A DNA stretch of 64,000 bases from an uncultured Pseudomonadota bacterium (GTDB lineage: Bacteria; Pseudomonadota; Gammaproteobacteria; Burkholderiales; CAIKXV01). Every line of letters starts with the position of its first letter. The first letter of the stretch is position 1. Below, in pieces: positions 1 to 64,000 of the stretch. The notes under the pieces are model-generated. The model did no database searches, had not been told where the DNA came from, and was given only the letters and a program-made list of their open reading frames with translations. The position numbers were made by a program, and so were the translations under genes. Location of the stretch: contig CAIKXV010000192.1 in NCBI GenBank assembly GCA_903831455.1, forward strand, positions 8,281-72,280. Reading direction: 5' to 3'.

Positions 1-340
1 AAAGAATACGGCTTTCATCGCGGCGCGTGCCTCTCGGGTGTGGGGTTGGGAGCGCCGGACGCCCGACATGCGGAAACCCTCCCGTCGTCGCGATCGCCTG
101 CTACTCGACAGGTGCAAGCATAAACGACCGCGACGTGACGCCGGGGGCCACGCAAGCCGGGGCGGTTGGCGATGCTCGCGAGCCTGTCCGCAGGCATTAT
201 CATTCGCGCTCGGCGATTGCGAAGCGCCGCGAGGAGGGTCCGCGCGTCGGCGGAACATCTCCCACGCGTACCCCGGGCCACCCGGCCACGGCACGCACTC
301 TCGGCCACGCCGCCCCTTCCGTTCCCCTGGAGGACACCCC

Positions 341-1411
341 ATGACAGCCACGACCCCGCCGGCGCGATCCGATACCCGCGCAACGCGGCACGCGCAGACC
401 CCGCCACTTCAGGATGGCGGCGCCTTTCGCACCTCGCGCCATGCGAAAGCCGTGCTCCGATCGACCGCCCTCGCGACGCTGATCGCGCTGCCCTCCTCGC
501 CCGTGATGGCCCAGGCGTTCCCGGTCAAACCGATCCGCCTGATCGTCGCGCAGGCCGCTGGAAGCGCGACCGACGTGATCGCGCGCATCGTGACCCCGCG
601 CTACAGCGAACTGCTCGGGCAGTCCGTGGTGATCGATATCCGTCCCGGCGCGGGCGGATCCCTGGGTACCGAGATCGCGGCCAAGTCGCCGCCCGACGGC
701 TACACCGTGCTGATGGCCAACATCTCCACGCACGGGGTCAACCCGGCGCTCTACGCAAAGCTGCCGTATGACCCGGTGCGCGACTTCGCCCCCGTCTCGC
801 TGGTGAGCACCACGGCGAACGTCATCGTGGTGCACCCGTCGGTGCCTGCGCGCACGGTGAAGGAGTTCATCGCGCTCGCGCGCAGCAAGCCGGGCATGCT
901 CAACTACAGCTCCGCGGGGCCGGGCACGTCCCAGCATCTCGCCGCGGCGCTGCTCAACACACTCGCCGGCATCGACACCGTGCACGTGCCCTACCGCGGC
1001 AGCACGCCGGCGCTGGGCGCCGTGGTGGCCGGCGAGATCGCGTTCATGGTGCCCACGCTCACCACCGCCCTGCCCCAGATCCAGGCGGGCAAGATCCGGG
1101 CGCTGGCCGTCACCGGCGGCAGCCGCGCGGACGAACTGCCCAAGGTTCCAACCGTCGCGGAGACGCTGCCCGGGTATGACGTCGTCAGCTGGTGGGGCGT
1201 CGTCGCACCGGCCAACACGCCGCGCCCGGTCATCGATCGTCTGAACGGCGATCTGGTGAAGGCGCTCGCGACCGCCGAGGTTCGCTCGGGGTTGCTGAAG
1301 GTCGGCATGTACGCCCAGAGCCAGACGCCCGAGCAGTTCGCGCAGTACATCCGCGACGAGATCGCGAAATGGACCAAGGTCGCCAAGGCGGCGGCGATCA
1401 AGCTGGAGTAA
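341..1411 (+). CDS. Bug/TctC-family periplasmic solute-binding protein (tripartite tricarboxylate transporter substrate-binding family), orphan
   Basis: Frame of ORF 38..1411. ATG at 341 is preceded by GGAGGA (329-334). Signal-like ALATLIALPSSPVMAQA, then family motifs FPVKPIRLIV, RPGAGG, PDGYT, VPYRG, and C-terminal EIAKWTKV. Confidence 0.85.
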   Translation: MTATTPPARSDTRATRHAQTPPLQDGGAFRTSRHAKAVLRSTALATLIALPSSPVMAQAFPVKPIRLIVAQAAGSATDVIARIVTPRYSELLGQSVVIDIRPGAGGSLGTEIAAKSPPDGYTVLMANISTHGVNPALYAKLPYDPVRDFAPVSLVSTTANVIVVHPSVPARTVKEFIALARSKPGMLNYSSAGPGTSQHLAAALLNTLAGIDTVHVPYRGSTPALGAVVAGEIAFMVPTLTTALPQIQAGKIRALAVTGGSRADELPKVPTVAETLPGYDVVSWWGVVAPANTPRPVIDRLNGDLVKALATAEVRSGLLKVGMYAQSQTPEQFAQYIRDEIAKWTKVAKAAAIKLE

Positions 1412-1525
1412 CAGGACGCCCTCGACCGGGCGGCCGTGCGCTGCCGGGTCATGGACGCCTCGCCGGGGGCTGTACCGCACGGCGCAGCACCCGGCGTCGA
1501 TGGCACGTCTCCGCGCGGTCTATTC

Positions 1526-1545
1526 GTACCTGTCGGTACCTGTCG
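1526..1545. repeat. 10-bp tandem direct repeat GTACCTGTCG x2, followed by degenerate GTGACCCTCG/GTGTCGG
   Basis: gtacctgtcg at 1526-1535 and 1536-1545, in the convergent intergenic region between two Bug genes. Confidence 0.8.
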
Positions 1546-1882
1546 GTGACCCTCGGTGTCGGGAGCGCACCGAACCTCCAGTGCCCACCGGGGGGGCTTC
1601 AAACGGCGCTGCAGGGAGCGATCCGGATCGAACGCGACGCCGACCGGACCGCGCCAGCGCGCGATGCCCTCCAGCACGCTGCGTGATGGCGGCCGGCCAA
1701 CCCGTCCGGCAGCGGCATGCCCCGGCGAGCCATGACCCGGGGCTCGCGGGGCATACCGTCCTGGCATGCGCGCGCAGCCGCGCCGCATGAAGCCGACACG
1801 GCTGCCGCGGCACCGGTCGACAGGCCCGCCGGAGTCGTCGGCCCTGCCACGGGCCTGACCCGCGCGTTGCGTGCAGCCCCGC

Positions 1883-2875
1883 CTACTGCGGCTTGAAGCC
1901 GATCGCCTTGACGAGCTTGCCGTACTTCGCATGATCGCTGCGGATCAGCTCGGCGAAGAACTCGGGCGACTCGTAGATCATCGTGAGGCCGGTCGCCACG
2001 AGTTTCTCGGCGACATCAGGATGCCGCATCGCGCGGTTGATCTCCTCGTTGAGGCGGGCGACGATCTCTCGCGGCATGCCTGCCGGACCGACCCAGCCGA
2101 ACCATCCGCCCGACTCGTACCCGGGCACGACCTCGGCCGCAGCGGGCGAATCGGGCCACTGCGGCGTGCGCGCCTTGCTGGTGACAGCCAGCAGGTTGAT
2201 GCGACCCGACTTGATATGCGGCGTGAGGCCGGTGACGCCATCGACACCCGCCATCACCTGCCCGCCCATCAACTCGCTGGCGATCTGCGCCGAGCCCTTG
2301 TAGGGAATATGGTTGAAGGAGAAGCCGGCCATCATGCGCAGCTGCTCGAAGATCAGGTGCGGGAAGCCACCCTCGCCATTGCTCGCCACGGTCAGCTTGC
2401 CCGGATTAGCCTTCGCCCAGGCAATCATTTCAGCCAGGGTCTTGAACGGCGCGCCGGTGGCGCCGACGACCACCAGGTAGTTCGCGGTGGACACGGCGAT
2501 GGGCGTGAAATCCTTGAGCGCGTCGTAGGGGACGTTCTTGCTGGTGTGCGGCAGCACCGCCAGGTTGCCGCCCTGCCCGGCCGCGATGGTGTAGCCATCG
2601 GGCGCGGACCTAGCGACCGAATCGAGACCCAGCATCCCGCTGGCGCCCGGCCGGTTCTCGACGATCACCGGCTGCCCCAGGCGCTCGCTCATCCGGGGCG
2701 CGATCAGCCGCGCCATGATGTCGGTGGTGTTGCCGGGCGGGAACGGAATGATGATCCTGATCGGCTTGTTCGGCCACGCCTGGGCCTGGACTCCGATGCT
2801 GAACACCAGTGCCGCGGCGGCGGCGAACATCGACAGTACGGACTTCGGTTTCACGGATGCAGCCTCCTTGGCCAT
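1883..2875 (-). CDS. Bug/TctC-family periplasmic solute-binding protein, orphan
   Basis: ORF 1883..3037; internal ATG at 2875 gives MAKEAASVKPKSVLSMFAAAAALVFSIGVQAQA signal. Motifs WPNKPIRIIIPFPPGNTTD, ENRPGASG, PDGYT, IPYKG. Confidence 0.85.
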   Translation of the reverse strand: MAKEAASVKPKSVLSMFAAAAALVFSIGVQAQAWPNKPIRIIIPFPPGNTTDIMARLIAPRMSERLGQPVIVENRPGASGMLGLDSVARSAPDGYTIAAGQGGNLAVLPHTSKNVPYDALKDFTPIAVSTANYLVVVGATGAPFKTLAEMIAWAKANPGKLTVASNGEGGFPHLIFEQLRMMAGFSFNHIPYKGSAQIASELMGGQVMAGVDGVTGLTPHIKSGRINLLAVTSKARTPQWPDSPAAAEVVPGYESGGWFGWVGPAGMPREIVARLNEEINRAMRHPDVAEKLVATGLTMIYESPEFFAELIRSDHAKYGKLVKAIGFKPQ

Positions 2876-3410
2876 ACGGAAGTGGACACCAGAAAACCCG
2901 GTGGCGGAGCCGCAGTTTCCGGCACCGGACCGAACCGCGCATCTACGCGACGGGAAGGACAGACCGAATACTACTTTCAAACGACGCCACGCCCCATGCG
3001 GTCCGGTCAGCCCCCTTTCCCGTCGAAAGCGCCGCACCGCGCTACTGCTCGCCTTTCAACCGTCACCCCAAGACAGGGCGAGGTCTGGACGGTGCGGGGC
3101 CGCGACGCAGTCAACGGGGCGGACACGCACTGTGCCGACAACGAACAGGAGGGCGCCAGCGGGCGATAGCCTCCCCTCGTTCATGGGCCGAGACAGCCTG
3201 CTCGACTCCGAATGCGCGCGGGTAACGCAATCGTTGACGATCCGCCGCGCCCCAATCGCGCGGCCATCGAGGGCACGGGCGCCAACGATACGGGCCGTGA
3301 GAGCGGAGCAGAGAGGATTCGCGCCCTGGCCCCACTCACCGCGGTACCAAAGGCACAGCGTGCGCATCGCCCTTATCGGCACCGCGAGAGTCGCGGAGAC
3401 CCGCGACCTG

Positions 3411-4838
3411 TCACGATTTTCGCCGCGCCCTGCGGGGTGCCGAACGATCTCGTGCGGCCAGCTGCGGCGCATCCTCCCCAAGCCACGCGATCGCTGTCGC
3501 CGCGATACGCGTGCCAGATACGGGGCTGACCTTCGGTACCTCGACCGCATACAGCGCCGGACGCTTTCGACCGAACACCTGTTCGAGAGTCGGCAACATG
3601 CAAGCAAGCTGCTCGATGTCATCCACGAAAAGCGTGAGGTGGACGATACGGTCCAGCCGCGCGCCGAGGGCCTTCATCCGGTCGGCCAAACGACCAATGA
3701 CGGCTGCAGTCTGTGCCGCAAACGCGGGGTCTGCCCCGGAGGGCAAACGGGCGGGTAACGCCCGCCGCCATGCCGCGGGCAATCCCGCAGGACGCAGCGC
3801 AGGGTCGCCCCCGGGCAACAGCCCCGGTACACCGGACAGGAAGGTGAGCCCGGACGCTCCGCATGCGGCGCTCATCGCCGCACAGCGATCGGCCTCGCCA
3901 TCGACCAGGCGATCGATACGCAGGCCGCTGGCTGCGGTGATCGCCGTGGGTTCTATCTCGATCAGGGTTCCCTTGTGCCCCACCTCACCGGCCTCGATCA
4001 CGGTCAGCGCCGGCGCATCCCCGGGGAAGAAGTGCTCGTGCACCCGATGGAAAGTGGGGAAATCGCGCATGTCCTGCAGGTACACCACGAGGTTCATGAT
4101 CCGGTCCATCGAACTGCCCGCACCTTCCAGATGCTTCCGAATCAGGTCGTACGTGAACCACGTCTGGGCAGCGATCGGCCCGTTGCGAGCATCCTCGTGG
4201 CTGCGTCCGACCGAGAGGAAGCGACCCTGTTCCGGAATATCCGCGTATCCACGAACCAGCGGCGAACCTGGCTGAGAGGTGTCGACCGGGATTTGTCCGG
4301 CAACGAAGAGAAACGGGCCCGCGCCGATCACGTGAGAGAAGTGCGCGGCGGCCGCATGCGCCTTCGATCCAGCGAGCACGGAGCGTCCTCCGGGCGCATC
4401 TGGCGTACCCCGATACACGATCGAGTCGACGCACAGGCGGACCCGGTCTGCAGGCTCGAACCGCCCCATGCCTACGGCTGTGCTGGCGGGCGGCGCAGCC
4501 TCGTAGTGGCGACGTACTCGGTCGAAAGCGGAGAAGAACCGCTTGTCGCGCTGGAAGATGTGATACCGGACCACGTCGCCGATGGCGAGGCCGTGAGGCG
4601 ACAGCAGATCACGGAATCGTTCGTACAACCCGACAGCCTGACCCTCGACGGGGCCCTCCAGTCCGCTGACCCACTCGTACGCGCTGGCGCATTCAGGCCT
4701 GCCAACGCCACGACCCGGGTGCACCCGGCGCGGTTCACCGGCAGCGTCCAGCCCCATCTGGCCGGAAAGGAACAGGAACGGTCCGGCCGCCACCACCGAC
4801 GGCCAGCGCTCCAGCGCCGCGAGAAAGGGCTTGCTCAT
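3411..4838 (-). CDS. Three tandem RidA/YjgF/Endoribonuclease L-PSP-like domains in one polypeptide (about 475 aa)
   Basis: ORF 3411..4928; ATG at 4838 with GGGAG upstream. There are three successive ~150-aa units. Each has the GPFLF(L/V)(S/A)GQ-type N-terminal strand motif (AAGPFLFLSGQMG; GAGPFLFVAGQIP; SGLTFLSGVPG). Each ends with a PA(S/L)x...(V/I)E(I/P)-type C-terminal segment. Confidence 0.7.
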   Translation of the reverse strand: MSKPFLAALERWPSVVAAGPFLFLSGQMGLDAAGEPRRVHPGRGVGRPECASAYEWVSGLEGPVEGQAVGLYERFRDLLSPHGLAIGDVVRYHIFQRDKRFFSAFDRVRRHYEAAPPASTAVGMGRFEPADRVRLCVDSIVYRGTPDAPGGRSVLAGSKAHAAAAHFSHVIGAGPFLFVAGQIPVDTSQPGSPLVRGYADIPEQGRFLSVGRSHEDARNGPIAAQTWFTYDLIRKHLEGAGSSMDRIMNLVVYLQDMRDFPTFHRVHEHFFPGDAPALTVIEAGEVGHKGTLIEIEPTAITAASGLRIDRLVDGEADRCAAMSAACGASGLTFLSGVPGLLPGGDPALRPAGLPAAWRRALPARLPSGADPAFAAQTAAVIGRLADRMKALGARLDRIVHLTLFVDDIEQLACMLPTLEQVFGRKRPALYAVEVPKVSPVSGTRIAATAIAWLGEDAPQLAARDRSAPRRARRKS

Positions 4839-4870
4839 GAGCGTGAAACTCCCTGAGAATGGTATGCCGC

Positions 4871-4880
4871 TGTGATCACA
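4871..4880. promoter_or_regulatory. Perfect 10-bp palindrome TGTGATCACA in a 58-bp divergent intergenic region
   Basis: tgtgatcaca at 4871-4880, between the triple-RidA start (4838, minus) and the Bug start (4897, plus). Candidate operator; no regulator assigned. Confidence 0.3.
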
Positions 4881-4896
4881 TCGAATGGAGGTCACG

Positions 4897-5898
4897 ATGA
4901 TTCTGCTCCCCCGTGCAGGCTTTGGCAACGCGGCGGCTGCTCTCGCCGTCCTGGCTGGCGCATGCCTCGCAAGCGCCCCGACTCCCGGAAAGGCTGCCGA
5001 GGGCTACCCGGTACGGCCAGTCCGCGTCGTCGCACCGTACGGGCCCGGCGGCTCGTACGACGTCATCGCAAGGATCATGGCGCAACGACTGGGCGAGCAG
5101 ACCGGTCAGCCCTTTCTCGTCGACAATCGGCCCGGGGCGGCGGGTCGCCTCGGCATGAGCATCGGCATCGCGGCACCTGCGGATGGTCATACCCTGATCG
5201 TGATCGGCAATTCGCAGACGATCGTACCCAGCGTATTCAAGTCGGTCCCCTACGACCTTGCGCGCGACATTGCCTATGTATCGCTTGTGGCTACGATCCC
5301 GAACACTTACGTCCTGCACCCCGCAATCCCGGCCAATTCAGCAGCCGAATTCGCGGCCTTCTCCCGGAACAAGCCCGGCCAGATACGTTATGGCTCTGGT
5401 GGCACCGGGGGAATTACTCATCTCGGCGGCGAGCTCTTCCGGGGACTGACGAACTCCGACATGTCCCATGTGCCCTACAAGTCGGGAGCGCTGGCGCTCA
5501 ACGCCCAACTCGCGGGTGAAGTGCAGTTCAACATGCTCAACCTGCTCAATGCCCTGCCGCATGCACAGTCCGGAAAACTTCGGGTTCTCGCGGTGACCAG
5601 CCTCAAGCGCTCGACCTACCTTCCCAACGTGCCGACCATGGACGAACTCGGGTTCAAGGGCTTCGAACTCCAGGAATTCCACGTGCTCGGAATGCCCAGG
5701 GCGACTCCCGCGCAGTTCGTACGCCGGATCAACGAGGAAATCCGCAAGGCGCTGGCTAGCGCGGAAGTGACCGAAAGGCTGGCGACCCAGGCAGCGGAAC
5801 CGCGACCGAGTTCGCCCGAGGAGGCGCAGCGCTACGTCCTGGCCGAACAGGCGAAGTTCGCGAACGTAGTCAAGCAGATCGGCTTGAGCCCCGAGTGA
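4897..5898 (+). CDS. Bug/TctC-family periplasmic solute-binding protein, orphan
   Basis: ORF 4885..5898. GGAGG (4887-4891) sits 5 nt before ATG 4897 (MILLPRAGFG...). Motifs GYPVRPVRVVAPYGPGGSYD, DNRPGAAG, ADGHT, VPYKSG. Confidence 0.85.
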   Translation: MILLPRAGFGNAAAALAVLAGACLASAPTPGKAAEGYPVRPVRVVAPYGPGGSYDVIARIMAQRLGEQTGQPFLVDNRPGAAGRLGMSIGIAAPADGHTLIVIGNSQTIVPSVFKSVPYDLARDIAYVSLVATIPNTYVLHPAIPANSAAEFAAFSRNKPGQIRYGSGGTGGITHLGGELFRGLTNSDMSHVPYKSGALALNAQLAGEVQFNMLNLLNALPHAQSGKLRVLAVTSLKRSTYLPNVPTMDELGFKGFELQEFHVLGMPRATPAQFVRRINEEIRKALASAEVTERLATQAAEPRPSSPEEAQRYVLAEQAKFANVVKQIGLSPE

Positions 5899-5955
5899 CG
5901 GCTGACCGGCCCCGCCCCCTTCCCGTTCTTCTTCCGCCTCTATCGGAGCACGTGC

Positions 5956-7281
5956 ATGGACCAGGCTGAAGTTGATGCGATCCTCGCATCGATCACACCG
6001 GAGCGCTGCGCCGACATCGCGTGCCAGCTGGTCGACGTACCAAGCCTCACGGGAAACGAGCGGCCGATCGCCGAGACCTGCGCCCGACTGCTGCGCGAGG
6101 CGGGGCTGGAGCCTTCGCTCCAGGAGTTCGAGCCGGGGCGGTACAACTGCATCGCGCGCCTGAAGGGATCCGGCGGCGGCCCGACGCTGCTGTTCAATGG
6201 CCACATCGACATCTCCTTCAATGGTGACGAGCAGTACCTTCCCGACGCGCCCGGATACCGGACCCGCGCGGTCATCCAGGACGGCTGGATCCACGGCATG
6301 GGAGTCCACAACATGAAGAGCGGGGTGGCAGCGTTCATCGCGGCCACCGAAGCGATCGCCAGAGCGGGCCTGCGCATGCCTGGCGATCTCCTGCTCGCGC
6401 TGGTCGGAGGTGAAATCGAGCGTCATTCCGTGCTTGACTACCAGGGCCCGTCCTTCCGGGGCGGAGGATGCGGCACTCGGCACTGGGTCAGTAACGGAGG
6501 GATCGCCGACTTCGCGGTCATAGGTGAGCCGACATCCATGGCGCTGATTCACGAGCACGTGGGTTCGGTCGCCGTGCGCCTCACGACGCTGGGCAAACCG
6601 GCACCGCTGCGCGTCGCCAGCCACGGCGATGACGCGATACGCAAGATGCGGGTGCTGATCGACCTCTTCGACAGCTTTGCCGCCGACTATGCGGCGCGTC
6701 ACGAGTACAAAGGCAAGCGCGCCTCGGTCCACATGCACTCGATAGAGGGTGGGTGGCCTTTCCGTTGCAATCGGGTCCCGTTCTTCTGCCACGTGTTCCT
6801 CGAATTCCGCGTGCTTCCGAACCAGCGGGTCAACGACATTCCGCAAGAGGTTGAACGCCTGATCAGCATGGTCCACCAGCGGGACCCGTCGATCGGGTTC
6901 GACACGGAATTCTTCGTCACGCTACCCCCCGCTCACGCCAGCGGAAATGCTGCGATCGCCGACCGAGTGCGCGCCGCGCATCGCGAGATAGTCGGATCAG
7001 GGCCTTCCGAGGGTGTCGGGATGTTCCTGTCGGATGCAGGCCACCTGCAGCTGTACGGCATACCCTGCGTCAACTATGGACCGAGCGGGCGAACGGTCAC
7101 CGGCAGGGACAACTGGGATCCCGATATTGGCGAACACACCTCGATTGCTGACATTACCGCCACGGCAAGGGTTTACGCGAGCGTAGCGCTTGATGTGTGC
7201 TCGAAGACCCGCAGCGAGCTCGGCCTGCCGGTGCTCTCGGCACCCCTGCCCGCCCTACCCCCGTGCGTGCACGGGCATTGA
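5956..7281 (+). CDS. M20-family metallopeptidase / amidohydrolase (ArgE/DapE/CPG2-like)
   Basis: 441-aa ORF with GGAG upstream. Features: LTGNERPIAE, LLFNGHIDISF (GHxD-type metal site), GMGVHNMKSG, and an overall M20 two-domain length. Confidence 0.7.
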   Translation: MDQAEVDAILASITPERCADIACQLVDVPSLTGNERPIAETCARLLREAGLEPSLQEFEPGRYNCIARLKGSGGGPTLLFNGHIDISFNGDEQYLPDAPGYRTRAVIQDGWIHGMGVHNMKSGVAAFIAATEAIARAGLRMPGDLLLALVGGEIERHSVLDYQGPSFRGGGCGTRHWVSNGGIADFAVIGEPTSMALIHEHVGSVAVRLTTLGKPAPLRVASHGDDAIRKMRVLIDLFDSFAADYAARHEYKGKRASVHMHSIEGGWPFRCNRVPFFCHVFLEFRVLPNQRVNDIPQEVERLISMVHQRDPSIGFDTEFFVTLPPAHASGNAAIADRVRAAHREIVGSGPSEGVGMFLSDAGHLQLYGIPCVNYGPSGRTVTGRDNWDPDIGEHTSIADITATARVYASVALDVCSKTRSELGLPVLSAPLPALPPCVHGH

Positions 7282-7312
7282 TAGCCAGCACCCCTAGGAC
7301 CAGGAGATCCAG

Positions 7313-7744
7313 ATGAAACGACAGTTCCTTCAGCCCGATGACATGTGGGCTCGCGTCGAGAACGGCAACCTCCTCTACGTGCCTGTCGTCACCGTACACG
7401 GGACGGATCACGCGCATGTCTACCTTGCCGGGCAAATGGCAAGGGAGCCGTCCGGTCCCATCGTCGGCATCGGCGACATGCGAGCGCAGATCCGAAAGAC
7501 CTGCGAGAACATCGCCAAGGGTCTTGCCTACGCCGGCGCCACTTTCGACGACGTGGTCCGTGCAACCACGTACGTGACGGACATCGAGGAGTATTACCGG
7601 GTCTCGGACGAGCGCTTCAAGTTCTTCACGAACCGCCGTCCTGCCAGCGTGCTGATCCAGGTGTCACGGCTGGGGCACAAGGACGCGATGGTCGAAATCG
7701 AAGTCGAGGCGATCCTGGAACCGTCGAGGCTCAAGACCTACTGA
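7313..7744 (+). CDS. RidA/YjgF-family protein (single domain)
   Basis: 143 aa with AGGAGA RBS. Features: HVYLAGQMA, IRKTCENIAKGLAYAGATFDDVVRATTYVTD, and C-terminal RRPASVLIQVSRL...VEIEVEA. The position of the canonical PAR arginine reads PAS. Confidence 0.8.
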   Translation: MKRQFLQPDDMWARVENGNLLYVPVVTVHGTDHAHVYLAGQMAREPSGPIVGIGDMRAQIRKTCENIAKGLAYAGATFDDVVRATTYVTDIEEYYRVSDERFKFFTNRRPASVLIQVSRLGHKDAMVEIEVEAILEPSRLKTY

Positions 7745-7802
7745 GCCTGCGAACCGGCACGCGAGCCGCGCCCGCACCGGTTCGCGGGTGGTTCGCATTA
7801 CC

Positions 7803-8978
7803 CTACACTTTCCCGCCCAGCATCCGGCGCCCGATCGCGCTGCGATGGACCTCGGTGGGGCCTTCGTAGATGCGCATCACGCGCGCCTGCTGGTGCATCA
7901 GTTGCAGCGGCAACTCCTTCGTCATGCCCATCGCGCCCAGCGTCTGCATCGCGTTGTCGAGCACCGTCTGGGCCATCTCGGTGGCGCGCACCTTCAGCAT
8001 CGAAGCCTCCAGCCGCACATCCGCCCCCGCGTCCATCCGCGCGGCCAGGTCGTGCACCATCAGCCGACAGGCATGGATTTCGGAGGCCGCCTCGGCCGCG
8101 AACCACTGGATGGCCTGGCGATCGGCGAGACGCACGCCCCAGGTGACCCGCTGGCCTGCGTGCTCGGCCATCATCGCGAGTGCGCGGCGGGCCATGCCCA
8201 CGCACCGCGCGCCCATCTGCATCCGCCGCACGTTGAGCCGGAGCTGCATCGGCGCATACCCGCGGTCCAGGTCACCGAGCAGGTTGGCGGCAGGAATGCG
8301 GCAGTTCTCGAACACGAGCTCGTAGGTCCGTCGCCCGCCGATCATCGGGATCTCGCGCTCGATCACGTAGCCGGGCGTGCCGCGCTCGACGATGAAGGCG
8401 GAAATGCCTTCCTGGCGCTTGCCCGCGCCCGTGCGCGCCATCAGGATGATGAAATCCGCCCGGGGCGCACCGGACACCCAGATCTTCCGGCCGTCGATCA
8501 CCCACTGGTCGCCGTCCCGAACGGCACGCGTGGTCATTCCGGCCGGGTCTCCCCCCGCGCCCGGCTCCGAGATCGCCACCGCAGAGCGCATCTCGCCCGA
8601 TGCGTAGGGTGCCAGGTAGCGCTCGCGCTGCGCAGGCGTGGCCACCGCCAGCATCATGTGCAGGTTGGGGCTGTCGGGCGGGATCACGAACGGCACGCAG
8701 GCTCGGCCGAGTTCCTCCTCGACCAGGGCCAGCGTCTGCAGCGGCAGGTTCGCGCCGCCCATCGACTCCGGGACATCCAGCCCCCACAGGCCGAGTTCGC
8801 GGCACCGGGCGAGCAGCGCCTGCTCCTCGTCCTCGACCAGCTTGTAGGGCTGGCCCTGGGCTTCGCGCCGCAGGACGGCGGGTTCCAGCGGCAGCAGGTC
8901 GTGGTCGACGAACTTCGCCACCAGCTCCTGGAGCATGCGTGTCTCGTCGGACATGGGGTTCGAAACCGTCTGGTCCAT
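7803..8978 (-). CDS. Acyl-CoA dehydrogenase family protein
   Basis: ORF 7803..9011; ATG 8978 with AAGGA RBS. Features: N-terminal LQELVAKFVDHDLLP, ISEPGAGGDPAGMTT, WVSGA, and C-terminal RIYEGPTEVHRSAIGRRML. Confidence 0.85.
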   Translation of the reverse strand: MDQTVSNPMSDETRMLQELVAKFVDHDLLPLEPAVLRREAQGQPYKLVEDEEQALLARCRELGLWGLDVPESMGGANLPLQTLALVEEELGRACVPFVIPPDSPNLHMMLAVATPAQRERYLAPYASGEMRSAVAISEPGAGGDPAGMTTRAVRDGDQWVIDGRKIWVSGAPRADFIILMARTGAGKRQEGISAFIVERGTPGYVIEREIPMIGGRRTYELVFENCRIPAANLLGDLDRGYAPMQLRLNVRRMQMGARCVGMARRALAMMAEHAGQRVTWGVRLADRQAIQWFAAEAASEIHACRLMVHDLAARMDAGADVRLEASMLKVRATEMAQTVLDNAMQTLGAMGMTKELPLQLMHQQARVMRIYEGPTEVHRSAIGRRMLGGKV

Positions 8979-9128
8979 GGCGATCCTTCGCGCGCAGCCT
9001 TGGCGAGCCACGCGCCGGTGGGAGGTGACGCCGCCAGTATATCGACAGCCGTCGGACGATGATCCGTCGTAACTGCGGTATCGCGCCCGCGCTGTCGCGG
9101 GCCGGCGCGTGCAACGCCCCGGCAGCGG

Positions 9129-10757
9129 CTAGCGCCCGGTGGCCGGAGCTCTTCGGCGACGGGCGATCCTCGCGCCGATGTTCCCGGCGCGTTGCGCCTC
9201 GCCGAGGATCTCTGCGCGCACGTCGGTGATCTCCTGCGCGTGCGACGTCTCGGCGCCCTCGCAGGGCTCGGGCAACGGGCAACGACTGCTGCGCGGGCAG
9301 ATCACGCGCGCAGGACGCTCCAGCGCGTCCTGGACCCACGAGATGTTGAGCACTGCCGCGGCGCCGGCGATCGCCTTCGCCGCGCTGGGCGGGATGCGGG
9401 AGGTGCCGTGCCGGGCGAGGCACGCGCCGCCGATCGCATCGACGATGTCCGCCGCCTCCACGCCATGCGACTCGAGCGCGGGTGAGAGGTCGACGCCGAC
9501 CGACAGGACATGCGCGTTGCCCGCCATGTCCTTCACCCGCCGGGAATGGCAGCAGTAGAGCAGCGACTGCTCCCCGTCGCGCAGCACCGAGATCTGCGAG
9601 CCACGGTCCGGACCTGCCGAGGATTCGAGCATGCGGAACACCGCCCACTGCGGACAGGGGTCGCCCACCCGCGCCATGTTGCCCCAGGGCAGCGGGATGC
9701 CGTTGCCCCGGTAGACCGCGCGCAGGAATCCGGGCGGATAGGCGTCGAAGAAATGCCAGTACGGATACGGCGACACCTTGGTCATGCGCCGCATGACCAG
9801 CGCGGGCGTGAGCTCGAGCCGCTCCCCTGCCTCGACCCGATAGCCCTCGCGCAGCAGGAACCGTCGGAACGGGATCTTCGGGCACAGCAGCGCCCCGGCG
9901 AAGAAACTGCACTCGAAGTCCCGCCACGCGTGCAGCACGTCCTGCGCCGACAGGCCCGCCACGAGCGCCCCTCCGTCCGGGCTGCCTCCCATGTCGCCGC
10001 CGGTGGCATGCGCGGACTTCATCCCGTCGCCGTCGTGCAGCACCTTGTGCGCGAGGTGCGTGGCGATGTCGAACTTCAGTCGAGCGGGGTCGGACTCGAG
10101 GTCGCGATTCAGGTAGACGGTGCCGGGCGCCTCGTAGAACGAGCGGAACACGCTGCGCAGCTCGCGATCCCCGTCACGGGCCAGCAGCGGCTTGCGGTCG
10201 AACCATCGCACGGTCAGGCCATGCCCTGCGCACAGCGCCAGCAGGTCCTCGACCCCCAGCGGGAAGCGGCGTCCTCCCACGCTCTCGGCCGCCCGCTCGA
10301 GGTCGGGGAAATCGTTGCGGGACATCTCCTGGTGCGAGCGAATCAGCAGGTGCGCGAACTGCCGGCCTGTAGTCCCGGTCTGCGCGAGCAGCTCGGGAAT
10401 CGCCGCCTGAAGCAGCGACTTCGAAAACAGGAAGGCGGGTTCCAGCGGCACCGCCTTCGCGCCCCCCGGGCGCTGCCGCGGCACCACCGCCTCGACCTCG
10501 GGTGCGCCATCGAGGAACCAGCGTGCCGAACGCTGGAACAGGCGCGAGAGCAGGCCGATCACCTCGTCGGAGGGCACCCGCTTGCCGCTCTCGATCATGC
10601 TCAGGTACGACACCGAGGGGGCGGCCTGGGGATCGAGCTGCGAGCAGCGGGCCGACAGGTCCTCGAGGGTGAGGCGGTTCTGCTTGCGCAGCGTGCGCAA
10701 CTTGGCCCCGAGGAAATGGCTGTTCCGGGAGGATCCGGCGGGGGCGGAGGCCGTCAT
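9129..10757 (-). CDS. XRE-family HTH regulator of the ScfR/PrpR/RamB type (HTH + ImmA/IrrE-like + Cys-rich C-terminal domain)
   Basis: 542 aa. N-terminal LGAKLRTLRKQNRLTLEDLS...SYLSMIESGKRVPS (XRE HTH), a central DIATHLAHKVLH segment, and C-terminal cysteines (CPQW, YCCH, ICPRSSRCPLPEPCE). This is compatible with the Fe-S-binding short-chain acyl-CoA regulators. Confidence 0.6.
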   Translation of the reverse strand: MTASAPAGSSRNSHFLGAKLRTLRKQNRLTLEDLSARCSQLDPQAAPSVSYLSMIESGKRVPSDEVIGLLSRLFQRSARWFLDGAPEVEAVVPRQRPGGAKAVPLEPAFLFSKSLLQAAIPELLAQTGTTGRQFAHLLIRSHQEMSRNDFPDLERAAESVGGRRFPLGVEDLLALCAGHGLTVRWFDRKPLLARDGDRELRSVFRSFYEAPGTVYLNRDLESDPARLKFDIATHLAHKVLHDGDGMKSAHATGGDMGGSPDGGALVAGLSAQDVLHAWRDFECSFFAGALLCPKIPFRRFLLREGYRVEAGERLELTPALVMRRMTKVSPYPYWHFFDAYPPGFLRAVYRGNGIPLPWGNMARVGDPCPQWAVFRMLESSAGPDRGSQISVLRDGEQSLLYCCHSRRVKDMAGNAHVLSVGVDLSPALESHGVEAADIVDAIGGACLARHGTSRIPPSAAKAIAGAAAVLNISWVQDALERPARVICPRSSRCPLPEPCEGAETSHAQEITDVRAEILGEAQRAGNIGARIARRRRAPATGR

Positions 10758-10760
10758 CGC

Positions 10761-10822
10761 GTGTGAAATTTACAGTGTGAAATTTCCGCTCGAAAATTCA
10801 CCGTGGTTCGCGTGCTGATAAT
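10761..10822. promoter_or_regulatory. AT-rich divergent promoter/operator: GTGTGAAATTT direct repeat x2, an inverted GAAAATTCAC copy and a GATAAT -10-like box
   Basis: GTGTGAAATTT at 10761-10771 and 10775-10785. GAAAATTCAC (near reverse complement of GTGAAATTT) at 10792-10801. TGCTGATAAT ends at 10822. The only AT-rich patch in the 133-bp gap between divergent genes 9129..10757(-) and 10891..12036(+). Confidence 0.45.
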
Positions 10823-10890
10823 GCGTCGCATCGGGATCGGTGTCCAGCGCGCAGGGGCGCGCCGGATCCCCCCTCACCTGGAGATCGACC

Positions 10891-12036
10891 ATGAAGCGTC
10901 GCGTGCTCGTCCTCGGAGCCTCCTACGGCTCGCTGCTCGCCACCAAGCTGCTGATGGCCGGTCACGACGCAACGCTGGTCTGCACCCGCGGCACCGCGGA
11001 GCTGATCGAGCGTGAAGGCACCCGGGTCCTGTTCCCGGTCAAGGGCGTGGAGGGGCTGGTCGAGATCGATTCACGCGCGCTCCCCGGTCGCCTGCGGGCG
11101 CGCACCCCCGAGGCGGCTGACCCCGCCGGCTACGACCTGGTCGTGCTGGGCATGCAGGAGGTCCAGTACGGCAGCGACGGCGTACGGGAACTGATGGCGC
11201 GCATCGCCGCCGCGCGCGTGCCCTGCTTCGCCATCATGAACATGCCGCCGCTGCCCTACCTCGCCCGCATCGACGGACTCGAGTCGGATTCGCTTGCGCA
11301 CTGCTACACCGACCCGTCGGTCTGGGACGGGTTCGATCCCTCGCTCGTCACGCTGGCCAGCCCCGACCCGCAGGCCTTCCGCCCGGCCGACCGGCCGAAG
11401 AACGTGCTGCAGGTCGGCCTGCCCACCAACTTCAAGGCCGCGCGCTTCGAGCTCGACGAGCACACTGCGTTGCTGCGGCAACTGGCCTGCGATATCGATG
11501 CGGTGCGCTACCGCCACCTGGGCGCCGACATCGAGATCCCGGTGAAGCTCAAGGTGCACGAGTCGGTGTTCGTGCCGCTGGCCAAGTGGCCGATGCTGAT
11601 CGCCGGCAACTACCGTTGCGTACGCGCCGACGGGATGATCCCGATCCGCGACGCGGTGCACGGCGATATCGCCGAGTCACGCGGCATCTACGAGTGGGTG
11701 GTGGGGCTGTGCAGCCGGCTCGGCGCCGATCCCGCCGACCTCGTGCCGTTCGAGAAATATGCGGCGGCCGCAGCCGGGCTCGCCAAACCGTCGTCGGCCG
11801 CCCGCGCGCTGGCAAGTGGCGCCGAGCACATCGAGCGGGTCGACAGCCTGGTCGACCGGATCGCGGCCGGGCTCGGCGAGGGGTCGACCACGCTGCGCCG
11901 GATCGTCGATCGGGTCGATGCCCGCCTGCGCGTGAACCGCGCGTCCGCGAACGCGGACCAACTGGCCCTGATCGGCAACCTGCTGGCGACGTCGCGCGCG
12001 TCCGAGTCGGCGGGATGGCCGCGGGTGTCGGCCTAG
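10891..12036 (+). CDS. NAD(P)-binding oxidoreductase, ketopantoate reductase (ApbA/PanE)-like
   Basis: ORF 10840..12036; ATG 10891 after CTGGAGA. N-terminal VLVLGASYGSLLATKLLMAGHDATLVCTRG (Rossmann-like) and C-terminal KPSSAARAL resembling the ApbA_C KPSMLQD segment. The assignment is tentative. Confidence 0.45.
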   Translation: MKRRVLVLGASYGSLLATKLLMAGHDATLVCTRGTAELIEREGTRVLFPVKGVEGLVEIDSRALPGRLRARTPEAADPAGYDLVVLGMQEVQYGSDGVRELMARIAAARVPCFAIMNMPPLPYLARIDGLESDSLAHCYTDPSVWDGFDPSLVTLASPDPQAFRPADRPKNVLQVGLPTNFKAARFELDEHTALLRQLACDIDAVRYRHLGADIEIPVKLKVHESVFVPLAKWPMLIAGNYRCVRADGMIPIRDAVHGDIAESRGIYEWVVGLCSRLGADPADLVPFEKYAAAAAGLAKPSSAARALASGAEHIERVDSLVDRIAAGLGEGSTTLRRIVDRVDARLRVNRASANADQLALIGNLLATSRASESAGWPRVSA

Positions 12037-12265
12037 GGGCGATTCGGCCAGATGGCGCACCTCGCTGCCGGGCGCGGCGCGGCCGACACACGCCACCGGG
12101 GACCTCGTGCGATCACTGCAAGCGCCATGAGGCCCCGATCGGACGCGCGCGACCCGACCGCGCCGATGAATCGGCGCCCGCGGGTGGACGACGCACGTGC
12201 CGTGCGCTCACGGCCGAGGGATTCGCCGCTCGACGCGTACCCGCCCGGCACCGGTACGCGTGCGT

Positions 12266-13048
12266 CTACCAGCGGATGCCCACGCCGAGCATCACTCCGC
12301 CGAAGGTGAGATCGATCCGGGTCGAACCGTCCTCGTAGTCGACGCGGAGTTGCCGGTAGCCGACCCGTCCCGAGTAGGTCTTCGAGAACGCGTACTCGGC
12401 CCCGGCGTGGAACTGGTAGCTCAGCCGTGACCCGAGCCCGAAGCCGCCGAGATCCGCATAGCCGAGCAGGCTCCAGCGATCCGTGACCGACTGGCGCACG
12501 CGGAAACCGATCACCGGATCGGTCCAGTCGCGCGCCGGATTGAGTCGCCGCTGAACCGGCCCCGAGGTCACGTCGACGCTGGGATCGAGCGAATAATGGC
12601 GCAGGCCGCCCACCAGGTCGGTCGTGGTTTTCCCGTCCGACAGCCGCCAGGTGCCCCCCGCCGACAGCACGGACCCGCTGAGCGAGGCATCGAATCGCAC
12701 CCCGGGCGTCGCGAGCCCGGGCGCCAGCTTGATCCCCACGCTGTCCGAGAAACTCAGGTAGATCACGTCGCCGAACAGGCTCCAGCGATCGCGTCGCGCC
12801 TCCAGCGTGCCCATGAACGCCATGTCGAGCCGGCTGAGCAGGCTGTCGAAGGAGGCATCGACCCGCGGCGGAGCACCGGTGAGCGAACCATCGCCGAACT
12901 CGCCCTTGATGCCGGCCAGCCAGAGATAGGGGGTGGCCTCGAAGCGCCAGGCGTCGCGTGGCAGCGTGAGCTGCGCGTGGCCGGGCGCGGCACCCAGCGC
13001 GACGATCGCCGCGACCATCACTCCCGCAACTCGCTTGAACGTCTTCAT
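12266..13048 (-). CDS. Outer-membrane beta-barrel protein
   Basis: 260 aa with GGGAGGGA RBS. Signal MKTFKRVAGVMVAAIVALGAAPGHAQ, alternating-hydrophobic strands, and C-terminal ...MLGVGIRW with an aromatic last residue. Confidence 0.7.
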   Translation of the reverse strand: MKTFKRVAGVMVAAIVALGAAPGHAQLTLPRDAWRFEATPYLWLAGIKGEFGDGSLTGAPPRVDASFDSLLSRLDMAFMGTLEARRDRWSLFGDVIYLSFSDSVGIKLAPGLATPGVRFDASLSGSVLSAGGTWRLSDGKTTTDLVGGLRHYSLDPSVDVTSGPVQRRLNPARDWTDPVIGFRVRQSVTDRWSLLGYADLGGFGLGSRLSYQFHAGAEYAFSKTYSGRVGYRQLRVDYEDGSTRIDLTFGGVMLGVGIRW

Positions 13049-13653
13049 GATCCCTCCCCGTACAGACAGCCCACCGCTGGCACCGGCCCGACCTCGGCCC
13101 TGCGCGCAACCGGCACCCGTTCAGCGTCGATTGCGCCCGCTGATCGCGCAGTTGCCAACGAGCGCCAGGACTCGATTCGATGGCCCGACTTCCGCTCGCC
13201 CTGTCCTCCTCGGGCCGGCGAACCTGCGACCGCGGCAACTATGCCCATCCGAAGCCCGGCCGACACCTGCACGATGGTTCAGCCCCGCCACGCACCGGGG
13301 CCCGAGCGGTCGCCGTGATTCAGGCAGACCCCTGCCCCCGACGAGCGAGGCGGGGCCGCGTCGCGCATCGCACGCCGTGCCTGTGCGATCGCAATATCGG
13401 CAGCGATCGAGGATACGGAGCAGGCCGATGCGGACGGACACTCGCGCGAGGTCGTGATCGCGAGCGCCCTCGCCTGACCGCGCCGCCACGTGCACCCGGC
13501 CCGACGGCGCGGGATGCCTCCGGGATCAGGCCCCCGGATCTCGAGCACACGGCGTCGGCCGCGCAGCGCCCGCCACGTCGGCGGCAAGCGCCCGCAGGCT
13601 GGATATACTGGCGGCCTGCGCGAGCCGATCGGCACTGCCGGGGAGGTGCCTTC

Positions 13654-14490
13654 ATGCGTGCTTCAGTCCTCTTGTCGGGGGCCCTGCTGGGGGCGAGCGT
13701 CCTCTTCGACATGAGCCTCGCCGCCGCCCAGCCCTGCACGGACCTGCCGGCCGAGCGCCGCGTGTCCGATCAGCGGTCGGGTTGCCTCGCCTTGGTCCCC
13801 ATCGGGCCGCGCAACCTGCAGTCGCGGACGCTGATCGTCATGCTCCACGGAGACCGGGGCGGCGAACTCGAGCAGCGACACGTGGACAGCTGGCGACGGG
13901 TCGGGCAATCGCTGGCCGGCGAGGACCGGACCGTGCTCTTCATGATTCGTCCGGGCTACCGGTCTCCCGCCGGATCTTCCAGCGGCTACGCCAATCCGCA
14001 GGACGACGACTACACCACGGGCAACATCGCCCGGGTGGCGGGCGCGCTGGCGGTGCTGCGCCGCGAATTGCAACCCCGCCGCCTCCTGCTGGTCGGCCAC
14101 TCCGGCGGTGCCGCCACCGCGGCGCTGGTGCTCGGCCAGCATCCCGACGCCGCCGACGCCGCGCTCCTGCTGGGATGCCCCTGCGACGTTCCCCCGTGGC
14201 GGATGCACCGCAGCGCCCAACGCGGCCAGCCCTATCGTCCGTGGTCGGCCAGCCTGAACCCGCTCACGTTCGTATCCGGCATCCCGACGGGCACTCCGGT
14301 GCTTGCCGCGACTGGAGCGCGCGACGACAACACGCTGCCAATCTTCGCGCAGCGCTGGATACAGGCGGCCGCCGCGCGCGGCGTATCCGCCCGCTTCGAG
14401 GAAGTCGCGGACCACGATCATCAGGACATCCTGCGCTGGCCCGAACTGCCCGCGCGCGTGCAGGCGCTGATCGACGCGCTGCCACGGTAA
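13654..14490 (+). CDS. Secreted alpha/beta-hydrolase-fold protein
   Basis: Frame of ORF 13180..14490; ATG 13654 after GGGAGG. Signal MRASVLLSGALLGASVLFDMSLAAAQ, nucleophile elbow VGHSGG, and late D/H residues (GARDD, DHDH). Confidence 0.65.
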   Translation: MRASVLLSGALLGASVLFDMSLAAAQPCTDLPAERRVSDQRSGCLALVPIGPRNLQSRTLIVMLHGDRGGELEQRHVDSWRRVGQSLAGEDRTVLFMIRPGYRSPAGSSSGYANPQDDDYTTGNIARVAGALAVLRRELQPRRLLLVGHSGGAATAALVLGQHPDAADAALLLGCPCDVPPWRMHRSAQRGQPYRPWSASLNPLTFVSGIPTGTPVLAATGARDDNTLPIFAQRWIQAAAARGVSARFEEVADHDHQDILRWPELPARVQALIDALPR

Positions 14491-14713
14491 GCCGCCGCTC
14501 CGTGCTCCCGCACATCACGACAGGCGCATCCCCGCGGCGCGTAGTCGGGACCCCGCACGCCGGGGACGGCCGGCGCGCGTCATCGCACGCCAGTACGACC
14601 GAGAAGGCAGCAGCGGCCGAAGGATCTGCTGCAGCGACCCCCGGGGGTTGTCGGCGGCAGGCGAGCGGCCGGCGGGAGCCATGACACCCCGACCCGACCG
14701 CCTCCGAGGCGGA

Positions 14714-15703
14714 TCAGTCGGGGCGGATGTTCGCCTCCCGTCCCACCCGCCGATAGAGTTCGATGTCCTCGCGAAGGAACTTCGCGAACTCCCCGGGGGA
14801 TTCGAAATACATCGCGATCCCCTGCGTGGCCATCTTCGCGCGCGCATCCTCACGGCCCGATAGCTTCTGCAGCGCGACGCCCAGGTTCGCGAGGACCGTC
14901 TTCGGCGTACGCACCGGCGTCAGGACGCCGTACCACTGCGACATCTCGAGGCCCGGAAGCCCGGCCTCGGCGGTCGTGGGCATGTTGGGCGCAAGCGGGT
15001 GGCGCTGCTTCGCGGCGATCGCCAGCCCCCGGAGCCGGCCGTTGCGCATGTGGGGGTCGGCGTTGATCATGTTCATGACCATCATGTGCACCTCGCCGGC
15101 GACGATACCCGCGACCGCACTGCCGCCGCCCTTGTAGGGCACGTGGACGACCTTGGTGCCGGCCAGCGAGTTGAACAGCTCGCCGCCGAAGTGGGTGGTG
15201 CCGGCGGCCCCGCCCGACCCGTAGTTGAACTTGCCCGGGTTCGCGCGTGCGAGCGCCACGAACTCGGCGAGCGTCTTCGCCGGGACCGAGGGATGCACCA
15301 CCACGGCATTGTCCACCACGCCGACCCGGCTGATCGGCGCAAAGTCCTTCAGCAGGTCGTAGGGAATCTTGTCGCGCAACGCCGAGATGATGGTGTGGTT
15401 GTTGCCGAGCATGCCGATGGTGTAGCCATCGGGGTTGGAGCGCGCGAGGATGTCCGCGCCGATCATGCCGCTGGCCCCGGGGCGATTGTCCACGATGATC
15501 TGCTGGCCGAAGTCCTCGCTGAGGTAGTGCGAGACCACGCGCGCGACCGGGTCGTAAGACCCGCCGACCACGAAGGGCACGATCAGCCGGATCGGGCGTT
15601 CGGGCCACTTCTGGGCAAAAGCCGACTGCGCAAGGACCAGGCCGACACCAGCCAGCGATGCGGCGGCAACACGGCCGCTGCGAAACCACGGTCGCACGGG
15701 CAT
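14714..15703 (-). CDS. Bug/TctC-family periplasmic solute-binding protein, orphan
   Basis: ORF 14714..15886; ATG 15703 with GGAGGAGG upstream. Motifs AQKWPERPIRLIVPFVVGGSYD, DNRPGASG, PDGYT, VPYKGG. Confidence 0.85.
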   Translation of the reverse strand: MPVRPWFRSGRVAAASLAGVGLVLAQSAFAQKWPERPIRLIVPFVVGGSYDPVARVVSHYLSEDFGQQIIVDNRPGASGMIGADILARSNPDGYTIGMLGNNHTIISALRDKIPYDLLKDFAPISRVGVVDNAVVVHPSVPAKTLAEFVALARANPGKFNYGSGGAAGTTHFGGELFNSLAGTKVVHVPYKGGGSAVAGIVAGEVHMMVMNMINADPHMRNGRLRGLAIAAKQRHPLAPNMPTTAEAGLPGLEMSQWYGVLTPVRTPKTVLANLGVALQKLSGREDARAKMATQGIAMYFESPGEFAKFLREDIELYRRVGREANIRPD

Positions 15704-16072
15704 GAACTCCTCCTCCGGTCGGGGCTCCGTCCCGGGCGATGCGCCCGACCGGTTCCCATCATGTGGATTCAGTCTGACACCCGCTGACGGCCCCGTCAAC
15801 GGGTGCGGTCCCTGCGGCTGCGAACGCGTGCGACACGGGGCGCGGCCCCGAGGCACGCACCCGGGCCGCTCGGCTACACTGGACATCGACAGTTGCGCGC
15901 GACCGGGCGGGTGACGCCCGTCGCGTGGCGCAGCCGACTATCCGGCCGCCGGGCCTCGCCATGCCCCGTCGGCCCAGCCTCGGGCCTGTTGCCCGCGCGG
16001 GGCCTTGCAGGCGGATGCCGCCGGCGAAGACGGGCATCGAAGCCTGGGCCGTGAACGAAGGAGGAGAGCCGG

Positions 16073-17050
16073 ATGATCGAACCGCACCGTTGCCTGATGA
16101 CGGGGACCCTCGCCGGATCGCTGGCACTGGCGGGCACCGTTGCCTGCGCCCAGGCACCCTGGCCCGCCAAACCGCTGCGCATGCTGATCGCGCTGGCTCC
16201 GGGAGGGGGCGTCGACACCACCGGCCGGGTACTGGCCCAGAAGATGTCCGAGCGCTGGGGGCAGCCGATCGTCGTGGAAAACCGGCCCGGAGCCGGCGGC
16301 GCGCTGGCCACCGAGGCCCTGGCCCGGTCGGCCCCGGACGGCTACACGATGCTGACCAACTCCTCCGGGGTCGCGATCACCCCCAGCCTGATGAAGCTGT
16401 CCTACGATCCACGCAAGGACATCGTACCGGTTTCGCTGGCCGTGATCTCGCCCGGCGTGATGGTGGTCCACCCGTCGGTACCGGTGAAGAACGTGCGCGA
16501 GTTCATCGCCTTCGCCAAGGCGCGCCCCGGCGATCTGCTGTACTCGTCGTCGGGTAACGGCACCGGCCAGCATCTGGCCGCCGAGTTGTTCAGCCAGATG
16601 ACCGGGGTGAAGATGTCGCACGTGCCCTACAAGGGCACGGCCCCCAGCATCACCGACCTCATCGGCGGGCGGGTCTCGCTGTCGATGGCCAGCGTGGTGT
16701 CGACGAGGCAGTTCTTCGAGAGCGGCAAGCTGCGCGCACTCGCCGTGCTCGGGGCGAAGCGCACCCCTGCTCTGCCCCATCTGCCCACCATCGCCGAGGC
16801 CGGTGTACCGGGCTACGCGTACGAGAACTGGTACGGCGTGTTCATGCCCGGGCGCACGCCGCAGGACATCGTCCTCAAGGTGCAGGCCGAGGTCAGCCGC
16901 ATCGTCCACGATCCGGACATCTCGAAGAAGCTGGTGGCACAGGGACTCGACCCGGTCGGAAGCACCCACGCGGAGTTCGTGCGCTTCTACGAGGACGAGA
17001 TCGTCAAGAACGGCCGCCTCATCACGGCCATCGGCCTGGAGGCCCGCTGA
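16073..17050 (+). CDS. Bug/TctC-family periplasmic solute-binding protein
   Basis: 325 aa with GAAGGAGGAG RBS. Motifs AQAPWPAKPLRMLIALAPGGGVD, ENRPGAGG, PDGYT, VPYKGT. The stop overlaps the next start (TGATG). Confidence 0.9.
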   Translation: MIEPHRCLMTGTLAGSLALAGTVACAQAPWPAKPLRMLIALAPGGGVDTTGRVLAQKMSERWGQPIVVENRPGAGGALATEALARSAPDGYTMLTNSSGVAITPSLMKLSYDPRKDIVPVSLAVISPGVMVVHPSVPVKNVREFIAFAKARPGDLLYSSSGNGTGQHLAAELFSQMTGVKMSHVPYKGTAPSITDLIGGRVSLSMASVVSTRQFFESGKLRALAVLGAKRTPALPHLPTIAEAGVPGYAYENWYGVFMPGRTPQDIVLKVQAEVSRIVHDPDISKKLVAQGLDPVGSTHAEFVRFYEDEIVKNGRLITAIGLEAR

Positions 17051-18498
17051 TGGCCGTGCTCGAAGGCGCGCCGACGCCCCCTCCCGACGCGCTGCTGACC
17101 GACATTGCCGACTACGTCAGCGACTACCGGATCACCGACTCGGCATCGCTCGCCGCGGCACGACTGTGTCTGTTCGATGCCCTCGCCTGCGCGCTGGAGG
17201 CACTCCACCAGCCGGAGTGCACGCGGCTGCTGGGTCCGGTCGTTCCCGGAACGCTCGTCCCGCAAGGCGCCCGCGTACCGGGCACCTCGCACGTGCTCGA
17301 CCCCGCCAAGGCGACCTTCGACCTCGGTGCGTTGATCCGCTGGCTCGACTACAACGACGCCTGCAACGGCATCCTCACGATGCACCCCTCCGACGGCCTG
17401 GCCGGGTTGCTGATGCTCGGCGACCATCTCTCCCGCCGCGTTGCCGCGCAGGGCGGACACCCCATGACGCTGGCCGACCTGCTCGATGCCGCGGTGCGGG
17501 TCTACGAGATCCAGGGCGCGCTGTGCTTCTGCAACGACTGGCGTGCGTTCGGCATCGACCAGCCGATGCTGTTGCAGGCCGCGGTCGCACCGGTACTCAC
17601 CCGCCTGCTCGGCGGAACCCGCCAGCAGGTGTTCAACGCGGTCACGCATGCCTTCGTCGACACCACGCTCTCGGCCATCCGGCATGCGCCCAACATCGCA
17701 TCGCGGAAGAACTGGGCCTGCGCGCGAGCGAGCGAGGACGCGCTGCGCATCGCGCTGATGGTCGTCGCCGGCGAGGCCGGATTCCCCTGGATCCTCTCCG
17801 CGAAGGACCTGGGCTTCGAAGCCACCCGCTTCGGCGGCGGCACCCTGCGTCTCGAAGCGCCACTCGGGGAGGCGGTGATCCAGCGCTGCATGTTCAAGCT
17901 GCTGCCGGCCGGCATGCATGGCCAGACCGCGGGCGAGTGCGCCTTCCTGCTGCATCCACGGGTCGCCCACCGCCTCGACGAGATCGACCGCATCGAACTG
18001 CGTTGCCACCGCTCGCTCAAGCGCATCATGGACAAGACCGGCGTGCTGAGAAACCCGGCCGATCGCGACCACTGCGTCCAGTACATCGTCGCGCTGGGAC
18101 TGCTGCACGGGCAGGTAGGCCCGGACGACTACAGCGACGCACGTGCCGCCGATCCACGCATCGATGCGCTGCGCGCGGAGATGAGCGTCACCGAGGATCC
18201 GGCCTACACCGAGGGGTTCTTCGATCCAGCCCGTCGCACCAGCGCCAACTCGATCGAGATCGTGTTCCGCGACGGCACCTCCACCGGGCGCGTGGAGCGC
18301 GAGTATCCGCTCGGGCATCCCGTGCGCAGGCACGAGGCCCTGCCCGCCTTGCGGCACAAGTTCGCCCAGTCGCTCCGGGTACTGCCCCAGGCGGCGGCCT
18401 CCCGCCTGCTCGGACTCTACGACCAGCCGCACGACCTCGACGCGATGCCTGTCCACGCATTCGTGGACCTGCTTGCCCTTCCGCCCGCAGTCGCCTGA
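17050..18498 (+). CDS. MmgE/PrpD-family protein (2-methylcitrate dehydratase-like)
   Basis: 482 aa. Features: LTDIADYVSDY, AARLCLFDALACALEAL, LIRWLDYND. Length and two-domain layout are typical of PrpD. Confidence 0.85.
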   Translation: MAVLEGAPTPPPDALLTDIADYVSDYRITDSASLAAARLCLFDALACALEALHQPECTRLLGPVVPGTLVPQGARVPGTSHVLDPAKATFDLGALIRWLDYNDACNGILTMHPSDGLAGLLMLGDHLSRRVAAQGGHPMTLADLLDAAVRVYEIQGALCFCNDWRAFGIDQPMLLQAAVAPVLTRLLGGTRQQVFNAVTHAFVDTTLSAIRHAPNIASRKNWACARASEDALRIALMVVAGEAGFPWILSAKDLGFEATRFGGGTLRLEAPLGEAVIQRCMFKLLPAGMHGQTAGECAFLLHPRVAHRLDEIDRIELRCHRSLKRIMDKTGVLRNPADRDHCVQYIVALGLLHGQVGPDDYSDARAADPRIDALRAEMSVTEDPAYTEGFFDPARRTSANSIEIVFRDGTSTGRVEREYPLGHPVRRHEALPALRHKFAQSLRVLPQAAASRLLGLYDQPHDLDAMPVHAFVDLLALPPAVA

Positions 18499-18545
18499 CT
18501 ACCCGCGGGTTGCAAGACCGCCCGATCCACCGGGCTGGAGCCGGT

Positions 18546-19928
18546 TCACACGCACAGCGCGATCAGGTCGCGCACGTCGGCCAGTTCGTCGAGCGTCCAT
18601 GCATGGCGCGCGATCGCCCGGGCCCGGTCCTCGCCCATCACCTGCGTGGCATTGCCGACGAACTTGCGCTCCAGCGCGGCATCGGACAGGGGGTTCTCCG
18701 CCGTACCGGACGCATATCCGACCGGCGCCTCGTACCGCCGTCCGTCGCACGCGACAAGCGTGGCATGGGCTTGTTCGCGGCGAAATCCCTCGATCGTGCG
18801 CACGCGCACCCTCGGCCGGAACGCAAGCACGTCGGGAGCCGCTGCGCGCGCGTCGGAATACTGAGCGATGCCCGCGGTGCCGTCGAGGTAGGCCACCGCC
18901 GCCGAGTGGTTGATGCTGAATTTCGACATCAGCCCGGATCGCGGATCGTCGACACCCGTGATCTTCACCGCCAGCGGATGCACCTGCAGATCGACGTGAT
19001 CGATCGCGTCGGCAGGCAACCCCGCGAGTTCGCGCACCGCGATCATCGCGTCGATCAGCGGATGCAGCAGCACCCCGCAGGCGTAGGGCTTGTACCCGTT
19101 GCGGGCCAGCTCGAAGCGCTCGCCCAGGCCCTCCGCGATCCGCTCGGGCTCGGCGCTCGCGCTGTAGATGCGGATGAAGCCCCGACGCCCTTCGAGGATC
19201 TCCTCCGAACTGTCGAAGCCGCGCTCCGCGAGCAGCGCCGCCAGCACGCCCGACGCCGCCGCCTTGCCCGCGTGGAACGACTTGCACATCGTGCCCCGGT
19301 TCTGCTGCATGCCGGCCGCCTGCGTGCCGGCGATGCCGATCGCATGCGTGAACCGCTTTGCATCGAGCCCGAGCAGTCGCGCGCAGCCGGCGCCCGCCGC
19401 CAGCGTACCGAGCGTACCGGTCAGATGCCATCCGCCCTCGTGATGCGCCGGAGCCCCCTGCCCTGCCCTCACCCCGACCTCGAAGCCCGACGCGTACGCG
19501 ACGATCAGGTCGCGACCACTCACCGGACGCTGCTCGGCCAGGGCCAGCAACGCGGCGAGCAGCGGCGAGGACGCATGCAGGACCACCCCGCCCAGGTGGG
19601 TGTCGTCGAAATCGAGCAGATGACCCATCTGCCCATTGGCGATCGCCGCGTCCATCAGGCCCAGCCGCCGCCCGCCGCGTCCGAGCACGCGGGCACTCTC
19701 CGGGGAGCCGGTGGCGGCGAGCGTATCGAGCAGGATGCCGATCGTGGCGTGTCCGCTGCCGGCCAGCGCGCAGCCGAGCCAATCGAGGACCCCACGTCTC
19801 GCCTCGTGGACGACCTGATCCGGAAGCTGTTCGAATTTCAACTCGGCCAGGAAACGCCCCAGCGCTTTCGTGACGCCGAGGCCGAGTGCCGCCGCACCGT
19901 AGCCGCCGTGCTCATCGCCACCACCCAC
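18546..19928 (-). CDS. MmgE/PrpD-family protein
   Basis: ORF 18546..19982. GTG at 19928 lies 5 nt after GGAGGAGG. Features: LGRFLAELKFEQLPDQVVHEARRGVLDWLGCALAGS, HLLDFDDTH, GWHLTGT. Confidence 0.8.
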   Translation of the reverse strand: MGGGDEHGGYGAAALGLGVTKALGRFLAELKFEQLPDQVVHEARRGVLDWLGCALAGSGHATIGILLDTLAATGSPESARVLGRGGRRLGLMDAAIANGQMGHLLDFDDTHLGGVVLHASSPLLAALLALAEQRPVSGRDLIVAYASGFEVGVRAGQGAPAHHEGGWHLTGTLGTLAAGAGCARLLGLDAKRFTHAIGIAGTQAAGMQQNRGTMCKSFHAGKAAASGVLAALLAERGFDSSEEILEGRRGFIRIYSASAEPERIAEGLGERFELARNGYKPYACGVLLHPLIDAMIAVRELAGLPADAIDHVDLQVHPLAVKITGVDDPRSGLMSKFSINHSAAVAYLDGTAGIAQYSDARAAAPDVLAFRPRVRVRTIEGFRREQAHATLVACDGRRYEAPVGYASGTAENPLSDAALERKFVGNATQVMGEDRARAIARHAWTLDELADVRDLIALCV

Positions 19929-20080
19929 TGTCGCCTCCTCCGGGCAGACCCGGCGACGCTTCGCAGTCGCCGAAATCGTCAACCCGACTTATCATGTTCT
20001 GCCGATCGCGCAGGCGACCGGTCCTGGCCATCCGGGATCCCATCCGCCCATTCCGCGATCCCGAACACGGAGGACAGTAC

Positions 20081-21049
20081 ATGACCCGATCGACCGTCTG
20101 GCGCGCACTGGCCGCCTGCGCCGGCATCGTGCTGGCGACGCAGGCGATCGGGCAGGCCTATCCCAGCAAGCCGATACGGGTGATCGTACCCTCGCTGCCC
20201 GGCGGCGGGTTCGACGTCACCGCGCGCGTGCTCTCCGAACGGATGGGGCCTCTGCTGGGGGTTCAGATGACCGTGGAGAACCGCTCGGTCGCAGGCACCA
20301 TCGGCGGCACCGAGGCGGCGGCCAAGGCTCCGGCCGACGGATACACCGTGCTGATCGGGGGGTTGTCCAACATCGCCCTCAACCCGGGACTGCACCCCAA
20401 CCTCGGTTACGACCCGCACGAGTTCCGGCCGATCGGGCTGGCGGTGTCCTACTCCTACACGCTCGTCGGCCGTCGCGACCTGCCCGCGAACACGCTCCGG
20501 GAAGTGATCGAGTATGGCCGGGGGAACCCCGGCAAGCTCACCTTCGGCGGTGCGCCGGGCACCGGCCAGCACGTTGCGGCCGTCGCGCTGTTCAACCAGA
20601 CGAAGGTCGATGCACTCAGCATTTTCTACAAGGGCGCTACCGCCGTGCACCAGGACCTGCTCGGTGGACGCCTGGATCTCTACTTCGACAACACGCAGAC
20701 GGCACGCACGCATATCGAGAAGGGCGCGGTGAAGGTGTATGCCACGTCCAGCCCGGTGCGCCTGCCGTTCCTGCCCAATGTCCCCACCGTGAACGAGACG
20801 GGCGTAGGCAAGCTCGAGATGGAGACCTGGTTCGGGCCCTTCGTTCGGCGAGACACGCCCCAGCCCATCGTCTCGCGCCTGCGCGCGGCATTCGAGAAGA
20901 CGATGTCCATGCCTGACGTAGTGAGCCGTTTCGAGAACGGCAGCGGTCGGGTGCTGGAGATGACCCAGGCGGATACCGAAGCCTACGTGCGGGCGGAGAT
21001 CGCTCGCTGGACGAAGCTGATTCGGGACGCCGGGATCAAGGCCCCCTAG
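20081..21049 (+). CDS. Bug/TctC-family periplasmic solute-binding protein
   Basis: Frame of ORF 19886..21049; ATG 20081 after GGAGGA. Signal MTRSTVWRALAACAGIVLATQAIGQA. Motifs YPSKPIRVIVPSLPGGGFD, ADGYT, FYKGA. Confidence 0.85.
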   Translation: MTRSTVWRALAACAGIVLATQAIGQAYPSKPIRVIVPSLPGGGFDVTARVLSERMGPLLGVQMTVENRSVAGTIGGTEAAAKAPADGYTVLIGGLSNIALNPGLHPNLGYDPHEFRPIGLAVSYSYTLVGRRDLPANTLREVIEYGRGNPGKLTFGGAPGTGQHVAAVALFNQTKVDALSIFYKGATAVHQDLLGGRLDLYFDNTQTARTHIEKGAVKVYATSSPVRLPFLPNVPTVNETGVGKLEMETWFGPFVRRDTPQPIVSRLRAAFEKTMSMPDVVSRFENGSGRVLEMTQADTEAYVRAEIARWTKLIRDAGIKAP

Positions 21050-21182
21050 CCTCGAGCAGGCCTGCCGCGGCGGCGGCCGCAGGCTCACCGGTCAAGGCCG
21101 GTGGACGCCGAGGGGTGCATGGCGCGGGGGCTGGGCCCTGGCGACCGCGAACTCCGAACCGGGATGCGCCCCCCCGTGGTCC

Positions 21183-21782
21183 CTACCCTCGCGCGTGCAG
21201 CCACCGGCGCGCGTCGTCCATCAGCCGCACCAGCGACTCGCTGCCATCCATCGGGGTATCGCGGTCGCTGGGCAATCCAGCCACGTGCTGCCGATACGCA
21301 AGGTACTTGAAGGGCGGCGCGTACAGATCGAGGATGGCGGGGTCGAGTTCGACAGGCGTCTCCGGCATGAACCGGTCGCCTTCGTAGATGGCGTTGCGCT
21401 GCACGATGCGCCACTCGCCTGCGCGCCGCTCGACACGGTCGAGAAAGCGCAGGAAGGACTGCGAGGTGAACCGGACCCCGTGCAGTTCTCCCGCCTGGGA
21501 GAGGGCGGCCGGCGTCTCGCAGAGCGCACGCTGGCCATCGACATCGACCACCGACGCGCCGAAGAAATGCTTCGTGGTGCCGCGCCCCGGCACGAAGCGC
21601 TTCGCGCACGCGGCGATGAAGTCCTGGTGGGTACCCTCGAACCACATCACCTTGATCGTGCCGCCCGGATGGAAGGTAAGCGCCAGATCGTCCCAGAGGC
21701 CCTGGTCACGGGCGCGCCCCCAGCGCTGGGCGAGATCGGCGATGTCCTGCTTCGCGAGCAGGGTGTGCATGGCATCGGTCAT
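21183..21782 (-). CDS. SnoaL-like / NTF2-fold protein
   Basis: 199 aa. N-terminal LLAKQDIADLAQRWGRARDQGLWDDLALTFHPGG is typical of SnoaL_4-type proteins. The start overlaps the upstream stop (ATGA). Confidence 0.55.
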   Translation of the reverse strand: MTDAMHTLLAKQDIADLAQRWGRARDQGLWDDLALTFHPGGTIKVMWFEGTHQDFIAACAKRFVPGRGTTKHFFGASVVDVDGQRALCETPAALSQAGELHGVRFTSQSFLRFLDRVERRAGEWRIVQRNAIYEGDRFMPETPVELDPAILDLYAPPFKYLAYRQHVAGLPSDRDTPMDGSESLVRLMDDARRWLHARG

Positions 21783-22345
21783 TGCGTCACCGGCCGCGGA
21801 CGACGCACCACACAGGTCCGATCGTCGGGGTTGAAGTAATGGCGCAGTTCGGCATAGTGCCCGCCGACCACGGTCAGCGAGTGCGTGCCCTCCTCCAGCG
21901 CGATGAAGCTGTGGATTTCCGCGGGTGCGATCAGCACCGACACGTCGCCCGGACCCAGGCGGCGATCCTCCACGCGAACGAGGTCTGCATGACCCTCTCG
22001 GCTACCATCATCGCGCCGTTCGTAGACGGTGTGATCGACGCTGCCCCGATACAGCGCGATCGCCTCCCATACGCCGTGGTCGTGAGGCGGTATGCGCTTG
22101 CCCTTGGGGAACTCGTCGAGGGAAATCACCAGCTGCCCGTCGTAGTACAGGTACTTCGAGTTGTCGATGTGGTTGCCCTGGCGCTTGACGCCCAGGGACA
22201 GCAGATCGGGCAAGGCGACGATACGCTCGATGGGCGCACTGAGCGCGCGGGCCAGCGCCGCGCTGTCGTCCGCGTGCGCCGCACAGATCCGGATGATGTC
22301 GAACGCGCACTCGCGTATGACCTGCTCGCTGCTGCTGCTTGCCAT
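21779..22345 (-). CDS. Cupin-fold metalloprotein (cysteine-dioxygenase-like double-stranded beta-helix)
   Basis: ORF 21779..22570; ATG 22345 with GAGGA upstream. Features: IPPHDHGVWEAIALYRGSV ... PAEIHSF (His-rich cupin motifs). Confidence 0.55.
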   Translation of the reverse strand: MASSSSEQVIRECAFDIIRICAAHADDSAALARALSAPIERIVALPDLLSLGVKRQGNHIDNSKYLYYDGQLVISLDEFPKGKRIPPHDHGVWEAIALYRGSVDHTVYERRDDGSREGHADLVRVEDRRLGPGDVSVLIAPAEIHSFIALEEGTHSLTVVGGHYAELRHYFNPDDRTCVVRRPRPVTQ

Positions 22346-23237
22346 GGGTTCGTCCTCAGTCCGCAGAAACCTTGCCTTGATCACCCGCAGCCACGCAGCG
22401 CTCGACACCCTCCCGCAGGAGGGCCTGCTGCCGCGCAGGCGGACTGTCGAGCACGCGGCCGCCCTCGCGCCCGATGCGCGAGACGAATTGCGCCATTGAC
22501 CGGTTCGGGAGTCCCTGCACCTGGCGGCTGCCGCACGCCACCAGCCCGCACCCGTCGGCCTGCAGCGCACGGCGATGCACGGCCCGGTGATTCATCAACC
22601 CCTTCACCCCTGGACCGCCGGACGGGCAACCGGCTCCGATCCGTCCTGTCGCACCCGGCACTGTATCCCCGCCGATTCGGGAGCGTCAATCGGCAGCATT
22701 GCGCTGCGTCAACGCCGCCGGGCCGCAGCGGAGGCCTGACCGAGCGAGCCCATCCCGCACCCGACATGGCACGGTCGAGCCCGCTTGGACCGGGCACTCG
22801 GGACGCCGGTCGGCTCGCTTGATGCCCCGGAGCCAACGCCTTGCTGCGTCGCGGCATCGCGCCGGAAGCGCGACACGTGATGCACGCAAGCCAACCGTCG
22901 CAACCCGAGGGGGACGCGCGCGCAGGTGGCAGGGGGACTTGTCGCGCGGGCGCGCCCGGCGTAACGTGGCTCTGGACGGTTGCAGGTCATGTCGACGCGC
23001 GCGGGGGCGCGACGATCGACGGCCAACAGACGACCGACGAGGAAACCGGAGCCTGAATCGCCCGACGCCAGCGATGCTCGCGCGCGTACCCGACGGGTAT
23101 CGCGCGCGAATCGCCAGCCCGGGTAGCGGCACACGTGAATACGGACGGTCGCGGTCGGCTGCCACTCTGCCGCCCGCGACTGCGTCCCGATGTTCACCGA
23201 CCGCCCACGGATGCGGTCATCCCGAGAGGAGGAACCG

Positions 23238-23708
23238 ATGGCACGGAAACTCACCGCGACGCTGACCATCAATGGTGAGCGCCGGACGATCACGGCCGCG
23301 CCGGACACCCCGTTGCTGTGGGTGCTGCGCGATCATCTGCAACTGAACGGCACCAAGTTCGGTTGCGGCGCCGGTCAGTGCGGTGCATGCACCGTGCACC
23401 TTGACGGCAAGCCGGTCCACTCCTGCCTGCAAACGCTGCAGGGCGTTGCCGGACGCACCGTCACCACGATCGAGGGGCTGTCGCGGGACTCCAGCCACCC
23501 GCTGCAGAAGGCGTGGCTGGCAGAGCAGGTGCCGCAGTGCGGCTACTGCCAGTCAGGCCAGATCATGCGCGCCGCGGGCCTGCTCAAGGAAACACCCCGA
23601 CCGACGCGTGACCAGATCGTCGAGTACATGAGCGCGAACATCTGCCGCTGCGGCACGTATGCCCGCATCACGAAGGCAATCGAGCGCGCGGCGAAGGAGA
23701 TGGTCTGA
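23238..23708 (+). CDS. (2Fe-2S)-binding small subunit of a molybdenum hydroxylase (IorA-like)
   Basis: ATG 23238 after GAGAGGAGGA. Motifs [27 protein letters not shown]. Confidence 0.9.
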
Positions 23709-23710
23709 CC

Positions 23711-25927
23711 ATGAAGACGACCGTCAATACGCAACGTCGCCAGTTCATGGTGGGCGCAGCCGGCTTCACCTTCGGTGTCGCCGCTGGCGTTCCATCCGCC
23801 CTGCTCACGAACGAGGCTGCAGCGCGCTCGGGCAGCGTCATGCTGAACCACTGGGTAACCGTCTTCACCGACGGCACGGTCGCGATCATGTCGCCGGCAG
23901 CCGAAATGGGCCAGGGATCGCTGACCTCGCTGCCCCGTATCGTCGCCGAGGAAATGGATGCTGACTGGAACAGGGTACGGGTCGTGCCCTCGCCCGCCAG
24001 CGACAAGATCTACGGCAATCCCGGGCGCGGCTACACCCAGTACACCGCCGGTAGCGCCACCGTCTCCGGCTACTTCGACAGCCTTCGCCAGTTCGGCGCC
24101 CAAGTCCGCTACGTACTGCTGGACAACGTGGCGCGACAGTGGAACGTCCCGCTCGCCGAACTGAGCACCCAGCCGGGCGTGGTGCTGCATCAGAAGACCG
24201 GTCGCAGGATCACCTACGGCGAAATCGCGGCCTTCGCCAAAGTACCGGAAAAGGCACCGGCGATCACGCTCGAGCCGCTCGCGACCGCGCAGTTCCGCCT
24301 GATCGGGCAGGACACTCCGCGCGTTGATGTCGATGGCAAGCACAACGGCACTGCGCAGTACAGCATCGATGTCCAGGTACCCGGCATGCTGCACGGTGCC
24401 ATCCTGCGCGAGCCCGTCGACGGGGCTGGCGTCGCGAGCGTCGATGACTCGGCCGCCCGGGCGGTCGACGGCGTCGTTGACGTCGTGCGGCTGAAGTACG
24501 GGGTCGGCGTGCTGGCCACCTCGGCGTGGGCGGCCTTCCAGGGACGCAAGGCCCTCAAGGTGACCTGGGGAAACGCGGCCACCGGCCGGGGATTTTCAAC
24601 CGACAAAGGACTTGCCCAGTTCTCGGCTGCGGCCAGCAACCCTTCGCAGCCCACCATCGACTGGGAGCGCCGCGGAGATGCGGCAGCCCGATTGAAATCC
24701 GCGGCGACCGTGGTCGAGGCCGAATATCGGTCCGATTACGCGTATCACGCTCAGATGGAGCCGCTCAACTCCATCGCCGCGGTATCGGCGATGGGTGATG
24801 CCGTCGAGATCTGGTGCGGCGTGCAGAGCCAGCCGATGGCGATCACAGTCGCGGCGCAGGCGCTGGGCATTCCCGAGTCACGAGTGAAGATCAACAGCTA
24901 TCTCCTGGGCGGCGGCTTCGGCCGGCGTGGAAACCGGGACGTCGATTTCGTGCTCGACTCGGTGCTGCTGTCGCGGGCGGCGGGAAAGCCGGTCAAGGTC
25001 ACGTGGACCCGGGAAGACGATATCCATGCCGGCCGATTCCGTCCGCTCTACGTCAATCGCCTGCGGGCAGGCCTCGACGACGCCGGCAATGTCGCCGGGT
25101 GGTATCACCGCGCCGTTTGCGACCATGTGATGGCGTTCATGGACCCGCTGCGTTTCAAGATCGTCAAGGGCCGCGACCCGATCGCGCTTCTGGGCACCGA
25201 AGTCCCCACCTACGACCTGCCCGACCGGACGATCGAGGGCGTTCTCCAGACGACCGGGATGCGGACGAACCCGCTGCGCGGGATCGGCTTTACCGCCAAC
25301 AGCTTCGCGACCGAGGTGTTCGTCGACGAACTCGCGGTGCGGGCCGGGGTCGATCCGGTCGAGTTCCGTCTGCGTCTGCTGAAAGCCCATCCACGCGCCC
25401 GCCACGTGATCGAGGAGACGGCGAAGATGGCCGACTGGGGCCGTCGGCGTCCGGGGCGCGGGCTGGGCGTGGCCTACGTCAGCTACTCGGGTACCCAGGT
25501 GGCCGGCATCGCCGAGGTCTCGGTCGACTCCCAGACTGGAGCCATTCGCGTGCACGACTTCTGGTGCTCGATCGACTGCGGCGTCGCCGTGCATCCGGAC
25601 AACGTGGTTGCGCAGACCGAGGGGTCGATCGTCTATGGCATCGGCCTCGCGCTGACCGAACGGATCACGATCGCGGAGGGCGCCGTCGAGCAGTCGAACT
25701 TCTACGACTACCACGTGCCGCGGATGCGCGATGTGCCCCAGATGCATATCAAGCTGATCCAGACGCGAAACCAGCCCACGGGCGCCGGCCAGATGGCCGT
25801 GCCGCTGGTGCCTTCGGCGATCTCCAACGCGGTGTTCCAGTTGACGGGCGTACGGCTGCGCCAGCAGCCGATGCTGGCCAATCGGGTGAAGCAGGCCATG
25901 CTCGACTCCGGCACCCGCTTCGGATGA
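23711..25927 (+). CDS. Molybdopterin-dependent oxidoreductase large subunit (IorB / membrane-bound aldehyde dehydrogenase-like), Tat-exported
   Basis: 738 aa. Twin-arginine signal TQRRQFMVGAAGFTF. Features: AEMGQGSLTSLPRIVAEEMDADW and GGGFGRRG. The start is 3 nt after the small-subunit stop. Confidence 0.85.
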   Translation: MKTTVNTQRRQFMVGAAGFTFGVAAGVPSALLTNEAAARSGSVMLNHWVTVFTDGTVAIMSPAAEMGQGSLTSLPRIVAEEMDADWNRVRVVPSPASDKIYGNPGRGYTQYTAGSATVSGYFDSLRQFGAQVRYVLLDNVARQWNVPLAELSTQPGVVLHQKTGRRITYGEIAAFAKVPEKAPAITLEPLATAQFRLIGQDTPRVDVDGKHNGTAQYSIDVQVPGMLHGAILREPVDGAGVASVDDSAARAVDGVVDVVRLKYGVGVLATSAWAAFQGRKALKVTWGNAATGRGFSTDKGLAQFSAAASNPSQPTIDWERRGDAAARLKSAATVVEAEYRSDYAYHAQMEPLNSIAAVSAMGDAVEIWCGVQSQPMAITVAAQALGIPESRVKINSYLLGGGFGRRGNRDVDFVLDSVLLSRAAGKPVKVTWTREDDIHAGRFRPLYVNRLRAGLDDAGNVAGWYHRAVCDHVMAFMDPLRFKIVKGRDPIALLGTEVPTYDLPDRTIEGVLQTTGMRTNPLRGIGFTANSFATEVFVDELAVRAGVDPVEFRLRLLKAHPRARHVIEETAKMADWGRRRPGRGLGVAYVSYSGTQVAGIAEVSVDSQTGAIRVHDFWCSIDCGVAVHPDNVVAQTEGSIVYGIGLALTERITIAEGAVEQSNFYDYHVPRMRDVPQMHIKLIQTRNQPTGAGQMAVPLVPSAISNAVFQLTGVRLRQQPMLANRVKQAMLDSGTRFG

Positions 25928-25938
25928 TCGGGGGCCTC

Positions 25939-26274
25939 ATGGGCATGAAGCGCGCTGTGCGTGCCGGCCGCGGGATCCCGGCCTTGGCCGGGATCCTGTG
26001 CCTGATTCTTTCCAGTGCGGCCCAGGCCGATGCAGCCCTTGCTCAGAGCAAGGGCTGCATGACCTGTCACCACGCCGAGCGCAAGGGCATCGGACCCGCG
26101 TTCCGGGACGTAGCCGCCCGCTATGCCAGCGAGCCGACCGCGAGCGTCGCGCTGGCCCGGAAGACTCGCGAAGGCGGAAAGGGTGCCTGGGGCGACGGAA
26201 TCATGCCACCCAATCCGCATGTCACCGAAGCGGAAAGCCTGCGCCTCGCGAACTGGATCCTCGGGATGCGCTGA
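25939..26274 (+). CDS. Monohaem c-type cytochrome (c551/c552-like)
   Basis: In the frame of ORF 24814..26274. Signal MGMKRAVRAGRGIPALAGILCLILSSAAQA, haem motif CMTCHH, and distal IMPPN. Alternative starts are 25924 (ATGA overlap with the upstream stop) or 25945. Confidence 0.75.
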   Translation: MGMKRAVRAGRGIPALAGILCLILSSAAQADAALAQSKGCMTCHHAERKGIGPAFRDVAARYASEPTASVALARKTREGGKGAWGDGIMPPNPHVTEAESLRLANWILGMR

Positions 26275-26452
26275 CACGATTGCTCGTTGCGGGTGCCCGC
26301 GCCGCGGCTCGATATCCCCGCTCGCGCCGAGCACCCGCGTTACTGGCTCCATCTTTCGGCTGCAGGTCGGGGCTCCGCAGCAGCACCGACCACACCTGCG
26401 CCGCAACCACGCAGCCTGGCACGCGCAAGGCTGCCGCGTGAACGCGTTCGAC

Positions 26453-27373
26453 TCAACCGTCGCGCGCGATCACCTTTTCGACGTCCTCACGGGGCACGCG
26501 AATCGCCAGCCCCGCGCGCTCCTGCTGGAGGATCAGGTAGGACCGCGAGTCGCGCCCCTCCCAGCCGCGGTTGAGCGCATCGGTCATCTCGGCATGGGTC
26601 AGTTGCGCGAGGCGCATGGGTACCGCGTGCTCGCGCGCGAGCTCGAGCGCGAGCGAGACATCCTTGTGCGCCAGCCCCAGCGCGAAGTTCGGCGGATCGA
26701 ACGTGCCCTGCAGGAACTGCTCGCCGATCCGGTCGAAAGACCGCTTGCGCCCGAGCGACCCTTGCCGGATCGCAGCCCAGAGCGGGAGCGGATCGACGCC
26801 GGCCTTCACGCCCATCGTGAACAGTTCGACCAGCGCGAGCTGCATGGCATACCCCGCGCAGTTGTGAACGAGTTTGGCCACGGATCCCGCGCCGATCGGA
26901 CCGATCAGGATCACCTGGTCCCCGATCGCATCCAGTGCCGGGCGGTAGCGCTCGAACACGTCGGCTTCGGCGCCCACCCAGAGCGCGAGCTTGCCGGACT
27001 TCGCGCCAGCCGGTCCGCCGCTCACCGGCGCATCGGCGAGCGCGACCCCGCGTTCGGCGAATTCCGCGTGCAGGCGCCGCGCGAGCGTGGGCGAACTCGT
27101 CGACAGGTCGAACCATGCGCTCCCGGGGCGCATCGCCGGTCCGACGAGCCGGGCGACAGCCTCGACCTGCGGTGGTCCGGGCAACGAGGTGAGCAGCAGG
27201 TCGACCTGAGCGGCGAGTTCGGAGACATCCGCCACGAAGGTCGCCCCTGCCGCGACATGCCGCTCGGCAGCCTCGGGGCGCAGATCGCTGACCCTCAGGT
27301 CGAAGCCCGCTCGCCGCAGGTTGAGCGCCATGGGCCCGCCCATGGTTCCCAGGCCGATGAATCCGATCTTCAT
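26453..27373 (-). CDS. NAD(P)-dependent 3-hydroxyisobutyrate dehydrogenase-family oxidoreductase
   Basis: ORF 26453..27430; ATG 27373 after GGGAGGGAG. Features: MKIGFIGLGTMGGPMALNL, DAPVSGG, GAGSVAKLVHN. Confidence 0.85.
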   Translation of the reverse strand: MKIGFIGLGTMGGPMALNLRRAGFDLRVSDLRPEAAERHVAAGATFVADVSELAAQVDLLLTSLPGPPQVEAVARLVGPAMRPGSAWFDLSTSSPTLARRLHAEFAERGVALADAPVSGGPAGAKSGKLALWVGAEADVFERYRPALDAIGDQVILIGPIGAGSVAKLVHNCAGYAMQLALVELFTMGVKAGVDPLPLWAAIRQGSLGRKRSFDRIGEQFLQGTFDPPNFALGLAHKDVSLALELAREHAVPMRLAQLTHAEMTDALNRGWEGRDSRSYLILQQERAGLAIRVPREDVEKVIARDG

Positions 27374-27387
27374 GCAGAACTCCCTCC

Positions 27388-28407
27388 CTACTGGACCTTG
27401 ATCCCGGCCTTGAGGACGACCCCGCGCCACTTGCGCAGTTCAGCCTCGATATGACGGTGGAACTCCTCCGGGGACGAGCCGACCGGTTCGACGCCGTCCG
27501 CAGCCAGCCTGTCGGCGATCTCCGGCGACTTGAGCGTGTCGACGAATCCCTTGTGCAGCGCGACGACAAGGTCCGCGGGCGTTGAACGCGGCGCCATCAC
27601 CCCGTACCAGTTGGTGACCTCGTAGCCAGGCGCCCCCGACTCGGCGACCGTCGGCAGGTCGGGCATCGCCGGGGAGCGGTGCGACGAGGTCACGGCGAGC
27701 GCGCGCAGCCGCCCACCCTTGATGTGCGGCAAGGACTCGAGCGGGGTCGCGAACACCATGCTGATGTGACCCGCGACCACGTCGGCCAGCGCTGGCCCGC
27801 CGCCCTTGTAGGGCACGTGCAGCAGCCGGGTTGCGCTCGCGATGCCGAACAGAGCACCGCTGAAGTGCTGGAGGCTGCCGATACCCGCGGAGCCGTAAGT
27901 GAGGGTGCCGGGTCGCTCCTGTGCGAGTGCCAGGAGCTCCCTGACCGACCGCACCGGCAGGCCGGGATTGAGTACGAGCACGTAGGACTGGCGGGTAAGC
28001 TGCGAGATGGGCGCGAGATCACGCAGCAGGTCGTAGGACAGGTTCGGCTCGGTGGCCGGTCGGGCCGTATGGCTACCGGTCACGAACGTCACGGTATGGC
28101 CATCGGGCATCGCTCGCGCGGCGATCTCGAGCCCGATCGTGCCGGTACCGCCCGACCGGTTGTCCACCACGACCGGCTGCCCCCATCGACTCGACAGGCG
28201 CTGCGCCATCGCACGCGCAGTGATGTCGACGCCGCCACCAGGGGCCAGCGGCACGATGATCCGCACCGGCCGCACGGGAAACCCCTGACCGGCGACCGGC
28301 GCAGGCAGGAAAACGGCCGCCACCATCAGCGCAGCCATCAAGGCGCCCCCCGCGAGCCGACCGCGCAAGACGGGCCGCACGAAGGACGCGGAACCGGGGA
28401 ATGTCAC
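27388..28407 (-). CDS. Bug/TctC-family periplasmic solute-binding protein, orphan (start uncertain)
   Basis: ORF 27388..28515. Motifs GQGFPVRPVRIIVPLAPGGGVD, DNRSGGTG, PDGHT, VPYKGG. I place the start at GTG 28407 to give a normal signal peptide; 28515 and 28338 are alternatives. Confidence 0.75.
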   Translation of the reverse strand: MTFPGSASFVRPVLRGRLAGGALMAALMVAAVFLPAPVAGQGFPVRPVRIIVPLAPGGGVDITARAMAQRLSSRWGQPVVVDNRSGGTGTIGLEIAARAMPDGHTVTFVTGSHTARPATEPNLSYDLLRDLAPISQLTRQSYVLVLNPGLPVRSVRELLALAQERPGTLTYGSAGIGSLQHFSGALFGIASATRLLHVPYKGGGPALADVVAGHISMVFATPLESLPHIKGGRLRALAVTSSHRSPAMPDLPTVAESGAPGYEVTNWYGVMAPRSTPADLVVALHKGFVDTLKSPEIADRLAADGVEPVGSSPEEFHRHIEAELRKWRGVVLKAGIKVQ

Positions 28408-28591
28408 TGCGCGCCCACGGGAAAGGGTCGAAGTCTGCGCATGTCTCGGCGGCTGGCCGGATCGGCACGTGCCGTCCGTTCCGTCCACGATAGCGCCCGG
28501 GGCGGGTTGGGTCAATCGGGGCCGACCGGCGCTGCCCGGCCGCGCCGGTGGCCATGCGAATGGCGCACCACCGCATGCCGGTGTGCCGGGT

Positions 28592-29581
28592 TCAGTTCAA
28601 CTCGGCAATCGAAACCTTCGCCGCCTTGAGCACCTGTCTCCACCGCGCGATCTCCTCGACCAGGAAACGCGCGAACCGCTCGGGCGGGCCGCCTTGCGGC
28701 TGCACGCCCAGGCCGGCCAGTCGCTCGCGCAGATCGGCCGATGCCAGCGCCTGTTCGAAGCCCGCATTCAGGCGCGCGATCGTGGAGCGCGGGGTCGCGG
28801 CCGGTACCGACACGCCGAACCAGATCGGCACGTCGAAGCCCACGAGCCCCTGCTCGGCCGTACTGGGCACCGCCGGATAGAGCGGAAGACGCTGGCTTCC
28901 CGCCGTTGCGATCACCTTCAGCTTCCCGGCGCTGACCATCGGCGAGGCCGTGGCCGACGTGGTGAAGATCAGCTGCAGTTGTCCCGCGATCAGGTCGACG
29001 ATCGCCGGTGATGCGCCCTTGTACGGCACATGCAGGATGTCGACGCCCGCCAGCATCCGGAAGAGTTCGAGGGCAAGGTGGCTGCTGCCCCCGGTACCGG
29101 AGGACCCTGCGGACAGTTTCCCGGGGCGCGCCTTCGCCATCGCGATGATGTCCCGCACCGTGCTGGCCGGCGATGCCGAGTTGACGACGAGCAGGATGGG
29201 CGACCAGCCCAGCAGGCTCACGGCGGCGAAATCCTCCGCGCGATAAGGCGCCTTTCCGCCCATCGCGAACACGATGGCGTTGGCACCCGGGTTGGCCATG
29301 AGCAGCGTGTAGCCGTTGGGCGGGGACTTCGCCACGATATCGGCGCCCAGCATGCCGCCCGCGCCGCTGCGATTGTCGACGATGACCTGCTGCCCCCAGA
29401 GTTCGCCCAGCCGTTGGGCGAACACCCTCGCGATGACGTCGTTGGAGGCGCCGGGCGCGAAAGGCACGACCCAACGGACCGCCCTCGCGGGAAATGCGTC
29501 GGCCGCCGCCACAGGGGAGGATGCGACACCCGCCGCGATGATCAGCGCACTCATCCCAGCGGTAATCGAACGAATCGACAT
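28592..29581 (-). CDS. Bug/TctC-family periplasmic solute-binding protein, orphan
   Basis: ORF 28592..29713; ATG 29581 after GGGAG. Signal MSIRSITAGMSALIIAAGVASSPVAAA. Motifs FPARAVRWVVPFAPGASND, DNRSGAGG, PNGYT, VPYKGA. Confidence 0.85.
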   Translation of the reverse strand: MSIRSITAGMSALIIAAGVASSPVAAADAFPARAVRWVVPFAPGASNDVIARVFAQRLGELWGQQVIVDNRSGAGGMLGADIVAKSPPNGYTLLMANPGANAIVFAMGGKAPYRAEDFAAVSLLGWSPILLVVNSASPASTVRDIIAMAKARPGKLSAGSSGTGGSSHLALELFRMLAGVDILHVPYKGASPAIVDLIAGQLQLIFTTSATASPMVSAGKLKVIATAGSQRLPLYPAVPSTAEQGLVGFDVPIWFGVSVPAATPRSTIARLNAGFEQALASADLRERLAGLGVQPQGGPPERFARFLVEEIARWRQVLKAAKVSIAELN

Positions 29582-29723
29582 GGTGGCTCCCTGGTCCGGC
29601 CCGTCGCACGACGCGCCCGGGCTCGCGCAGGTCCGCGAAAGACGATCTGCCCGCCTGCAGGCACGCCCGGATCCTATCGTGTCGCGACCTCGCCCGCAGC
29701 CATGGCACCCCACCTGGGCGCGA

Positions 29724-32700
29724 TCAGCGTGCGCATCTCGCCGACTCGCGACGCTCGACCAGGGTGAACCGCGACACCTCGCCCTCGCGGGTCAGCAGTT
29801 CGAACGCCTCATCACCGACCGGGACGATGCGCCGCACGTCCGGAAACGTCTGCCCGGGGTACGGATAGCGCCGGACGAGATGGCCACCCTGCACCATCCA
29901 GAAGCCGTCCGTCTGCCTGCGCGCGCCAGGTTGCAAGTCGTCGATGCGCAGGCGGCCATCGTCGAGCAGCGTGACGTTGTAGGACCTCAGCGAGTCCCGG
30001 GTCGACCAGACGCCGACGAAGCGGCAGGGAATCTGCGGCACGGCCTTCGGCGAGCCTTGCCTCTCGAGTTCCGGCACGCTCGCGATCAGACCGGTACGGG
30101 CATCGACGCACGCGCGGGGATCGACCTCGCAGCGTTCGTGGTCCATGCGCCCCTCGTTGAAGTCCCGGACCAGCAGCAACTGCCCGAGTCCTGAAAGCAG
30201 CAGGAACGAGAGCGGGATGTAGATGATCAGCCGCACGCCCCACGCCACGGGCCAGGGCAGGCGGGTCGCGAGGACGCCCGTGGTCGCCGGCGACAGGCGC
30301 CGTCCGGCAGCGTTCTTCACCCGCGGAACCACGAGGCGACTCAGCAGCAGATAGGCCAGCAGCGGCAGCAGGACGGCCGCCGCCACCCACAGCGGCTGGC
30401 TCGGCCACCACCGCGAAAGGGTGTCCCGGAGGCCGGACGGCGAATCGGTGGCTTCGACCGCAGGCGCGGCCGGCGTCGTCTCGACCCGGAATCGCGGATC
30501 GTCGACCAGGCGCGCCTGCACCAGCAGCGCCTCGTCCGCATCGGCGGCGAACCCGGCGCAGCCAGCCCGGGCCTGGTAGAGCCCCTGCCCCACGCCACCG
30601 GCCGGCATCCCGACCGCCACGATCGCGCCATCGGGCAGCACCAGCACGCGTCCGCTTCCCCGCTCCAGTCCGATCCCCGGATCAGGCAGCCAGCGCACCT
30701 TCGCGGTCGTCGGGTCGAACACCGAAGGCGGGTCGATCGAGATCGCGCAGCCGTCGGGCAGCAAGGCGGCCTGTCCACCCATCCGCTCGCGCGGAAGAAT
30801 GTAGGTCCAGAGGTTCTTCGCCGGGTCCCACAGCATCCGTGGGCCGGCCGGACGCTGGGCCGAGCGGTCTTCGACGGTGGAGCCGTCCTTGGTAACCCGG
30901 AATGCAAACAGTACCCCGGCGTCGCCGTCCCAGAACTGCGCGGCCAGGGGGCTGACATCGACCGCTGTGCCACCTCCAGGCACGTTCAGCTGCGCCAGGG
31001 GTTTCGTCGGTTTGATCGGCGCACGGTAACCGAGGTCCTCGGTCTGCCACAGCAGTGCCCCGACGGTGAAGGCCTGGCGGTCCTCGTCGTAGATCGCGCC
31101 GGTCCCCTGGTTGGCAACGACGGCGAGACGGCCGTCGGGAAGCGTACCGACCGTCATCGCGGCCGCGGCCGAGGCCGGCAACTCCGCCTCTCCGCACGCC
31201 CGCCACTCGGCCTGGGGCGGCATCAGGCAGTGGGCCTGCAGCCGGTAGCCGCGCCTGCTGTCTCCATCCGCGCCGACATGGACGATCAGCCCCGAGCGCA
31301 ACTGCGCGAGGCCGTGCACCGGGCCCGCCGAGAAACCAGGTCGAATTGCAGCACTCCAGCGCCGGGCGCGAGGATCCCACAGGTAGGCGTGGGTCTGCTC
31401 TGCGCCGGAGGCGGGCGAACTGTGCCCGACCACCAGGACCTCCCCGGAGGCCAGCGCCACGGCCGCGGGTGTGCGCGACCACGCCGGGGGCGCGATCTCG
31501 GGCACCGGTGGGCGCGGCGACCAGAGCAGCACGCGCGTGCCCGCGAAGATGCGCACGCGACCGTCGGCCAACGGTTCCAGGTCGGGCGTGACCTGCCATT
31601 CGTCGTCGGAGCGCGACACGGTGGCGTTGCCGGCGGGCAGCCAGCGCTGCTGACCGGCGTCGAGTACCCACGCCCAGGGCTCGCTGTAGGCGCTGGGGCT
31701 GAATTGCCGCCCGCCTGCGAGCAGTACTGCACCATTGCCCAGCAGCACCGCCGCGTGTTCGCGCAGCGCACGGGGGAGACGCGGCCCAGGGCTCCAGCGC
31801 CGGGTGGACGGATCGAAGATCTCGCTGCTGGGCAGCAGCCGGTCCGGGGAGGGTCCGCCGCCGTTTTCGCCGCCGACGACCAGCACGCGACCGTCGGACA
31901 GTCGCGTCGCACTGTGGGCATGACGCGCAGCCGCCATCGGCGGCAGCAACAGCCAGCGCCCCGCACGCGCATCCCACAGCTCGGCCGAGTCGAGGGCCTC
32001 GCCGGTCGCGCCGCGTCCGCCGACCACCAGCACCGACCCGTCCTGCAGCGCGGTCGCGGTGTGCCCCGCACGCGCGATCGACAGCGACGGCATCGCCTGC
32101 ATCCGCCCCGCCTCGAACCGCTCGACGCTGGCCAGCACGGGGAGCACATGGCCAAGATCGCCCACCGACGCGCGCGTGCCAGGGCCTTCCGTGACCGGTG
32201 CCGGATTCCCCGCCACCGGCGACAGCGCGGGGTCACTGTGTCCCCCGACCAGCAGCACGCTGCCGTCGGGCAGCGCCGTGGCGCTGTGCCGGACGCGCGT
32301 CTGGGTCAGATCCGGTCCGGACTCCCACGCCTGGGTCGCGGCATTCCAGATCGACGTCGCCACGTGCGGCGTGCGTGGCGAGGTGTCGTCGGCCATGCGC
32401 GCCCGATCGCACAGCCCGCCCGCCATCAACACGCGCCCGTCACCCATCCGCGTGGCGGTGGGCATGAAGCTGTTGCCCTTGCAGCCGGGCGGCCGCGGCA
32501 GACGCTGCCAGCCTTTTCCATCGCCTCGCCACAGCAGCGGCTCGGCATGCGGGGCAACATGTACCTCGGATCCATGATCGAACCGGTTGCGCAAGGTGAT
32601 CACCGGCTCACCATTGCGGCGCAGGGCGTCATCGAGCACGCGGTCGCCGAACAGCAGCACCCCGCCGTCGGGCAACACGGTGCTGGTCCATGCCTTCCTG

Positions 32701-32891
32701 CCCTGCGGGTACGCGCCCAGCACGCGCAGGCGGCCCGCGGTCGCCGCTTCGGCTGCAGCCAGTCGCGCCTCGGCGGACGAGTTCGGCGGCTCGATCGGCC
32801 CCTGCGCGCAGGCAGAGGCAGCCGCGACGGCAAGCCCAAGCGCGACCGTACATCGGCCAGCCACCGTCCGGATCCGCAACATCGACATCAT
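29724..32891 (-). CDS. Large exported Kelch-repeat (beta-propeller) protein with two C-proximal transmembrane helices and a Cys-containing C-terminal domain
   Basis: ORF 29724..33212; ATG 32891 after GGGGAG. Signal MMSMLRIRTVAGRCTVALGLAVAAASACAQ. Repeated Kelch signature (RHSATALPDGSVLLVGG, GHTATALQDGSVLVVGG, AHSATRLSDGRVLVVGG, AAVLLGNGAVLLAGG, TRMGDGRVLMAGG). Hydrophobic helices LWVAAAVLLPLLAYLLL and LIIYIPLSFLLLSGLGQLLLV. Confidence 0.75.
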   Translation of the reverse strand: MMSMLRIRTVAGRCTVALGLAVAAASACAQGPIEPPNSSAEARLAAAEAATAGRLRVLGAYPQGRKAWTSTVLPDGGVLLFGDRVLDDALRRNGEPVITLRNRFDHGSEVHVAPHAEPLLWRGDGKGWQRLPRPPGCKGNSFMPTATRMGDGRVLMAGGLCDRARMADDTSPRTPHVATSIWNAATQAWESGPDLTQTRVRHSATALPDGSVLLVGGHSDPALSPVAGNPAPVTEGPGTRASVGDLGHVLPVLASVERFEAGRMQAMPSLSIARAGHTATALQDGSVLVVGGRGATGEALDSAELWDARAGRWLLLPPMAAARHAHSATRLSDGRVLVVGGENGGGPSPDRLLPSSEIFDPSTRRWSPGPRLPRALREHAAVLLGNGAVLLAGGRQFSPSAYSEPWAWVLDAGQQRWLPAGNATVSRSDDEWQVTPDLEPLADGRVRIFAGTRVLLWSPRPPVPEIAPPAWSRTPAAVALASGEVLVVGHSSPASGAEQTHAYLWDPRARRWSAAIRPGFSAGPVHGLAQLRSGLIVHVGADGDSRRGYRLQAHCLMPPQAEWRACGEAELPASAAAAMTVGTLPDGRLAVVANQGTGAIYDEDRQAFTVGALLWQTEDLGYRAPIKPTKPLAQLNVPGGGTAVDVSPLAAQFWDGDAGVLFAFRVTKDGSTVEDRSAQRPAGPRMLWDPAKNLWTYILPRERMGGQAALLPDGCAISIDPPSVFDPTTAKVRWLPDPGIGLERGSGRVLVLPDGAIVAVGMPAGGVGQGLYQARAGCAGFAADADEALLVQARLVDDPRFRVETTPAAPAVEATDSPSGLRDTLSRWWPSQPLWVAAAVLLPLLAYLLLSRLVVPRVKNAAGRRLSPATTGVLATRLPWPVAWGVRLIIYIPLSFLLLSGLGQLLLVRDFNEGRMDHERCEVDPRACVDARTGLIASVPELERQGSPKAVPQIPCRFVGVWSTRDSLRSYNVTLLDDGRLRIDDLQPGARRQTDGFWMVQGGHLVRRYPYPGQTFPDVRRIVPVGDEAFELLTREGEVSRFTLVERRESARCAR

Positions 32892-33301
32892 GGCTCCCCG
32901 CGCATCCATCAGCCGCGCGCCGGCAGTGTCAGGCACCGCGCGATGAAACGCAACCGGCCGGATGGACGGTTCGGCGTACGGCGACACCCAAGGTGCGGAT
33001 CCGCCCGAGCCGATCGACGTCGCCCCTGCACGCCACTCGTTTCGACGCGGACGGGACCGTGATCGAGGGTATTTCGCTCGAGGGCGGCTTGGGTTACAAC
33101 GACGCGGACGGATCCTGCCGTCCCTGTTGCCCGGACGACACCCCCGGTTCCCGGCCGGCAGCCCCGCGTGCACGGCCGCGCCGCACGCGGGAGCGTGCGT
33201 CTCCTGCTGCACTGCGCGGTCGAGGCGGCCACGATCGCCTGTAACCGTTCGGCCTGCGGCAGCGAATAGTCGACATTGCCTCCCCCCTGATCCGGTCCAC
33301 G

Positions 33302-34324
33302 ATGCACCCCACGCTTCCCCTGCTCGCAGACACCGACTTCCCGCCGATCCGGCGCCGTTCCCTGGACACCCTCCAGGTCAACCTGGGTTACCGCTGCAAC
33401 CAGAGCTGCCTGCACTGCCACGTCGCCGCCAGCCCGCAGCGCACCGAGATGATGGGCGGCGACACCATCGCGCTGGTGCTCGACGTGCTGCGTGAACGCA
33501 AGGTCTCGACGCTGGACCTCACCGGCGGCGCGCCAGAGCTCAACGAGCACTTCCGCGAACTGGTGCGGCAGGCCCGGGCGCTGGGCGTTCGCGTCATCGA
33601 CCGTTGCAACCTCACCATCCTGTCCGAACCCGGCCAGGAGGATCTGGCGGCCTTCCTGGCCGAGCAGCGTGTCGAGGTGACCGCATCGCTGCCCTGCTAC
33701 TCGCCGGCCAACGTCGACCGCCAGCGCGGCGATGGCGTGTTCGATCGCAGCATCGCCGGCCTGCGGCAACTCAATGCGCTGGGCTTTGGCGACCCGGCGC
33801 ACGGCCTGGTGCTCAACCTCGTCTACAACCCGCAGGGCCCTTCGCTGCCGCCACCGCAGGGCCCACTCGAGGCCGATTACAAGCGCGAACTGCTGCAGCA
33901 TTTCGGGATCCGCTTCGACCACCTGTTCGCCCTGACCAACATGCCCATCCAGCGCTTCGGCAGCACGCTGGTCAGCAAGGGCACCTTTGCCGATTACATG
34001 CGCCTGCTGCGCGAAGCCTATCGACCCGCCAACCTCGAGACCGTGATGTGTCGCAGCCTGCTCAGCGTCGACTGGAACGGGTTCCTGTACGACTGCGACT
34101 TCAACCAGATGCTGGGCCTGCCCGCCTCCCTTCAAGGCCATGAGCACCCGCACCTGAGGGACCTCCTGCGCCATGACCCGGTCGATGCGGATATCCTCGT
34201 CGCGGATCACTGCTACGGATGCACCGCAGGCCAGGGCAGCAGTTGCGGAGGGGCCCTGGAGTCGGACACCGCTCCCTCGATGTCCGCGGCGTCGGCCCGC
34301 GATCCGGGCAGAGTGGCCCGATGA
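33302..34324 (+). CDS. arsS: Radical SAM/Cys-rich domain protein, ArsS family (arsenosugar-biosynthesis radical SAM type; Cys version, no in-frame TGA)
   Basis: 340 aa. Features: radical SAM CNQSCLHC, DLTGGAPELN, and C-terminal CDFNQ ... HCYGCTAGQGSSCGG Cys-rich tail. The stop overlaps the next start (ATGA at 34321). Confidence 0.75.
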   Translation: MHPTLPLLADTDFPPIRRRSLDTLQVNLGYRCNQSCLHCHVAASPQRTEMMGGDTIALVLDVLRERKVSTLDLTGGAPELNEHFRELVRQARALGVRVIDRCNLTILSEPGQEDLAAFLAEQRVEVTASLPCYSPANVDRQRGDGVFDRSIAGLRQLNALGFGDPAHGLVLNLVYNPQGPSLPPPQGPLEADYKRELLQHFGIRFDHLFALTNMPIQRFGSTLVSKGTFADYMRLLREAYRPANLETVMCRSLLSVDWNGFLYDCDFNQMLGLPASLQGHEHPHLRDLLRHDPVDADILVADHCYGCTAGQGSSCGGALESDTAPSMSAASARDPGRVAR

Positions 34325-36486
34325 CCCGTCCCCCGAGGAGCGTGCTCTGGATCGCCACCCTTGCGGTTGCCGCCGCGGCGTTCTGGGCCTGGCAGCAGTT
34401 CGAGCTGGGCTCCCTGCTGACGCTCGACGGACTGAAGGCCAGCCGCGACACGCTGCAGGCGCAGGTCCAGGCGCAGCCGCTGACGGCCGCCGCGATCTTC
34501 TTCGCCGGGTACGTCGTGGCCACGGCGCTTTCGATCCCGGGCGCGCTGGTCCTGACCCTGGCCGCCGGTGCCCTCTTCGGCCTGGCCTGGGGTCTGGTCC
34601 TCGTGAGTTTCGCCTCCAGCCTGGGCGCCCTGCTCGCCTTCCTCGTGGCGCGCCACCTCCTGCGCGACTGGGTCCAGGCACGCTTCGGCAAGGTGCTGGA
34701 CCCCATCAACGAGGGCATCCGGAAGGACGGGACGTTCTACCTGCTGACCCTGCGACTGGTACCGGTGTTCCCGTTCTGGCTGATCAACCTCCTCATGGGG
34801 CTGACGCCGATCAGCGCCGGACGCTTCTATGTCGTCAGCCAGGTCGGCATGCTGGCTGGCACCGCGGTGTACGTGAACGCGGGCACGCAACTCGCCGCCA
34901 TCCAGTCGCCCGGCGACATCCTGTCGCCCGGGTTGCTCGGCAGCTTCGTGCTGCTGGGCCTGTTCCCGCTGCTGGCGAGGGCGTGCGTCGGGTGGCTGCA
35001 GCGACGCAAGGTCTATGCGAGATGGACGAAGCCGAAGCGCTTCGACCGCAACCTGGTGGTCATCGGTGCCGGTGCAGGCGGGCTGGTGTCGGCCTACATC
35101 GCGGCGGCGGTGAGGGCCAAGGTCACGCTGATCGAAGGCCACAGGATGGGGGGCGACTGCCTGAATTACGGCTGCGTGCCCAGCAAGGCGCTGATCCGCT
35201 CGGCCACGATGGCCCGGCAGCTGAAGAAGGCGCACGAGCTGGGCGTTGCCGAGGCGGCGGGACGCGTCGACTTCGCGGCGGTGATGCAGCGCGTGCATCG
35301 CGTCATCCGCGACATCGCGCCCCACGACTCGGTCGAACGCTACACCGGGCTGGGCGTCGAGGTGCTGCAGGGGCATGCCCGCATCACAAGCCCGTGGACC
35401 GTCGAGGTGAAGCTCGCCGATGGCCGTACGCAGACGCTGAGCACGAAGGCCATCGTGATCGCGGCAGGTGCCCGCCCGTTCGCCCCGCCGCTCCCGGGGC
35501 TGGCCGAGGCCGGCTACCTCACGAGCGACACCCTCTGGGGACTGACCGAACTGCCGAAGCGCCTCGTCGTGCTGGGCGGCGGTCCGATCGGCAGCGAACT
35601 CGCCCAGAGCTTCGCACGCCTGGGCAGCGCGGTCACGCAGGTGGAAATGGCCTCGCGCATCCTGCTGCGCGAGGATCCCGAGGTGTCTGATCTCGTGGCC
35701 GCTTCGCTACGTGCCGATGGCGTGAAGCTGCTCACCGGGCACCAGGCGATACGGGTGGAGGTGGTCGATGGCGAGAAGCGCCTGGTCGCGAGGCACGGCG
35801 ATGCGGACGTCTCCATCCCCTTCGACGAGCTGCTGTGCGCCGTGGGCCGCAGCCCGCGCGTTGCAGGCTACGGCCTCGAGGAGCTGGGCATCCCGCTGAC
35901 CCCGCGCGGGACGATCGAGACGAACGCGTACCTCCAGACCCTCTACCCCAACATCTACGCGGTCGGCGATGTAGCCGGCCCCTTCCAGTTCACGCACGCC
36001 GCGGCCCACCAGGCCTGGTACGCAGCGGTGAACGCGCTGTTCGGGCGCTTTCGCCGCTTCAAGGCCGATTACCGGGTGGTCCCGTGGGCGACCTTCACCG
36101 ATCCCGAGGTGGCGCGGGTGGGCCTGAGCGAGAGCGAAGCCGCGCAACAGGGAATCGCCTGCGAGGTGACGAAATACGGGCTCGACGACCTCGACCGGGC
36201 CATCGCCGACGGCAGCGCGCACGGCTTCGTCAAGGTGCTCACCGCGCCGGGGACGGACCGCATCCTGGGCGTGACCATCGTCGGTGAACATGCCGGCGAC
36301 CTGCTCGCCGAGTACGTACTGGCCATGAAGCACGGCCTCGGGCTGAACAGGATCCTTGGCACGATCCATACCTATCCGACGTTGGCCGAGGCAAACAAGT
36401 ACGCCGCGGGCGAGTGGAAGCGCGCGAACGCGCCGCAGGGACTGCTGCGCTGGGTAGGCCGCTACCACGCGTGGGAGCGGACATGA
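34321..36486 (+). CDS. Fusion protein: DedA/TVP38/TMEM64 (SNARE-associated) membrane domain + class-I FAD-dependent pyridine nucleotide-disulfide oxidoreductase (mercuric reductase/lipoamide dehydrogenase-like)
   Basis: Frame of ORF 34219..36486, ATG 34321. N-terminal half has about 5 hydrophobic helices (e.g. YLLTLRLVPVFPFWLINLLMG). Then VVIGAGAGGLVSAY, redox-active GGDCLNYGCVPSKAL, a second dinucleotide fold VVLGGGPIGSELAQ, AVGDVAG, and C-terminal HTYPTLAE. Confidence 0.85.
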   Translation: MTRPPRSVLWIATLAVAAAAFWAWQQFELGSLLTLDGLKASRDTLQAQVQAQPLTAAAIFFAGYVVATALSIPGALVLTLAAGALFGLAWGLVLVSFASSLGALLAFLVARHLLRDWVQARFGKVLDPINEGIRKDGTFYLLTLRLVPVFPFWLINLLMGLTPISAGRFYVVSQVGMLAGTAVYVNAGTQLAAIQSPGDILSPGLLGSFVLLGLFPLLARACVGWLQRRKVYARWTKPKRFDRNLVVIGAGAGGLVSAYIAAAVRAKVTLIEGHRMGGDCLNYGCVPSKALIRSATMARQLKKAHELGVAEAAGRVDFAAVMQRVHRVIRDIAPHDSVERYTGLGVEVLQGHARITSPWTVEVKLADGRTQTLSTKAIVIAAGARPFAPPLPGLAEAGYLTSDTLWGLTELPKRLVVLGGGPIGSELAQSFARLGSAVTQVEMASRILLREDPEVSDLVAASLRADGVKLLTGHQAIRVEVVDGEKRLVARHGDADVSIPFDELLCAVGRSPRVAGYGLEELGIPLTPRGTIETNAYLQTLYPNIYAVGDVAGPFQFTHAAAHQAWYAAVNALFGRFRRFKADYRVVPWATFTDPEVARVGLSESEAAQQGIACEVTKYGLDDLDRAIADGSAHGFVKVLTAPGTDRILGVTIVGEHAGDLLAEYVLAMKHGLGLNRILGTIHTYPTLAEANKYAAGEWKRANAPQGLLRWVGRYHAWERT

Positions 36487-37346
36487 GCGCCGGATCCCGA
36501 CGCGCCTGGCTGGCAGCCGTACTGAACACGACGACCTCGCTGGTCCTGCTGCGGGCCGACGCCCTGCGCGCCCAGGCGACGCCCGGCTTCGACCACTCGC
36601 ACGCCGCGTGGACGAACCTGCTGCGAAAGCACGTCCGGCTGGTCCGGGGCGGGCAGGCATCGCAGGTATCCTATGCAGGCTTTGCGACGGACCGCGCAGC
36701 CCTCAGGGCCTACCTCGACAGCCTGTCGGCCGTGACGCCCGCCACGTTCGCAGGCTGGACCACGCCCGAGCGCCAGGCCTTCCTGATCAACGCCTACAAT
36801 GCCTTCACCGTCGAACGGGTGCTCACGCGGTATCCCGACCTGAAGTCCATCAGGGACCTGGGCACCCTGCTCGCGAGTCCGTGGCGACCGAGATGGATCC
36901 CGCTGCTGGGCAGCAAGGTCTCGCTCGACGACATCGAACACGCGATGCTGCGCAAGCGCGGTGACTACGACGACCCGCGAATCCACTTCGCCGTCAACTG
37001 CGCGAGCATCGGCTGCCCTGCCTTGCGCGAGGACGCGTTCGTCGCGGCCCGCCTCGATGCCCAGCTGGACGAGCAGACGCTGAGGTTCATGGGCGACCGT
37101 ACGCGAAACCGCTGGAATGCCGCGCGGGGGAGGCTGGAACTGTCGAAGATCTTCGACTGGTACGGCGAGGATTTCCGCCTCGGGCACCGGGGCATCGCGT
37201 CGCTGGCTGCATTTGCAGCGCGCCATGCAGACGCCCTGGCGGACACGCCCTCCGACCGTGAACGCATCCGCAGCGGTCGGGTCGACATCGCCTTCATCGA
37301 GTACGACTGGGCCCTGAACGACGTGCGCGCCGGCGACGCGCGATGA
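36483..37346 (+). CDS. DUF547 domain-containing protein (secreted/periplasmic?)
   Basis: Frame of ORF 36414..37346. ATG 36483 overlaps the upstream stop (ATGA). Features: FLINAYNAFTV, VSLDDIEH..LR, DPRIHFAVNCASIGCPAL, ELSKIFDWYGEDF. These match my recollection of DUF547. Confidence 0.7.
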   Translation: MSAGSRRAWLAAVLNTTTSLVLLRADALRAQATPGFDHSHAAWTNLLRKHVRLVRGGQASQVSYAGFATDRAALRAYLDSLSAVTPATFAGWTTPERQAFLINAYNAFTVERVLTRYPDLKSIRDLGTLLASPWRPRWIPLLGSKVSLDDIEHAMLRKRGDYDDPRIHFAVNCASIGCPALREDAFVAARLDAQLDEQTLRFMGDRTRNRWNAARGRLELSKIFDWYGEDFRLGHRGIASLAAFAARHADALADTPSDRERIRSGRVDIAFIEYDWALNDVRAGDAR

Positions 37347-37695
37347 CGCCGGTGCGGTCCATCCTGATGCCCGCAGTGGTCGAGGCGATCGGCTTCGAGG
37401 CCGCACGGCGAATGCCGCGCGGGCTTCGCGCGCGCAGCGTCCGGGTCTCGCGGGCCGATGGCGGCGCAGGCGGCGGCACGGTCCGGGGCGCAGCACCGCC
37501 GGCGGATGCGCGGGTCGCCTTGCGCACTCATGTATACCGGATGCGCGCGGTCGTCACCGCGAACCCCGCGGGTACGATGCATCGCCAGCCGGTCGACGGC
37601 CGCCCCTCTCTGCTCGCCGATCGCACGCATCGCGCGTATCGGTGCCGGATGAAAACGGCCTGCCCCTTCATGACCCGGCCGCTGGGGCGCCGCAG

Positions 37696-38880
37696 GTGAA
37701 GCGCCTGCTTCTCGCCGGCGCGGGCCATGCGCACGCATTCGTCCTCGAGTCGCTGATCAGGCAACCGATGCCCGGGGTTGACGTCGTGCTGGTCTCGCCC
37801 GAGCCGCTGGCGCCGTACTCGGGGATGGTGCCCGGCTGGCTGTCGGGCCACTATCGATTCGACGAGATCGTCATCGATTTCCGGTCCCTCGTCGCGGCCG
37901 CCGGCGCACGCTGGGTGCAGGGAGAACTCCACGGTCTGGATCCCGCGCAGCGCCTCGTCCGGCTGGTCGGTGGCTCGTCGATGGGCTACGACGTGCTGTC
38001 CCTGAATGTCGGCTCGACGCTGTACCCGCCGTGGCATGGACACGCCCAGTTGCTGCCGCTGAGACCGCTGTCGTTGCTCCGGGAACGTTACGAACGCGTG
38101 CTCGAGCGCTGGAGCCGGGACCCTTCTTGCAGCCCGTTCGTCGTCACGGCCGTGGGCGGCGGCGCGGCGGGAGTCGAGGCGCTCCTGGCCGTCCTCGCCC
38201 GTCTCCGGGCCTTGCGCCCGGACCGCATCGTGCGCGGCCACCTGCGCACGCGCGGACCCACGCTGCTGGCCGACCTTGCGCCGCCGGCCCGACGGGCAGC
38301 CTGTCGCGCGCTGGATCGCGCCGGCGTGGCCGTCGAAACCGACAGCGCGTGGTCCGCGCAGATCGACCGCCACAGCGATCTCGTCATCTGGGCTACCGGC
38401 GCACAGGCGCAGCCCTGGCAGCGCGCTCCCGCGCGGCGCGGTGCGCTGGCGGTCGACGCACAGGGCTTCATCCGCATCGATCCCCAGCTTCGATCCATCT
38501 CCCATCCCGACATCCTGGCCGCCGGCGACTGCGCGAGCTGGACGGAGCGCACCTTGCCCAAGGCAGGCGTGCATGCCGTGCGAATGGGACCCGTGCTCGC
38601 CACCAACCTGCGCGCCGCCCTGCTCGGCCCCGAGGTTGGCGGAGCCTTCATCGAGCACCGGCCACAGCGGCACGCCCTGTCGCTGCTGTCCATCGGCGCG
38701 GGCCGCGCCATCGCCTCGCGCGGGACACTCGGCGCCGAAGGCGCGTGGGCGTGGCGATGGAAGGACCGTATCGACCGCCGATTCGTGAGCCGGTTTCGCA
38801 CGACCCGGCCCGATTGCGCGACGGCAGCCCCCACCCCGCTCGCCGACGGATCCAGTACGACCCCGGGTACCCCTCGATGA
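37696..38880 (+). CDS. FAD/NAD(P)-dependent pyridine nucleotide-disulfide oxidoreductase-family protein (NDH-2-like; resembles the class found fused or adjacent to SelD)
   Basis: ORF 37642..38880. I favour GTG 37696 (VKRLLLAGAGHAHAF...); ATG 37642 is the alternative. Features: VSPEPLAPYSGMVPGWLSGHY, VTAVGGGAAGVE, ILAAGDCA. Confidence 0.7.
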   Translation: MKRLLLAGAGHAHAFVLESLIRQPMPGVDVVLVSPEPLAPYSGMVPGWLSGHYRFDEIVIDFRSLVAAAGARWVQGELHGLDPAQRLVRLVGGSSMGYDVLSLNVGSTLYPPWHGHAQLLPLRPLSLLRERYERVLERWSRDPSCSPFVVTAVGGGAAGVEALLAVLARLRALRPDRIVRGHLRTRGPTLLADLAPPARRAACRALDRAGVAVETDSAWSAQIDRHSDLVIWATGAQAQPWQRAPARRGALAVDAQGFIRIDPQLRSISHPDILAAGDCASWTERTLPKAGVHAVRMGPVLATNLRAALLGPEVGGAFIEHRPQRHALSLLSIGAGRAIASRGTLGAEGAWAWRWKDRIDRRFVSRFRTTRPDCATAAPTPLADGSSTTPGTPR

Positions 38881-39779
38881 AGCCGACTCGTCGTCACGCC
38901 TGCAGCGTGCTGCTGGGCAGTGTCCTCGCCCTGCCCTCGCTCACGACCGCGCAGCGTTCCCCGGCGGCCGGGCCGCTCAGGTTCGGGGTCGGGATGTTCC
39001 AGCCCGACCGCGAGCGAAACGACGCCTCCTACAGGCCCCTCGCCGCCTATCTTGCGCAGCAACTCGGCCGACCGGTCCAGTTGCGCACCGTCGACACCTG
39101 GGAGGGGCTGGCTCGCAGCCTGTCGACCGGGGAGACCGATCTGGCGCTGATGGGGCCATGGGGCTACGTGCTGGCCAATCACTTCAGCGACGCCCAGGTG
39201 GTCGCGACCATCCTCTACCAGGGCAAGCCCGAGTACTTCGCCCTGATCGTCACGCACCCGGGCTCCGGGCTGAACAGCCTCGACGACCTGCTGGGCACGA
39301 AAGGCATCGGGCGCACTTTCGCCTTCGGCGACAAGGGCTCGACCTCCGGGTATCTGATCCCGTTCCACGAGTTCCAGAAACGCGGCATCGATCCCGAGAA
39401 GCACTTCGCGCGGGTACTCCACACGAAGCACCAGGCGATCCAGATCCAGGTCACCGCGGGCAAGCTCGACGCCGGGGCGGACTTCAATCGAAATCGCGAC
39501 GTGATGATCGCCCAGGGCCTGATCAGCGCGGCGAACAGCAGGATCATCTGGCAGTCGCAGCCCCTGCCCAACGACGCCTTCGCGGTGAGTTCGGTGCTCG
39601 CGAAGGACACGGCGTTCGTCACGCGCCTGCAGGCTGCCCTGACCGGTATCGGCCCGCGGCTTGCCACCCAGCCGAACCTGCTGCCGCCCGACTACACGGG
39701 CTTCATCGCCAGCGCACACAGCGCCTACAAACCGATCCGCGATGCCGGGTTGGCCACCGGAAAGCTGGTCGCGCGATGA
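38877..39779 (+). CDS. phnD: PhnD-family ABC transporter periplasmic substrate-binding protein (phosphonate/phosphite/oxyanion type)
   Basis: ATG 38877 overlaps the upstream stop (ATGA). Signal MKPTRRHACSVLLGSVLALPSLTTA. Features: DLALMGPWGYV and FGDKGSTSGYLIP. Confidence 0.75.
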   Translation: MKPTRRHACSVLLGSVLALPSLTTAQRSPAAGPLRFGVGMFQPDRERNDASYRPLAAYLAQQLGRPVQLRTVDTWEGLARSLSTGETDLALMGPWGYVLANHFSDAQVVATILYQGKPEYFALIVTHPGSGLNSLDDLLGTKGIGRTFAFGDKGSTSGYLIPFHEFQKRGIDPEKHFARVLHTKHQAIQIQVTAGKLDAGADFNRNRDVMIAQGLISAANSRIIWQSQPLPNDAFAVSSVLAKDTAFVTRLQAALTGIGPRLATQPNLLPPDYTGFIASAHSAYKPIRDAGLATGKLVAR

Positions 39780-40681
39780 CCCGTTCGGGTCCGATCCCTC
39801 CGGACGGACCGCGCCCCGGGCGTCGGTTCGCCGGACGCACGGGCTTCGCCGCGCTGGCGGTGCTGTACGGGGCACTGGTCGGGGTGTGCCTGGCGACGCT
39901 CGTGGGTGCGGGCGACCTGAGCCTGGGCCGCAACCCGATCGAGAACCTGGCCAGGACCGTCGGCGAGTTCCTGCGCCCCAGCTTTCTGGACGTCTGGCTC
40001 GGTCCGGAGCGGCTGGAATACCGCAGCGACGACGGCAGCGTGCTCAGGGTGGAGAACCGCCGCGAGGTCGAGGCCGGTTTCCTGGCCGCCACGGCGCGCG
40101 CCACCTGGGTCACCTTCCAGATCGCGACGCTGGGCTCCCTGCTGGCCGCGCTGATGGGCCTGCCCCTGGCCCTGCTGGTCGCACGAAACCTGCGCGCCCC
40201 GCGCCTCCTGGCATGGATGGCGAAGGGCATCCTCGACGTGTCGCGCTCCGTCCACACGCTGGTCTTCGGTCTGATCCTGGTCGGCATCGTCGGATTGGGG
40301 CCCACCGCCGGCGTCCTGGCCATTGCGCTGCACTCGATGGGAACCTGCGGCAAGCTGTTTGCCGAGAGCATCGAGTCGATGGACATGGCAGCGATCGACG
40401 CCGTCCGAGCGACCGGGGCGTCCGAGGCCCAGGTCTTCTTCCATGGCGTGTGGCCATCCGTCCTGCCGCAGATCGTGAGCCACCACCTCTACGTCTGGGA
40501 ATTCAACATCCGCGACTCGACCATCCTCGGCCTGATCGGTGCCGGCGGCCTCGGCCTGCTGATCAGCGAGGCGGTGAGTCTGTTCCAGTGGGACCGGTTG
40601 AGCACGCTGCTGATCGTGGTGGTGGCGCTGGTGATGGCCTTCGACGCGCTGTCGCGTCGGATCCGGGAGGCGCTGCTGTGA
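39776..40681 (+). CDS. phnE: PhnE-like ABC transporter permease
   Basis: ATG 39776 overlaps the upstream stop (ATGA). Multiple TM helices. EAA-loop-like IDAVRATGASEAQVFFHGVWPSVLPQIVS, then IRDSTILGLIGAGGLG. Confidence 0.8.
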   Translation: MTRSGPIPPDGPRPGRRFAGRTGFAALAVLYGALVGVCLATLVGAGDLSLGRNPIENLARTVGEFLRPSFLDVWLGPERLEYRSDDGSVLRVENRREVEAGFLAATARATWVTFQIATLGSLLAALMGLPLALLVARNLRAPRLLAWMAKGILDVSRSVHTLVFGLILVGIVGLGPTAGVLAIALHSMGTCGKLFAESIESMDMAAIDAVRATGASEAQVFFHGVWPSVLPQIVSHHLYVWEFNIRDSTILGLIGAGGLGLLISEAVSLFQWDRLSTLLIVVVALVMAFDALSRRIREALL

Positions 40682-40691
40682 AGGCTGTCCG

Positions 40692-41540
40692 ATGAGCACT
40701 GCCATCCGCATGGAGGGGATGCGGGTAGCCCTCGCCGGGCGTGTGGTCCTCGACGTGCCACGCCTGGTCATCGAGACCGGCGAGCGTGTCGCCATCGTCG
40801 GTCCCAATGGTGCGGGCAAGAGCATGTTGCTGAAGGTGATCGGCGCCGGGGTCCCGGCCCGACACGGGCAGGTCCACGTGCTGGGGTACTCGCTGGGCCC
40901 TGACCCCTCGGAGGGGGAAGGCACCCACCGTGCGCTCGCACCCGACGCGCGACGCGCGCTGCGCCGCGATACCGGGCTGTTGATGCAGGGCCTGCACCTC
41001 GTGCAGCGCCTGAGCGCCCGGGAGAACGTGCTGATTGGCGCGCTGGCCCGGCTCCACGGCGTGCACGCGCTGCGGAGCTGGGCCCGCTGGTACCCGACGG
41101 ACCTGGTCGCCGAGGCCGATGCCATGCTCACGGCCCTGGGGCTGGCCGATCGAGTCGGAACGCGAGCCGATCGGCTGTCGGGCGGCGAACGGCAGAAGGT
41201 GGCGCTCGCCCGGATGCTGCTGCAGAGACCCCGGCTGATCCTCGCCGACGAGCCGACCTCGGCGCTGGACCCGACCGCAACACGCGAGGTCTGTGCCGCA
41301 CTGGTCGGCGCGGCCGCCGATCGGGATCGGACGCTCGTGACCGTCGTGCATGACCTGGACTTGCTGCCCGCCCTGTCCACGCGCGTGATCGGAATACGCG
41401 CGGGGTGCATCGCCTGGGACCTGCCCACGGGCCGGGTAACGCCGCAGCGACTGCAGGCCCTGTATGGGCAGCCCCCCGTGCAGGCCGATGGTCCCGAGGT
41501 CGACCCGCCGGCCGCGCCGAATGCCGGTTGGCAGGCCTGA
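40692..41540 (+). CDS. phnC: PhnC-like ABC transporter ATP-binding protein
   Basis: Walker A GPNGAGKS, signature LSGGERQKVALAR, Walker B LILADEPTSALD, and PhnC-like ENVLIGALARL. Confidence 0.85.
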   Translation: MSTAIRMEGMRVALAGRVVLDVPRLVIETGERVAIVGPNGAGKSMLLKVIGAGVPARHGQVHVLGYSLGPDPSEGEGTHRALAPDARRALRRDTGLLMQGLHLVQRLSARENVLIGALARLHGVHALRSWARWYPTDLVAEADAMLTALGLADRVGTRADRLSGGERQKVALARMLLQRPRLILADEPTSALDPTATREVCAALVGAAADRDRTLVTVVHDLDLLPALSTRVIGIRAGCIAWDLPTGRVTPQRLQALYGQPPVQADGPEVDPPAAPNAGWQA

Positions 41541-41559
41541 GCCTCTACCTGTGTCCGCA

Positions 41560-42615
41560 ATGGATTCGACGAAGATGACCGACACCCTCGAGCAGGCACC
41601 CACGCCGCACCCAGGGCGCAGTTGCCCCCTGCACTACCGCTATGCGCCGGAGGTGTTCCGCGAACAGGCCCCGCCGCGGCTGCAATCGCTGGAGGTGCTG
41701 TATGTCGTCGGCGGGTTGTACGGGAACGAGCCTGCGCTGCAGGCGGTGCTGGATCTCTTCGCCCGGGAGAGCGGTCGAAAGCGCCTGGTGTTCAACGGCG
41801 ACTTCCACTGGTTCGATACCGATCCCGCCCGATTCTCGCGGGTGCAGGCGGCAGTGCTCGAGCACGAGGCGCTCCGCGGCAACGTCGAGACGGAACTCGC
41901 CGAAGAACCCGGCAGCGATGATGCGGGGTGTGGCTGTGCGTATCCGGAGTGGGTCGGCGATGAAGTGGTGGAGCGCTCGAACCGGATCCTCGCGCGGTTG
42001 CGTCGCACGGTGGCACCACGGCAGCAGGCGGAGTTGTCGGCGCTGCCGATGTGGGGGCGCGCCGATGTCGGTGAGCTTCGCCTGGGGATCGTGCATGGCG
42101 ATGCCACTTCGCTCTCGGGATGGGGCTTCTCCCAGGAGCATTTGCGTGACCCGGGGCATCGCGAGACCGTGCGCGGCTGGCTCGAGCGAGCGGCGGTCGA
42201 TGCATTCGCGTGTACGCACACCTGCCTGCCCGTCTTCCAGGAGGTGCGGGTACCCGCCGCCGAGCCGCCGCGCTGGATCCTGAACAACGGTGCAGCCGGC
42301 ATGCCCAATTTCTCGGGGGATACGGCCGGCCTGCTGACCCGGGTGGCCGTGACGCCCTATCGCGGGCCTGGGCGCCGATTCGGATTCGTCGCGCCACGCG
42401 GAAACATCCACGTCGACGCGATCGGCATCGAGTTTTCGACCGATGCATGGCTGGCGCAGTTCTGCAGGGACTGGCCGCCGGGCAGTGACGCCCATGATTC
42501 CTATTTCAATCGACTGGCCAGGGGACCCGACTATCACCCTGCGGAGGCCCTCCGCGTCGACGCGGGTGTGCGCTCGCCGCTTTCCCGGGGACGGGCCGGA
42601 ATTCAGCGGACCTGA
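41560..42615 (+). CDS. Divergent calcineurin-like metallophosphoesterase-fold protein (function unknown)
   Basis: Frame of ORF 41464..42615, ATG 41560. Ordered motif remnants: VVGGLYGN (in place of DxH), NGDFHWFD (GDxxDR-like), LRGNVE (GNHE-like), IVHGD, CTHTC (GHxH-like). Also a GCGCAYPEW Cys pair. Confidence 0.5.
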   Translation: MDSTKMTDTLEQAPTPHPGRSCPLHYRYAPEVFREQAPPRLQSLEVLYVVGGLYGNEPALQAVLDLFARESGRKRLVFNGDFHWFDTDPARFSRVQAAVLEHEALRGNVETELAEEPGSDDAGCGCAYPEWVGDEVVERSNRILARLRRTVAPRQQAELSALPMWGRADVGELRLGIVHGDATSLSGWGFSQEHLRDPGHRETVRGWLERAAVDAFACTHTCLPVFQEVRVPAAEPPRWILNNGAAGMPNFSGDTAGLLTRVAVTPYRGPGRRFGFVAPRGNIHVDAIGIEFSTDAWLAQFCRDWPPGSDAHDSYFNRLARGPDYHPAEALRVDAGVRSPLSRGRAGIQRT

Positions 42616-42629
42616 GGGAGCACAGGCGG

Positions 42630-43376
42630 ATGCCCTCGCGCACGGCAGGGGTTGCATCGCGGTCGGTGGGCGGCGGCGCGCTGCTGCTGGTGATGCTCTC
42701 GGCCGCAGTCCACGCGGCTTCGCTCGCTCCGCTGGCCGGTCCCGAGGGTGCAACGCCGCAGGCGCCCTGGGTGTTCTCAGGGCTTCCCGGCCAGTCGCTT
42801 CCCGCAACCCGCTTCATGTTCGACCGGCTGGAAGACCGCACGGTCCTTCGCATCCAGACCGCCGGGTCCTATGGAAACCTTGTCCATCCGCTGGCGGCCT
42901 CGTCCGCCGGGCGCCTGTCCTGGCGCTGGCGGGTCGACCTGCCGCTGAAGTCCGCCGACCTGCGCAGCCGCCCGGGCGACGACGTCGCGCTGAAGGTCTG
43001 CGCGCTGTTCGACATGCCACGGGACTCGGTGCCCTTCCTCGATCGTCAACTGCTGCGGCTCGCCGAGACCCGCACAGGGCAGCCGCTTCCCACGGCGACC
43101 GTGTGCTACGCGTGGGACCCCTCGTCACCTGCCGGCACCGTGGTGCCGAATGCCTACAGCCGGCGCGTGCGCTATATCACCCTCGGCATGCCGCCGCGTA
43201 CCTGGCAGGCGGTGAGCCGGAACCTGGCCGACGACTTCATCCGCGCCTTCGGCGACGAGGCGACCACCGTCCCCCCGTTACGCGCCATCGCCGTCGGGGC
43301 CGATGCCGACAATACGGGCGGCAGCAGCATCGGCTTCATTGCCGACCTCGAATGGACGCCAACCGGGACACGCTGA
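42630..43376 (+). CDS. DUF3047 domain-containing exported protein
   Basis: 248 aa with GAGGGAG RBS. Signal ...GGGALLLVMLSAAVHAAS. Features: LSWRWRV, GDDVALKVCALFD, and AIAVGADADNTGG, as I recall for DUF3047. Confidence 0.6.
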   Translation: MPSRTAGVASRSVGGGALLLVMLSAAVHAASLAPLAGPEGATPQAPWVFSGLPGQSLPATRFMFDRLEDRTVLRIQTAGSYGNLVHPLAASSAGRLSWRWRVDLPLKSADLRSRPGDDVALKVCALFDMPRDSVPFLDRQLLRLAETRTGQPLPTATVCYAWDPSSPAGTVVPNAYSRRVRYITLGMPPRTWQAVSRNLADDFIRAFGDEATTVPPLRAIAVGADADNTGGSSIGFIADLEWTPTGTR

Positions 43377-43525
43377 CGTTCACGGACCGATCCGGACATG
43401 ACGAGCCCGATCCATCGCCCCGTTCGCACCCCCGGGGCACCGCTCCCGTGACCTTCAACCCGAAGCCGTCCCCAGGTCGTTCAGTGAGCGGAGTTCCGGG
43501 GGCAGGTCATCGGGTTCGCGTGCGG

Positions 43526-45670
43526 TCAGCGCGCGGCTACCCCCGGCCCCGGCCCACGCGCGAACCAGCTGAGCGCATCGCCACGGATCTCGCCCATGTG
43601 CACGACGCCGATCGAGCAGTCGATACCGGGCTTCGCGTCCTCGCCGTCACACTCGCCGAATGTTCCCGAAATCCACACCTCGTAGTGGCCATCCCGGTCG
43701 AGGTCCGTCACCGCGGAGATCGTTCCGCTGTTGTACTGGAACTGGAAGCGTGAGGGGATACCGACTGGGCGCACACCTTCGGGCCCGACAAGCAGCAGCA
43801 CCCGGTCGCCCAACCACGGCCACCACGGCCGCGCGACGTCGTCGCTGAACCGGGACAGCCTGAGTTCCACGAGGCCACGGCCGCCACGCGGAGAACGCCA
43901 GCCCGAGACCCCCCCTTCGATCTGCAACCGTTGCGCCGCCAGCGTGTCCAGCACGGCTTGCAGGGCGTCGCCCTGCCCGGGGCGCAGCGCGTCCACGATC
44001 AACCGCAGCGCCCGCACCGGGTCCTCCGGTTCGGCGCGCGCTGACCGAGAGGCTGGCCGCCTCGCCGGCGTAAAGCGCTCCGTCCGCGTGAGCCTGCGAC
44101 CCCACGCCCTCCCCACCGCCTGCGGCGCGCCCACCGCCGCCCTGCAGACCGCCTCGGTCGAAGGGTCCCGAGGCGTGACGGCCTTTCCGAAGCAGGCATT
44201 ACCGTCTTCCGTGAGGCCGGCCACCAGCTCGTCATACGTCGTGCCCTGCAGCGAGCCGAGGATACGCGCGAGATCCGCACGAAGCGCCAGCACGTCCGGA
44301 TCGGACGGGTGCTTTTGCATCCACACCCACTCCGGTTGCGCGCATCGGCTTTCGCGACCCGATTTCAGCCTTTCAAGCATGTGCCGGGTCTGCAGCGACG
44401 GGGGCAGGTTCGCAAACCAGCCGCGGAGCACTGCGCACGGACGGTTCGCATCGTCGTCGAGTCGCGCGACCTCGACGCGTACCGCGGCGCGCAGCCGCGG
44501 CTGGTCGGGTAGTGCATCGAAGCCGCGCCACGGACTGACCGGCTTGTTGTAGGAATCGATCTCGAGGTTCCAGCGCCTGACGTAGGGGTCGAGGAAGTCC
44601 TCGCGCAACCGGCTCATCCGCACGAGGGTTCGCGCCAGCGCATCGGCGGGCCAGGCCTTCGGGGCGTGGGCCACCGACTGCAGCTGCGCCCGCAACCACT
44701 GCGCGCGACGCAGTCCGGCCTGGTAGCGCTCGCGGGCATCCTCGACCTTCGAGGAGACGAAATCGACGTACTCGCGCTGCGCCGGGGGCAGCGGCGCGTC
44801 GGGCGCCACCTCCGGATCGAGCCGCTGCAGCGCCTCGGCCAGCGCCGGGTCCGCCGGCGAGAGGCTCGCCCACGCGGCCGCGATCGTCACGCAATCGTCG
44901 GCACCCCGCGCGGTGCAGCGATCTGCCGCGAGCCACCGTGCGAATTCGGCCTCCAGGGCCGGCGTCGCGCGGGCGGCGACGGCCTCGCGCAGGCGCTGGT
45001 TCGCCTCCAGTTCGTGCTCGTTGAACGCCGGGCGATCAGCCAGCCGCCTGCGTACGCAGTGACCGAACTCCGACTCCTCAGGCGCGGAGCTGTTTGCCCC
45101 CAGGGGCCAACGGGTCAACTGCAGGTCCTGTCCATCGGGCGGCAGGCCATCTGCCCAGATCCATACGCGCTTGGGCAGGCATGACCAGAGCGCGAAGAAG
45201 ACGATCGCCCGCGTGCTCCAGGTCTCGTCGGGCCGCAGAAGCGCGCCCGTCAGCCTGCGCTCGCGCTGAACGAATTCCGTGTTCCACGGAAACCAGCGCC
45301 ACATCTGCCGGGCAACGTCTGAAGGACGCTCGGCGACCAGCACCGTGTCGAGCCGGGCGGCGAGCTGCACCCCTGCCCATCGCTCCCGGAACAACCGCTG
45401 GGCGAAGTCCGGCGCCGCGAGTAGGCGCTGCAGGCTCTCCGGGGATGCGGCCTCCGGCCGGAACGCAGCACGATCGGCTGCACGCAGTTCGCCGTAGGCC
45501 CGGAGTTCCCTCACGACCGCCGCGAGCGCGGGGTCAGGTGCAAGGGGCGCGGCCTCGGGGGACCGAGAGGGCTCGCCGGCAGCCCACGCGCAAGGGGCCA
45601 GCAGGATCAGGCACATCGATACCCAGCGCAGGGCGATGAACCGGAAACGACCGCCTGGCAGAGCGTTCAT
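43526..45670 (-). CDS. Large exported Cys-rich hypothetical protein with a C-terminal FG-GAP/Ca-binding-like DxDxDG motif
   Basis: ORF 43526..45712. ATG 45670 gives MNALPGGRFRFIALRWVSMCLILLAPCAWAAG as signal. About 12 Cys spread through the mature part. C-terminal VTDLDRDGHYEVWISGTFGECDG. I recognise no other family. Confidence 0.6.
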   Translation of the reverse strand: MNALPGGRFRFIALRWVSMCLILLAPCAWAAGEPSRSPEAAPLAPDPALAAVVRELRAYGELRAADRAAFRPEAASPESLQRLLAAPDFAQRLFRERWAGVQLAARLDTVLVAERPSDVARQMWRWFPWNTEFVQRERRLTGALLRPDETWSTRAIVFFALWSCLPKRVWIWADGLPPDGQDLQLTRWPLGANSSAPEESEFGHCVRRRLADRPAFNEHELEANQRLREAVAARATPALEAEFARWLAADRCTARGADDCVTIAAAWASLSPADPALAEALQRLDPEVAPDAPLPPAQREYVDFVSSKVEDARERYQAGLRRAQWLRAQLQSVAHAPKAWPADALARTLVRMSRLREDFLDPYVRRWNLEIDSYNKPVSPWRGFDALPDQPRLRAAVRVEVARLDDDANRPCAVLRGWFANLPPSLQTRHMLERLKSGRESRCAQPEWVWMQKHPSDPDVLALRADLARILGSLQGTTYDELVAGLTEDGNACFGKAVTPRDPSTEAVCRAAVGAPQAVGRAWGRRLTRTERFTPARRPASRSARAEPEDPVRALRLIVDALRPGQGDALQAVLDTLAAQRLQIEGGVSGWRSPRGGRGLVELRLSRFSDDVARPWWPWLGDRVLLLVGPEGVRPVGIPSRFQFQYNSGTISAVTDLDRDGHYEVWISGTFGECDGEDAKPGIDCSIGVVHMGEIRGDALSWFARGPGPGVAAR

Positions 45671-46133
45671 CGCCGGGCGGTAGTGGACCGGGGAACGCGC
45701 ATGGGTGTGCATCGCTTCGTCGATTCGCGGGGTGCCGCGCTCACCAGCACGGTGACTATCGCCACGGTAGAAACAGTCAACATTCGCCAGGGTTTTATCT
45801 CAGGAACTCTACAAGTAGCGGAACGGTTATGGCCATTAATCCGAGAACGCAGACAAGTGCGAAGTAGAGGCGATAGCGCGTAAGGCCCGTGCGAACGCCC
45901 TCAGCGGTGAGATGCTCCGCGACTCCGTGACAGTATCTGCACGAACAGAACGGTCGAGCTCTGACAGTACGTGCTGGTCGAGTTGAGGAAGCATGTATTG
46001 TGAGACCTGAGGACGCGCTGAGGTAATTGGTTTTCGGATGAGCCATCCACTCTGCGGTGGAGCCTACCGTCACGACACGCGTAACCCATTGTCGCATCGG
46101 AACTTTCAGGCCGCGTGTTTGCCGTCAACGTAC

Positions 46134-47051
46134 TCAAACACCCTCCCCGCGCGACCACGGCCCTCCAGACGTCCACTGGCCCTGCAGCGGCGAGTTGCTG
46201 GCTGCGGCCTCGACGACCGGCAACAGGAAACGCCCCAGTGCCGCGATGACCTCGCTCAGCGCGAGTCCTTCCAGCCGATTCCTCTTCAGGAACGCCTGCC
46301 ACTGAGCGTCCTTCTGCGCGTCCTGCGCGAAGGTGTCGGTGAGCCCCAGAGGGACCGAACCGGTCAGACCCGTCGCTCGCCGATCGAAGGTTGCACGCAC
46401 CGCGCGGCAGAGGATGTTCGCGTCGAATTCGGCGTACCGCGCGAGCACCCAGAGATCGAAGTAATCCTTCATCCGGCTGTTTGCCAGACCGAGGGACGTG
46501 AGCGCCTCGAGCTTTTCGGCCACGACCGTGTAGCGCGGGTAGGCACGAAGCTTCGGCGCAGCGAACTCGGGCAGCATCACCGGGTACTCGACATCGTCCG
46601 GCTCTGGCGTCACGGCATCGCCGAAGCCGATGTCGATCTGAAGCTGGCAGCGGGCGCCATCGATCGAGCCCAGCAGCCCGACGCGTAGCCCTGCATAGTT
46701 CGCGTCCTTGCGGATCTCGGTTGCGCGCACCGTATCGGGATCGAAGGTCACGCCGTCGTCCTCGGCGATCGCGCTGATCTCCTTGAACGTGCTCTCCATG
46801 AGCGACAGCTCGGCCGATCCGAATCCGAGGAGGTCTACATCCCTCGTTGGCCGATGCGGCACGTCGAACCAGAGATCGAAGAGCAATGCTCCTTTCAGCA
46901 GGAAATGGTCGGCGTGGCGGGAGACGCCGATCCGATACAACAGGCGCTCGATCGCGTAGCGCGTCAGCACCAGGCTGAAGTCCTGGCGAGTCTCTCGCGC
47001 CCGGGCAAGAAGGCGCGCACGCACCGATGCGCCGACGTTGCGCCCGGTCAC
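46134..47051 (-). CDS. Type IV toxin-antitoxin system toxin, nucleotidyltransferase AbiEii/AbiGii family (DUF1814)
   Basis: ORF 46134..47096. GTG 47051 overlaps the antitoxin stop (GTGA). Features: VRARLLARARETRQDFSLVLTRYAIERLLYRI, FLLKGALLF, TRDVDLLG, QIDIGFGD, SRMKDYFDLW. Confidence 0.85.
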   Translation of the reverse strand: MTGRNVGASVRARLLARARETRQDFSLVLTRYAIERLLYRIGVSRHADHFLLKGALLFDLWFDVPHRPTRDVDLLGFGSAELSLMESTFKEISAIAEDDGVTFDPDTVRATEIRKDANYAGLRVGLLGSIDGARCQLQIDIGFGDAVTPEPDDVEYPVMLPEFAAPKLRAYPRYTVVAEKLEALTSLGLANSRMKDYFDLWVLARYAEFDANILCRAVRATFDRRATGLTGSVPLGLTDTFAQDAQKDAQWQAFLKRNRLEGLALSEVIAALGRFLLPVVEAAASNSPLQGQWTSGGPWSRGEGV

Positions 47052-47647
47052 GACAGGCTCTCCATGTAGGGGCGCATCACGTTGGCCACCCGGCACTGGA
47101 CCGCGTAGCGCCAGAGTTCGTCCATGGTCACACGTCGTGCTGCCCAGGACTCGCGCAGGGCTTCCAGGGCCACATCAAGTCCGACCTTGTTGCGAAACTT
47201 GAAGCAGTCGGCAACTGTTCGAGCGACGCTGGTCACGCGAACTGCCACGCCATCGATCCGGTGTTCCTCGACCCCCTCGGTCAGACCAACACCGGACAAG
47301 CGTACGATCCGCAGCGGCGGGTAGTCGATCCTCGGCGCACGCGACTTGTTGGGGATGGCCAGCCAGAGTTCGAACGGCGACTGGGTCGTCAGGCCGTGCA
47401 CACGCAGCGCCGAGAGCAGGCAGACGACAGCGTTTGGGTGCCTGCGTGCGACCTCCGCCATCGAGCCGTGTTCGGACGCAAGCCGACCGGGCGATGCGTA
47501 CAGGCCCCGTCCCACGCGTTCGAGACGCCCTTGCCGGACCAGTCTCGTCAGGGCGACCCGCGGCAGCGCCAATGCATCCAGGTCACGGGGCCGAATCAGA
47601 CCCTGGGTGGCCACGAGGTCGAGAATTCGCTGATGGTTGGTATCCAC
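47048..47647 (-). CDS. Type IV toxin-antitoxin system antitoxin, AbiEi family (wHTH)
   Basis: ORF 47048..47803. I favour GTG 47647 (VDTNHQRILDLVATQGLIRPRDLDALALPRVALTRLVRQGRLERVGRGLY); TTG 47683 is the alternative. Then LLSALRVHGLTTQ. Confidence 0.8.
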   Translation of the reverse strand: MDTNHQRILDLVATQGLIRPRDLDALALPRVALTRLVRQGRLERVGRGLYASPGRLASEHGSMAEVARRHPNAVVCLLSALRVHGLTTQSPFELWLAIPNKSRAPRIDYPPLRIVRLSGVGLTEGVEEHRIDGVAVRVTSVARTVADCFKFRNKVGLDVALEALRESWAARRVTMDELWRYAVQCRVANVMRPYMESLS

Positions 47648-47663
47648 GGAAACATGATGTTCC

Positions 47664-47683
47664 GTAATGTCGGTAATTGTCAA
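47664..47683 (-). promoter_or_regulatory. Candidate abiE promoter/operator: TTGACA box and direct repeats GACA(A)TTAC (minus-strand reading)
   Basis: On the plus strand, gtaatgtc lies at 47664-47671 and gtaattgtc at 47673-47681. tgtcaa at 47678-47683 reads TTGACA on the minus strand. The site is an AT-rich patch immediately upstream of the antitoxin start. AbiEi antitoxins are known autorepressors. Confidence 0.3.
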
Positions 47684-47744
47684 TACTAACCTGCGAATCG
47701 GAACATCAAGACGACCGGTGCTCGCACCGGCGCGACCAGCCGTC

Positions 47745-48185
47745 TCACCACGGTAAGCGCTCCGCAATGGCGTCGAGCGCCTGCTGTACCCGATCGTCGG
47801 CATCGCTCTGCAGGCTCAGAACCAGCGACAGCGGATCGACCAGCGCGGTGTCCGGCACCAAGGCCGGGTTGTAACTCCAAAGCTCCAGCTGGAGGGCCCC
47901 GGGCTCGGGTTCGGGCACCGTCTTCGCGCCCTGCCAGGAAGCGAGCTTCCATTGCGTAGGGCTGGGCGCGTCAGTCGGCCAAGCGGGTTCGACCAGCATC
48001 GACTGCCGCGCCAGCGCGCCGAGACTGGCAAGCCTGAGCTCCAGCACGGCAAGATCATGGGTCGGCAGCACCCAGTGCCGGCGCGTGGTCGGGCTGCGCA
48101 GCAGGGGCTTGCCGTGCTCCCAGGTCTCGCGGGCGGTGCGCTCGGTCTTCAGCCGACGTACCCTGCCGACACTGTCTGAGCTCAC
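47745..48185 (-). CDS. Hypothetical protein (146 aa), upstream of and co-oriented with abiEi/abiEii
   Basis: An ORF with acceptable composition that ends 97 nt before the antitoxin start. I recognise no family. It could be a remnant. Confidence 0.35.
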   Translation of the reverse strand: MSSDSVGRVRRLKTERTARETWEHGKPLLRSPTTRRHWVLPTHDLAVLELRLASLGALARQSMLVEPAWPTDAPSPTQWKLASWQGAKTVPEPEPGALQLELWSYNPALVPDTALVDPLSLVLSLQSDADDRVQQALDAIAERLPW

Positions 48186-48255
48186 CCTGAACCCTCGCCA
48201 GGGTAAGCCCTTGGTATACGCTCAAGTCCGTCACCCACAAACCTCGTGAGCCGCC

Positions 48256-49323
48256 ATGATTGCATCCGTCATGCTGGTTGCCCTCGCGCTCGGCCTCACC
48301 GGCATCGCAAGCGCAGCTGCGCCACCCACGGAGGGCTTTCACTTCAGCCACAAGGACTGGGAGGTCGCCTGTGACAACACCGGCACCTGCCGCGCCGCGG
48401 GCTATCACGAGGACAGCTCCGAAGCGCGCGTGTCGGCGCTGGTGACGCGGCGGCCCGGGCCCGGCACCCGCCCCGAGGTGAAACTGGTGCTGGGAAGCTA
48501 CAGGAGCATTCCGGGCCTCAAGCCACTGCCGCCCCGACCGACGGTGACGATGTATGTGAACGACCGCCCGCTGGGCGCCGTTAGCCTGGACGACTCCCTG
48601 TCCGGCACGCTGAGCCGCGAGCAGGCCGCTGCCCTGCTCGCGGCCCTGCCCCGAGCCTCAGCCCGGATCACCTGGAATCACAGCCACTACGAATGGGTGC
48701 TGTCCGACCAGGGTGCCCGCGCGGTGCTCCTGAAGATGGACGAGGCCCAGGGGCGACTGAACACGCCTGACGCGCTCGTGGCGCGGGGCACACGAGACGA
48801 GCGACAGGTGCCCGGGCCGCGCCCGGCCCCGGTGATCACGGTGCCCCCGGTGCCGCCCACCGTCGACGCCGACCGCGTCTGGCCGGGGCGCCAGGGCCCC
48901 GCGCTGCTGGTCGCGCTTCGCGCCACCGTGGCCGAAGGCGACATGTGCACCTTCCTGATGGAGGATCGCGATCGGCCGTGGGAGGTGCGGCGCCTGAACG
49001 CCAGCCAGTTGCTGGTGAGCACCCCGTGCTGGAGCGCGGCCTACAACTATGGCGCCGGCGCATGGGTGGTAAACGAACGCCCGCCCTACGCACCTGTGCT
49101 GGTCACGGATTCGGCCTCCGGCATCAACGACACCGAGGTCATCGCCTCGCACAAGAGCCGGGGGCTGGGGGACTGCTGGGAACATCAGGACTGGGTGTGG
49201 GACGGCACGCGCTTCGAGACCCGTTCGAAGCGCAGCACCGGCATGTGCAAGGCGATCATGCCCGGCGGCACCTGGGACCTGCCTATCATGGTCACACGCA
49301 TGCAGCGTCGCCGAGACCCCTGA
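48256..49323 (+). CDS. DUF1176 domain-containing exported protein
   Basis: 355 aa. Signal MIASVMLVALALGLTGIASAAA. Features: KDWEVACDNTGTCRAAGY near the N-terminus and further Cys pairs (STPCWS, GDCWE, GMCK), as I recall for DUF1176. Confidence 0.55.
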   Translation: MIASVMLVALALGLTGIASAAAPPTEGFHFSHKDWEVACDNTGTCRAAGYHEDSSEARVSALVTRRPGPGTRPEVKLVLGSYRSIPGLKPLPPRPTVTMYVNDRPLGAVSLDDSLSGTLSREQAAALLAALPRASARITWNHSHYEWVLSDQGARAVLLKMDEAQGRLNTPDALVARGTRDERQVPGPRPAPVITVPPVPPTVDADRVWPGRQGPALLVALRATVAEGDMCTFLMEDRDRPWEVRRLNASQLLVSTPCWSAAYNYGAGAWVVNERPPYAPVLVTDSASGINDTEVIASHKSRGLGDCWEHQDWVWDGTRFETRSKRSTGMCKAIMPGGTWDLPIMVTRMQRRRDP

Positions 49324-49456
49324 GGACGCCGCGTCCAGAACGGATTGGCGTGGCCGGCTGGGCCGCGAACCATTCAGCATGTCCCCTGCTGAACGCACAG
49401 TGACGGGCCATGCGCTTCTACGGCACTCCCGTGGGACTCAACCAACCTGCCCGGGC

Positions 49457-49506
49457 GGCCACGTCAAATTCCCCCATCTGTGGCCGGGTCAAACTCCCCC
49501 ACCCGG
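49457..49506. repeat. Two tandem 25-bp direct repeats (core GTCAAAyTCCCCCA), reminiscent of multi-copy transposase-binding sites at IS21/Tn7/Mu-type element ends
   Basis: ggccacgtcaaattcccccatctgt (49457-49481) and ggccgggtcaaactcccccacccgg (49482-49506), 19/25 identical. Non-coding context. Confidence 0.6.
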
Positions 49507-49662
49507 GTGACGGGACAGATGGACTTTAGTGTTCAGACAGCTGTGGCCAGAGGCGGAGCAGGATCAGGGCTTGCTCGATGGCGAGGTCAGGCTCGCCGCC
49601 GTACTCCGCGGGATACTGCGACGCAGTCGGCCTGTTTGGCACGATCGGAGCCATCGGAGAGC

Positions 49663-50010
49663 TCACTTCCGCGTGGCCATGAAGACAAGCATGCGCATGG
49701 CAGCGACGACATACGCTGCGACGGTGACCATCACCGCCAACCAAGGAAGGCCTGCCGTCGTCGCTCGGTGCATGAACCAATCCGGAACGACCCACAACAC
49801 GGCGTCAGCGAAGAAGGGGACGGTGAACAGCAAGAGGCCGAACGCAATGTTCAGGCCCAGGGCGATTGAGAATCTCCATGGCTGCGCCACGGTGAACTCC
49901 CCAGTCCCGCGCAGGCACGCGCAACCTCGCGTGAGGGCATCGGACACGTGACCCACGAGAAACCAAACGCCAAAACCGACAACGACCAACTTCAGTAGCG
50001 TTTCACCCAT
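49663..50010 (-). CDS. Small integral membrane protein (3 predicted TM helices), hypothetical
   Basis: 115 aa. Hydrophobic segments LLKLVVVGFGVWFLVGHV, FSIALGLNIAFGLLLFTVPFF and LPWLAVMVTVAAYVVAAM. The RBS is weak. Confidence 0.4.
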   Translation of the reverse strand: MGETLLKLVVVGFGVWFLVGHVSDALTRGCACLRGTGEFTVAQPWRFSIALGLNIAFGLLLFTVPFFADAVLWVVPDWFMHRATTAGLPWLAVMVTVAAYVVAAMRMLVFMATRK

Positions 50011-50126
50011 CTGCGATTTCTCGCGCTTTGTTCCGGAAGGAGCGCGTTACTGCGGCGTCGGCACGTTACCGCGTGCTCGGTGCCCAGACTCGTATCCCGG
50101 GACCCGTCGCCACCGGAAACATGTCC

Positions 50127-51722
<1,596 letters not shown>

Positions 51723-51755
51723 CGCCTGCCTCTCCCTGACCCTGGCCGCGACGCG

Positions 51756-54071
<2,316 letters not shown>

Positions 54072-54407
54072 TCAGATCTTTGCGCGACGACGGGGCGCCG
54101 GGGCCCTCTTGCTCGCCGGGGCCGAGGTACGCGCGGCCAGCGCTCGCTCGCGCCGGACTTCCTTGACGTCCGCGGTGATCGGTCGGTGGATTTCCACACG
54201 GTCGCGATCACGCAACCGGTGGTCGAGCGCGACCGCCCGGCCCCAGACGCCGACCTGGGCCGTCTTGGGATCGAGGTCGGGATGCTGTTCGAGCAACCCG
54301 GAGCGACGGATCGCCTGCGCGACTGTCGTCCCCTCGTCCACCGTCAACGCAATCAGCGTCTGCCGCTGCGGCAGCGCGTACACCACTTCGACTCGGAAAT
54401 CGCTCAT
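54072..54407 (-). CDS. rnfH: RnfH-family ubiquitin-fold protein (RatB/YfjF)
   Basis: Internal ATG 54407 of ORF 54072..54575 gives MSDFRVEVVYALPQRQTLIALTVDEGTTVAQAI...DRVEIHRP. The start overlaps the ratA stop (ATGA). Confidence 0.85.
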   Translation of the reverse strand: MSDFRVEVVYALPQRQTLIALTVDEGTTVAQAIRRSGLLEQHPDLDPKTAQVGVWGRAVALDHRLRDRDRVEIHRPITADVKEVRRERALAARTSAPASKRAPAPRRRAKI

Positions 54408-54841
54408 TGTCTGCCGTGGACCTGTTCGGCCCGCTTCACGAACGCATCGACGAAGGTGTTGGCGATATGGCCGAACACCGGGGAGAGCAGCTTGTCGAGG
54501 ATCCGGTTCGAGAACTCGTACTGCAGCCGGAACTCCACCTTGCAGGCGGATTCGCCCAGGGGCCGGAAATTCCACGACCCCTCGAGCCGCCGAAACGGCC
54601 CATCGACCAACTGCACCTCGATCGACTCCGGCTCACGTCGACTGTTACGGGTCGTGAAGCTCTGCCGTACGCCGCGGAAGTCGATGACCACCGTCGCCGT
54701 GACCGCGCCAGCCTCACGCCCCTGAACCGAACTCCCGCCGCACCAGGGCAGGAACTGCGGGTAGTCTTCGACCCGGTCAACCAGCCGGAACATCTGCTCC
54801 GCGCTGTATCCGACCAGGACAGACCGTTCCACCAGGGCCAT
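54404..54841 (-). CDS. ratA: SRPBCC-fold RatA/PasT (CoQ-binding COQ10-like) protein
   Basis: ORF 54404..54871; ATG 54841 (MALVERSVLVGYSAEQMFRLVDRVEDYPQFLPWC...). Conserved divergent arrangement with smpB. Confidence 0.85.
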   Translation of the reverse strand: MALVERSVLVGYSAEQMFRLVDRVEDYPQFLPWCGGSSVQGREAGAVTATVVIDFRGVRQSFTTRNSRREPESIEVQLVDGPFRRLEGSWNFRPLGESACKVEFRLQYEFSNRILDKLLSPVFGHIANTFVDAFVKRAEQVHGRQ

Positions 54842-55123
54842 TCGAGGTCTCCGCAAACCCGTCCACCGCACCGCTCATCGCACCGCGCTTGACCCTGCAT
54901 GCACGTTATCGGTGCATGCCAGCGATTGCTGCGCCGCACAACCCACGACTGCCGGAATCCGGGCCGCGAAAAGGCCATAGAATACCGCGTTTTCCGCAAT
55001 TTCTCACCCCCCTCCAGCACGCCGCCGGAGGCCGAGGCCCCCCGGAAGCCCGTCCTGACGCGGATCGCCGATCCAGGCCCCCGGGCTTCCGTCAAGTTGC
55101 CCATCCCCCGGTACCTCTTTGTC

Positions 55124-55564
55124 ATGCGCCTTGCCGAAAACCGGAAAGCCTCCCACGATTACTTCATCGAGGAACGCTACGAAGCGGGGCTGGCACTCGA
55201 AGGCTGGGAGGTGAAGGCCGTCCGCGCGGGCCGCGCCCAGCTGGGCGAGGCCTACGTCGTCCTGCGGGGGGGCGAGGTCTACCTGATCGGCAGCCACATC
55301 AGCCCGCTCGTGTCGGCATCGACCCACGTGCAGGCCGACCCGACGCGGACCCGGAAGCTGCTGCTGAAAGCCGCGGAGATCGACAAGCTGATCGGTCGGG
55401 TGGAGCGTGCCAGCTACACCCTCGTGCCGCTCGACCTGCATCTCACCCGCGGGCGGATCAAGCTCGCGGTCGGCCTGGCCAAGGGCAAGAAGCAGCACGA
55501 CAAGCGCGCGGCCGAAAAGGACCGCGAGTGGCAGCGTGAACGTCAGCGCCTGCTGCGCGCCTGA
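55124..55564 (+). CDS. smpB: SsrA-binding protein SmpB
   Basis: Internal ATG 55124 of ORF 54899..55564. Features: [29 protein letters not shown] ... TRTRKLLL ... and a basic C-terminal tail. Confidence 0.93.
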
Positions 55565-55572
55565 TCGAGGCC

Positions 55573-56163
55573 ATGGTCCGCCTGCTCATCATCCTCAACG
55601 TGGCCCTGTACCTGCTGCAGGCAGTGGCGGGGGACGTACTGATCGAGCATTTCGCGCTATGGCCCCCGATCGCGCCGCCGGCCGGCGAGGTCGCGCCCGC
55701 CTTCATGCCGTGGCAGATGCTGACCTACAGCTTCCTGCATGGCAGCCCGCTGCACCTCGCGGTGAACATGTTCGCGCTGTGGATGTTCGGCCGCTCCATC
55801 GAGGACGTGCTGGGCTCGCGACGATTCGTGCTCCACTACCTCGCGAGCGTGGTCACCGCGGCGGCCACCCAGATGCTGGTGGCCGCCGCGGCCGGCCAGT
55901 CGTATCCGACGGTGGGCGCCTCGGGCGGCGTCTTCGGGCTGCTGCTGGCGTTCGGGCTGTTCTTTCCGCGCCAGCGCATCTGGTTGCTGCTGCCGCCGAT
56001 CCCGATGCCCGCCTGGCTGTTCGTCACGCTCTACGCACTGCTGGAACTGGTCCTCGGCGTCACCGGCACCCAGGCGGGGGTAGCCCACTTCGCGCACCTG
56101 GGCGGCATGCTGGGCAGCTACCTGATGCTGCGCCATTTCGCCCGAACGCCCGGGCGACGCTGA
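55573..56163 (+). CDS. Rhomboid-family intramembrane serine protease
   Basis: 196 aa. Features: HLAVNMFALWMFG, catalytic GASGGVFG and HLGGML, and six hydrophobic segments. Confidence 0.85.
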   Translation: MVRLLIILNVALYLLQAVAGDVLIEHFALWPPIAPPAGEVAPAFMPWQMLTYSFLHGSPLHLAVNMFALWMFGRSIEDVLGSRRFVLHYLASVVTAAATQMLVAAAAGQSYPTVGASGGVFGLLLAFGLFFPRQRIWLLLPPIPMPAWLFVTLYALLELVLGVTGTQAGVAHFAHLGGMLGSYLMLRHFARTPGRR

Positions 56164-56257
56164 GCGATCCCGCCGCGCCCGGGAGCGAGCGCGGGCACGG
56201 CTTCTGCATGGATGGCACCGACGCCCGCGAGGCGGGTCAACCGAGGAGACATCACCG

Positions 56258-57289
56258 ATGATCGACATCATGTCTGCCCTGCCCGTTCGTGCACTCGCGC
56301 GCGCGTGGAGAACGGCCGCGTGGGCGGGCGCGGCCCTGTCGGCCCTGTCGGCCCTGTCGGCGCTGCTCGCGCCTGCCGGCCTCGCCCTCGCCCAGAAGTA
56401 CCCCGACCGACCCGTACGCATCGTCGTGCCCTTCGCGCCGGGCGGCGGGGCCGACATCTTCGGCCGTCTCGTCGCCCAGCGCTTCAGCGAGACCCTGGGC
56501 CAGACCCTCGTCGAGAACCGTCCCGGCGCCGGCAGCACCGTCGGCATCGAGTTCGTCGCGCGTGCGCAACCCGACGGCTACACCCTGCTCCTCTCGTCGG
56601 CCGCCTTCAGTGCCGCCGCTGCGCTCTACCCGAAGCTGGGCTACGACCCGCTGCGCGACTTCGCGCCCGTGGCACTGGTGGCCACCGTACCCCAGGTCAT
56701 CGTCGTGCATCCCTCGCTGCCGGTGAAGACGGTGCAGGACATCGTCCGGCTGGCGCGCGCACGCCCCGAGCAACTGCTCTACGCGACGGCCGGGCCCGGA
56801 AGCCTGATCCACCTCGCGGGCGAACTCTTCATGTCGGTCACCGGCACCCGCCTCACCCAGGTGGCCTACAAGGGAGGGGGCCAGGCCATGACCGGCGTGC
56901 TCACGGGCGAGGCGCAGGTGATGTTCGCCACCATCGAAACCGTGATGGGGCAAGTGCGCGCGGGGAAACTGCGCGCGATCGCGGTCACCACCGCCGAGCG
57001 CACGCCCGCCCTGCCCGCGGTCCCCACCGTCGGCGAGCAGGGGCTGGGCAACTACGCGTCCCAGGGCTGGTTCGCCCTGTTTGCCCCGACGGGAACCGCG
57101 GCCGACATCGTGAACCGGCTGCAGGGAGAAGTCGCCCGCGCCGTGAAGACGCCCGACTTCCGCGAGCGGCTGCTCGCCGAGGGCGCAGTACCGGTGGGCG
57201 GGAGCGCGGCCGATCTCGACCGGCTCGTGCGCGCCGAGATCGCGAAGTGGGGCCGCCTCGTGAAGGAGGCGAAGATCCGCGTCGACTGA
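56258..57289 (+). CDS. Bug/TctC-family periplasmic solute-binding protein
   Basis: 343 aa with GAGGAG RBS. Motifs AQKYPDRPVRIVVPFAPGGGAD, ENRPGAGS, PDGYT, AYKGG. The signal peptide contains an SALSALSAL repeat. Confidence 0.88.
   Translation: MIDIMSALPVRALARAWRTAAWAGAALSALSALSALLAPAGLALAQKYPDRPVRIVVPFAPGGGADIFGRLVAQRFSETLGQTLVENRPGAGSTVGIEFVARAQPDGYTLLLSSAAFSAAAALYPKLGYDPLRDFAPVALVATVPQVIVVHPSLPVKTVQDIVRLARARPEQLLYATAGPGSLIHLAGELFMSVTGTRLTQVAYKGGGQAMTGVLTGEAQVMFATIETVMGQVRAGKLRAIAVTTAERTPALPAVPTVGEQGLGNYASQGWFALFAPTGTAADIVNRLQGEVARAVKTPDFRERLLAEGAVPVGGSAADLDRLVRAEIAKWGRLVKEAKIRVD
56332..56358 (+). repeat. Perfect 9-bp tandem repeat x3 (GGCCCTGTC) inside the signal-peptide coding region
   Basis: ggccctgtc at 56332-56340, 56341-56349 and 56350-56358. 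In frame, it encodes (ALS)3. Confidence 0.9.
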
Positions 57290-57570
57290 TCCACGTCGAC
57301 TGAACTGCCGGCCGATCCGCGAACCCGATCGCTCGCTCGTCGAAGCCGCCTTCGCGCCGACCGCGCCGCGGCCTGCCAGGCCCCTCGCGGTTGCACGACC
57401 CGCCGGGGTACGGCCAGCACCACGACGGCGGCGCGGGCCCGGCGGCTCGTACCGGCGACACGACGCGGCCCGGTCGCGCCGCGGCCGAACCGTAGTGCAC
57501 CCGGTCGCATGGCCACGCACTGCCCGCCGACACTGCTCAACCTGCCATCGACCCGCTACCGGAGCCGGAC

Positions 57571-58923
57571 ATGGGACTCGTGATCGACACACTGGCCGCA
57601 CACGCAGCGGCGACCTCCTGGGACAGCCTGCCTCCGGACGTGCAGGCGCAAGCGCGGCGCGTCCTGCTCGACACGCTCGGCGTGATGCTCGCCGGGTCGC
57701 GGCGCCCCGAGGTTGCGCGCCTGCGCGAGCGAATGCTCGCCGCTCCGCCACCCCCGGAGGCGGCCCGCCTCGCGTGCCCGGGAGCGCCGCCGACAAGCCC
57801 CGCTGCGGCCGCCCTGCTCAACGGCATCGCCGCCCGATCGATCGAACTGTGCGAAGGGCACCGCCTCGTCTCCTGCCAGGCCGCCGCCCAGGTGCTGCCC
57901 GCCGCGCTGGCGATGGCCGAGGCGCGGCAGGCCAGCGGTCGCGACCTGCTCGTGGCCCTGGTCGTCGGCTACGACATCGCGGTCCGCCTGGGCGCGGGCC
58001 TGCACGCGCGAGCGCTCGCCCATCAGAATGGCCAGACCGCCCTGCTGGGCGCCGCCGCGGCCGCCGCGAGGCTGCGCGGGCTGGATGCAGCCGGCATCGG
58101 GGAGGCGATGCGCATCGCAGCGCCCCTGCTGATGGTGCCCAGCTACACGCTCACCGCCGCCGGCGCCACCGCCCTCAACGTGGCCGGGGGCATGAGCAAC
58201 CACCAGGGCCTGCTGGCAGCGGAACTGGCCGCCAGCGGCTTCACTGGCGGCCCGGATGCGATCGAGGAGTCGCTGGCCCACCTCACGGGCGACGGCTTCG
58301 ACCCCGCCCCGGTGACCGAGGCGCTGGGTACGCGCTGGGAGATCACCCGCAACCATTTCCGCGTGCGTGCATGCTGCAACCCGATCTACGCGTCCCTGGA
58401 CGCGATCGAGCTTGCGCTGGCCGAACTCGGCCACCCCGCCGCCGAAGCCATCGATCGCATCGAGGTCCAGACCTACCGGTTCGCGTCGCTCATGCGCGCG
58501 CAGCAGCCGGTCAACGAGTTCGCGGCGCGCTATTCGCTGCCACACGCCGCGGCGGCCATCGTCCTGCTCGGCCATGCCGGCAACCCCGCCTTCACGCCCG
58601 AACACCTGGCCGATCCGCGGTTCGCCGCCCTGCGCTCGCGCGTCACGGTCGCCGAGGATCCTGCCCTGACAGCGCGCGTCCCCCTGAGCAAACCCGGGCG
58701 GGCCACGATCGTCCTGCGCGACGGACGGCGGGCCACCCATGCGGTGGAGAGCGCCCGGGGCGACTACAACGCCCCGCTGGACGAGAACGCGTTGCGCGGC
58801 AAGTTCCGCTCGCTCGCCGGCGAAGTGCTGTCGGTGCAGGCCGTGGACGCACTCGAGCACCTGGTGGATCGCGCGCAAGATTGGCCCCGCGCGGCCGACT
58901 GGTCGGCGCCGCTGCGCGACTGA
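57571..58923 (+). CDS. MmgE/PrpD-family protein
   Basis: 450 aa with GGAG RBS. Features: LAAHAAATSWDSLPPDVQAQARRVLLDTLGVMLAGS, and IELCEGH in place of the usual xxDD motif. PrpD-like length. Confidence 0.8.
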   Translation: MGLVIDTLAAHAAATSWDSLPPDVQAQARRVLLDTLGVMLAGSRRPEVARLRERMLAAPPPPEAARLACPGAPPTSPAAAALLNGIAARSIELCEGHRLVSCQAAAQVLPAALAMAEARQASGRDLLVALVVGYDIAVRLGAGLHARALAHQNGQTALLGAAAAAARLRGLDAAGIGEAMRIAAPLLMVPSYTLTAAGATALNVAGGMSNHQGLLAAELAASGFTGGPDAIEESLAHLTGDGFDPAPVTEALGTRWEITRNHFRVRACCNPIYASLDAIELALAELGHPAAEAIDRIEVQTYRFASLMRAQQPVNEFAARYSLPHAAAAIVLLGHAGNPAFTPEHLADPRFAALRSRVTVAEDPALTARVPLSKPGRATIVLRDGRRATHAVESARGDYNAPLDENALRGKFRSLAGEVLSVQAVDALEHLVDRAQDWPRAADWSAPLRD

Positions 58924-58993
58924 GGACGAGTGCCTGCCCGAGCAAGCGTCTGGGTACTGGGGCCACCCGGACGCGCAGCCTCCGCAGTCGGCG

Positions 58994-60052
58994 TCAGGCC
59001 TGCGCGGTCTCGATCGAGGCCTGAACGGCTCCCACCTCGGCCACCAAGCAGTCGAGCAGCGACTCGATCCACTCGCCCGGCACGTCCTCGCCGATGAACA
59101 CCAGCCGGCTGCGCCGGTCCGCGCTCGGCCAGGCGTCCAGCCACTGCAGTGGATGGAAGACGTGCTGCACGCCCTGGACCACCACCGGGCGCTGCGGCTC
59201 GCCGTCGATCGCGACGATGCCCTTGACCCGAAGCAGTCGTTCCCCGCAATGCTCGGACAGGGCCTCGACCAGCAGGGGGAGCACCGCCGCTGGCAGCGGA
59301 CGCTCGCGCACCAGGATCCAGCGATCGACGCCACCGAGGTGATCGTCGGGTCTGCCGCCGCCGCCGGTACGCGCCACTCGCCATGGCTGGACCGCCTGCG
59401 CGGCCGACGACCAGATCGCCGCTGCATCCGAGGCGCCGGCGCGAGTCGGCAGCACCGGCGCATCCGGATTCAGCGCGCGCAGGCGATCCTGCAGCGCAGC
59501 GCCCGCCGCCGGGTCGAGATCGGTCTTGGTGACCACCAGCGCATCGGCCATCGCTACCTGCCGGCGGGCCGTGGGCTGCTGCTCGAGCGTGCGTGCGGCC
59601 AGCAGCGCATCGACCGTGGTGATCACGCTACCGCCGACATAGGCATGCGACAGTGCGCCATCGAGCATCAGGGCTTGCAGGATCGGGGCTGGGTCCGCGA
59701 GTCCCGAGGTCTCGATCACCACGCGCTCGAAGGCGGGCACCCGCCCCTGCGCCCGCCGGCTCGCCAGTTCCAGCAAGGTCTCGACGAGGTCGCTGCGGAC
59801 CTTGCAGCACAGGCACCCGGTGGTGAGCTGGATGAACTGCTCGTCGCTGGTCTCGACCAGATCGTGGTCGATCCCGACCTCGCCGAACTCGTTGACGATC
59901 ACGGCCGTGCGTGCGAACGCAGGCTCGCGCAGCAGGCGAGAGAGCAGCGTGGTCTTCCCGCTCCCGAGGAATCCGGTCAGTACATCCACCGGCAACGCCG
60001 GGCGCACGCCCGGCAGGCGGGGACCGGTGCTGCGCGAGGACCGTACGCTCAT
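58994..60052 (-). CDS. COG0523/CobW-family G3E GTPase (metal chaperone)
   Basis: Only the C-terminal 352 aa of ORF 58994..61645 are credible, starting at ATG 60052. Features: [11 protein letters not shown] (Walker A), GCLCCKV (CxCC), ETSGLADP, and TKTD. Confidence 0.85.
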
Positions 60053-60408
60053 GTTGGGGACACCCCGACCCGAGCGCGCGCCTGGCTCGCCACGCCAAGC
60101 GTCTCGCGCAGGGTGCGCAGCACGCCGGACACCGACGCGCAGGGCTTGCGCCTGACTGCGCGCTGCCGTACATCGGCATCGTCCACGGAACTGCCCGGCT
60201 CGAGCCAAAGGATCCACCAGCGCACCGGCTGCTCGTCGGGCGCGGCCGGCAACAGCGCAAAACGCCCGCCAGCGGCGAGGTCCACGCGCACCGCATGGCC
60301 GCAGCCGGTGCGCGACTGCCCGTCGATACCCCACAGGTCCAGGCTGCACGCGAGCAGGCGACCGAGCTGCCCGGGGGTCACGCCTGCCGGGATCGGGGTA
60401 CCGCTCAC
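60049..60408 (-). CDS. Hypothetical 119-aa protein, translationally coupled to the COG0523 GTPase
   Basis: The ORF exactly fills the gap between the hydantoinase stop (60412) and the GTPase start. Its TGA overlaps the GTPase ATG (ATGA at 60049-60052). GTG start at 60408. No family recognised. Confidence 0.4.
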
Positions 60409-60411
60409 GGT

Positions 60412-61842
60412 TCAGACGTCGCCGCCGGCGAGGATCGCAGGGTCGATACGCCGCGGCAGAAAGCGCCCGTCGGACAACTCGCCGGTGAACCGCCCGTCCT
60501 CCACCACCACCTTGCCGCGCAGGACCGTCATGCTCGGCCAGGCGTGGACCTCGTGCCCCTCCCACGGCGTGTAGTCGGTCTCGTGCAATTGCTCCTTGCG
60601 CACGGTTCGCGCAAGGCCGGGATCGAGGACCGCAATGTCGGCATCGCTGCCGGGCGCGATCGCTCCCTTGCGCGGGTACAGGCCCATCAGCTTGGCCGCA
60701 TGCGTCGAGGTGAGATCGACGAACTTCTCCAGCGACCAGCCCCGACGCCCGACCATCTCGGTGTACATCACCGCAAGGCGTGGCTCGACGCCGGCGTTGC
60801 CGCCGGTGGTGTCGTCGATTCGGCTGCCCTGCAGCTTGGTTGCGAGCGTGCAGCACAACTCGTCGGTGGCCACCGTCTGCAGCGTGCCGTCCTCGGCACC
60901 CGCCCATAGCGCCTGCCGGTCGGTTTCCGACTTGAGCGACGGATAGGTATGGAACATCTGCCCGCCCGGGCGCTGGTAGTCGGCATCCGTGTACATCAGG
61001 TACTGGTGGAGCGTCTCGCCATAGACCGGGCTGCCGCGCTCGCGCGCCTCGCGGATCGCCTGCACCCCGGTGGCGGCACTCACGTGCATGAAGTAGATCG
61101 GCGCACGGCCGGGCACGCTCTCGGCCAGGCGGATGACCCGGCGGAAGGACAGGTCCTCCGAGAGCGTGTTGTGGACCTCGGACAGGTACTGGAAGTGGGT
61201 TCGCCCCTCCCGTCCGAGCTTCTCGTACATGTGCATCACGATGTCGTTGTCCTCGCCGTGCACCACGCACAGGCCGCCCTCGCGCGCCGTGACCTGGAAG
61301 ACCTCCCAGATGTCGCCGAAGTCGACCATGCGACCCCGACGGCTGGGCGTGATGTCGGTGGTGAAGAGCTTGATGGTCGGATAGCCGTTGCGGATGGCCT
61401 GCGCCAGCTGCTCGGGAATGTCGGGGGGCAGTTGTCCCTCGACCATCACGTGCAGGGAATAGTCGCAGTGGCACTGTCCGACCCAGTCCTGCTGGCGCCG
61501 ATCGATCGCCTGCGCGATGGTGTTGCCGTGGGTCCAGCGCACGAAATCGATGATCGTGGTCGTGCCGCCGTAGAGCGCTGCACGACTCACCGTCGCGGGC
61601 GGATCCGACAGGCCCGCGCTGCCATCCGGATTGGGAACGAACCACAGGCAGTGCACGTGCGGATCGATGCCGCCCGGCATCACGATGCGGCTGCCCGCGT
61701 CGATATGCCGGTGCGCGCTGCCCGGGCCGAAGGTCCCGCGCGTGGCCACCGCAGCGATCGTCTCGCCCTGGATGGCCACGTCCACCGCCGCCACCCCGCT
61801 GGGTGTCACCACGCGCTCACCACTGATCACCAGGTCCAGCAT
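60412..61842 (-). CDS. Cyclic amidohydrolase: dihydropyrimidinase / D-hydantoinase-like
   Basis: ORF 60412..62148. ATG 61842 lies 5 nt after GGAGG. Features: [27 protein letters not shown] (carboxylated-Lys context), [20 protein letters not shown]. Confidence 0.85.
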
Positions 61843-61925
61843 CTCTTCCTCCCCCATCGAACCGGCGACGCCTCGCACCGGACTCATGTCTTTCCGATTA
61901 CAGCGCGGCGGGCTGCGCGCGGATC

Positions 61926-62927
61926 TCAGTCCACCCGTATCCCCGCCGCGCGGATGACCTTGCCGAGCGTCTCCACCTGGGCACGCAGGAACCGGTCGAA
62001 CGCGTCCGGCCGACTGGCCTTGGGCTCTGCACCGAGCGCGACGATCCGTTCGCGCACATCCGGGAGCGCCAGAATGCGCGCGACCTCGGCCGAGAGCTTC
62101 TCCACGACCGGGCGCGGCACGCGGGACGCGGCCAGCAACCCGAACCACTGGTCGAACTCGTGCCCCGGCAACCCGCCCTCGGCGACCGTGGGAATCGACG
62201 GATAGACCGGGGATCGGGCCGGCGTGCTCACTCCCAGCGCCACGACCCGGCCGTCTCGAATGAAGGGGGCGGCGACGCCGAGGGACAACCAGGCGAATCC
62301 GATCCGCCCGCCCGCCACGTCGTTGAGCGCCTCGACCGGCCCCTTGTAGGGCACGTACGGCGCCTTGACGCCCGCCTCGAGGTTGAACATCTCGCCGTTG
62401 ATATGCGCGCCGCTGCCGACACCCGCCGAACCGTAGTTGATGACGCCAGGTTTAGCCTTCAGCAAGGCGATGAGGTCGCGCACCGATTTCACCCCGAGCG
62501 CGTTGGCCGCGACCAGCACGTGGGCGCCGGTCACCACCTGCGACACGCCGGAGAAATCGCGCAGCGTGTCGTAGGGCAGCTTCGTGAACAGCGATGCACT
62601 GGCCGCATGCTGCGCCGACACCATCAGCAGCGTGTGCCCATCCGGATTGGCGGCCAGCATCGACTGCGAGGCCACCACGCCGCCGCCGCTGGGGCGGTTG
62701 TCGATCACGACCGGCTGCCCCCATTGCTCGGTCATCTTCTGGCCGACCGTGCGGGCGAGCAGGTCGGTCAGGCTGCCCGGCGCGAAACCGACCAGCATGC
62801 GCATCGGGCGCTCGGGAAAGCGCGGGCTCTCGGCGGCGAGGGCGCCCGGCACGACCGGCAGCAGCACCGCCGCCGCCAGCGCTCGCAGGCACGATGACAG
62901 ACCGCGCCTGGACATCGGGACATTCAT
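61926..62927 (-). CDS. Bug/TctC-family periplasmic solute-binding protein
   Basis: ORF 61926..63323; ATG 62927 after AGAGGA. Signal MNVPMSRRGLSSCLRALAAAVLLPVVPGALA. Motifs FPERPMRMLVGFAPGSLTD, DNRPSGGG, PDGHT, VPYKGP. Confidence 0.85.
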   Translation of the reverse strand: MNVPMSRRGLSSCLRALAAAVLLPVVPGALAAESPRFPERPMRMLVGFAPGSLTDLLARTVGQKMTEQWGQPVVIDNRPSGGGVVASQSMLAANPDGHTLLMVSAQHAASASLFTKLPYDTLRDFSGVSQVVTGAHVLVAANALGVKSVRDLIALLKAKPGVINYGSAGVGSGAHINGEMFNLEAGVKAPYVPYKGPVEALNDVAGGRIGFAWLSLGVAAPFIRDGRVVALGVSTPARSPVYPSIPTVAEGGLPGHEFDQWFGLLAASRVPRPVVEKLSAEVARILALPDVRERIVALGAEPKASRPDAFDRFLRAQVETLGKVIRAAGIRVD

Positions 62928-63087
62928 CGGATCCTCTGCTCGGCAGTCAAGGGAGTATCGTCTCGGGCAAGCGGGCATGCGGGCATGCGACGTCCGTGCC
63001 TCGTCGATCCCAGCCAGTCTATCTCGGGCGCGCCGGGCTGTCGTGCCGATCGACGCGGCGTGGCTGCCGATGCCGCCCGGATCACGG

Positions 63088-64000
63088 CTACACCAGCGGT
63101 ATCTCGATGCCCTCGCCGCGCGCTCGCGCCTCGCCGATGAGCACGTGCGCCATCGCGAGATCCTCGAGTCCGAGGCCCTGCGACTCGAAGACCGTGATCT
63201 CCCCGGCCCCGACCCGGCCGGGACTCCGACCGGCGACGACCTCGGCCAGCGGCTGCAGGCGCGACCAGTCGAAGTCCGGGCAGAGCAGCAGGTCGCCGCA
63301 TTCGGTTCGTGCGACCTCGACATCGTCGGCGATCACGCGAGCCGCCCGCGAGAGCGTGACCGGGTCGATCTCCTGCTTGCTCGCGAAGTTCGAACCCACG
63401 GCGTTCACGTGGGTTCCGGCGCGAAGCCAGCGTCCGTCGAACAGCGGGCGGTGCGCGCCGGTCACCGTCGTCACGACGTCCGCCTCGGCCAGGGCCGCCT
63501 GCAGATCGACCACGGGCTCGAGGCGCGCCGCGACGCGCGGCGCCATCTCCCCGATGAAGTCCTGTACCCGCTGCGCCGAGCGCGACCACACCTGGACACG
63601 CTCGAGGGCGGGCAGCACGAGCGAGATGGCCTCCAGCTGCGCCTGTGCCTGCCAGCCCGCGCCGATCAGCACCATCACCCGGCTGTCGGGGCGTGCCATG
63701 TGGCGGGTGGCAACCCCGGTCGCCGCGCCGGTTCGCACCTGCGCGAGGCGTTCGGCCTCGATCACCGCCTCGAGAGCGCCCGTCGACAGCCGCCATGCCA
63801 GCACCTGGAAGCTGGAGCCGACGCTGATGTCCTGCCGGACGATCGGGTACACCTTGACCGCAGCGAGATCGAACGCGGCGGACATCGCGCCCATCGAGTT
63901 CACCGTCGCGCCATGCAGCGCCGCCCGATGACGAGCAAGATTCACCGCGTCGCCGCGGGCGACTTCCGCGAACGCGGAGGCCACCGCATCGAGTGCAGCC
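63088..64000 (-). CDS. Ornithine cyclodeaminase/mu-crystallin-family protein (5' end beyond the window)
   Basis: Features: RTGAATGVATRHMARPDS, VLIGAGWQAQAQL, TVTGAHRPLF, THVNAVGS. The reading frame stays open to position 64000, so the N-terminus is truncated by the window edge. Confidence 0.8.
   Translation of the reverse strand, partial: AALDAVASAFAEVARGDAVNLARHRAALHGATVNSMGAMSAAFDLAAVKVYPIVRQDISVGSSFQVLAWRLSTGALEAVIEAERLAQVRTGAATGVATRHMARPDSRVMVLIGAGWQAQAQLEAISLVLPALERVQVWSRSAQRVQDFIGEMAPRVAARLEPVVDLQAALAEADVVTTVTGAHRPLFDGRWLRAGTHVNAVGSNFASKQEIDPVTLSRAARVIADDVEVARTECGDLLLCPDFDWSRLQPLAEVVAGRSPGRVGAGEITVFESQGLGLEDLAMAHVLIGEARARGEGIEIPLV

Follow-up and report, generated by a model that had tools for sequence, protein, structure and literature searches.

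Layout and promoter motif of the gene cluster

Within the window (the whole 64 kb stretch of DNA analysed), positions 33302-43376 carry an unbroken run of nine intact genes, every one on the + strand, while the genes on either side (29724-33212 and 43526-45712) lie on the - strand, in agreement with the single-strand cluster described in the first-pass annotation. The features are:

33073..33097, - strand: second sigma-F-like motif, GTAACC-N15-CGAA, facing a divergent Kelch-repeat gene (motif search)
33241..33266, + strand: ECF sigma-F-type promoter motif, GTAACC-N16-CGAA, ending 36 nt upstream of the ArsS ATG
33302..34324, + strand: ArsS-type radical SAM enzyme, 340 aa (TIGR04167 equivalog; PF04055, Radical_SAM; PF12345, DUF3641)
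34321..36486, + strand: fusion of a VTT/DedA membrane domain to a class I FAD disulfide reductase, 721 aa (Pfam VTT_dom, Pyr_redox_2, Pyr_redox_dim)
36483..37346, + strand: DUF547 protein, 287 aa (PF04784; twin-arginine-like signal peptide, SRRAWL)
37343..37699, + strand: 118-codon ORF, 5' relic of a TIGR04283-type glycosyltransferase gene (GT2 HMM match, synteny)
37696..38880, + strand: NDH-2/SQR-like flavoprotein of the 'N-terminal to SelD' type, 394 aa (TIGR03169, near-threshold)
38877..39779, + strand: periplasmic binding protein of the HtxB-like subfamily, 300 aa (Phosphonate-bd; closest to HtxB, 5ME4)
39776..40681, + strand: PhnE-type ABC permease, 301 aa (TIGR01097, 234.7 bits against a cut-off of 216.7; BPD_transp_1)
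40692..41540, + strand: PhnC-like ABC ATPase, 282 aa (ABC_tran; TIGR02315, 159.7 against 266.1 bits, below cut-off)
41560..42615, + strand: divergent metallophosphoesterase-fold protein, 346-351 aa (AlphaFold model, Foldseek)
42630..43376, + strand: DUF3047 protein, 248 aa (PF11249, 157.7 bits; Sec-type signal peptide)

The four ATGA stop/start overlaps reported earlier are present at 34321, 36483, 38877 and 39776, and the other junctions, given as 10-20 nt, measure 10 nt (40681/40692), ~19 nt (41540/41560) and 14 nt (42615/42630). The gene count had been put at ten; nine are intact, and the tenth is the 118-codon ORF. This ORF also occupies the supposed gap of 295-349 nt at 37.35-37.7 kb, which is not intergenic: it overlaps both neighbours, through an ATGA on the DUF547 stop (37343) and a GTGA on the flavoprotein start (37696). 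The same layout recurs in an independent metagenome contig (98.6% identity across 9 kb), where the counterpart of 37343-37699 is called as a gene.

The motif upstream of ArsS is the sole exact match to GTAACC-N16-CGAA in the window on both strands, and a relaxed sigma-F pattern gave 2 matches against 0.14 expected. The sigma-F consensus was defined experimentally in C. crescentus, whose sigma-F regulon responds to chromate and cadmium, arsenic not being documented (PMC3511200). Relatives carry the motif ahead of ArsS or ahead of whichever gene opens the cluster; upstream of ArsS it was found at 4 of 84 genome loci (~0.12 expected) and at 9 of 26 from metagenomes. Divergent pairs of the motif are frequent at related loci; there, the partner operon encodes an ECF sigma factor and NrsF (PF06532), and sigF-nrsF adjoins the cluster in 15 loci. 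The best reading is that the operon would be driven from a sigma-F-type ECF promoter, one of metal/oxyanion stress. Both this promoter and the glycosyltransferase relic in the "gap" had been overlooked in the initial reading.

Encoded proteins

The ArsS-type enzyme scored 455 bits in the TIGR04167 profile search (cut-off 300), which bears out its assignment to the rSAM/Cys-rich ArsS family. Its CX3CX2C motif is formed by C32/C36/C39, and the C-terminal DUF3641 domain ends HCYGCTAGQGSSCGG. Homologues number in the thousands, many with >80% identity in Burkholderiales. ArsS, which forms the C-As bond of arsenosugars, is known to adenosylate DMAs(III) to DDMAA, after which adenine is removed.

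Profile searches also support a PhnD/PhnE/PhnC-like ABC importer, with a Phosphonate-bd domain, a permease above the TIGR01097 cut-off and an ABC ATPase below that of TIGR02315. Among solved structures, the binding protein is closest to HtxB (5ME4, E 2e-45), followed by PtxB (7e-20), PhnD (3e-15), AioX (7e-13) and ArrX (4e-12). It keeps the HtxB pocket residues W52, Y97, T129, S130, R178 and D206, comprising the oxygen-binding residues, the Trp cap and the Arg-Asp salt bridge, all invariant in 8 ArsS-linked copies. Its substitutions N128S, F158H and M176F are those of the 'HtxB-like' group, for which the defining authors predicted binding of phosphite, not of an arsenical (PMC6629693). The 'putative selenate-binding' PhnD-like class proposed earlier was rejected (TIGR04553, 93.8 bits against a cut-off of 250) in favour of this hypophosphite/phosphite-type subfamily. 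When metagenome loci were collected by way of the binding protein, 23 of the 26 had the phosphoesterase-like gene next to the importer and 21 had ArsS, so this importer clade nearly always travels with both; a minimal form, ArsS-PhnDEC-phosphoesterase, exists.

Profiles placed the DUF547 and DUF3047 proteins and the TVP38-reductase fusion in the families named in the first-pass annotation. The fusion bears the redox motif CLNYGC and has no C-terminal Cys pair; it scores under the cut-offs of the MerA, Lpd and GR models, and among PDB sequences it comes closest to MerA (E 3e-75) and Lpd. In the DUF547 protein, the Cys pair of NCASxGCP (C173 and C178) is invariant in 14 ArsS-linked homologues. 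The flavoprotein, described earlier as of a SelD-associated type, does match TIGR03169, but just below the cut-off (306.9 against 310 bits) and with no SelD nearby; its PDB matches, to NDH-2 and FSP1, are weak. No solved relative of the DUF3047 protein was found.

The eighth protein (41560..42615), labelled earlier a degenerate metallophosphoesterase, had no Pfam, NCBIfam or PDB sequence match, but its AlphaFold model (pLDDT 83, pTM 0.85) matches metallophosphoesterases, with 2gju, 1nnw and 3qfm at Foldseek E ~1e-8. One metal site is kept (D81, N108, H179, H220), the motif I Asp and His are gone (GGLYGN), and four Cys (C22, C124, C126, C222) are invariant, as judged from 22 homologues down to 41% identity. 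Phosphatase-fold arsenate reductases exist, and analogy with them, together with the invariant Cys, is the basis for a putative reductase role. Fusions of the phosphoesterase-like protein to DUF2064, which occur in some organisms, would be just as compatible with a step late in the pathway, on a sugar phosphate.

Conserved neighbourhood and lost transferase genes

Our comparison set comprised 165 related loci, across which the cluster genes recur around ArsS as modules; co-occurrence was counted in the 49 loci with full flanks. The fusion, DUF3047 and DUF547 genes, said to recur around ArsS, do so in 30, 13 and 12 of these 49, alongside GT2 (41), DUF2064 (39), the flavoprotein (16), the phosphoesterase-like gene (13) and an MTAP-like gene (9). 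Presence of the flavoprotein correlates with that of the DUF3047 and phosphoesterase-like genes in related loci, as does that of DUF3047 with the other two in the 49 ArsS loci. The arrangement is beyond chance: many genera have these genes around ArsS, with the order either kept or permuted. ArsM and the phosphoesterase-like gene were never found together (0/22 and 0/12 loci; Fisher p = 0.031 with relatedness uncontrolled, and p = 0.31 in the full-flank subset). The commonest ArsS partners, TIGR04283 and TIGR04282, are NCBIfam 'arsenosugar biosynthesis glycosyltransferases'; the claim that no pathway explains the gene combination was too strong, as the core of the neighbourhood, ArsS plus TIGR04283 and TIGR04282 and in some cases ArsM, bears the NCBIfam name 'arsenosugar biosynthesis'.

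Relatives share the gene order of the window but have GT2-DUF2064 where the relic sits, giving DUF547-GT2-DUF2064-flavoprotein at precisely that position. When the window was searched with an HMM of 52 ArsS-linked GT2 proteins, the relic ORF scored best (E 0.019, HMM positions 2-54); over the first 60 residues it agrees by eye with the GT2 protein of locus L086 at ~43%, with the MTP start and a DGG..GT motif in common. On this evidence, the glycosyltransferase and DUF2064 genes were deleted here, leaving the 118-codon relic. The relic differs from locus L089 at 4 positions, 3 of them non-synonymous. Against the 98.6%-identical contig, pN/pS was 0.13-0.21 in five genes, 0.47 in the flavoprotein, 0.59 in the ATPase and 1.2 in the relic, all from small counts; the low values of the five genes beside that of the relic indicate that the remaining cluster genes are still under selection.

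We consider it very unlikely that the cluster is a decaying remnant, non-functional and drifting since both transferase genes were lost. Deletion of the commonest ArsS partners down to a relic ORF and the raised pN/pS of the flavoprotein and ATPase would fit decay, but the nine genes that are left keep intact frames as well as start/stop overlaps, five genes retain low pN/pS, the same arrangement occurs in an independent sample, and transferase-less forms, down to the minimal one, recur in other lineages. Scarcely credible is a juxtaposition of two unrelated operons, with ArsS in one (33.3-37.3 kb) and an ordinary phosphonate/phosphite ABC importer in the other (37.7-43.4 kb), as the apparent gap and the relatives with an ArsS unit lacking the importer might suggest. 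The gap is an ORF overlapping both neighbours, no sigma-70 promoter or terminator match was found inside the cluster, and the importer accompanies ArsS in 21 of 26 loci. Whether the 33.3-37.3 and 37.6-43.4 kb halves occur together elsewhere had been posed as a question; they do, in related loci of many genera, importer-less forms included, such as Piscinibacter, where the flavoprotein, phosphoesterase-like and DUF3047 genes accompany ArsS without the importer. The original proposal, in which ArsS is the centre of one tightly coupled set of genes related to metalloids or oxyanions, is supported.

Proposed substrate and pathway

Of the two elements first proposed, arsenic has the stronger leads: an equivalog ArsS, ArsM-like genes adjoining ArsS in 12 of 85 loci (best NCBIfam match, arsenite methyltransferase), and an ArsM-type methyltransferase domain in 6 of 10 long ArsS fusion proteins. 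In the ArsS tree, proteins from loci with ArsM mingle with those from loci with the importer (61-79% identity), an argument for a chemistry common to both, with resolution limited by the star-like tree. The window contains no selD, arsM, ars resistance, C-P lyase or intact glycosyl- or methyltransferase gene, as reported earlier apart from the glycosyltransferase relic; the lack of arsM, ars resistance genes and any arsenic regulator across the 64 kb counts against arsenic. Arsenic is better supported as the putative substrate than selenium or phosphorus.

A reduced-phosphorus system seems rather unlikely, whether as a phosphite/hypophosphite importer that serves solely as a P source and is linked to the cluster by position, or as one feeding ArsS, whose 5'-deoxyadenosyl radical would form a C-P bond with P(III)/P(I) before the phosphoesterase-fold protein processed a phosphonate-type nucleotide. 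It draws on the hypophosphite binder HtxB as closest solved relative with all pocket hallmarks kept, the phosphite prediction for the subfamily with the same three substitutions (PMC6629693), the phosphoesterase fold of the partner protein and the frequent MTAP-like phosphorylase in relatives. However, neither cluster nor window holds an htxA/ptxD-type oxidising enzyme or C-P lyase, the promoter is of a metal-stress ECF type and not in a recognisable Pho-type context, ArsS orthologues of like identity are ArsM-linked elsewhere, and the embedding of the importer clade with ArsS (21/26 loci) makes a plain nutritional role unlikely. We know of no radical SAM adenosylation of phosphorus. Selenium processing, with selenite imported, reduced to selenide by the flavoproteins and converted by the ArsS homologue or its partners to an organoselenium product, we likewise regard as unlikely. 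The one selenium lead in the gene set is the near-threshold TIGR03169 match of the flavoprotein. Biselenite resembles the mono-anionic phosphite that HtxB holds via its Asp-Arg pair, and could use both the His and the 20 cubic angstroms gained by the HtxB-like pocket; DedA proteins are linked to selenite uptake, and selenite reduction to selenide has been proposed for SelD-linked TIGR03169 proteins. Some TIGR04167 members are indeed selenoproteins (GxxU motif), but a selenocysteine in an enzyme is uninformative on substrate. Moreover, selD, selA and selB are absent from the window, selD is not among the recurrent neighbour clusters identified in related loci, the TIGR03169 score is under its cut-off, the 'selenate' binding-protein model was clearly missed, and where this ArsS family has methyltransferase partners, they are ArsM-like.

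The reading that we prefer, with about even confidence, is a sigma-F-type metal(loid)-stress operon in which a small oxyanion would be imported, reduced and adenosylated by ArsS. The analysis shows which genes are present, the families they belong to, the conservation of synteny and modules, the deletion, and the promoter motif with its tie to sigF-nrsF; what the cargo is, what product results and the part played by the three redox proteins in reduction are inferred. Import of an oxyanion with two or three oxygens from periplasm to cell would fall to the HtxB-like binding protein and PhnE/PhnC-like transporter; the cargo that we favour is a pentavalent arsenical such as dimethylarsinate, which shares its R2XO2- shape with hypophosphite. 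The Cys-rich phosphoesterase-fold protein, the TIGR03169-like enzyme and the membrane-tethered DedA-disulfide reductase may convert it to a trivalent, thiol-bound state. ArsS would then cleave SAM and transfer the 5'-deoxyadenosyl group to the metalloid; the resulting adenosyl adduct would be pentavalent and far less reactive. Most relatives would next produce a riboside ('arsenosugar') by means of an MTAP-like phosphorylase, the CofC-like transferase (TIGR04282) and GT2 (TIGR04283); with both transferase genes deleted, the pathway in this organism would end earlier or pass to enzymes encoded elsewhere. The DUF547 protein, with its Cys pair, and the DUF3047 protein would act in the periplasm.

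Against an arsenical, the stress documented for Caulobacter sigma-F is chromate and cadmium, and the solved relatives of the importer bind reduced phosphorus, HtxB being a hypophosphite binder. The importer would follow the import-to-process logic of the mer system. The widespread NCBIfam 'arsenosugar biosynthesis' neighbourhood comprises ArsS and two transferases, and this locus, which lacks both transferase genes, would be a lineage-specific variant of it: a new form of a partly known pathway, in which the usual genes for sugar transfer are absent and ArsS is joined by a small-oxyanion importer, putative reductases and a metal-stress promoter.

Gene layout and a glycosyltransferase relic

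All credible genes across 33302-43376 lie on the + strand, and both flanks of the cluster are encoded on the - strand: 29724-33212 is a Kelch-repeat open reading frame (ORF) of 1162 codons, and 43526-45712 an ORF of 728 codons. In this DNA of about 70% G+C, the four ATGA overlaps that the first-pass annotation had reported (34321, 36483, 38877, and 39776) are all present in the sequence, and the short gaps it had described measure 10, about 19, and 14 nt at the remaining junctions. The longer gap it had placed at 37.35-37.7 kb, by contrast, is filled by a 118-codon ORF (37343-37699) that overlaps both neighbors, through an ATGA overlap with the DUF547 stop at its 5' end and a GTGA overlap with the GTG start (37696) of the flavoprotein gene at its 3' end. 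An independent metagenome contig (L089), 98.6% identical over 9,029 nt, has the identical layout, short ORF included. Since the supposed gap is occupied by this ORF and the layout is repeated in L089, we describe the cluster as nine intact genes and one short ORF rather than as ten genes; the notion of a coupled, single-strand run stands.

33302-34324 (+), ArsS-type radical SAM enzyme
34321-36486 (+), VTT/DedA membrane domain fused to an FAD disulfide reductase
36483-37346 (+), DUF547 protein
37343-37699 (+), 118-codon ORF
37696-38880 (+), TIGR03169-like flavoprotein
38877-39779 (+), binding protein
39776-40681 (+), PhnE-type permease
40692-41540 (+), ABC ATPase
41560-42615 (+), phosphoesterase-fold protein
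42630-43376 (+), DUF3047 protein

The rest of the window is an ordinary Burkholderiales chromosome, with many TctC receptors, guaA, guaB, smpB, and an AbiE toxin-antitoxin pair. As the first reading had it, the 64 kb contain no selD, arsM, ars resistance gene, or C-P lyase, and no glycosyl- or methyltransferase gene that is intact. An Rfam search of the whole window identified no RNA family, and scans for sigma-70 promoters and terminators gave no relevant match. Several features around the cluster were recorded in their own right:

29724-33212 (-), large Kelch-repeat/glyoxal-oxidase-like protein, divergent from ArsS, with a probable true start near 32937
43526-45712 (-), 728-codon ORF convergent with the cluster, with coding-like GC3 and no Pfam match
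46134-47815 (-), type IV toxin-antitoxin pair of AbiEii (toxin) and AbiEi (antitoxin), located downstream of the cluster at a distance of about 3 kb
2-1411, 1883-3055, 4876-5898, 14714-15937, 16055-17050, 19874-21049, 27388-29791, and 56126-57289, examples of the TctC ("Bug") periplasmic receptor genes (at least ten in 64 kb), typical of Burkholderiales and unrelated to the cluster finding

Close relatives offer an account of the short ORF. Their gene order is ArsS, VTT-FAD fusion, DUF547, TIGR04283-type glycosyltransferase (GT2), TIGR04282-type transferase (DUF2064), flavoprotein, PhnD, PhnE, PhnC, in some cases DUF302, the phosphoesterase-fold protein, and in some cases an MTAP-like gene; this order is found in Inhella (L010), in a Rubrivivax albus-like locus (L086), and in L087. 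Apart from the GT2 relic, both transferases are absent from the whole window, as is any ArsM-like sequence from its 64 kb. When we searched with an HMM of 52 ArsS-linked GT2 proteins, the best match in the window was a piece containing the 118-codon ORF (E 0.019, HMM positions 2-54), which, like the GT2 protein of L086, starts with MTP and contains the SI..P..EA strand-helix and the DGG..GT motif. Judged by its sequence, 37343-37699 is the 5' relic of a deleted GT2 gene. An HMM search of the gap revealed no relic of DUF2064; in DNA of 70% GC, tblastx gave too much noise at the gap for stand-alone use.

Protein families, a remodeled fold, and the importer's pocket

We assigned the cluster proteins to families by Pfam and NCBIfam scans against curated cut-offs. 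The first is indeed an ArsS-type rSAM/Cys-rich protein, as had been proposed: it scores 455 bits against the TIGR04167 equivalog (cut-off 300) and comprises Radical_SAM and DUF3641 domains (PF04055 and PF12345), with the radical SAM motif C32-x3-C36-x2-C39. Invariant residues include C304 and C307, and the GxxU motif reported for selenoproteins aligns with GSSC. The characterized ArsS adenosylates DMAs(III) to 5'-deoxy-5'-dimethylarsinoyl-adenosine, from which adenine is then removed. ArsS homologs amount to 713 cluster representatives (E<1e-30), Burkholderiales from freshwater and sludge contribute close copies by the thousand, and an ArsS with 99% identity is encoded in assembly GCA_046317895.1. 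Among ten long ArsS fusion proteins, six include an ArsM-type domain. Fusions of ArsS with an ArsM-type methyltransferase occur in both domain orders (proteins P0157, P0159, P0185, P0195, P0226, and P0265). In a single case (P0166) ArsS is fused to a CMD/AhpD-like domain, and in L086 and L087 genes of this CMD/AhpD-like type lie next to the cluster.

The second protein joins a VTT/DedA membrane domain to a class I FAD disulfide reductase whose motif is CLNYGC. Its scores on the MerA, Lpd, and GR models are below cut-off, and its nearest solved sequence is MerA (E 3e-75). We considered and rejected its assignment as mercuric reductase MerA: it scores 392.8 bits against 454.45 for TIGR02053, its C-terminus (...RYHAWERT) has no Cys pair, and its N-terminus is the VTT/DedA domain, with no NmerA domain. 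The flavoprotein, which the first-pass annotation described as SelD-associated, does match TIGR03169 over its full length, but its 306.9 bits marginally miss the cut-off of 310, and SelD is neither fused nor adjacent to it nor present in the window; its distant solved relatives are NDH-2 and FSP1. Two further proteins were assigned by Pfam to DUF547 and DUF3047. AlphaFold run on the single DUF547 sequence gave no usable model (pLDDT 46), and PDB sequence searches with ArsS and with DUF3047 and DUF547 profiles returned nothing usable, the best match being DinB for DUF547 (E 0.068).

The protein encoded at 41560-42615 has no match in Pfam or NCBIfam, PDB sequence searches with either the single sequence or a profile yielded nothing usable, and its more than 7,000 homologs are all unnamed or "hypothetical". 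Using an AlphaFold model built on 44 homologs (pLDDT 83, pTM 0.85), Foldseek retrieved the metallophosphoesterases PH1004, Pfu-1218608, and SapH (2gju, 1nnw, and 3qfm; E about 1e-8, target TM 0.66-0.69). The predicted fold is that of a calcineurin-like metallophosphoesterase. The motif set for two metal sites (DxH, GDxxDR, GNHE, H, GHxH) is not preserved: motif I reads GGLYGN, having lost Asp and His, motif III reads GNVE, and motif V reads HTC. Across 22 homologs, down to 41% identity, one metal site (D81, N108, H179, and H220) and four cysteines (C22, C124, C126, and C222) are invariant. Because this site and these cysteines are invariant while the Asp and His of motif I are replaced, we regard the protein as a remodeled, Cys-rich member of the fold; the earlier label of a degenerate metallophosphoesterase captured the fold, but the protein is not merely degenerate. 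Natural fusions of 525 aa with DUF2064 (P0317, P0334, P0338, and P0350) suggest that the two are linked, whether physically or functionally.

The importer genes resemble those for phosphonate uptake in part. The binding protein matches the broad TIGR01098 model, and the permease matches the PhnE equivalog TIGR01097 (234.7 bits against 216.7). A PhnCDE phosphonate importer was nevertheless rejected, with scores of 142 against 261.1 for PhnD (TIGR03431) and 159.7 against 266.1 for PhnC (TIGR02315), and with no C-P lyase in the window. Nor does the binding protein fall in the putative selenate class suggested for it earlier, as it reaches only 93.8 bits against 250 for TIGR04553. Its closest solved relative by far is the hypophosphite binder HtxB (E 2e-45), with PtxB (7e-20), PhnD (3e-15), AioX (7e-13), and ArrX (4e-12) as weaker ones. 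The HtxB pocket is kept: W75, Y120, T156, S157, R205, and D233 correspond to HtxB W52, Y97, T129, S130, R178, and D206, of which Y97, T129, and S130 hold two ligand oxygens, W52 forms a Trp cap, and R178-D206 is a salt bridge that keeps out a third anionic oxygen. Three pocket-wall changes relative to HtxB, N128S, F158H, and M176F (S155, H185, and F203 in the window protein), are the defining pattern of the HtxB-like subfamily, which has a larger modeled pocket (88 vs 68 cubic angstroms) and is predicted to bind phosphite (PMC6629693). The pocket residues are invariant in eight ArsS-linked copies. Genes of the htxA or ptxD type are absent from the cluster and from the 64-kb window.

The ArsS neighborhood in related loci and a sigma-F-type promoter

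We compared the cluster with loci from two scans. A scan of one genome per species provided the best 80 ArsS loci (61-79% identity, mostly beta- and gammaproteobacteria), and a metagenome scan anchored on the binding protein provided the best 80 loci at 64-83% identity, 26 of them with enough flank. With each scan covering its best 80 loci, distant ArsS or HtxB-like contexts, such as that of Bradyrhizobium BTAi1, lie outside the sample. The genome loci were searched with the window proteins and with accessory proteins from Piscinibacter sakaiensis.

Partner genes in 49 full-flank ArsS loci among the best matches listed
GT2: 41/49
DUF2064: 39/49
VTT-FAD fusion: 30/49
Flavoprotein of the window type: 16/49
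Phosphoesterase-fold protein: 13/49
DUF3047: 13/49
DUF547: 12/49
PNP_UDP_1 protein: 9/49
ECF sigma factor: 9/49
ArsM-like methyltransferase: 5/49
SSF-type symporter: 4/49
PhnDEC-type importer: 3/49

The recurrence of DUF547, DUF3047, and the TVP38-reductase fusion around ArsS, noted in the first-pass annotation, is thus borne out (12, 13, and 30 of these 49 best-listed loci). For the GT2 and DUF2064 families, the name in NCBIfam is [quoted passage not shown], and the relatives score above the cut-offs of the transferase models (273 bits against 182; 200 against 134). The PNP_UDP_1 protein is MTAP-like, the linked methyltransferases best match arsenite methyltransferase, and an ArsM-like gene lies beside ArsS in 12 of 85 related loci. 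The flavoprotein gene co-varies with DUF3047 and the phosphoesterase-fold gene around ArsS.

Among the 26 binding-protein loci (best listed), the phosphoesterase-fold gene is present in 23, ArsS in 21, the VTT-FAD fusion in 18, DUF2064 in 15, and GT2 in 12, and a minimal form consisting of ArsS, PhnDEC, and the phosphoesterase-fold protein exists in metagenome loci and in L079. These frequencies and the minimal trio lead us to view this importer clade as dedicated to ArsS and the phosphoesterase-fold protein, and the trio may be a functional unit. ArsM and the phosphoesterase-fold gene share no locus (0/12 and 0/22, respectively), with Fisher p = 0.031 over 85 loci and p = 0.31 in the full-flank subset, relatedness being uncontrolled. 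In view of both values and the uncontrolled relatedness, their mutual exclusivity was downgraded from strong evidence to a hint. In a neighbor-joining tree, ArsS sequences from ArsM-linked and from phosphoesterase-linked loci are interspersed, which argues against different ArsS chemistry in the two settings.

Variation among the loci extends to other genes. A sodium:solute-symporter-like gene lies between ArsS and the phosphoesterase-fold gene, replacing the PhnDEC-type importer, in L044, L045, L054, L057, L036, and L034, and looks like an alternative uptake module. In Piscinibacter sakaiensis (L004, 8477-9823), a ChrA-family chromate transporter gene is located directly upstream of ArsS on the same strand. 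DUF302, absent from the window, is encoded between the ABC ATPase and the phosphoesterase-fold protein in L086 (12850-13416) and L088 (12698-13186). Two metagenome-assembled genomes contain possible pseudogenes or assembly errors: a DUF547 homolog with an in-frame stop (L070, 13163-13948) and a VTT-FAD gene split into two aligned pieces (L078, 11069-13220).

A conserved TGTAACC...CGAA/CGTA element precedes ArsS in the window and its nearest relatives. At 33241-33266 it reads GTAACC-N16-CGAA, ends 36 nt before the ArsS ATG, and is the only exact match in 64 kb; a relaxed pattern has two window matches against 0.14 expected, the second of which (33097-33073, N15) faces the Kelch-repeat gene. GTAACC-N16-CGAA is the experimentally defined sigma-F consensus of Caulobacter crescentus, where the regulon consists of eight genes, in DUF2282-DUF692-DUF2063-DoxX operons plus yedY, with no ArsS cluster, and is induced by chromate, dichromate, and cadmium via the anti-sigma factor NrsF (PMC3511200). 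Of 84 genome loci, 4 carry the motif ahead of ArsS, where about 0.12 would be expected, and among 26 metagenome loci the number is 9; elsewhere it precedes the first cluster gene, and divergent pairs are frequent.

Homologs of sigF-nrsF sit divergently beside the cluster in 15 related loci, with the motif on both sides of the divergon; none occurs within the 64-kb window. In two of the 15, the divergent partner of the ArsS cluster was identified as an ECF sigma factor with an NrsF-family protein (PF06532, 188-189 bits) behind it, as listed here with the DUF2282-DUF692 (MbnB-like)-DUF2063-DoxX sets found beside ArsS in about seven loci:

L103, 2172-3400 (-), sigF-nrsF homologs
L106, 1313-2550 (-), sigF-nrsF homologs
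L014, 8410-9709 (-), DUF692-type set
L015, 5699-10006, DUF692-type set
L008, L012, L034, and L066, DUF692-type sets

The latter loci also encode additional ECF sigma factors and an anti-sigma factor of the zf-HC2 type. The divergent placement of sigF-nrsF in the 15 loci suggests that it forms a conserved divergon with the ArsS operon in Rubrivivax-type Burkholderiales. From the promoter motif and the genomic linkage, we conclude that the cluster is a putative member of a sigma-F-type metal/oxyanion stress regulon. The Kelch protein may be co-regulated with it, since a sigma-F-like motif precedes its gene and sigF-nrsF holds this position in relatives.

A candidate route, its rivals, and known systems

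The core of ArsS, TIGR04283, TIGR04282, and ArsM is already known at the level of curated annotation, and only ArsS has been studied biochemically. In relatives, the common core would act in the order ArsM, ArsS, an MTAP-like phosphorylase, a CofC-like transferase, and GT2. Since the known ArsS reaction is the adenosylation of DMAs(III) followed by adenine removal, this core reads as a coherent arsenosugar-type pathway, for which we infer the MTAP-like, CofC-like, and GT2 steps. For the window cluster, the best-supported route is one of import, reduction, and adenosylation. Under sigma-F control, the HtxB-like importer would take a small oxyanion from the periplasm, the thiol and flavin chemistry of the phosphoesterase-fold protein, the flavoprotein, and the disulfide reductase would reduce it, and ArsS would fix the reduced species as a 5'-deoxyadenosyl adduct, the glycosylation arm having been lost in the window lineage.

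Three findings favor arsenic as the element handled: ArsS matches its model at equivalog level, there are links to ArsM, and the curated partner names refer to arsenosugar biosynthesis. Dimethylarsinate would be an attractive cargo, as oxidation of the known ArsS substrate yields it and as its shape, mono-anionic with two oxygens, is the one selected by the HtxB pocket. Selenium processing is a rival, to which the TIGR03169 match of the flavoprotein and the capacity of selenite to mimic phosphite would lend weight, and reduced phosphorus is another, in keeping with the importer's nearest relatives and with a possible adenosylation that forms a C-P bond. The cluster might also be a decaying remnant or two unrelated adjacent operons. 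On the former, three of four changes in the relic relative to L089 are non-synonymous, as opposed to pN/pS values of 0.13-0.21 (small counts) for the disulfide reductase, DUF547, binding protein, permease, and phosphoesterase-fold genes, so the remaining genes still look selected; transferase loss is also not unique to the window organism, given the counts of DUF2064 (15/26) and GT2 (12/26) in binding-protein loci. On the latter, the first-pass annotation had proposed checking whether the two halves co-occur elsewhere, and they do, the importer accompanying ArsS in 21 of the 26 loci.

It is possible, though we consider it rather unlikely, that ArsS, the HtxB-like importer, and the phosphoesterase-fold protein form a self-sufficient trio that captures an external small oxyanion and fixes it to 5'-deoxyadenosine under sigma-F stress control. 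In one possible version, this would be a Mer-like import to detoxify or salvage methylated arsenicals, with the phosphoesterase-fold protein as a new class of organoarsenical(V) reductase replacing ArsM as supplier of the ArsS substrate; to our knowledge, no bacterial DMAs(V) reductase is known. In another, also possible, radical-SAM adenosylation of phosphite or hypophosphite would form C-P bonds independently of PEP mutase.

Outside cyanobacteria, ArsS homologs abound, but studies have been confined to the cyanobacterial enzyme. The proteobacterial ArsS sits in a modular neighborhood whose accessory genes are all uncharacterized (a DedA-disulfide reductase, DUF547, DUF3047, a SelD-type flavoprotein, a remodeled phosphoesterase, and an HtxB-like or SSF-type importer), with one importer clade dedicated to it, and in the Rubrivivax/Piscinibacter group this neighborhood is a putative part of a sigma-F/NrsF metal-stress regulon. 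Our literature search (DUF547 with DUF3047, TIGR04167/DUF3641, DUF2064/TIGR04282-3, the TVP38-oxidoreductase fusion, and arsS with arsM and arsenosugar) found no paper on the proteobacterial cluster, and we found no published description of the accessory module, its dedicated tie to ArsS, the transferase-less forms, or the sigma-F/NrsF linkage. If true, the proposal would account for the uptake and reduction of methylated arsenic in bacteria that lack ArsM, assign roles to several DUF families, and bring metalloid transformation into the sigma-F regulon. With Piscinibacter sakaiensis and Rubrivivax species as cultured carriers, these common non-cyanobacterial ArsS systems have a testable entry point.

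One of the closest known counterparts is the cyanobacterial arsenosugar pathway (ArsM, then ArsS) and its NCBIfam set (TIGR04167, TIGR04283, TIGR04282, and NF038099). The window encodes the ArsS equivalog, and relatives carry both transferases, the MTAP-like gene, and sometimes an ArsM-like gene. In contrast, the window has no ArsM, has both transferases deleted, and adds the HtxB-like importer, the phosphoesterase-fold protein, the TIGR03169-like flavoprotein, the DedA-disulfide reductase, DUF547, and DUF3047, none of which belongs to the described pathway. The flavoprotein resembles SelD-associated TIGR03169 proteins over its full length (306.9 bits) but scores just below 310, occurs without SelD, and co-varies with DUF3047 and the phosphoesterase-fold gene around ArsS. 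With HtxBCDE of Pseudomonas stutzeri the cluster shares a binding protein whose best solved relative is HtxB, keeping the Trp cap, oxygen ligands, and Arg-Asp bridge with the HtxB-like substitution pattern, whereas no HtxA dioxygenase or PtxD is encoded nearby, and the clade of this binding protein is embedded in ArsS clusters (21/26 loci) behind a metal-stress promoter.

Two further likenesses are analogies only. In the mer system, mercury is brought into the cell by MerP/MerT for reduction by MerA, and the window likewise pairs periplasmic capture and import of a toxic species with a class I FAD disulfide reductase in the cytoplasm; only the logic is alike, as the window reductase is not MerA and is fused to a DedA membrane domain. 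Phosphatase folds have repeatedly become arsenate reductases, as in ArsC (LMW-PTP type) and Acr2 (Cdc25 type), which combine a phosphate-handling fold with essential cysteines. The invariant C22, C124, C126, and C222 suggest the same re-equipping in the window protein, although its calcineurin-like fold has no sequence relationship to either, and a reductase function is purely hypothetical. As for the sigma-F/NrsF system of Caulobacter, its eight-gene regulon includes no ArsS cluster and the window lacks sigF-nrsF, but the exact consensus lies upstream of the window ArsS, and sigF-nrsF (15 loci) and the hallmark genes of the regulon (about seven loci) occur near the clusters of its relatives.

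Follow-up and report, generated by a model that had tools for sequence, protein, structure and literature searches.

In the reaction of the radical SAM (rSAM) enzyme ArsS, the 5'-deoxyadenosyl radical generated from SAM is transferred to trivalent dimethylarsenite, yielding 5'-deoxy-5'-dimethylarsinoyl-adenosine (PMC13598754), and in Synechocystis arsS is co-transcribed with arsM (PMC13598754; bioRxiv 10.1101/2022.09.23.509062). The locus studied here lies in a window of 64,000 nucleotides from an uncultured Pseudomonadota bacterium, and begins with an arsS-like gene followed by genes for a DedA::FAD disulfide reductase and a DUF547 protein. A preliminary description noted that arsM is lacking, and a tblastn search of the 64 kb window with two ArsM domains indeed returned no match. 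The question is whether this trio is a module of its own, in which the partners replace ArsM and the rSAM protein acts on a different substrate, as that description suggested, or belongs to the ArsS system.

An ArsS-family gene at the head of a ten-gene array

The rSAM gene (33302-34324, 340 aa, free of internal stops), the DedA/VTT::Pyr_redox fusion gene (34321-36486, 721 aa) and the DUF547 gene (36483-37346, 287 aa) are joined by two 4-nt ATGA overlaps; coordinates, frames and both junctions were as previously described. The overlaps run on past DUF547 through four more junctions, at 37343 (ATGA), 37696 (GTGA), 38877 (ATGA) and 39776 (ATGA), giving six consecutive 4-nt overlaps in a chain of ten genes on the plus strand (33302-43376). 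The trio is followed by a short open reading frame, orf118 (37343-37699), and by genes for an NDH-2/FSP1-like flavoprotein (37696-38880, 394 aa, GTG start), a PhnDEC-like ABC transporter consisting of a PhnD-family periplasmic binding protein (38877-39779, 300 aa), a PhnE-type permease (39776-40681, 301 aa) and a PhnC-like ATPase (40692-41540, 282 aa), a Cys-rich metallophosphoesterase (MPE)-fold protein (41575-42615, alternative start 41560; 346 aa) and a DUF3047 protein (42630-43376, 248 aa). The trio is the head of this operon-like array and no self-contained module. In high-GC genomes the 4-nt overlap is the commonest operon junction, and the overlaps support co-transcription and translational coupling but not the fixed stoichiometry that had also been read from them. 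In the closest relatives' loci (L085-L087) the rSAM/DedA::FAD overlap is 1 nt; as the junctions are conserved, the overlaps are not due to chance.

The rSAM protein scores 455 bits against the ArsS equivalog TIGR04167 (cutoff 300), over profile positions 2-303 of 303, and has the Pfam domains Radical_SAM and, C-terminally, DUF3641 (185 bits). Both of the motifs reported earlier are present in the translation, the CX3CX2C motif as CNQSCLHC and the tail HCYGCTAGQGSSCGG within the DUF3641 domain. The selenocysteine (Sec) position of the ArsS family lies in a GxxU site (PMC13188914). In the window this site reads GSSC, Cys taking the place of Sec in HCYGCTAGQGSSC, and the earlier assignment to the ArsS family with a Cys variant of the site is upheld. 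In a tree of rSAM proteins, built without a characterised cyanobacterial ArsS sequence, the window rSAM nests in a proteobacterial clade, and representatives outside this clade are only 37-51% identical. Within the clade, arsM-linked rSAMs are interspersed with the window rSAM, so that nothing in the sequence of the latter points to a change of substrate. ArsM-rSAM fusions also occur within the family.

Orthologous loci and the lost glycosyltransferase genes

Linkage of the rSAM gene to its partners is recurrent, as had been proposed: DedA::FAD follows it directly in 19 of 83 orthologous genome loci, and the exact trio is found in six. Among the 45 long genome loci, GT2 occurs in 32, DedA::FAD in 30 (within 10 kb of the rSAM gene), NT in 24, flavoprotein in 16, MPE in 14, DUF3047 in 11, DUF547 in 10 and ArsM in eight; DedA::FAD and GT2 are found together in 22, and six of the eight ArsM loci have DedA::FAD. 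In the reverse direction, an rSAM gene lies within 7 kb in 28 of 80 DedA::FAD metagenome loci. The recurrent neighbouring methyltransferase is arsenite-methyltransferase-like: such arsM-like genes, in which each of the four ArsM cysteine motifs is present, share the cluster in 15/83 orthologous loci scattered through the clade. MTAP recurs too, an enzyme that would strip adenine from a 5'-substituted adenosine. Genes for ars resistance are not among the recurrent neighbours. The trio partners occur in one cluster with arsM-like and TIGR04283/TIGR04282 genes (e.g. L014, L016, L012, L019, L028 and L054), and L014 combines the trio, GT2, NT, flavoprotein and ArsM, which argues against the idea that the partners replace ArsM. 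Carriers of the cluster include isolates such as Rubrivivax rivuli, Caldimonas manganoxidans, Roseateles puraquae and Pseudomonas peli.

The gene order in the nearest relatives (L086, L087) is rSAM, DedA::FAD, DUF547, GT2, DUF2064, flavoprotein, PhnDEC and MPE. Where the rSAM of a relative is 86-88% identical to that of the window, GT2 and DUF2064 sit between DUF547 and the flavoprotein, a slot occupied in the window by the 118 codons of orf118. This frame is 43% identical to the L087 GT2 over 94 aa (pairwise E 6e-15), with homology only to the GT2 N-terminus (about 60-94 codons; GT2 HMM positions 9-59), altered motifs (LNE to VVE, DGGSSDGT to DGGAGGGT) and a GC2 raised to 0.65; it was also called on independent contigs. 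DNA homology covers 37200-37523 and begins again near 37690; a net of about 965 bp is missing. TIGR04282 (DUF2064), which L086 and L087 keep at the syntenic site, was matched neither by any frame of 37250-37800 nor by the rest of the window. The window has therefore lost most of TIGR04283 (GT2) and all of TIGR04282; both families bear the NCBIfam name 'arsenosugar biosynthesis glycosyltransferase', itself given by association. Of a complete arsenosugar cluster (ArsS, TIGR04283 and TIGR04282, with or without ArsM) the window retains ArsS and a TIGR04283 relic, and neither an intact TIGR04283 nor MTAP was found in it. Clusters without the glycosyltransferase (GT) genes occur naturally (L040, L041, L046, L056, L053, L035), and the window copy resembles the Pseudomonas-type ones, which comprise rSAM, transporter, MPE, DedA::FAD, DUF3047 and flavoprotein. 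The oddity of the window is due to gene loss, not to a different design, and in view of this loss and of the arsM linkage in relatives the missing arsM does not indicate a different substrate, contrary to the earlier suggestion.

Compared with the arsM-arsS pathway of Synechocystis sp. PCC 6803 (families NF038099 for ArsM and TIGR04167 for ArsS), the locus shares the rSAM family, the CX3CX2C motif and the Cys-rich DUF3641 tail. The cluster of the window's relatives also holds arsM-like, TIGR04283 and TIGR04282 genes, whereas the window copy lacks arsM within 64 kb and TIGR04282, and has TIGR04283 truncated. DedA::FAD, DUF547, the NDH-2-like flavoprotein, the PhnDEC-like transporter, the Cys-rich MPE protein and DUF3047 are extras undescribed for the cyanobacterial pathway. 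Characterised ArsS is cyanobacterial; the rSAM protein of the window falls into a separate clade, that of the proteobacteria.

Redox, putatively exported and transport proteins

The DedA::FAD protein is a fusion of a DedA/VTT membrane domain (aa 1-230; PF09335, 74.6 bits, aa 76-189; about five hydrophobic segments in aa 1-264) and a class-I FAD/NAD(P)H disulfide reductase. The latter has the domains (Pyr_redox_2, 206.9 bits; Pyr_redox_dim, 104.8 bits), the redox-active CxxxxC (CLNYGC, 280-285) and the His-Glu dyad motif (HTYPTLAE) of class-I pyridine nucleotide-disulfide oxidoreductases, a fold, motif set and dimerisation domain common to MerA, lipoamide dehydrogenase, glutathione reductase and RclA. 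The nearest PDB chains are MerA (best, 257 bits) and lipoamide dehydrogenase. An identity as MerA was rejected: the score against TIGR02053 (392.8 bits) is below the cutoff of 454.45, the N-terminus is DedA instead of HMA/NmerA, and there is no C-terminal Cys pair, Cys being found only at 222, 280, 285, 506 and 614 and the tail ending in RYHAWERT. Orthologues are 60-85% identical. The membrane domain is shared with the DedA COG0398 subfamily of putative phospholipid scramblases (relatives of TMEM41B/VMP1/Tvp38), for which Pyr_redox_2/Pyr_redox_dim is the commonest fusion reported (PMC10127716). That study assigns the fusion neither function nor gene context, whereas in the window it is tied to an ArsS cluster.

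For the DUF547 protein (PF04784, 85.6 bits vs. gathering threshold 27) the preliminary description noted an N-terminal hydrophobic stretch. Rather than a membrane anchor, this segment (GSRRAWLAAV...ALRAQA), as read from its motif, resembles a Tat signal peptide, and the protein is probably periplasmic. Across 31 homologues the RR pair is kept, as are C173 and C178, and NCASxxCP is invariant. No PDB relative was found, and the AF2 model was poor and had no fold match. DUF3047 (Pfam, 157 bits) has a signal-like, TM-like N-terminal segment at aa 17-35, and follows DedA::FAD in 30 of the 80 metagenome loci. The flavoprotein scores just under the cutoff of TIGR03169 ('N-terminal to SelD' type; 306.9 vs. 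310 bits), and among PDB chains it comes closest to NDH-2 (4nwz) and FSP1.

The binding protein of the transporter matches Pfam Phosphonate-bd (181.8 bits) and TIGR01098 (144.8 bits, cutoff 112), and the permease matches TIGR01097 (232 bits, cutoff 217); the ATPase matches Pfam ABC_tran, with a TIGR02315 score (159.7 bits) below cutoff. All three families are those of the PhnCDE/PtxABC/HtxBCD phosph(on)ate, phosphite and hypophosphite importers. The window transporter differs from these in its position in an ArsS cluster instead of a phn, ptx or htx operon, and in a binding protein that falls under the cutoff of the PhnD equivalog TIGR03431 (142 vs. 261 bits).

The MPE protein has no Pfam (including Metallophos) or NCBIfam match. 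Its AF2 model (pLDDT 82.6) is predicted to have the metallophosphoesterase superfamily fold, a calcineurin-like alpha/beta sandwich with Foldseek probability 1.00 for 3qfm, 1nnw and 3rqz (TM 0.54 by query, 0.73 by target); the top match is the Ap4A hydrolase/phosphodiesterase SapH (3qfm, E 1.7e-9). The metal motifs (GGLYGN, GDFHWFD, GNVE, VHGD) are partly degenerate relative to the canonical DxH, GD, GNH[DE], H and GHxH: GD and VHGD are present, while motif I is GGLYGN and motif III GNVE. GGLYGN, GNVE and five Cys are invariant among homologues, four of which (P0437, P0454, P0458 and P0470) are fused to DUF2064/TIGR04282.

Alternative explanations and a proposed role

On balance, the locus is probably a reduced copy of a modular and widespread proteobacterial cluster built around an ArsS-type rSAM enzyme, working by the mechanism set out below. 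One alternative is that the ArsS-like enzymes of this clade act, together with the membrane reductase and DUF547, on another substrate, such as thiols, selenium species or other metalloids, or P(III) compounds taken up by the PhnD-type transporter. This might account for the absence of arsM from both the window and the closest relatives' loci (L085-L087), the SelD-fused type of the flavoprotein (TIGR03169), the phosphonate/phosphite family of the transporter, the lack of recurring ars resistance genes and the distinctness of the clade from the rest of the rSAM family. It is nevertheless unlikely given the ArsM-like genes with four cysteine motifs throughout the clade, the rSAM score well above the ArsS equivalog cutoff and the ArsM-rSAM fusions; the Sec of some members is the enzyme's own residue and says nothing of the substrate.

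It is also improbable that the operon is a decaying relic, its pathway dead after the loss of two transferase genes and its remaining genes becoming pseudogenes. A GT2 gene reduced to 118 codons with altered motifs, the lost DUF2064 and the absence of arsM and MTAP from the window would fit such decay, but the nine other genes are all intact with normal codon-position GC, contigs from several samples show the same arrangement, and the Pseudomonas GT-less clusters are stable. The 4-nt overlaps on either side of orf118 have been kept, and coupling to the downstream genes is therefore preserved. Little probability likewise attaches to DedA::FAD, DUF547, DUF3047 and the flavoprotein being a separate unit for membrane redox or lipid homeostasis that merely adjoins the ArsS genes and has no share in their chemistry. 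COG0398::Pyr_redox fusions are common, their one reported link being with aerobic metabolism (PMC10127716), and 52 of the 80 DedA::FAD metagenome loci have no rSAM gene within 7 kb, yet have DUF3047, DUF547 or flavoprotein adjacent. Against this, rSAM and DedA::FAD adjoin with overlapping stop and start across beta- and gammaproteobacteria (the 19 loci above), and in many loci DedA::FAD is lodged between rSAM and GT2/NT, a placement that would be difficult to account for if they shared no function. The roughly two thirds of DedA::FAD loci without a nearby rSAM gene do count against the reduced-cluster reading, and the redox module may therefore have a function of its own. Also counting against this reading are the absence of arsM, MTAP, TIGR04282 and an intact TIGR04283 from the window, the lack of recurrent ars resistance genes and the low identity to representatives outside the clade.

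For the reduced ArsS cluster that we favour, gene context and domain content indicate that the trio partners are accessory to the ArsS system; at the membrane they may plausibly serve in redox reactions and transport. The roles suggested here for DedA::FAD, DUF547, DUF3047, MPE, the flavoprotein and PhnDEC draw only on domain type, localisation signals and neighbourhood. The rSAM enzyme would work in the cytoplasm, catalysing the C-As adenosylation known from ArsS or one very like it. A related case is the ArsL/ArsM arsinothricin pathway, in which, as with ArsS, a radical SAM enzyme builds the C-As bond on an arsenical in the trivalent state and any pentavalent species has to be reduced beforehand; for ArsL, As(V) must be pre-reduced by thiols (PMC13598754). 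Unlike ArsS, ArsL is non-canonical, transfers a 3-amino-3-carboxypropyl group and belongs to another family and gene context. The DedA-anchored disulfide reductase may, possibly together with the NDH-2-like flavoprotein, supply the arsenical in trivalent, thiol-bound form or keep it so at the inner membrane face, and its COG0398-type DedA domain may translocate a substrate or product of amphipathic nature. The Tat-exported DUF547 and exported DUF3047 proteins would work on the periplasmic side, and the Cys-rich MPE-fold protein might process the adenosyl intermediate. With TIGR04283 mostly and TIGR04282 wholly lost and arsM missing within 64 kb, a complete glycosylated arsenosugar would not be made unless complemented in trans. 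The PhnDEC-like transporter may import an oxyanion substrate, possibly a methylated arsenical, and such import would make a local arsM unnecessary.

Composition of the operon

The gene for the ArsS-family radical SAM protein (rSAM, 33302-34324), that for a DedA membrane domain fused to a disulfide reductase (DedA::FAD, 34321-36486) and the DUF547 gene (36483-37346) lie on the + strand in the frames assigned to them in the preliminary description, and a check of reading frames and junctions found both junctions to be ATGA, with a stop/start overlap of 4 nt. The trio is not the self-standing unit proposed there, but opens an array of ten same-strand genes (33302-43376). On the + strand the array continues with orf118, a 118-codon relic of a GT2 (TIGR04283 transferase) gene (37343-37699), an NDH-2/FSP1-like flavoprotein gene with a GTG start (37696-38880), genes for a PhnD-like binding protein (38877-39779), a PhnE-like permease (39776-40681) and a PhnC-like ATPase (40692-41540), the gene of a 346-aa protein without a family match (41575-42615) and DUF3047 (42630-43376). 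The ten-gene set was obtained from gene calls on contigs encoding an identical DedA::FAD protein, and the junctions were then rechecked in the window. Six successive junctions have a 4-nt overlap; at the final three the genes lie 10, 34 and 14 nt apart. The overlaps establish operon membership and probably reflect translational coupling; they do not fix stoichiometry, and the stoichiometric co-expression earlier read from them does not follow. A scan of 32.8-43.7 kb gave no promoter-like site, no terminator on the + strand and no riboswitch or leader, the only Rfam matches at E <= 1 being two sub-threshold chance hits.

The window has a G+C content of 70% and abundant TctC/Bug genes, and the nearest homologues are in Rubrivivax, Methylibium and Piscinibacter-like Burkholderiales. 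A gene for a Kelch-repeat protein (29724-32891, - strand, 1055 aa) is divergent from rSAM; it was rejected as a member of the system, since it accompanies the operon in near-identical contigs only. Convergent on the operon end is a gene (43526-45799, -) for a large protein of 728-757 aa without Pfam or NCBIfam match. A probable type IV toxin-antitoxin or abortive-infection pair (46134-47174 and 47745-48221, both -) consists of a gene for a nucleotidyltransferase toxin of the AbiEii type (161.9 bits in Pfam) and an adjoining ORF without a family match.

The ArsS-family protein and its modular neighbourhood

To our knowledge, ArsS is the sole known enzyme of the committed arsenosugar step and has been studied only in the cyanobacterial arsM-arsS setting. 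The rSAM protein, in which the DUF3641 domain is present, reaches 455 bits against the ArsS family TIGR04167 of NCBIfam (cutoff 300). As described before, it carries CNQSCLHC and HCYGCTAGQGSSCGG, has no internal stop, and has cysteine at the selenocysteine position of the family, where GxxU (PMC13188914) is replaced by GSSC.

A neighbour-joining tree of 122 family members places the window rSAM and all 83 genome loci in a single clade, within which loci linked to the arsenite methyltransferase ArsM are interspersed with DedA-linked ones. ArsM-rSAM fusion proteins are placed among more distant representatives; ArsM-fused and arsM-adjacent homologues here stand in for bona fide ArsS such as that of Synechocystis. 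Two of the representatives from outside this clade lie in unrelated gene contexts. The ArsS-family proteins P0132 and P0166 are fused to a flavin-reductase or a CMD/AhpD-like domain, fusions that independently hint at a need of the rSAM for a redox partner of its own. P0213 and P0252, which branch as sister to the proteobacterial clade, share an FPxIRR motif at the N-terminus and lack the CX3CX2C cysteines; they may be radical-SAM-dead paralogues.

We scanned one genome per species and compared 80 loci, mostly of beta- and gammaproteobacteria, with rSAM 61-79% identical to that of the window; all ORFs were clustered, family HMMs were built and the loci rescanned. The neighbourhood is modular. 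Among the 45 loci that span 18 kb or more, the most frequent partners are a GT2-like gene (32), DedA::FAD (30) and a DUF2064-like gene (24), followed by the flavoprotein (16), the 346-aa protein family (14), DUF3047 (11), DUF547 (10), an ArsM-like methyltransferase (8), an SSS transporter (7), a phosphorylase (6) and PhnD (5). By NCBIfam, the GT2-like and DUF2064-like families are TIGR04283 (273 bits) and TIGR04282 (198 bits), both named 'arsenosugar biosynthesis glycosyltransferase', and the recurrent methyltransferase and phosphorylase are arsenite-methyltransferase-like and MTAP. In the same long loci DedA::FAD and GT2 occur together 22 times, and 6 of the 8 loci with ArsM also have DedA::FAD. 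Counted over 83 loci, DedA::FAD comes immediately after rSAM 19 times, and 6 loci have the exact trio. In the Thiobacillus locus L014 a single array comprises the trio together with the genes for GT2, DUF2064, flavoprotein and ArsM, and the Polaromonas locus L016 has the same genes and also MTAP.

The preliminary interpretation is supported in part. The association of the trio is real, the argument for a different substrate from the lack of arsM is weakened, and a redox-supported reaction at the membrane may occur. Clustering with the ArsS stand-ins and a nearby arsM, named there as grounds for refutation, are both found among orthologues, though not for the window's own genome. A tblastn search with two ArsM domains from ArsS-ArsM fusion proteins gave no match in the 64 kb.

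The reverse comparison covered 80 metagenome loci with DedA::FAD 60-85% identical to that of the window. Genes present beside it are those for DUF3047 (30 loci), the flavoprotein (18), DUF547 (13) and ArsM (9), and rSAM is within 7 kb in 28 of the 80. DedA::FAD, DUF3047, DUF547 and the flavoprotein thus constitute a module of their own, often though not always joined to the ArsS module.

Directly upstream of rSAM in L087, a close relative, lies a bufferin-type cluster (5248-2312, -) of BufA1, MbnB/DUF692, HvfC, DoxX, ECF sigma and anti-sigma genes; bufferin/DUF692 genes were also recorded for L007, L010, L012, L014, L034, L065 and L077. Near rSAM, DUF692 occurs in 8/83 loci and ECF sigma genes in 14/83, neighbours that may provide a link to metal stress.

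Partner proteins and gene loss in the window

DedA::FAD begins with a VTT/DedA domain that has some five hydrophobic segments; the part behind it belongs to the class-I flavoprotein disulfide reductases and carries CLNYGC and a His-Glu dyad. It is not a mercuric reductase, since it scores under the MerA cutoff and lacks the C-terminal Cys pair; the NmerA domain is also missing. In the DedA COG0398 subfamily, the fusion to Pyr_redox is the commonest on record and has no function assigned there (PMC10127716). DUF547 has a Tat-like N-terminus (SRRAWL...ALRAQA) with conserved RR, by which we take it to be periplasmic, and NCASxxCP is invariant among its homologues. Its AF2 model, built on 31 homologues of which none was less than 73% identical, was poor (pLDDT 62.5), Foldseek against the PDB returned nothing below E = 1 and a PDB sequence search returned nothing; no PDB relative was found for DUF3047 either. 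The flavoprotein resembles TIGR03169, on which it scores 306.9 (cutoff 310), and has NDH-2 and FSP1 as nearest solved structures.

The 346-aa protein, which has no Pfam or NCBIfam match, is predicted by AF2 (pLDDT 82.6) to adopt a metallophosphoesterase (MPE) fold, the best structural match being SapH, an Ap4A hydrolase/phosphodiesterase. Its metal motifs are altered at two sites (GGLYGN and GNVE) and five cysteines are invariant, among them those of GCGCAYP and ACTHTC; from these motifs, the cysteines could mark a thiolate, perhaps arsenic-binding, site in place of the usual dimetal centre. TIGR04282 is fused to the MPE-fold protein in some homologues. In Roseateles puraquae (L047, 10750-15487), ArsM-like and MPE-fold genes lie within a PhnD...PhnE-PhnC set directly behind rSAM, an arrangement that links the transporter with the pathway of these genes.

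The closest relatives, L086 and L087 (rSAM 86-88% identical), have the order rSAM, DedA::FAD, DUF547, GT2 (225 aa), DUF2064 (215 aa), flavoprotein, PhnD, PhnE, PhnC and a 347-aa protein, and a third, L085, is a variant with MTAP and DUF3047. In the window, orf118 alone occupies the slot between DUF547 and the flavoprotein. Its residues 1 to 60-94 align with the N-terminus of the L087 GT2 (43% identity, pairwise E 6e-15) and it matches GT2 HMM positions 9-59, with the conserved motifs LNE and DGGSSDGT altered. DNA homology to L087 covers 37200-37523 and resumes at about 37690; in L087 the distance between the two blocks is 1139 bp, so that some 965 bp are absent from the window, a deletion that took the DUF2064/TIGR04282 gene as well as most of GT2. 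No DUF2064 remnant was found within orf118 in any of the six frames, and a search of the rest of the window for arsM, MTAP, SSS, GT2 and DUF2064 gave nothing but artefacts caused by over-extended ORFs. The identical 118-codon ORF is found on contigs of other samples and is therefore not a single-contig assembly error.

The window operon lacks arsM and both transferases, and simple decay after gene loss is the less likely reading. The remaining nine genes are intact with normal codon-position G+C, and orf118 retains its 4-nt overlaps with both flanking genes. Simple decay is disfavoured by the likeness of the window copy to natural GT-less clusters of the Pseudomonas type, composed of rSAM, SSS, MPE, DedA::FAD, DUF3047 and flavoprotein genes.

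Proposed function and significance

The reaction of ArsS is the adenosylation of DMAs(III), which gives 5'-deoxy-5'-dimethylarsinoyl-adenosine, and in Synechocystis its gene shares a transcript with arsM (PMC13598754; bioRxiv 10.1101/2022.09.23.509062), and for ArsL, a related C-As enzyme, pentavalent arsenic must first undergo thiol reduction (PMC13598754). Given this chemistry and the neighbourhood, the most economical reading, to which we incline by a little, is an ArsS-type organoarsenical cluster with accessory genes for reduction, membrane passage and processing of intermediates. Reduction would fall to DedA::FAD and the NDH-2-like flavoprotein, membrane passage to the DedA domain and the PhnDEC or SSS transporter, and processing of the adenosyl intermediate to MTAP (in relatives) and the MPE-fold protein, with DUF547 and DUF3047 presumably acting on the periplasmic side. 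It seems improbable that the beta-/gammaproteobacterial ArsS clade and its partners (the DedA-anchored reductase, exported DUF547 and DUF3047, the Cys-rich protein of phosphoesterase fold and an importer of the PhnD or SSS type) serve scavenging, in which methylated arsenicals from the environment, such as methylarsonate or dimethylarsinate, the arsenic counterparts of ligands of PhnD, would be imported, reduced at the membrane and adenosylated without ArsM. Were this so, it would be the first physiological role for the commonest DedA (COG0398) domain fusion, DUF547 and DUF3047, and the GT-less form of the window and Pseudomonas would end at an arseno-nucleoside or lipid-bound derivative, not at a classical arsenosugar.

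ArsS, ArsM, TIGR04282 and TIGR04283 are already known as curated families. Our literature search found no paper linking ArsS to DedA::FAD, DUF547, DUF3047, the TIGR03169-like flavoprotein, the MPE-fold protein or a PhnDEC-like transporter, and no functional study of the partners in the literature on DUF547, DUF3047, DUF3641, TIGR04167/04282/04283 or DedA with arsenic. The core enzyme is ordinary, the conserved accessory set is informative and the window copy is trimmed. Freshwater and soil Proteobacteria carry ArsS homologues in thousands, with the gene set in a modular cluster in which at least six conserved partners, including the DedA::flavoprotein-reductase fusion, have no assigned function. 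The neighbourhood suggests testable organoarsenic roles for DedA::FAD, DUF547, DUF3047 and the degenerate Cys-rich metallophosphoesterase, and the loss of both transferases from the window shows that the annotation 'arsenosugar biosynthesis' can be incorrect for an individual genome.

Follow-up and report, generated by a model that had tools for sequence, protein, structure and literature searches.

The ABC importer encoded in the window (the whole 64,000-nucleotide stretch of DNA analysed) is an accessory part of an operon of ArsS, an enzyme that forms a carbon-arsenic bond, and most likely imports an arsenic compound for reduction, arsenic being the best-supported element. In the original prediction, its three genes, together with a flavoprotein gene before them and a phosphoesterase-like gene after them, were described as a module of their own. 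The five genes are real as described: their translations match the description, the GC3 coding signal is strong in all five ORFs (0.79–0.91), and the quoted flavoprotein motifs (GAGHAHAF, YSGMVPGWLSGHY and AAGDCA) are present. We likewise confirmed the order binding protein-permease-ATPase and the ATGA overlaps of the flavoprotein and binding-protein genes (at 38877) and of the binding-protein and permease genes (at 39776). The module is not free-standing, however, since its members are genes 5–9 of a ten-gene, overlap-coupled operon (33302–43376; Table 1) that is headed by ArsS and has the importer module as its second half.

Table 1 Genes of the ArsS-headed operon in window coordinates, with the best evidence for each assignment.
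Product	Coordinates	Strand	Evidence
ArsS, radical SAM enzyme, first operon gene	33302..34324	+	TIGR04167 455 bits (cut-off 300), DUF3641, Radical_SAM
Membrane VTT/DedA domain fused to MerA/LpdA-like FAD disulfide reductase	34321..36486	+	PF09335, Pyr_redox_2, Pyr_redox_dim
DUF547 protein	36483..37346	+	PF04784 85 bits
118-aa ORF, N-terminal remnant of TIGR04283 glycosyltransferase	37343..37699	+	41% identity over 58 aa (E 2e-9) to the N-terminus of the glycosyltransferase at related locus L017
NDH-2-like flavoprotein, probably of the TIGR03169 family ("N-terminal to SelD" type)	37696..38880	+	TIGR03169 306.9 bits (cut-off 310)
Periplasmic binding protein, "HtxB-like" subgroup of PhnD/PtxB/HtxB family	38877..39779	+	HtxB (5me4) 166 bits, E 6e-48
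ABC permease, PhnE type	39776..40678	+	TIGR01097 234.7 bits (cut-off 216.7)
ABC ATPase, PhnC-like	40692..41540	+	TIGR02315 159.7 bits (cut-off 266), PF00005
Car1-like "half-site" metallophosphoesterase-fold protein, invariant Cys-Gly-Cys	41560..42615	+	AlphaFold/Foldseek, hhalign
DUF3047 protein, final operon gene	42630..43376	+	PF11249 157.7 bits

The ArsS gene overlaps its neighbour by ATGA, and ATG 36483 gives the DUF547 gene the same overlap (its start might also be a GTG further upstream, at 36414). For the flavoprotein, GTG 37696 is the more likely start, as it would overlap the preceding ORF by GTGA and fit the MKRL with which homologues open, while alignment favours ATG 41560 over 41464 for the phosphoesterase-like gene.

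The original prediction had placed the importer in metalloid chemistry, and this placement is borne out by its position behind ArsS and by its distribution. In a profile survey of 201 Burkholderiales genomes (75 with ArsS), the importer and the phosphoesterase-like gene were both confined to ArsS genomes (17/17, p = 1.5e-8, and 38/38, p = 2e-20, respectively), and within the ArsS genomes the importer was accompanied by the phosphoesterase-like gene in 16 of 17 cases (p = 5e-5). We also compared gene order across 80 related loci, with counts taken on 54 or 51 of them depending on the position. The permease follows the binding protein in 54/54 loci, the ATPase and the phosphoesterase-like gene are each present in 48/54, ArsS lies upstream in 38/51, and the VTT/DedA-MerA/LpdA-like fusion is present in 32/51; DUF3047 is found downstream in 12/54. 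Importer and phosphoesterase-like gene adjoin in three alphaproteobacterial loci too, and their pairing recurs in genomes of the same genus whose ArsS cluster lies elsewhere. In alphaproteobacterial loci with the module, no ArsS was found within 10 kb. Among the common flanking families of the loci we found no classical ars resistance genes, the commonest being ECF sigma/NrsF pairs. Related clusters include rhodanese and DedA-type partners, and several partners (TIGR03169, rhodanese, DedA) have selenium or sulfur associations. The alphaproteobacterial loci, the flanking families and these associations weigh against an arsenic role.

The flavoprotein had been proposed as the redox partner coupled to the importer, a role that its distribution does not support. 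The protein matches Pyr_redox_2 and, at a score just below the cut-off, covers model positions 2–365 of 365 of TIGR03169, is stand-alone rather than fused to SelD, and has NDH-2, FSP1 and SQR as its nearest solved relatives (best E 4e-22); it has no redox-active cysteine pair, its sole invariant cysteine lying in the GDC(A) motif. TIGR03169 flavoproteins are present in 66 of the 75 ArsS genomes, with or without the importer, and show no association with it within these genomes (p = 0.67). Directly upstream of the importer, the flavoprotein gene is found in 32 of the 80 related loci and ArsS in 17. The flavoprotein is thus a core ArsS-cluster gene and not the importer's conserved partner; it would adjoin the importer only because of the site at which the module was inserted.

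The conserved partner is the fifth protein of the module. The idea that the imported species is reduced on arrival is plausible, with the Car1-like protein in the place given to the flavoprotein. No Pfam or NCBIfam family matches this protein, but an AlphaFold model (pLDDT 86) has the metallophosphoesterase fold, with Foldseek matches to SapH, 3rqz and 1nnw (E 2e-10, target TM-score 0.73). Its motifs include GNVE, with GGLYGN replacing SDVHGN (motif I lost) and THTC replacing GHTH; to judge from these residues, one metal site has probably been lost together with motif I (DxH) and the last His of GHTH. The protein described earlier as a degenerate phosphoesterase is the importer's conserved partner and probably of Car1 type, with an invariant Cys-Gly-Cys.

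A tblastn search with the importer-linked protein led to phosphoesterases encoded in ars operons of Hymenobacter (arsR-DUF6428-MPE-GNAT-acr3, E 2e-15) and Paraclostridium (arsR-MPE-acr3-arsM, E 1e-10). The Hymenobacter match was recovered by hhalign (probability 95%, E 2.6e-8), and C124-G-C126 aligns with C74-G-C76 of this homologue, the motif being invariant in 9/9 aligned sequences. The aligned ars-operon homologues keep the full set of metal-site motifs. According to the account in PMC12124457, Car1 of Rufibacter tibetensis (Shen et al. 2024) is a metallophosphoesterase-fold arsenate reductase in which Cys74 and Cys76 are reported to be essential. Our comparison, in which the ars-operon proteins were taken as Car1 orthologues and stand in place of Car1, points to the fifth protein as a Car1-type, cysteine-bearing relative of this arsenate reductase and as a candidate thiol reductase for an imported As(V) species. 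It shares with Car1 and the two homologues the fold, the CGC corresponding to Cys74/Cys76, the second metal site's GD, GN and H motifs and the arsenic context. In contrast, it carries an extra GRSCP segment at the N-terminus and is extended at the C-terminus, lies in ArsS clusters beside importers rather than in arsR-acr3 operons, and is just 19–24% identical to the ars-operon Car1 homologues. Having lost motif I and motif V's second His, it cannot work exactly like Car1, a point against the arsenic reading.

The binding protein matches PF12974 (181.8 bits) and, judged by its solved relatives, is HtxB-like and not a PhnD: HtxB is far ahead of PtxB, PhnD and AioX (60–88 bits). The HtxB pocket residues W52, Y97, T129, S130, R178 and D206 are kept as W75, Y120, T156, S157, R205 and D233, all invariant across the family, whereas N128, F158 and M176 of HtxB proper are replaced by S155, H185 and F203. 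N128S/F158H/M176F(Y) with the Trp cap kept is the published "HtxB-like" signature (Adams et al. 2019, PMC6629693), and L91 in place of W68 is an additional change. In that work, the three substitutions enlarge the pocket, Tyr/Thr/Ser bind oxygen, and the Arg-Asp wall excludes a third charged oxygen (PMC6629693). The HtxB-type pocket argues against tetrahedral tri- or tetra-oxo anions. The binding protein's one cysteine sits in the signal peptide.

As in the window importer, htx gene order starts with the binding protein. The window protein resembles HtxB of the HtxB-HtxCDE hypophosphite ABC importer (Pseudomonas stutzeri) in its Trp cap, in the Tyr/Thr/Ser residues that bind oxygen and in its Arg-Asp salt-bridge wall, and it shares with the HtxB-like subgroup (PMC6629693) the identical N128S, F158H and M176F/Y. 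It differs from the HtxB system in the extra W68L, and its importer is unlinked to htxA or ptxD and lies inside an ArsS cluster, with a Car1-like protein as its partner. The arsenite-/arsenate-sensing AioX/ArrX belong to the same periplasmic binding protein family (matches at 45–64 bits), so that arsenic oxyanions are established among the ligands of the PhnD/PtxB fold, but they are much more distant from the window protein than HtxB and are two-component sensors rather than transport proteins.

These features allow the alternatives to be weighed. Public sources annotate the binding protein as a phosphonate transport protein, its Pfam match is Phosphonate-bd, and the permease scores above the cut-off of the PhnE equivalog, as would be expected of an ordinary PhnCDE-type phosphonate importer that had acquired unrelated neighbours by chance. 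We regard this as highly improbable. Although E. coli PhnCDE is of the same ABC importer family, its gene order differs, and both the binding protein (142 bits on the PhnD equivalog TIGR03431, cut-off 261.1) and the ATPase score far below their equivalog cut-offs. Synteny with ArsS-cluster genes is conserved over about 80 loci in two classes, and a dianionic RPO3 group is disfavoured by the pocket's Arg-Asp wall. The original prediction had noted that the window holds no phosphonate catabolism genes, and this extends to the whole assembly (97.8% complete), in which neither PhnJ (C-P lyase) was found nor PhnX (phosphonatase) above cut-off (best 107 bits vs 220). This supports the conclusion that the importer has no part in phosphonate catabolism. 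With HtxB as by far the closest solved relative, the protein might instead bind phosphite or hypophosphite, either to supply phosphorus or to provide cluster chemistry with a P(III)/P(I) substrate; the phosphoesterase-fold neighbour would then act on the phosphorus compound. Adams et al. modelled the exact pocket signature (N128S, F158H, M176Y/F, Trp cap) and predicted phosphite as its ligand, the sole published prediction for it (PMC6629693), which counts against the arsenic reading, and phosphite oxidation is possible by phosphatase-fold enzymes (PMC12704751). A reduced-phosphorus substrate nevertheless seems unlikely to us: no HtxA- or PtxD-type gene was found in any conserved cluster position of the related loci, the genome already has a different, PtxB-signature paralogue adjoining a PtxD-like dehydrogenase on another contig, the importer is confined to ArsS genomes, and its constant partner is of Car1 type, with the redox CxC present and the catalytic His and motif I absent.

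One idea put forward in the original prediction, a selenium oxyanion, fares less well still, and we consider it improbable. Here the importer would take up selenite rather than selenate and feed a selenium branch in which the TIGR03169 flavoprotein reduces selenium. The TIGR03169 domain is found fused to SelD, the organism uses selenocysteine, as seen from the in-frame TGA of its SelD, members of the ArsS family and some ArsM-like genes are selenoproteins, and the rhodanese and DedA-type partners would fit; it may be deduced from PMC6629693 that an HtxB-type pocket could accept hydrogen selenite as a mimic of mono-anionic phosphite. Selenate itself is an unlikely ligand, given this pocket and a score of 93.8 bits on the putative selenate-binding protein model TIGR04553 (cut-off 250), on which a paralogue elsewhere in the genome (contig C23) reaches 354 bits. 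The flavoprotein moreover has no specific link to the importer, the constant partner comes from an arsenate-reductase family, and ArsS is experimentally an arsenic enzyme.

We observed the homologies, pocket signature, synteny, co-occurrence and absence of phn genes and ArsM, and infer from them which ligand is bound, that it is reduced and passed on to ArsS, and what the flavoprotein does. On balance, we favour a route in which a pentavalent, probably methylated, arsenical is taken up, reduced by thiols of the Car1-like protein and passed to ArsS, so that the genes at 38877–42615 would form an uptake-and-activation module of the ArsS organoarsenical system. The HtxB-like protein would capture a small pentavalent arsenic oxyanion, most likely methylarsonate (the arsenic counterpart of phosphite/methylphosphonate) or dimethylarsinate (that of hypophosphite) and less probably arsenate, and the PhnE/PhnC-like pair would import it. 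The Car1-like protein, with one metal site gone and Cys-x-Cys kept, would then reduce As(V) to As(III) and the trivalent product would go to ArsS, while the TIGR03169 flavoprotein, as core ArsS-cluster oxidoreductase, may supply electrons or be a second metalloid reductase. ArsS adds a 5'-deoxyadenosyl group to trivalent arsenic. In vitro it adenosylates DMAs(III), in work cited in PMC13598754.

Because ArsM was not found in the genome (best NF008823 match 52.7 bits, cut-off 263), the cell would be unable to make methylated arsenic itself. A bolder and distinctly more tentative proposal is that the four-gene unit might be dedicated to taking up and reducing methylated pentavalent arsenicals, as the first system of this kind, its binding protein gripping methylarsonate or dimethylarsinate by a methyl-pi cap where HtxB has a P-H-pi cap and its Cys-Gly-Cys protein being an MAs(V)/DMAs(V) reductase, for which we know of no identified gene. 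If this is correct, ArsM-less bacteria could scavenge the methylarsenic of others and build organoarsenicals with ArsS. That the importer replaces ArsM is no rule, since most ArsM-less ArsS genomes are importer-free: ArsM is absent from 53 of the 75 ArsS genomes, and among these 75 the importer is not anticorrelated with ArsM-like genes (p = 0.36), which counts against the favoured reading.

Like the Synechocystis ArsM-ArsS arsenosugar pathway and the TIGR04167/TIGR04282/TIGR04283 set, the window operon is headed by an ArsS equivalog, and the two "arsenosugar" glycosyltransferases are found in related loci together with an MTAP-like phosphorylase. In contrast to that pathway, the genome is without ArsM and the window copy without glycosyltransferases, and the operon adds the importer, the Car1-like protein, the TIGR03169 flavoprotein, VTT-MerA, DUF547 and DUF3047. 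Full clusters have TIGR04283 and TIGR04282 where the window has the 118-aa ORF, which marks the deletion of both glycosyltransferase genes. The window copy has also lost DUF302 and the MTAP-like gene, and these losses weigh against the arsenic reading. An orphan TIGR04283/TIGR04282 glycosyltransferase pair is present elsewhere in the genome (contig C150:42975-44251), the window cluster itself retaining only the 58-aa remnant.

The five genes of the module, for a flavoprotein, an HtxB-like binding protein (SBP), a permease, an ATPase and a phosphoesterase-like protein, are real as originally predicted: GC3 is 0.79–0.91 in the called frames, the quoted motifs are found in the translations, and the junctions of flavoprotein with SBP (38877) and of SBP with permease (39776) are both ATGA overlaps. 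The flavoprotein start is probably better placed at GTG 37696, creating a GTGA overlap, and that of the fifth gene probably at ATG 41560. Upstream of the module lie four same-strand genes chained by further ATGA overlaps, encoding ArsS, a VTT/DedA–MerA-like fusion, DUF547 and a 118-aa ORF. Promoter, terminator and Rfam scans of 32.5–44 kb gave nothing meaningful, and no such signal or riboswitch breaks the operon; a sub-threshold ASpks match in the Rfam scan was regarded as chance.

Coordinates of the operon and associated features (C, contigs of the same assembly; L, related loci; all others, the window)
Feature	Location	Strand	Remarks
Operon, ten genes	33302-43376	+	First gene ArsS (TIGR04167, 455 bits); last gene DUF3047
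118-aa ORF	37343-37699	+	N-terminal stump of a TIGR04283 glycosyltransferase
Flavoprotein	37696-38880	+	Pyr_redox_2; TIGR03169, 306.9 bits (cut-off 310)
SBP	38877-39779	+	PF12974, 181.8 bits
Permease		+	PhnE model, 234.7 bits, above cut-off
ATPase		+	PhnC-like, 159.7 bits, below cut-off
Phosphoesterase-like gene	41560-42615	+	
Kelch-repeat protein, 1162 aa	29724-33212	-	Divergent from operon
728-aa protein	43526-45712	-	Convergent on operon end; no family match
Paralogous SBP with own ABC system	C23:8816-9856		Passes putative selenate model TIGR04553, 354 bits
PtxB-signature SBP and ATPase	C146:25093-28120		Divergent from a D-2-hydroxyacid dehydrogenase (PtxD-like, 380 aa); probable phosphite uptake and oxidation locus
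SelD	C142:18877-19818		One in-frame TGA; therefore probably the selenocysteine form
TIGR04283/TIGR04282 pair	C150:42975-44251		Intact, orphan
ECF sigma/NrsF-type pair	L047:7550-8778		Example
Burkholderia glumae BGR1 locus (L119)	plasmid bglu_2p, 121311-141792		arsS, then directly the Car1-like gene (annotated hypothetical)

The original prediction had made the flavoprotein the redox partner coupled to the importer (SBP, permease and ATPase). Searching each family in one set of 201 genomes from the order, 75 of which carry ArsS, we found ArsS in 17/17 genomes with the importer SBP of two subgroups (p = 1.5e-8), in 38/38 with the phosphoesterase-like gene (p = 2e-20), in 66/70 with TIGR03169 (p = 8e-38) and in 22/30 with an ArsM-like gene (p = 2e-5), by Fisher tests that ignore phylogenetic non-independence. 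Within ArsS genomes, in tests with the same limitation, the importer accompanies the phosphoesterase-like gene (16/17, p = 5e-5) and is not associated with TIGR03169 (p = 0.67). The flavoprotein is part of the ArsS core. In genomes of the same genus the ArsS cluster is a different one (66% ArsS identity), and importer and phosphoesterase-like gene stand together at another locus. Three alphaproteobacterial loci have a homologous phosphoesterase immediately next to an HtxB-like SBP-permease-ATPase set, one of them adding rhodanese, DUF547, glycosyltransferases, a MerA-like gene and VTT, and in another genome of the phylum (G411) the importer is surrounded by the same partners. Co-occurrence and these loci together identify the importer and the phosphoesterase-like protein as the conserved unit. 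The phosphoesterase as an importer-only partner proved partly wrong, as the gene often directly adjoins ArsS without any importer, and the importer as a general substitute for ArsM was dropped as a rule, since the 75 ArsS genomes show no anticorrelation (ArsM in 3/17 with versus 19/58 without the importer, p = 0.36). An SBP-profile search of 401 genomes phylum-wide, with few candidates scored per genome, gave one extra match and says little.

Relatives of the SBP number more than 2,400 (E<=1e-10) in the database that was searched, with 72–81% identity among Burkholderiales. We gathered 80 genome loci, onto which we mapped the proteins of the operon. Downstream of the SBP lie the permease (54/54 loci), the ATPase and the phosphoesterase-like gene (48/54 each), and upstream lies ArsS (38/51); the position just before the SBP is taken by the flavoprotein (32 loci), ArsS (17), TIGR04282 (eight) or DUF547 (five). 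Full clusters (e.g. L017, L026, L043) run ArsS, VTT-MerA, DUF547, TIGR04283 and TIGR04282 glycosyltransferases, TIGR03169, SBP, permease, ATPase, DUF302, phosphoesterase-like gene, MTAP-like phosphorylase and DUF3047. Cultured, non-pathogenic carriers of the cluster include Rubrivivax albus, Pseudaquabacterium pictum, Hydrogenophaga intermedia and Roseateles. The window copy lacks both intact glycosyltransferases, DUF302 and the MTAP-like gene. The orphan glycosyltransferase pair on contig C150 occupies the position that the ArsS cluster has in genomes of the same genus (VTTMerA-ArsS-GT-GT-DUF3047-flavoprotein; GT, glycosyltransferase), which makes that locus, here without ArsS and VTT-MerA, complementary to the window operon; the two look like reciprocal losses after gain of a second ArsS cluster. 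The window ArsS is 78–86% identical to those of Rubrivivax, Aquabacterium and Steroidobacteraceae MAGs and only ~66% to own-genus ArsS (G015, G123, G073, G167; L103, L104, L109, L110), and this closer kinship with other genera suggests that the whole operon was acquired horizontally.

The 351-aa phosphoesterase-like protein has no match in PDB sequence, Pfam or NCBIfam searches; matches came only from a fold search and from tblastn into plasmids. Its AlphaFold model (pLDDT 86) matches the metallophosphoesterases SapH, 3rqz and 1nnw at E 2e-10. In the family alignment motif I is gone (GGLYGN), GD is retained, the remaining motifs read GNVE, VHGD and THTC, and the invariant cysteines include G-C-G-C. 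PMC12124457, citing work on Car1, an arsenate reductase of metallophosphoesterase fold, gives Cys74 and Cys76 as essential and places a homologue in a Paraclostridium arsR-orf1-acr3-arsM operon. With an alphaproteobacterial importer-linked phosphoesterase as query, tblastn matched the phosphoesterases of an ars operon on a Hymenobacter plasmid (E 2e-15) and of a Paraclostridium bifermentans arsR-MPE-acr3-arsM operon (MPE, metallophosphoesterase; E 1e-10). Hhalign relates the window family to the Hymenobacter protein with 95% probability (E 2.6e-8), and in a joint alignment the invariant Hymenobacter C74-G-C76 coincides with C124-G-C126 of the window protein. The ars-operon proteins retain motif I and GHTH, whereas the window family has neither; it is a derived "half-site" relative, for which we do not claim full membership.

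Among solved proteins, HtxB is closest to the SBP (166 bits, E 6e-48), with PtxB, PhnD, AioX and ArrX far weaker. Residue roles transferred from Adams et al. (PMC6629693) indicate that it shares three features with HtxB: W75 as Trp cap; Y120, T156 and S157 as oxygen ligands; and a salt bridge between R205 and D233, which in HtxB shuts out a third charged oxygen (PMC6629693). It differs in N128S, F158H and M176F, exactly the three changes of the "HtxB-like" subgroup, whose pocket was modelled as larger (88 versus 68 cubic angstroms) and predicted to bind phosphite (PMC6629693); W68L is an extra change of the window subfamily. The mature SBP, about residues 27–300, has no cysteines and so does not bind As(III) by way of thiols. 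Such a pocket would fit a small anion with two to three oxygens and one to two non-oxygen substituents, making phosphite, hypophosphite, MAs(V), DMAs(V) (pentavalent methylated arsenicals) and hydrogen selenite candidate ligands among which the pocket alone cannot choose.

Methylated arsenic in oxic water is pentavalent. ArsM is absent from the window's genome, and in a cell without it methylated arsenic must come from outside. The importer, with a pocket suiting R-AsO3H- or R2AsO2-, would take up external methylated As(V), a Car1-type thiol reductase would act after import, and ArsS, which adenosylates DMAs(III) in vitro (PMC13598754), would be the last step. This path is coherent, and we infer it as, on balance, somewhat probable. 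Phosphite, favoured by the published pocket prediction, seems an unlikely ligand; the same genome carries a second paralogous SBP, with a PtxB pocket signature, adjoining a PtxD-like dehydrogenase. Selenite, to which selenium associations of several cluster partners point, is decidedly improbable, and classical phosphonate uptake very unlikely: as the original prediction held for the window, phosphonate catabolism is absent, with no PhnJ and no PhnX above cut-off in the 97.8%-complete assembly.

We found no paper describing this gene combination. If import of methylated arsenic is correct, a widely mis-annotated "phosphonate transporter" subgroup, for which structural biologists predicted phosphite binding, would gain a function and an explanation; two open arsenic-cycle steps, methylated-arsenic uptake and reduction, would gain candidate genes; and many ArsS-bearing heterotrophs would process arsenic methylated by others without methylating it themselves. 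Being small and soluble, both the SBP and the Cys-Gly-Cys protein lend themselves to direct testing.

In a census of flanking genes, the common families included no ars resistance genes; the commonest were ECF sigma/NrsF pairs (13–14 of 150 flanking ORFs). An ECF sigma and NrsF-type anti-sigma pair lies directly upstream of ArsS in Hydrogenophaga-/Polaromonas-type loci (L041, L047-L049, L058, L062, L064, L074) and is a possible regulator of the ArsS cluster. Caulobacter uses its NrsF system in the response to chromate and cadmium. The plasmid locus of the rice pathogen B. glumae BGR1 also has TIGR04282/3, MTAP, an ECF sigma/anti-sigma pair, CcdA and thioredoxin, with an MFS transporter where others have the ABC importer; its Car1-like gene is common to 49 Burkholderia plasmids. 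In eight genomes (G004, G020, G061, G077, G148, G157, G166, G200) the best TIGR03169 matches lie in 734–899-aa open frames away from the ArsS cluster, presumably SelD-type fusions. Burkholderiales ArsM-like genes with a single in-frame TGA (G026, G055, G128, G145) may be selenoprotein forms, and a sub-cut-off ArsM-like gene lies within ~7 kb of ArsS in G025, G038, G049, G103, G133 and G140.
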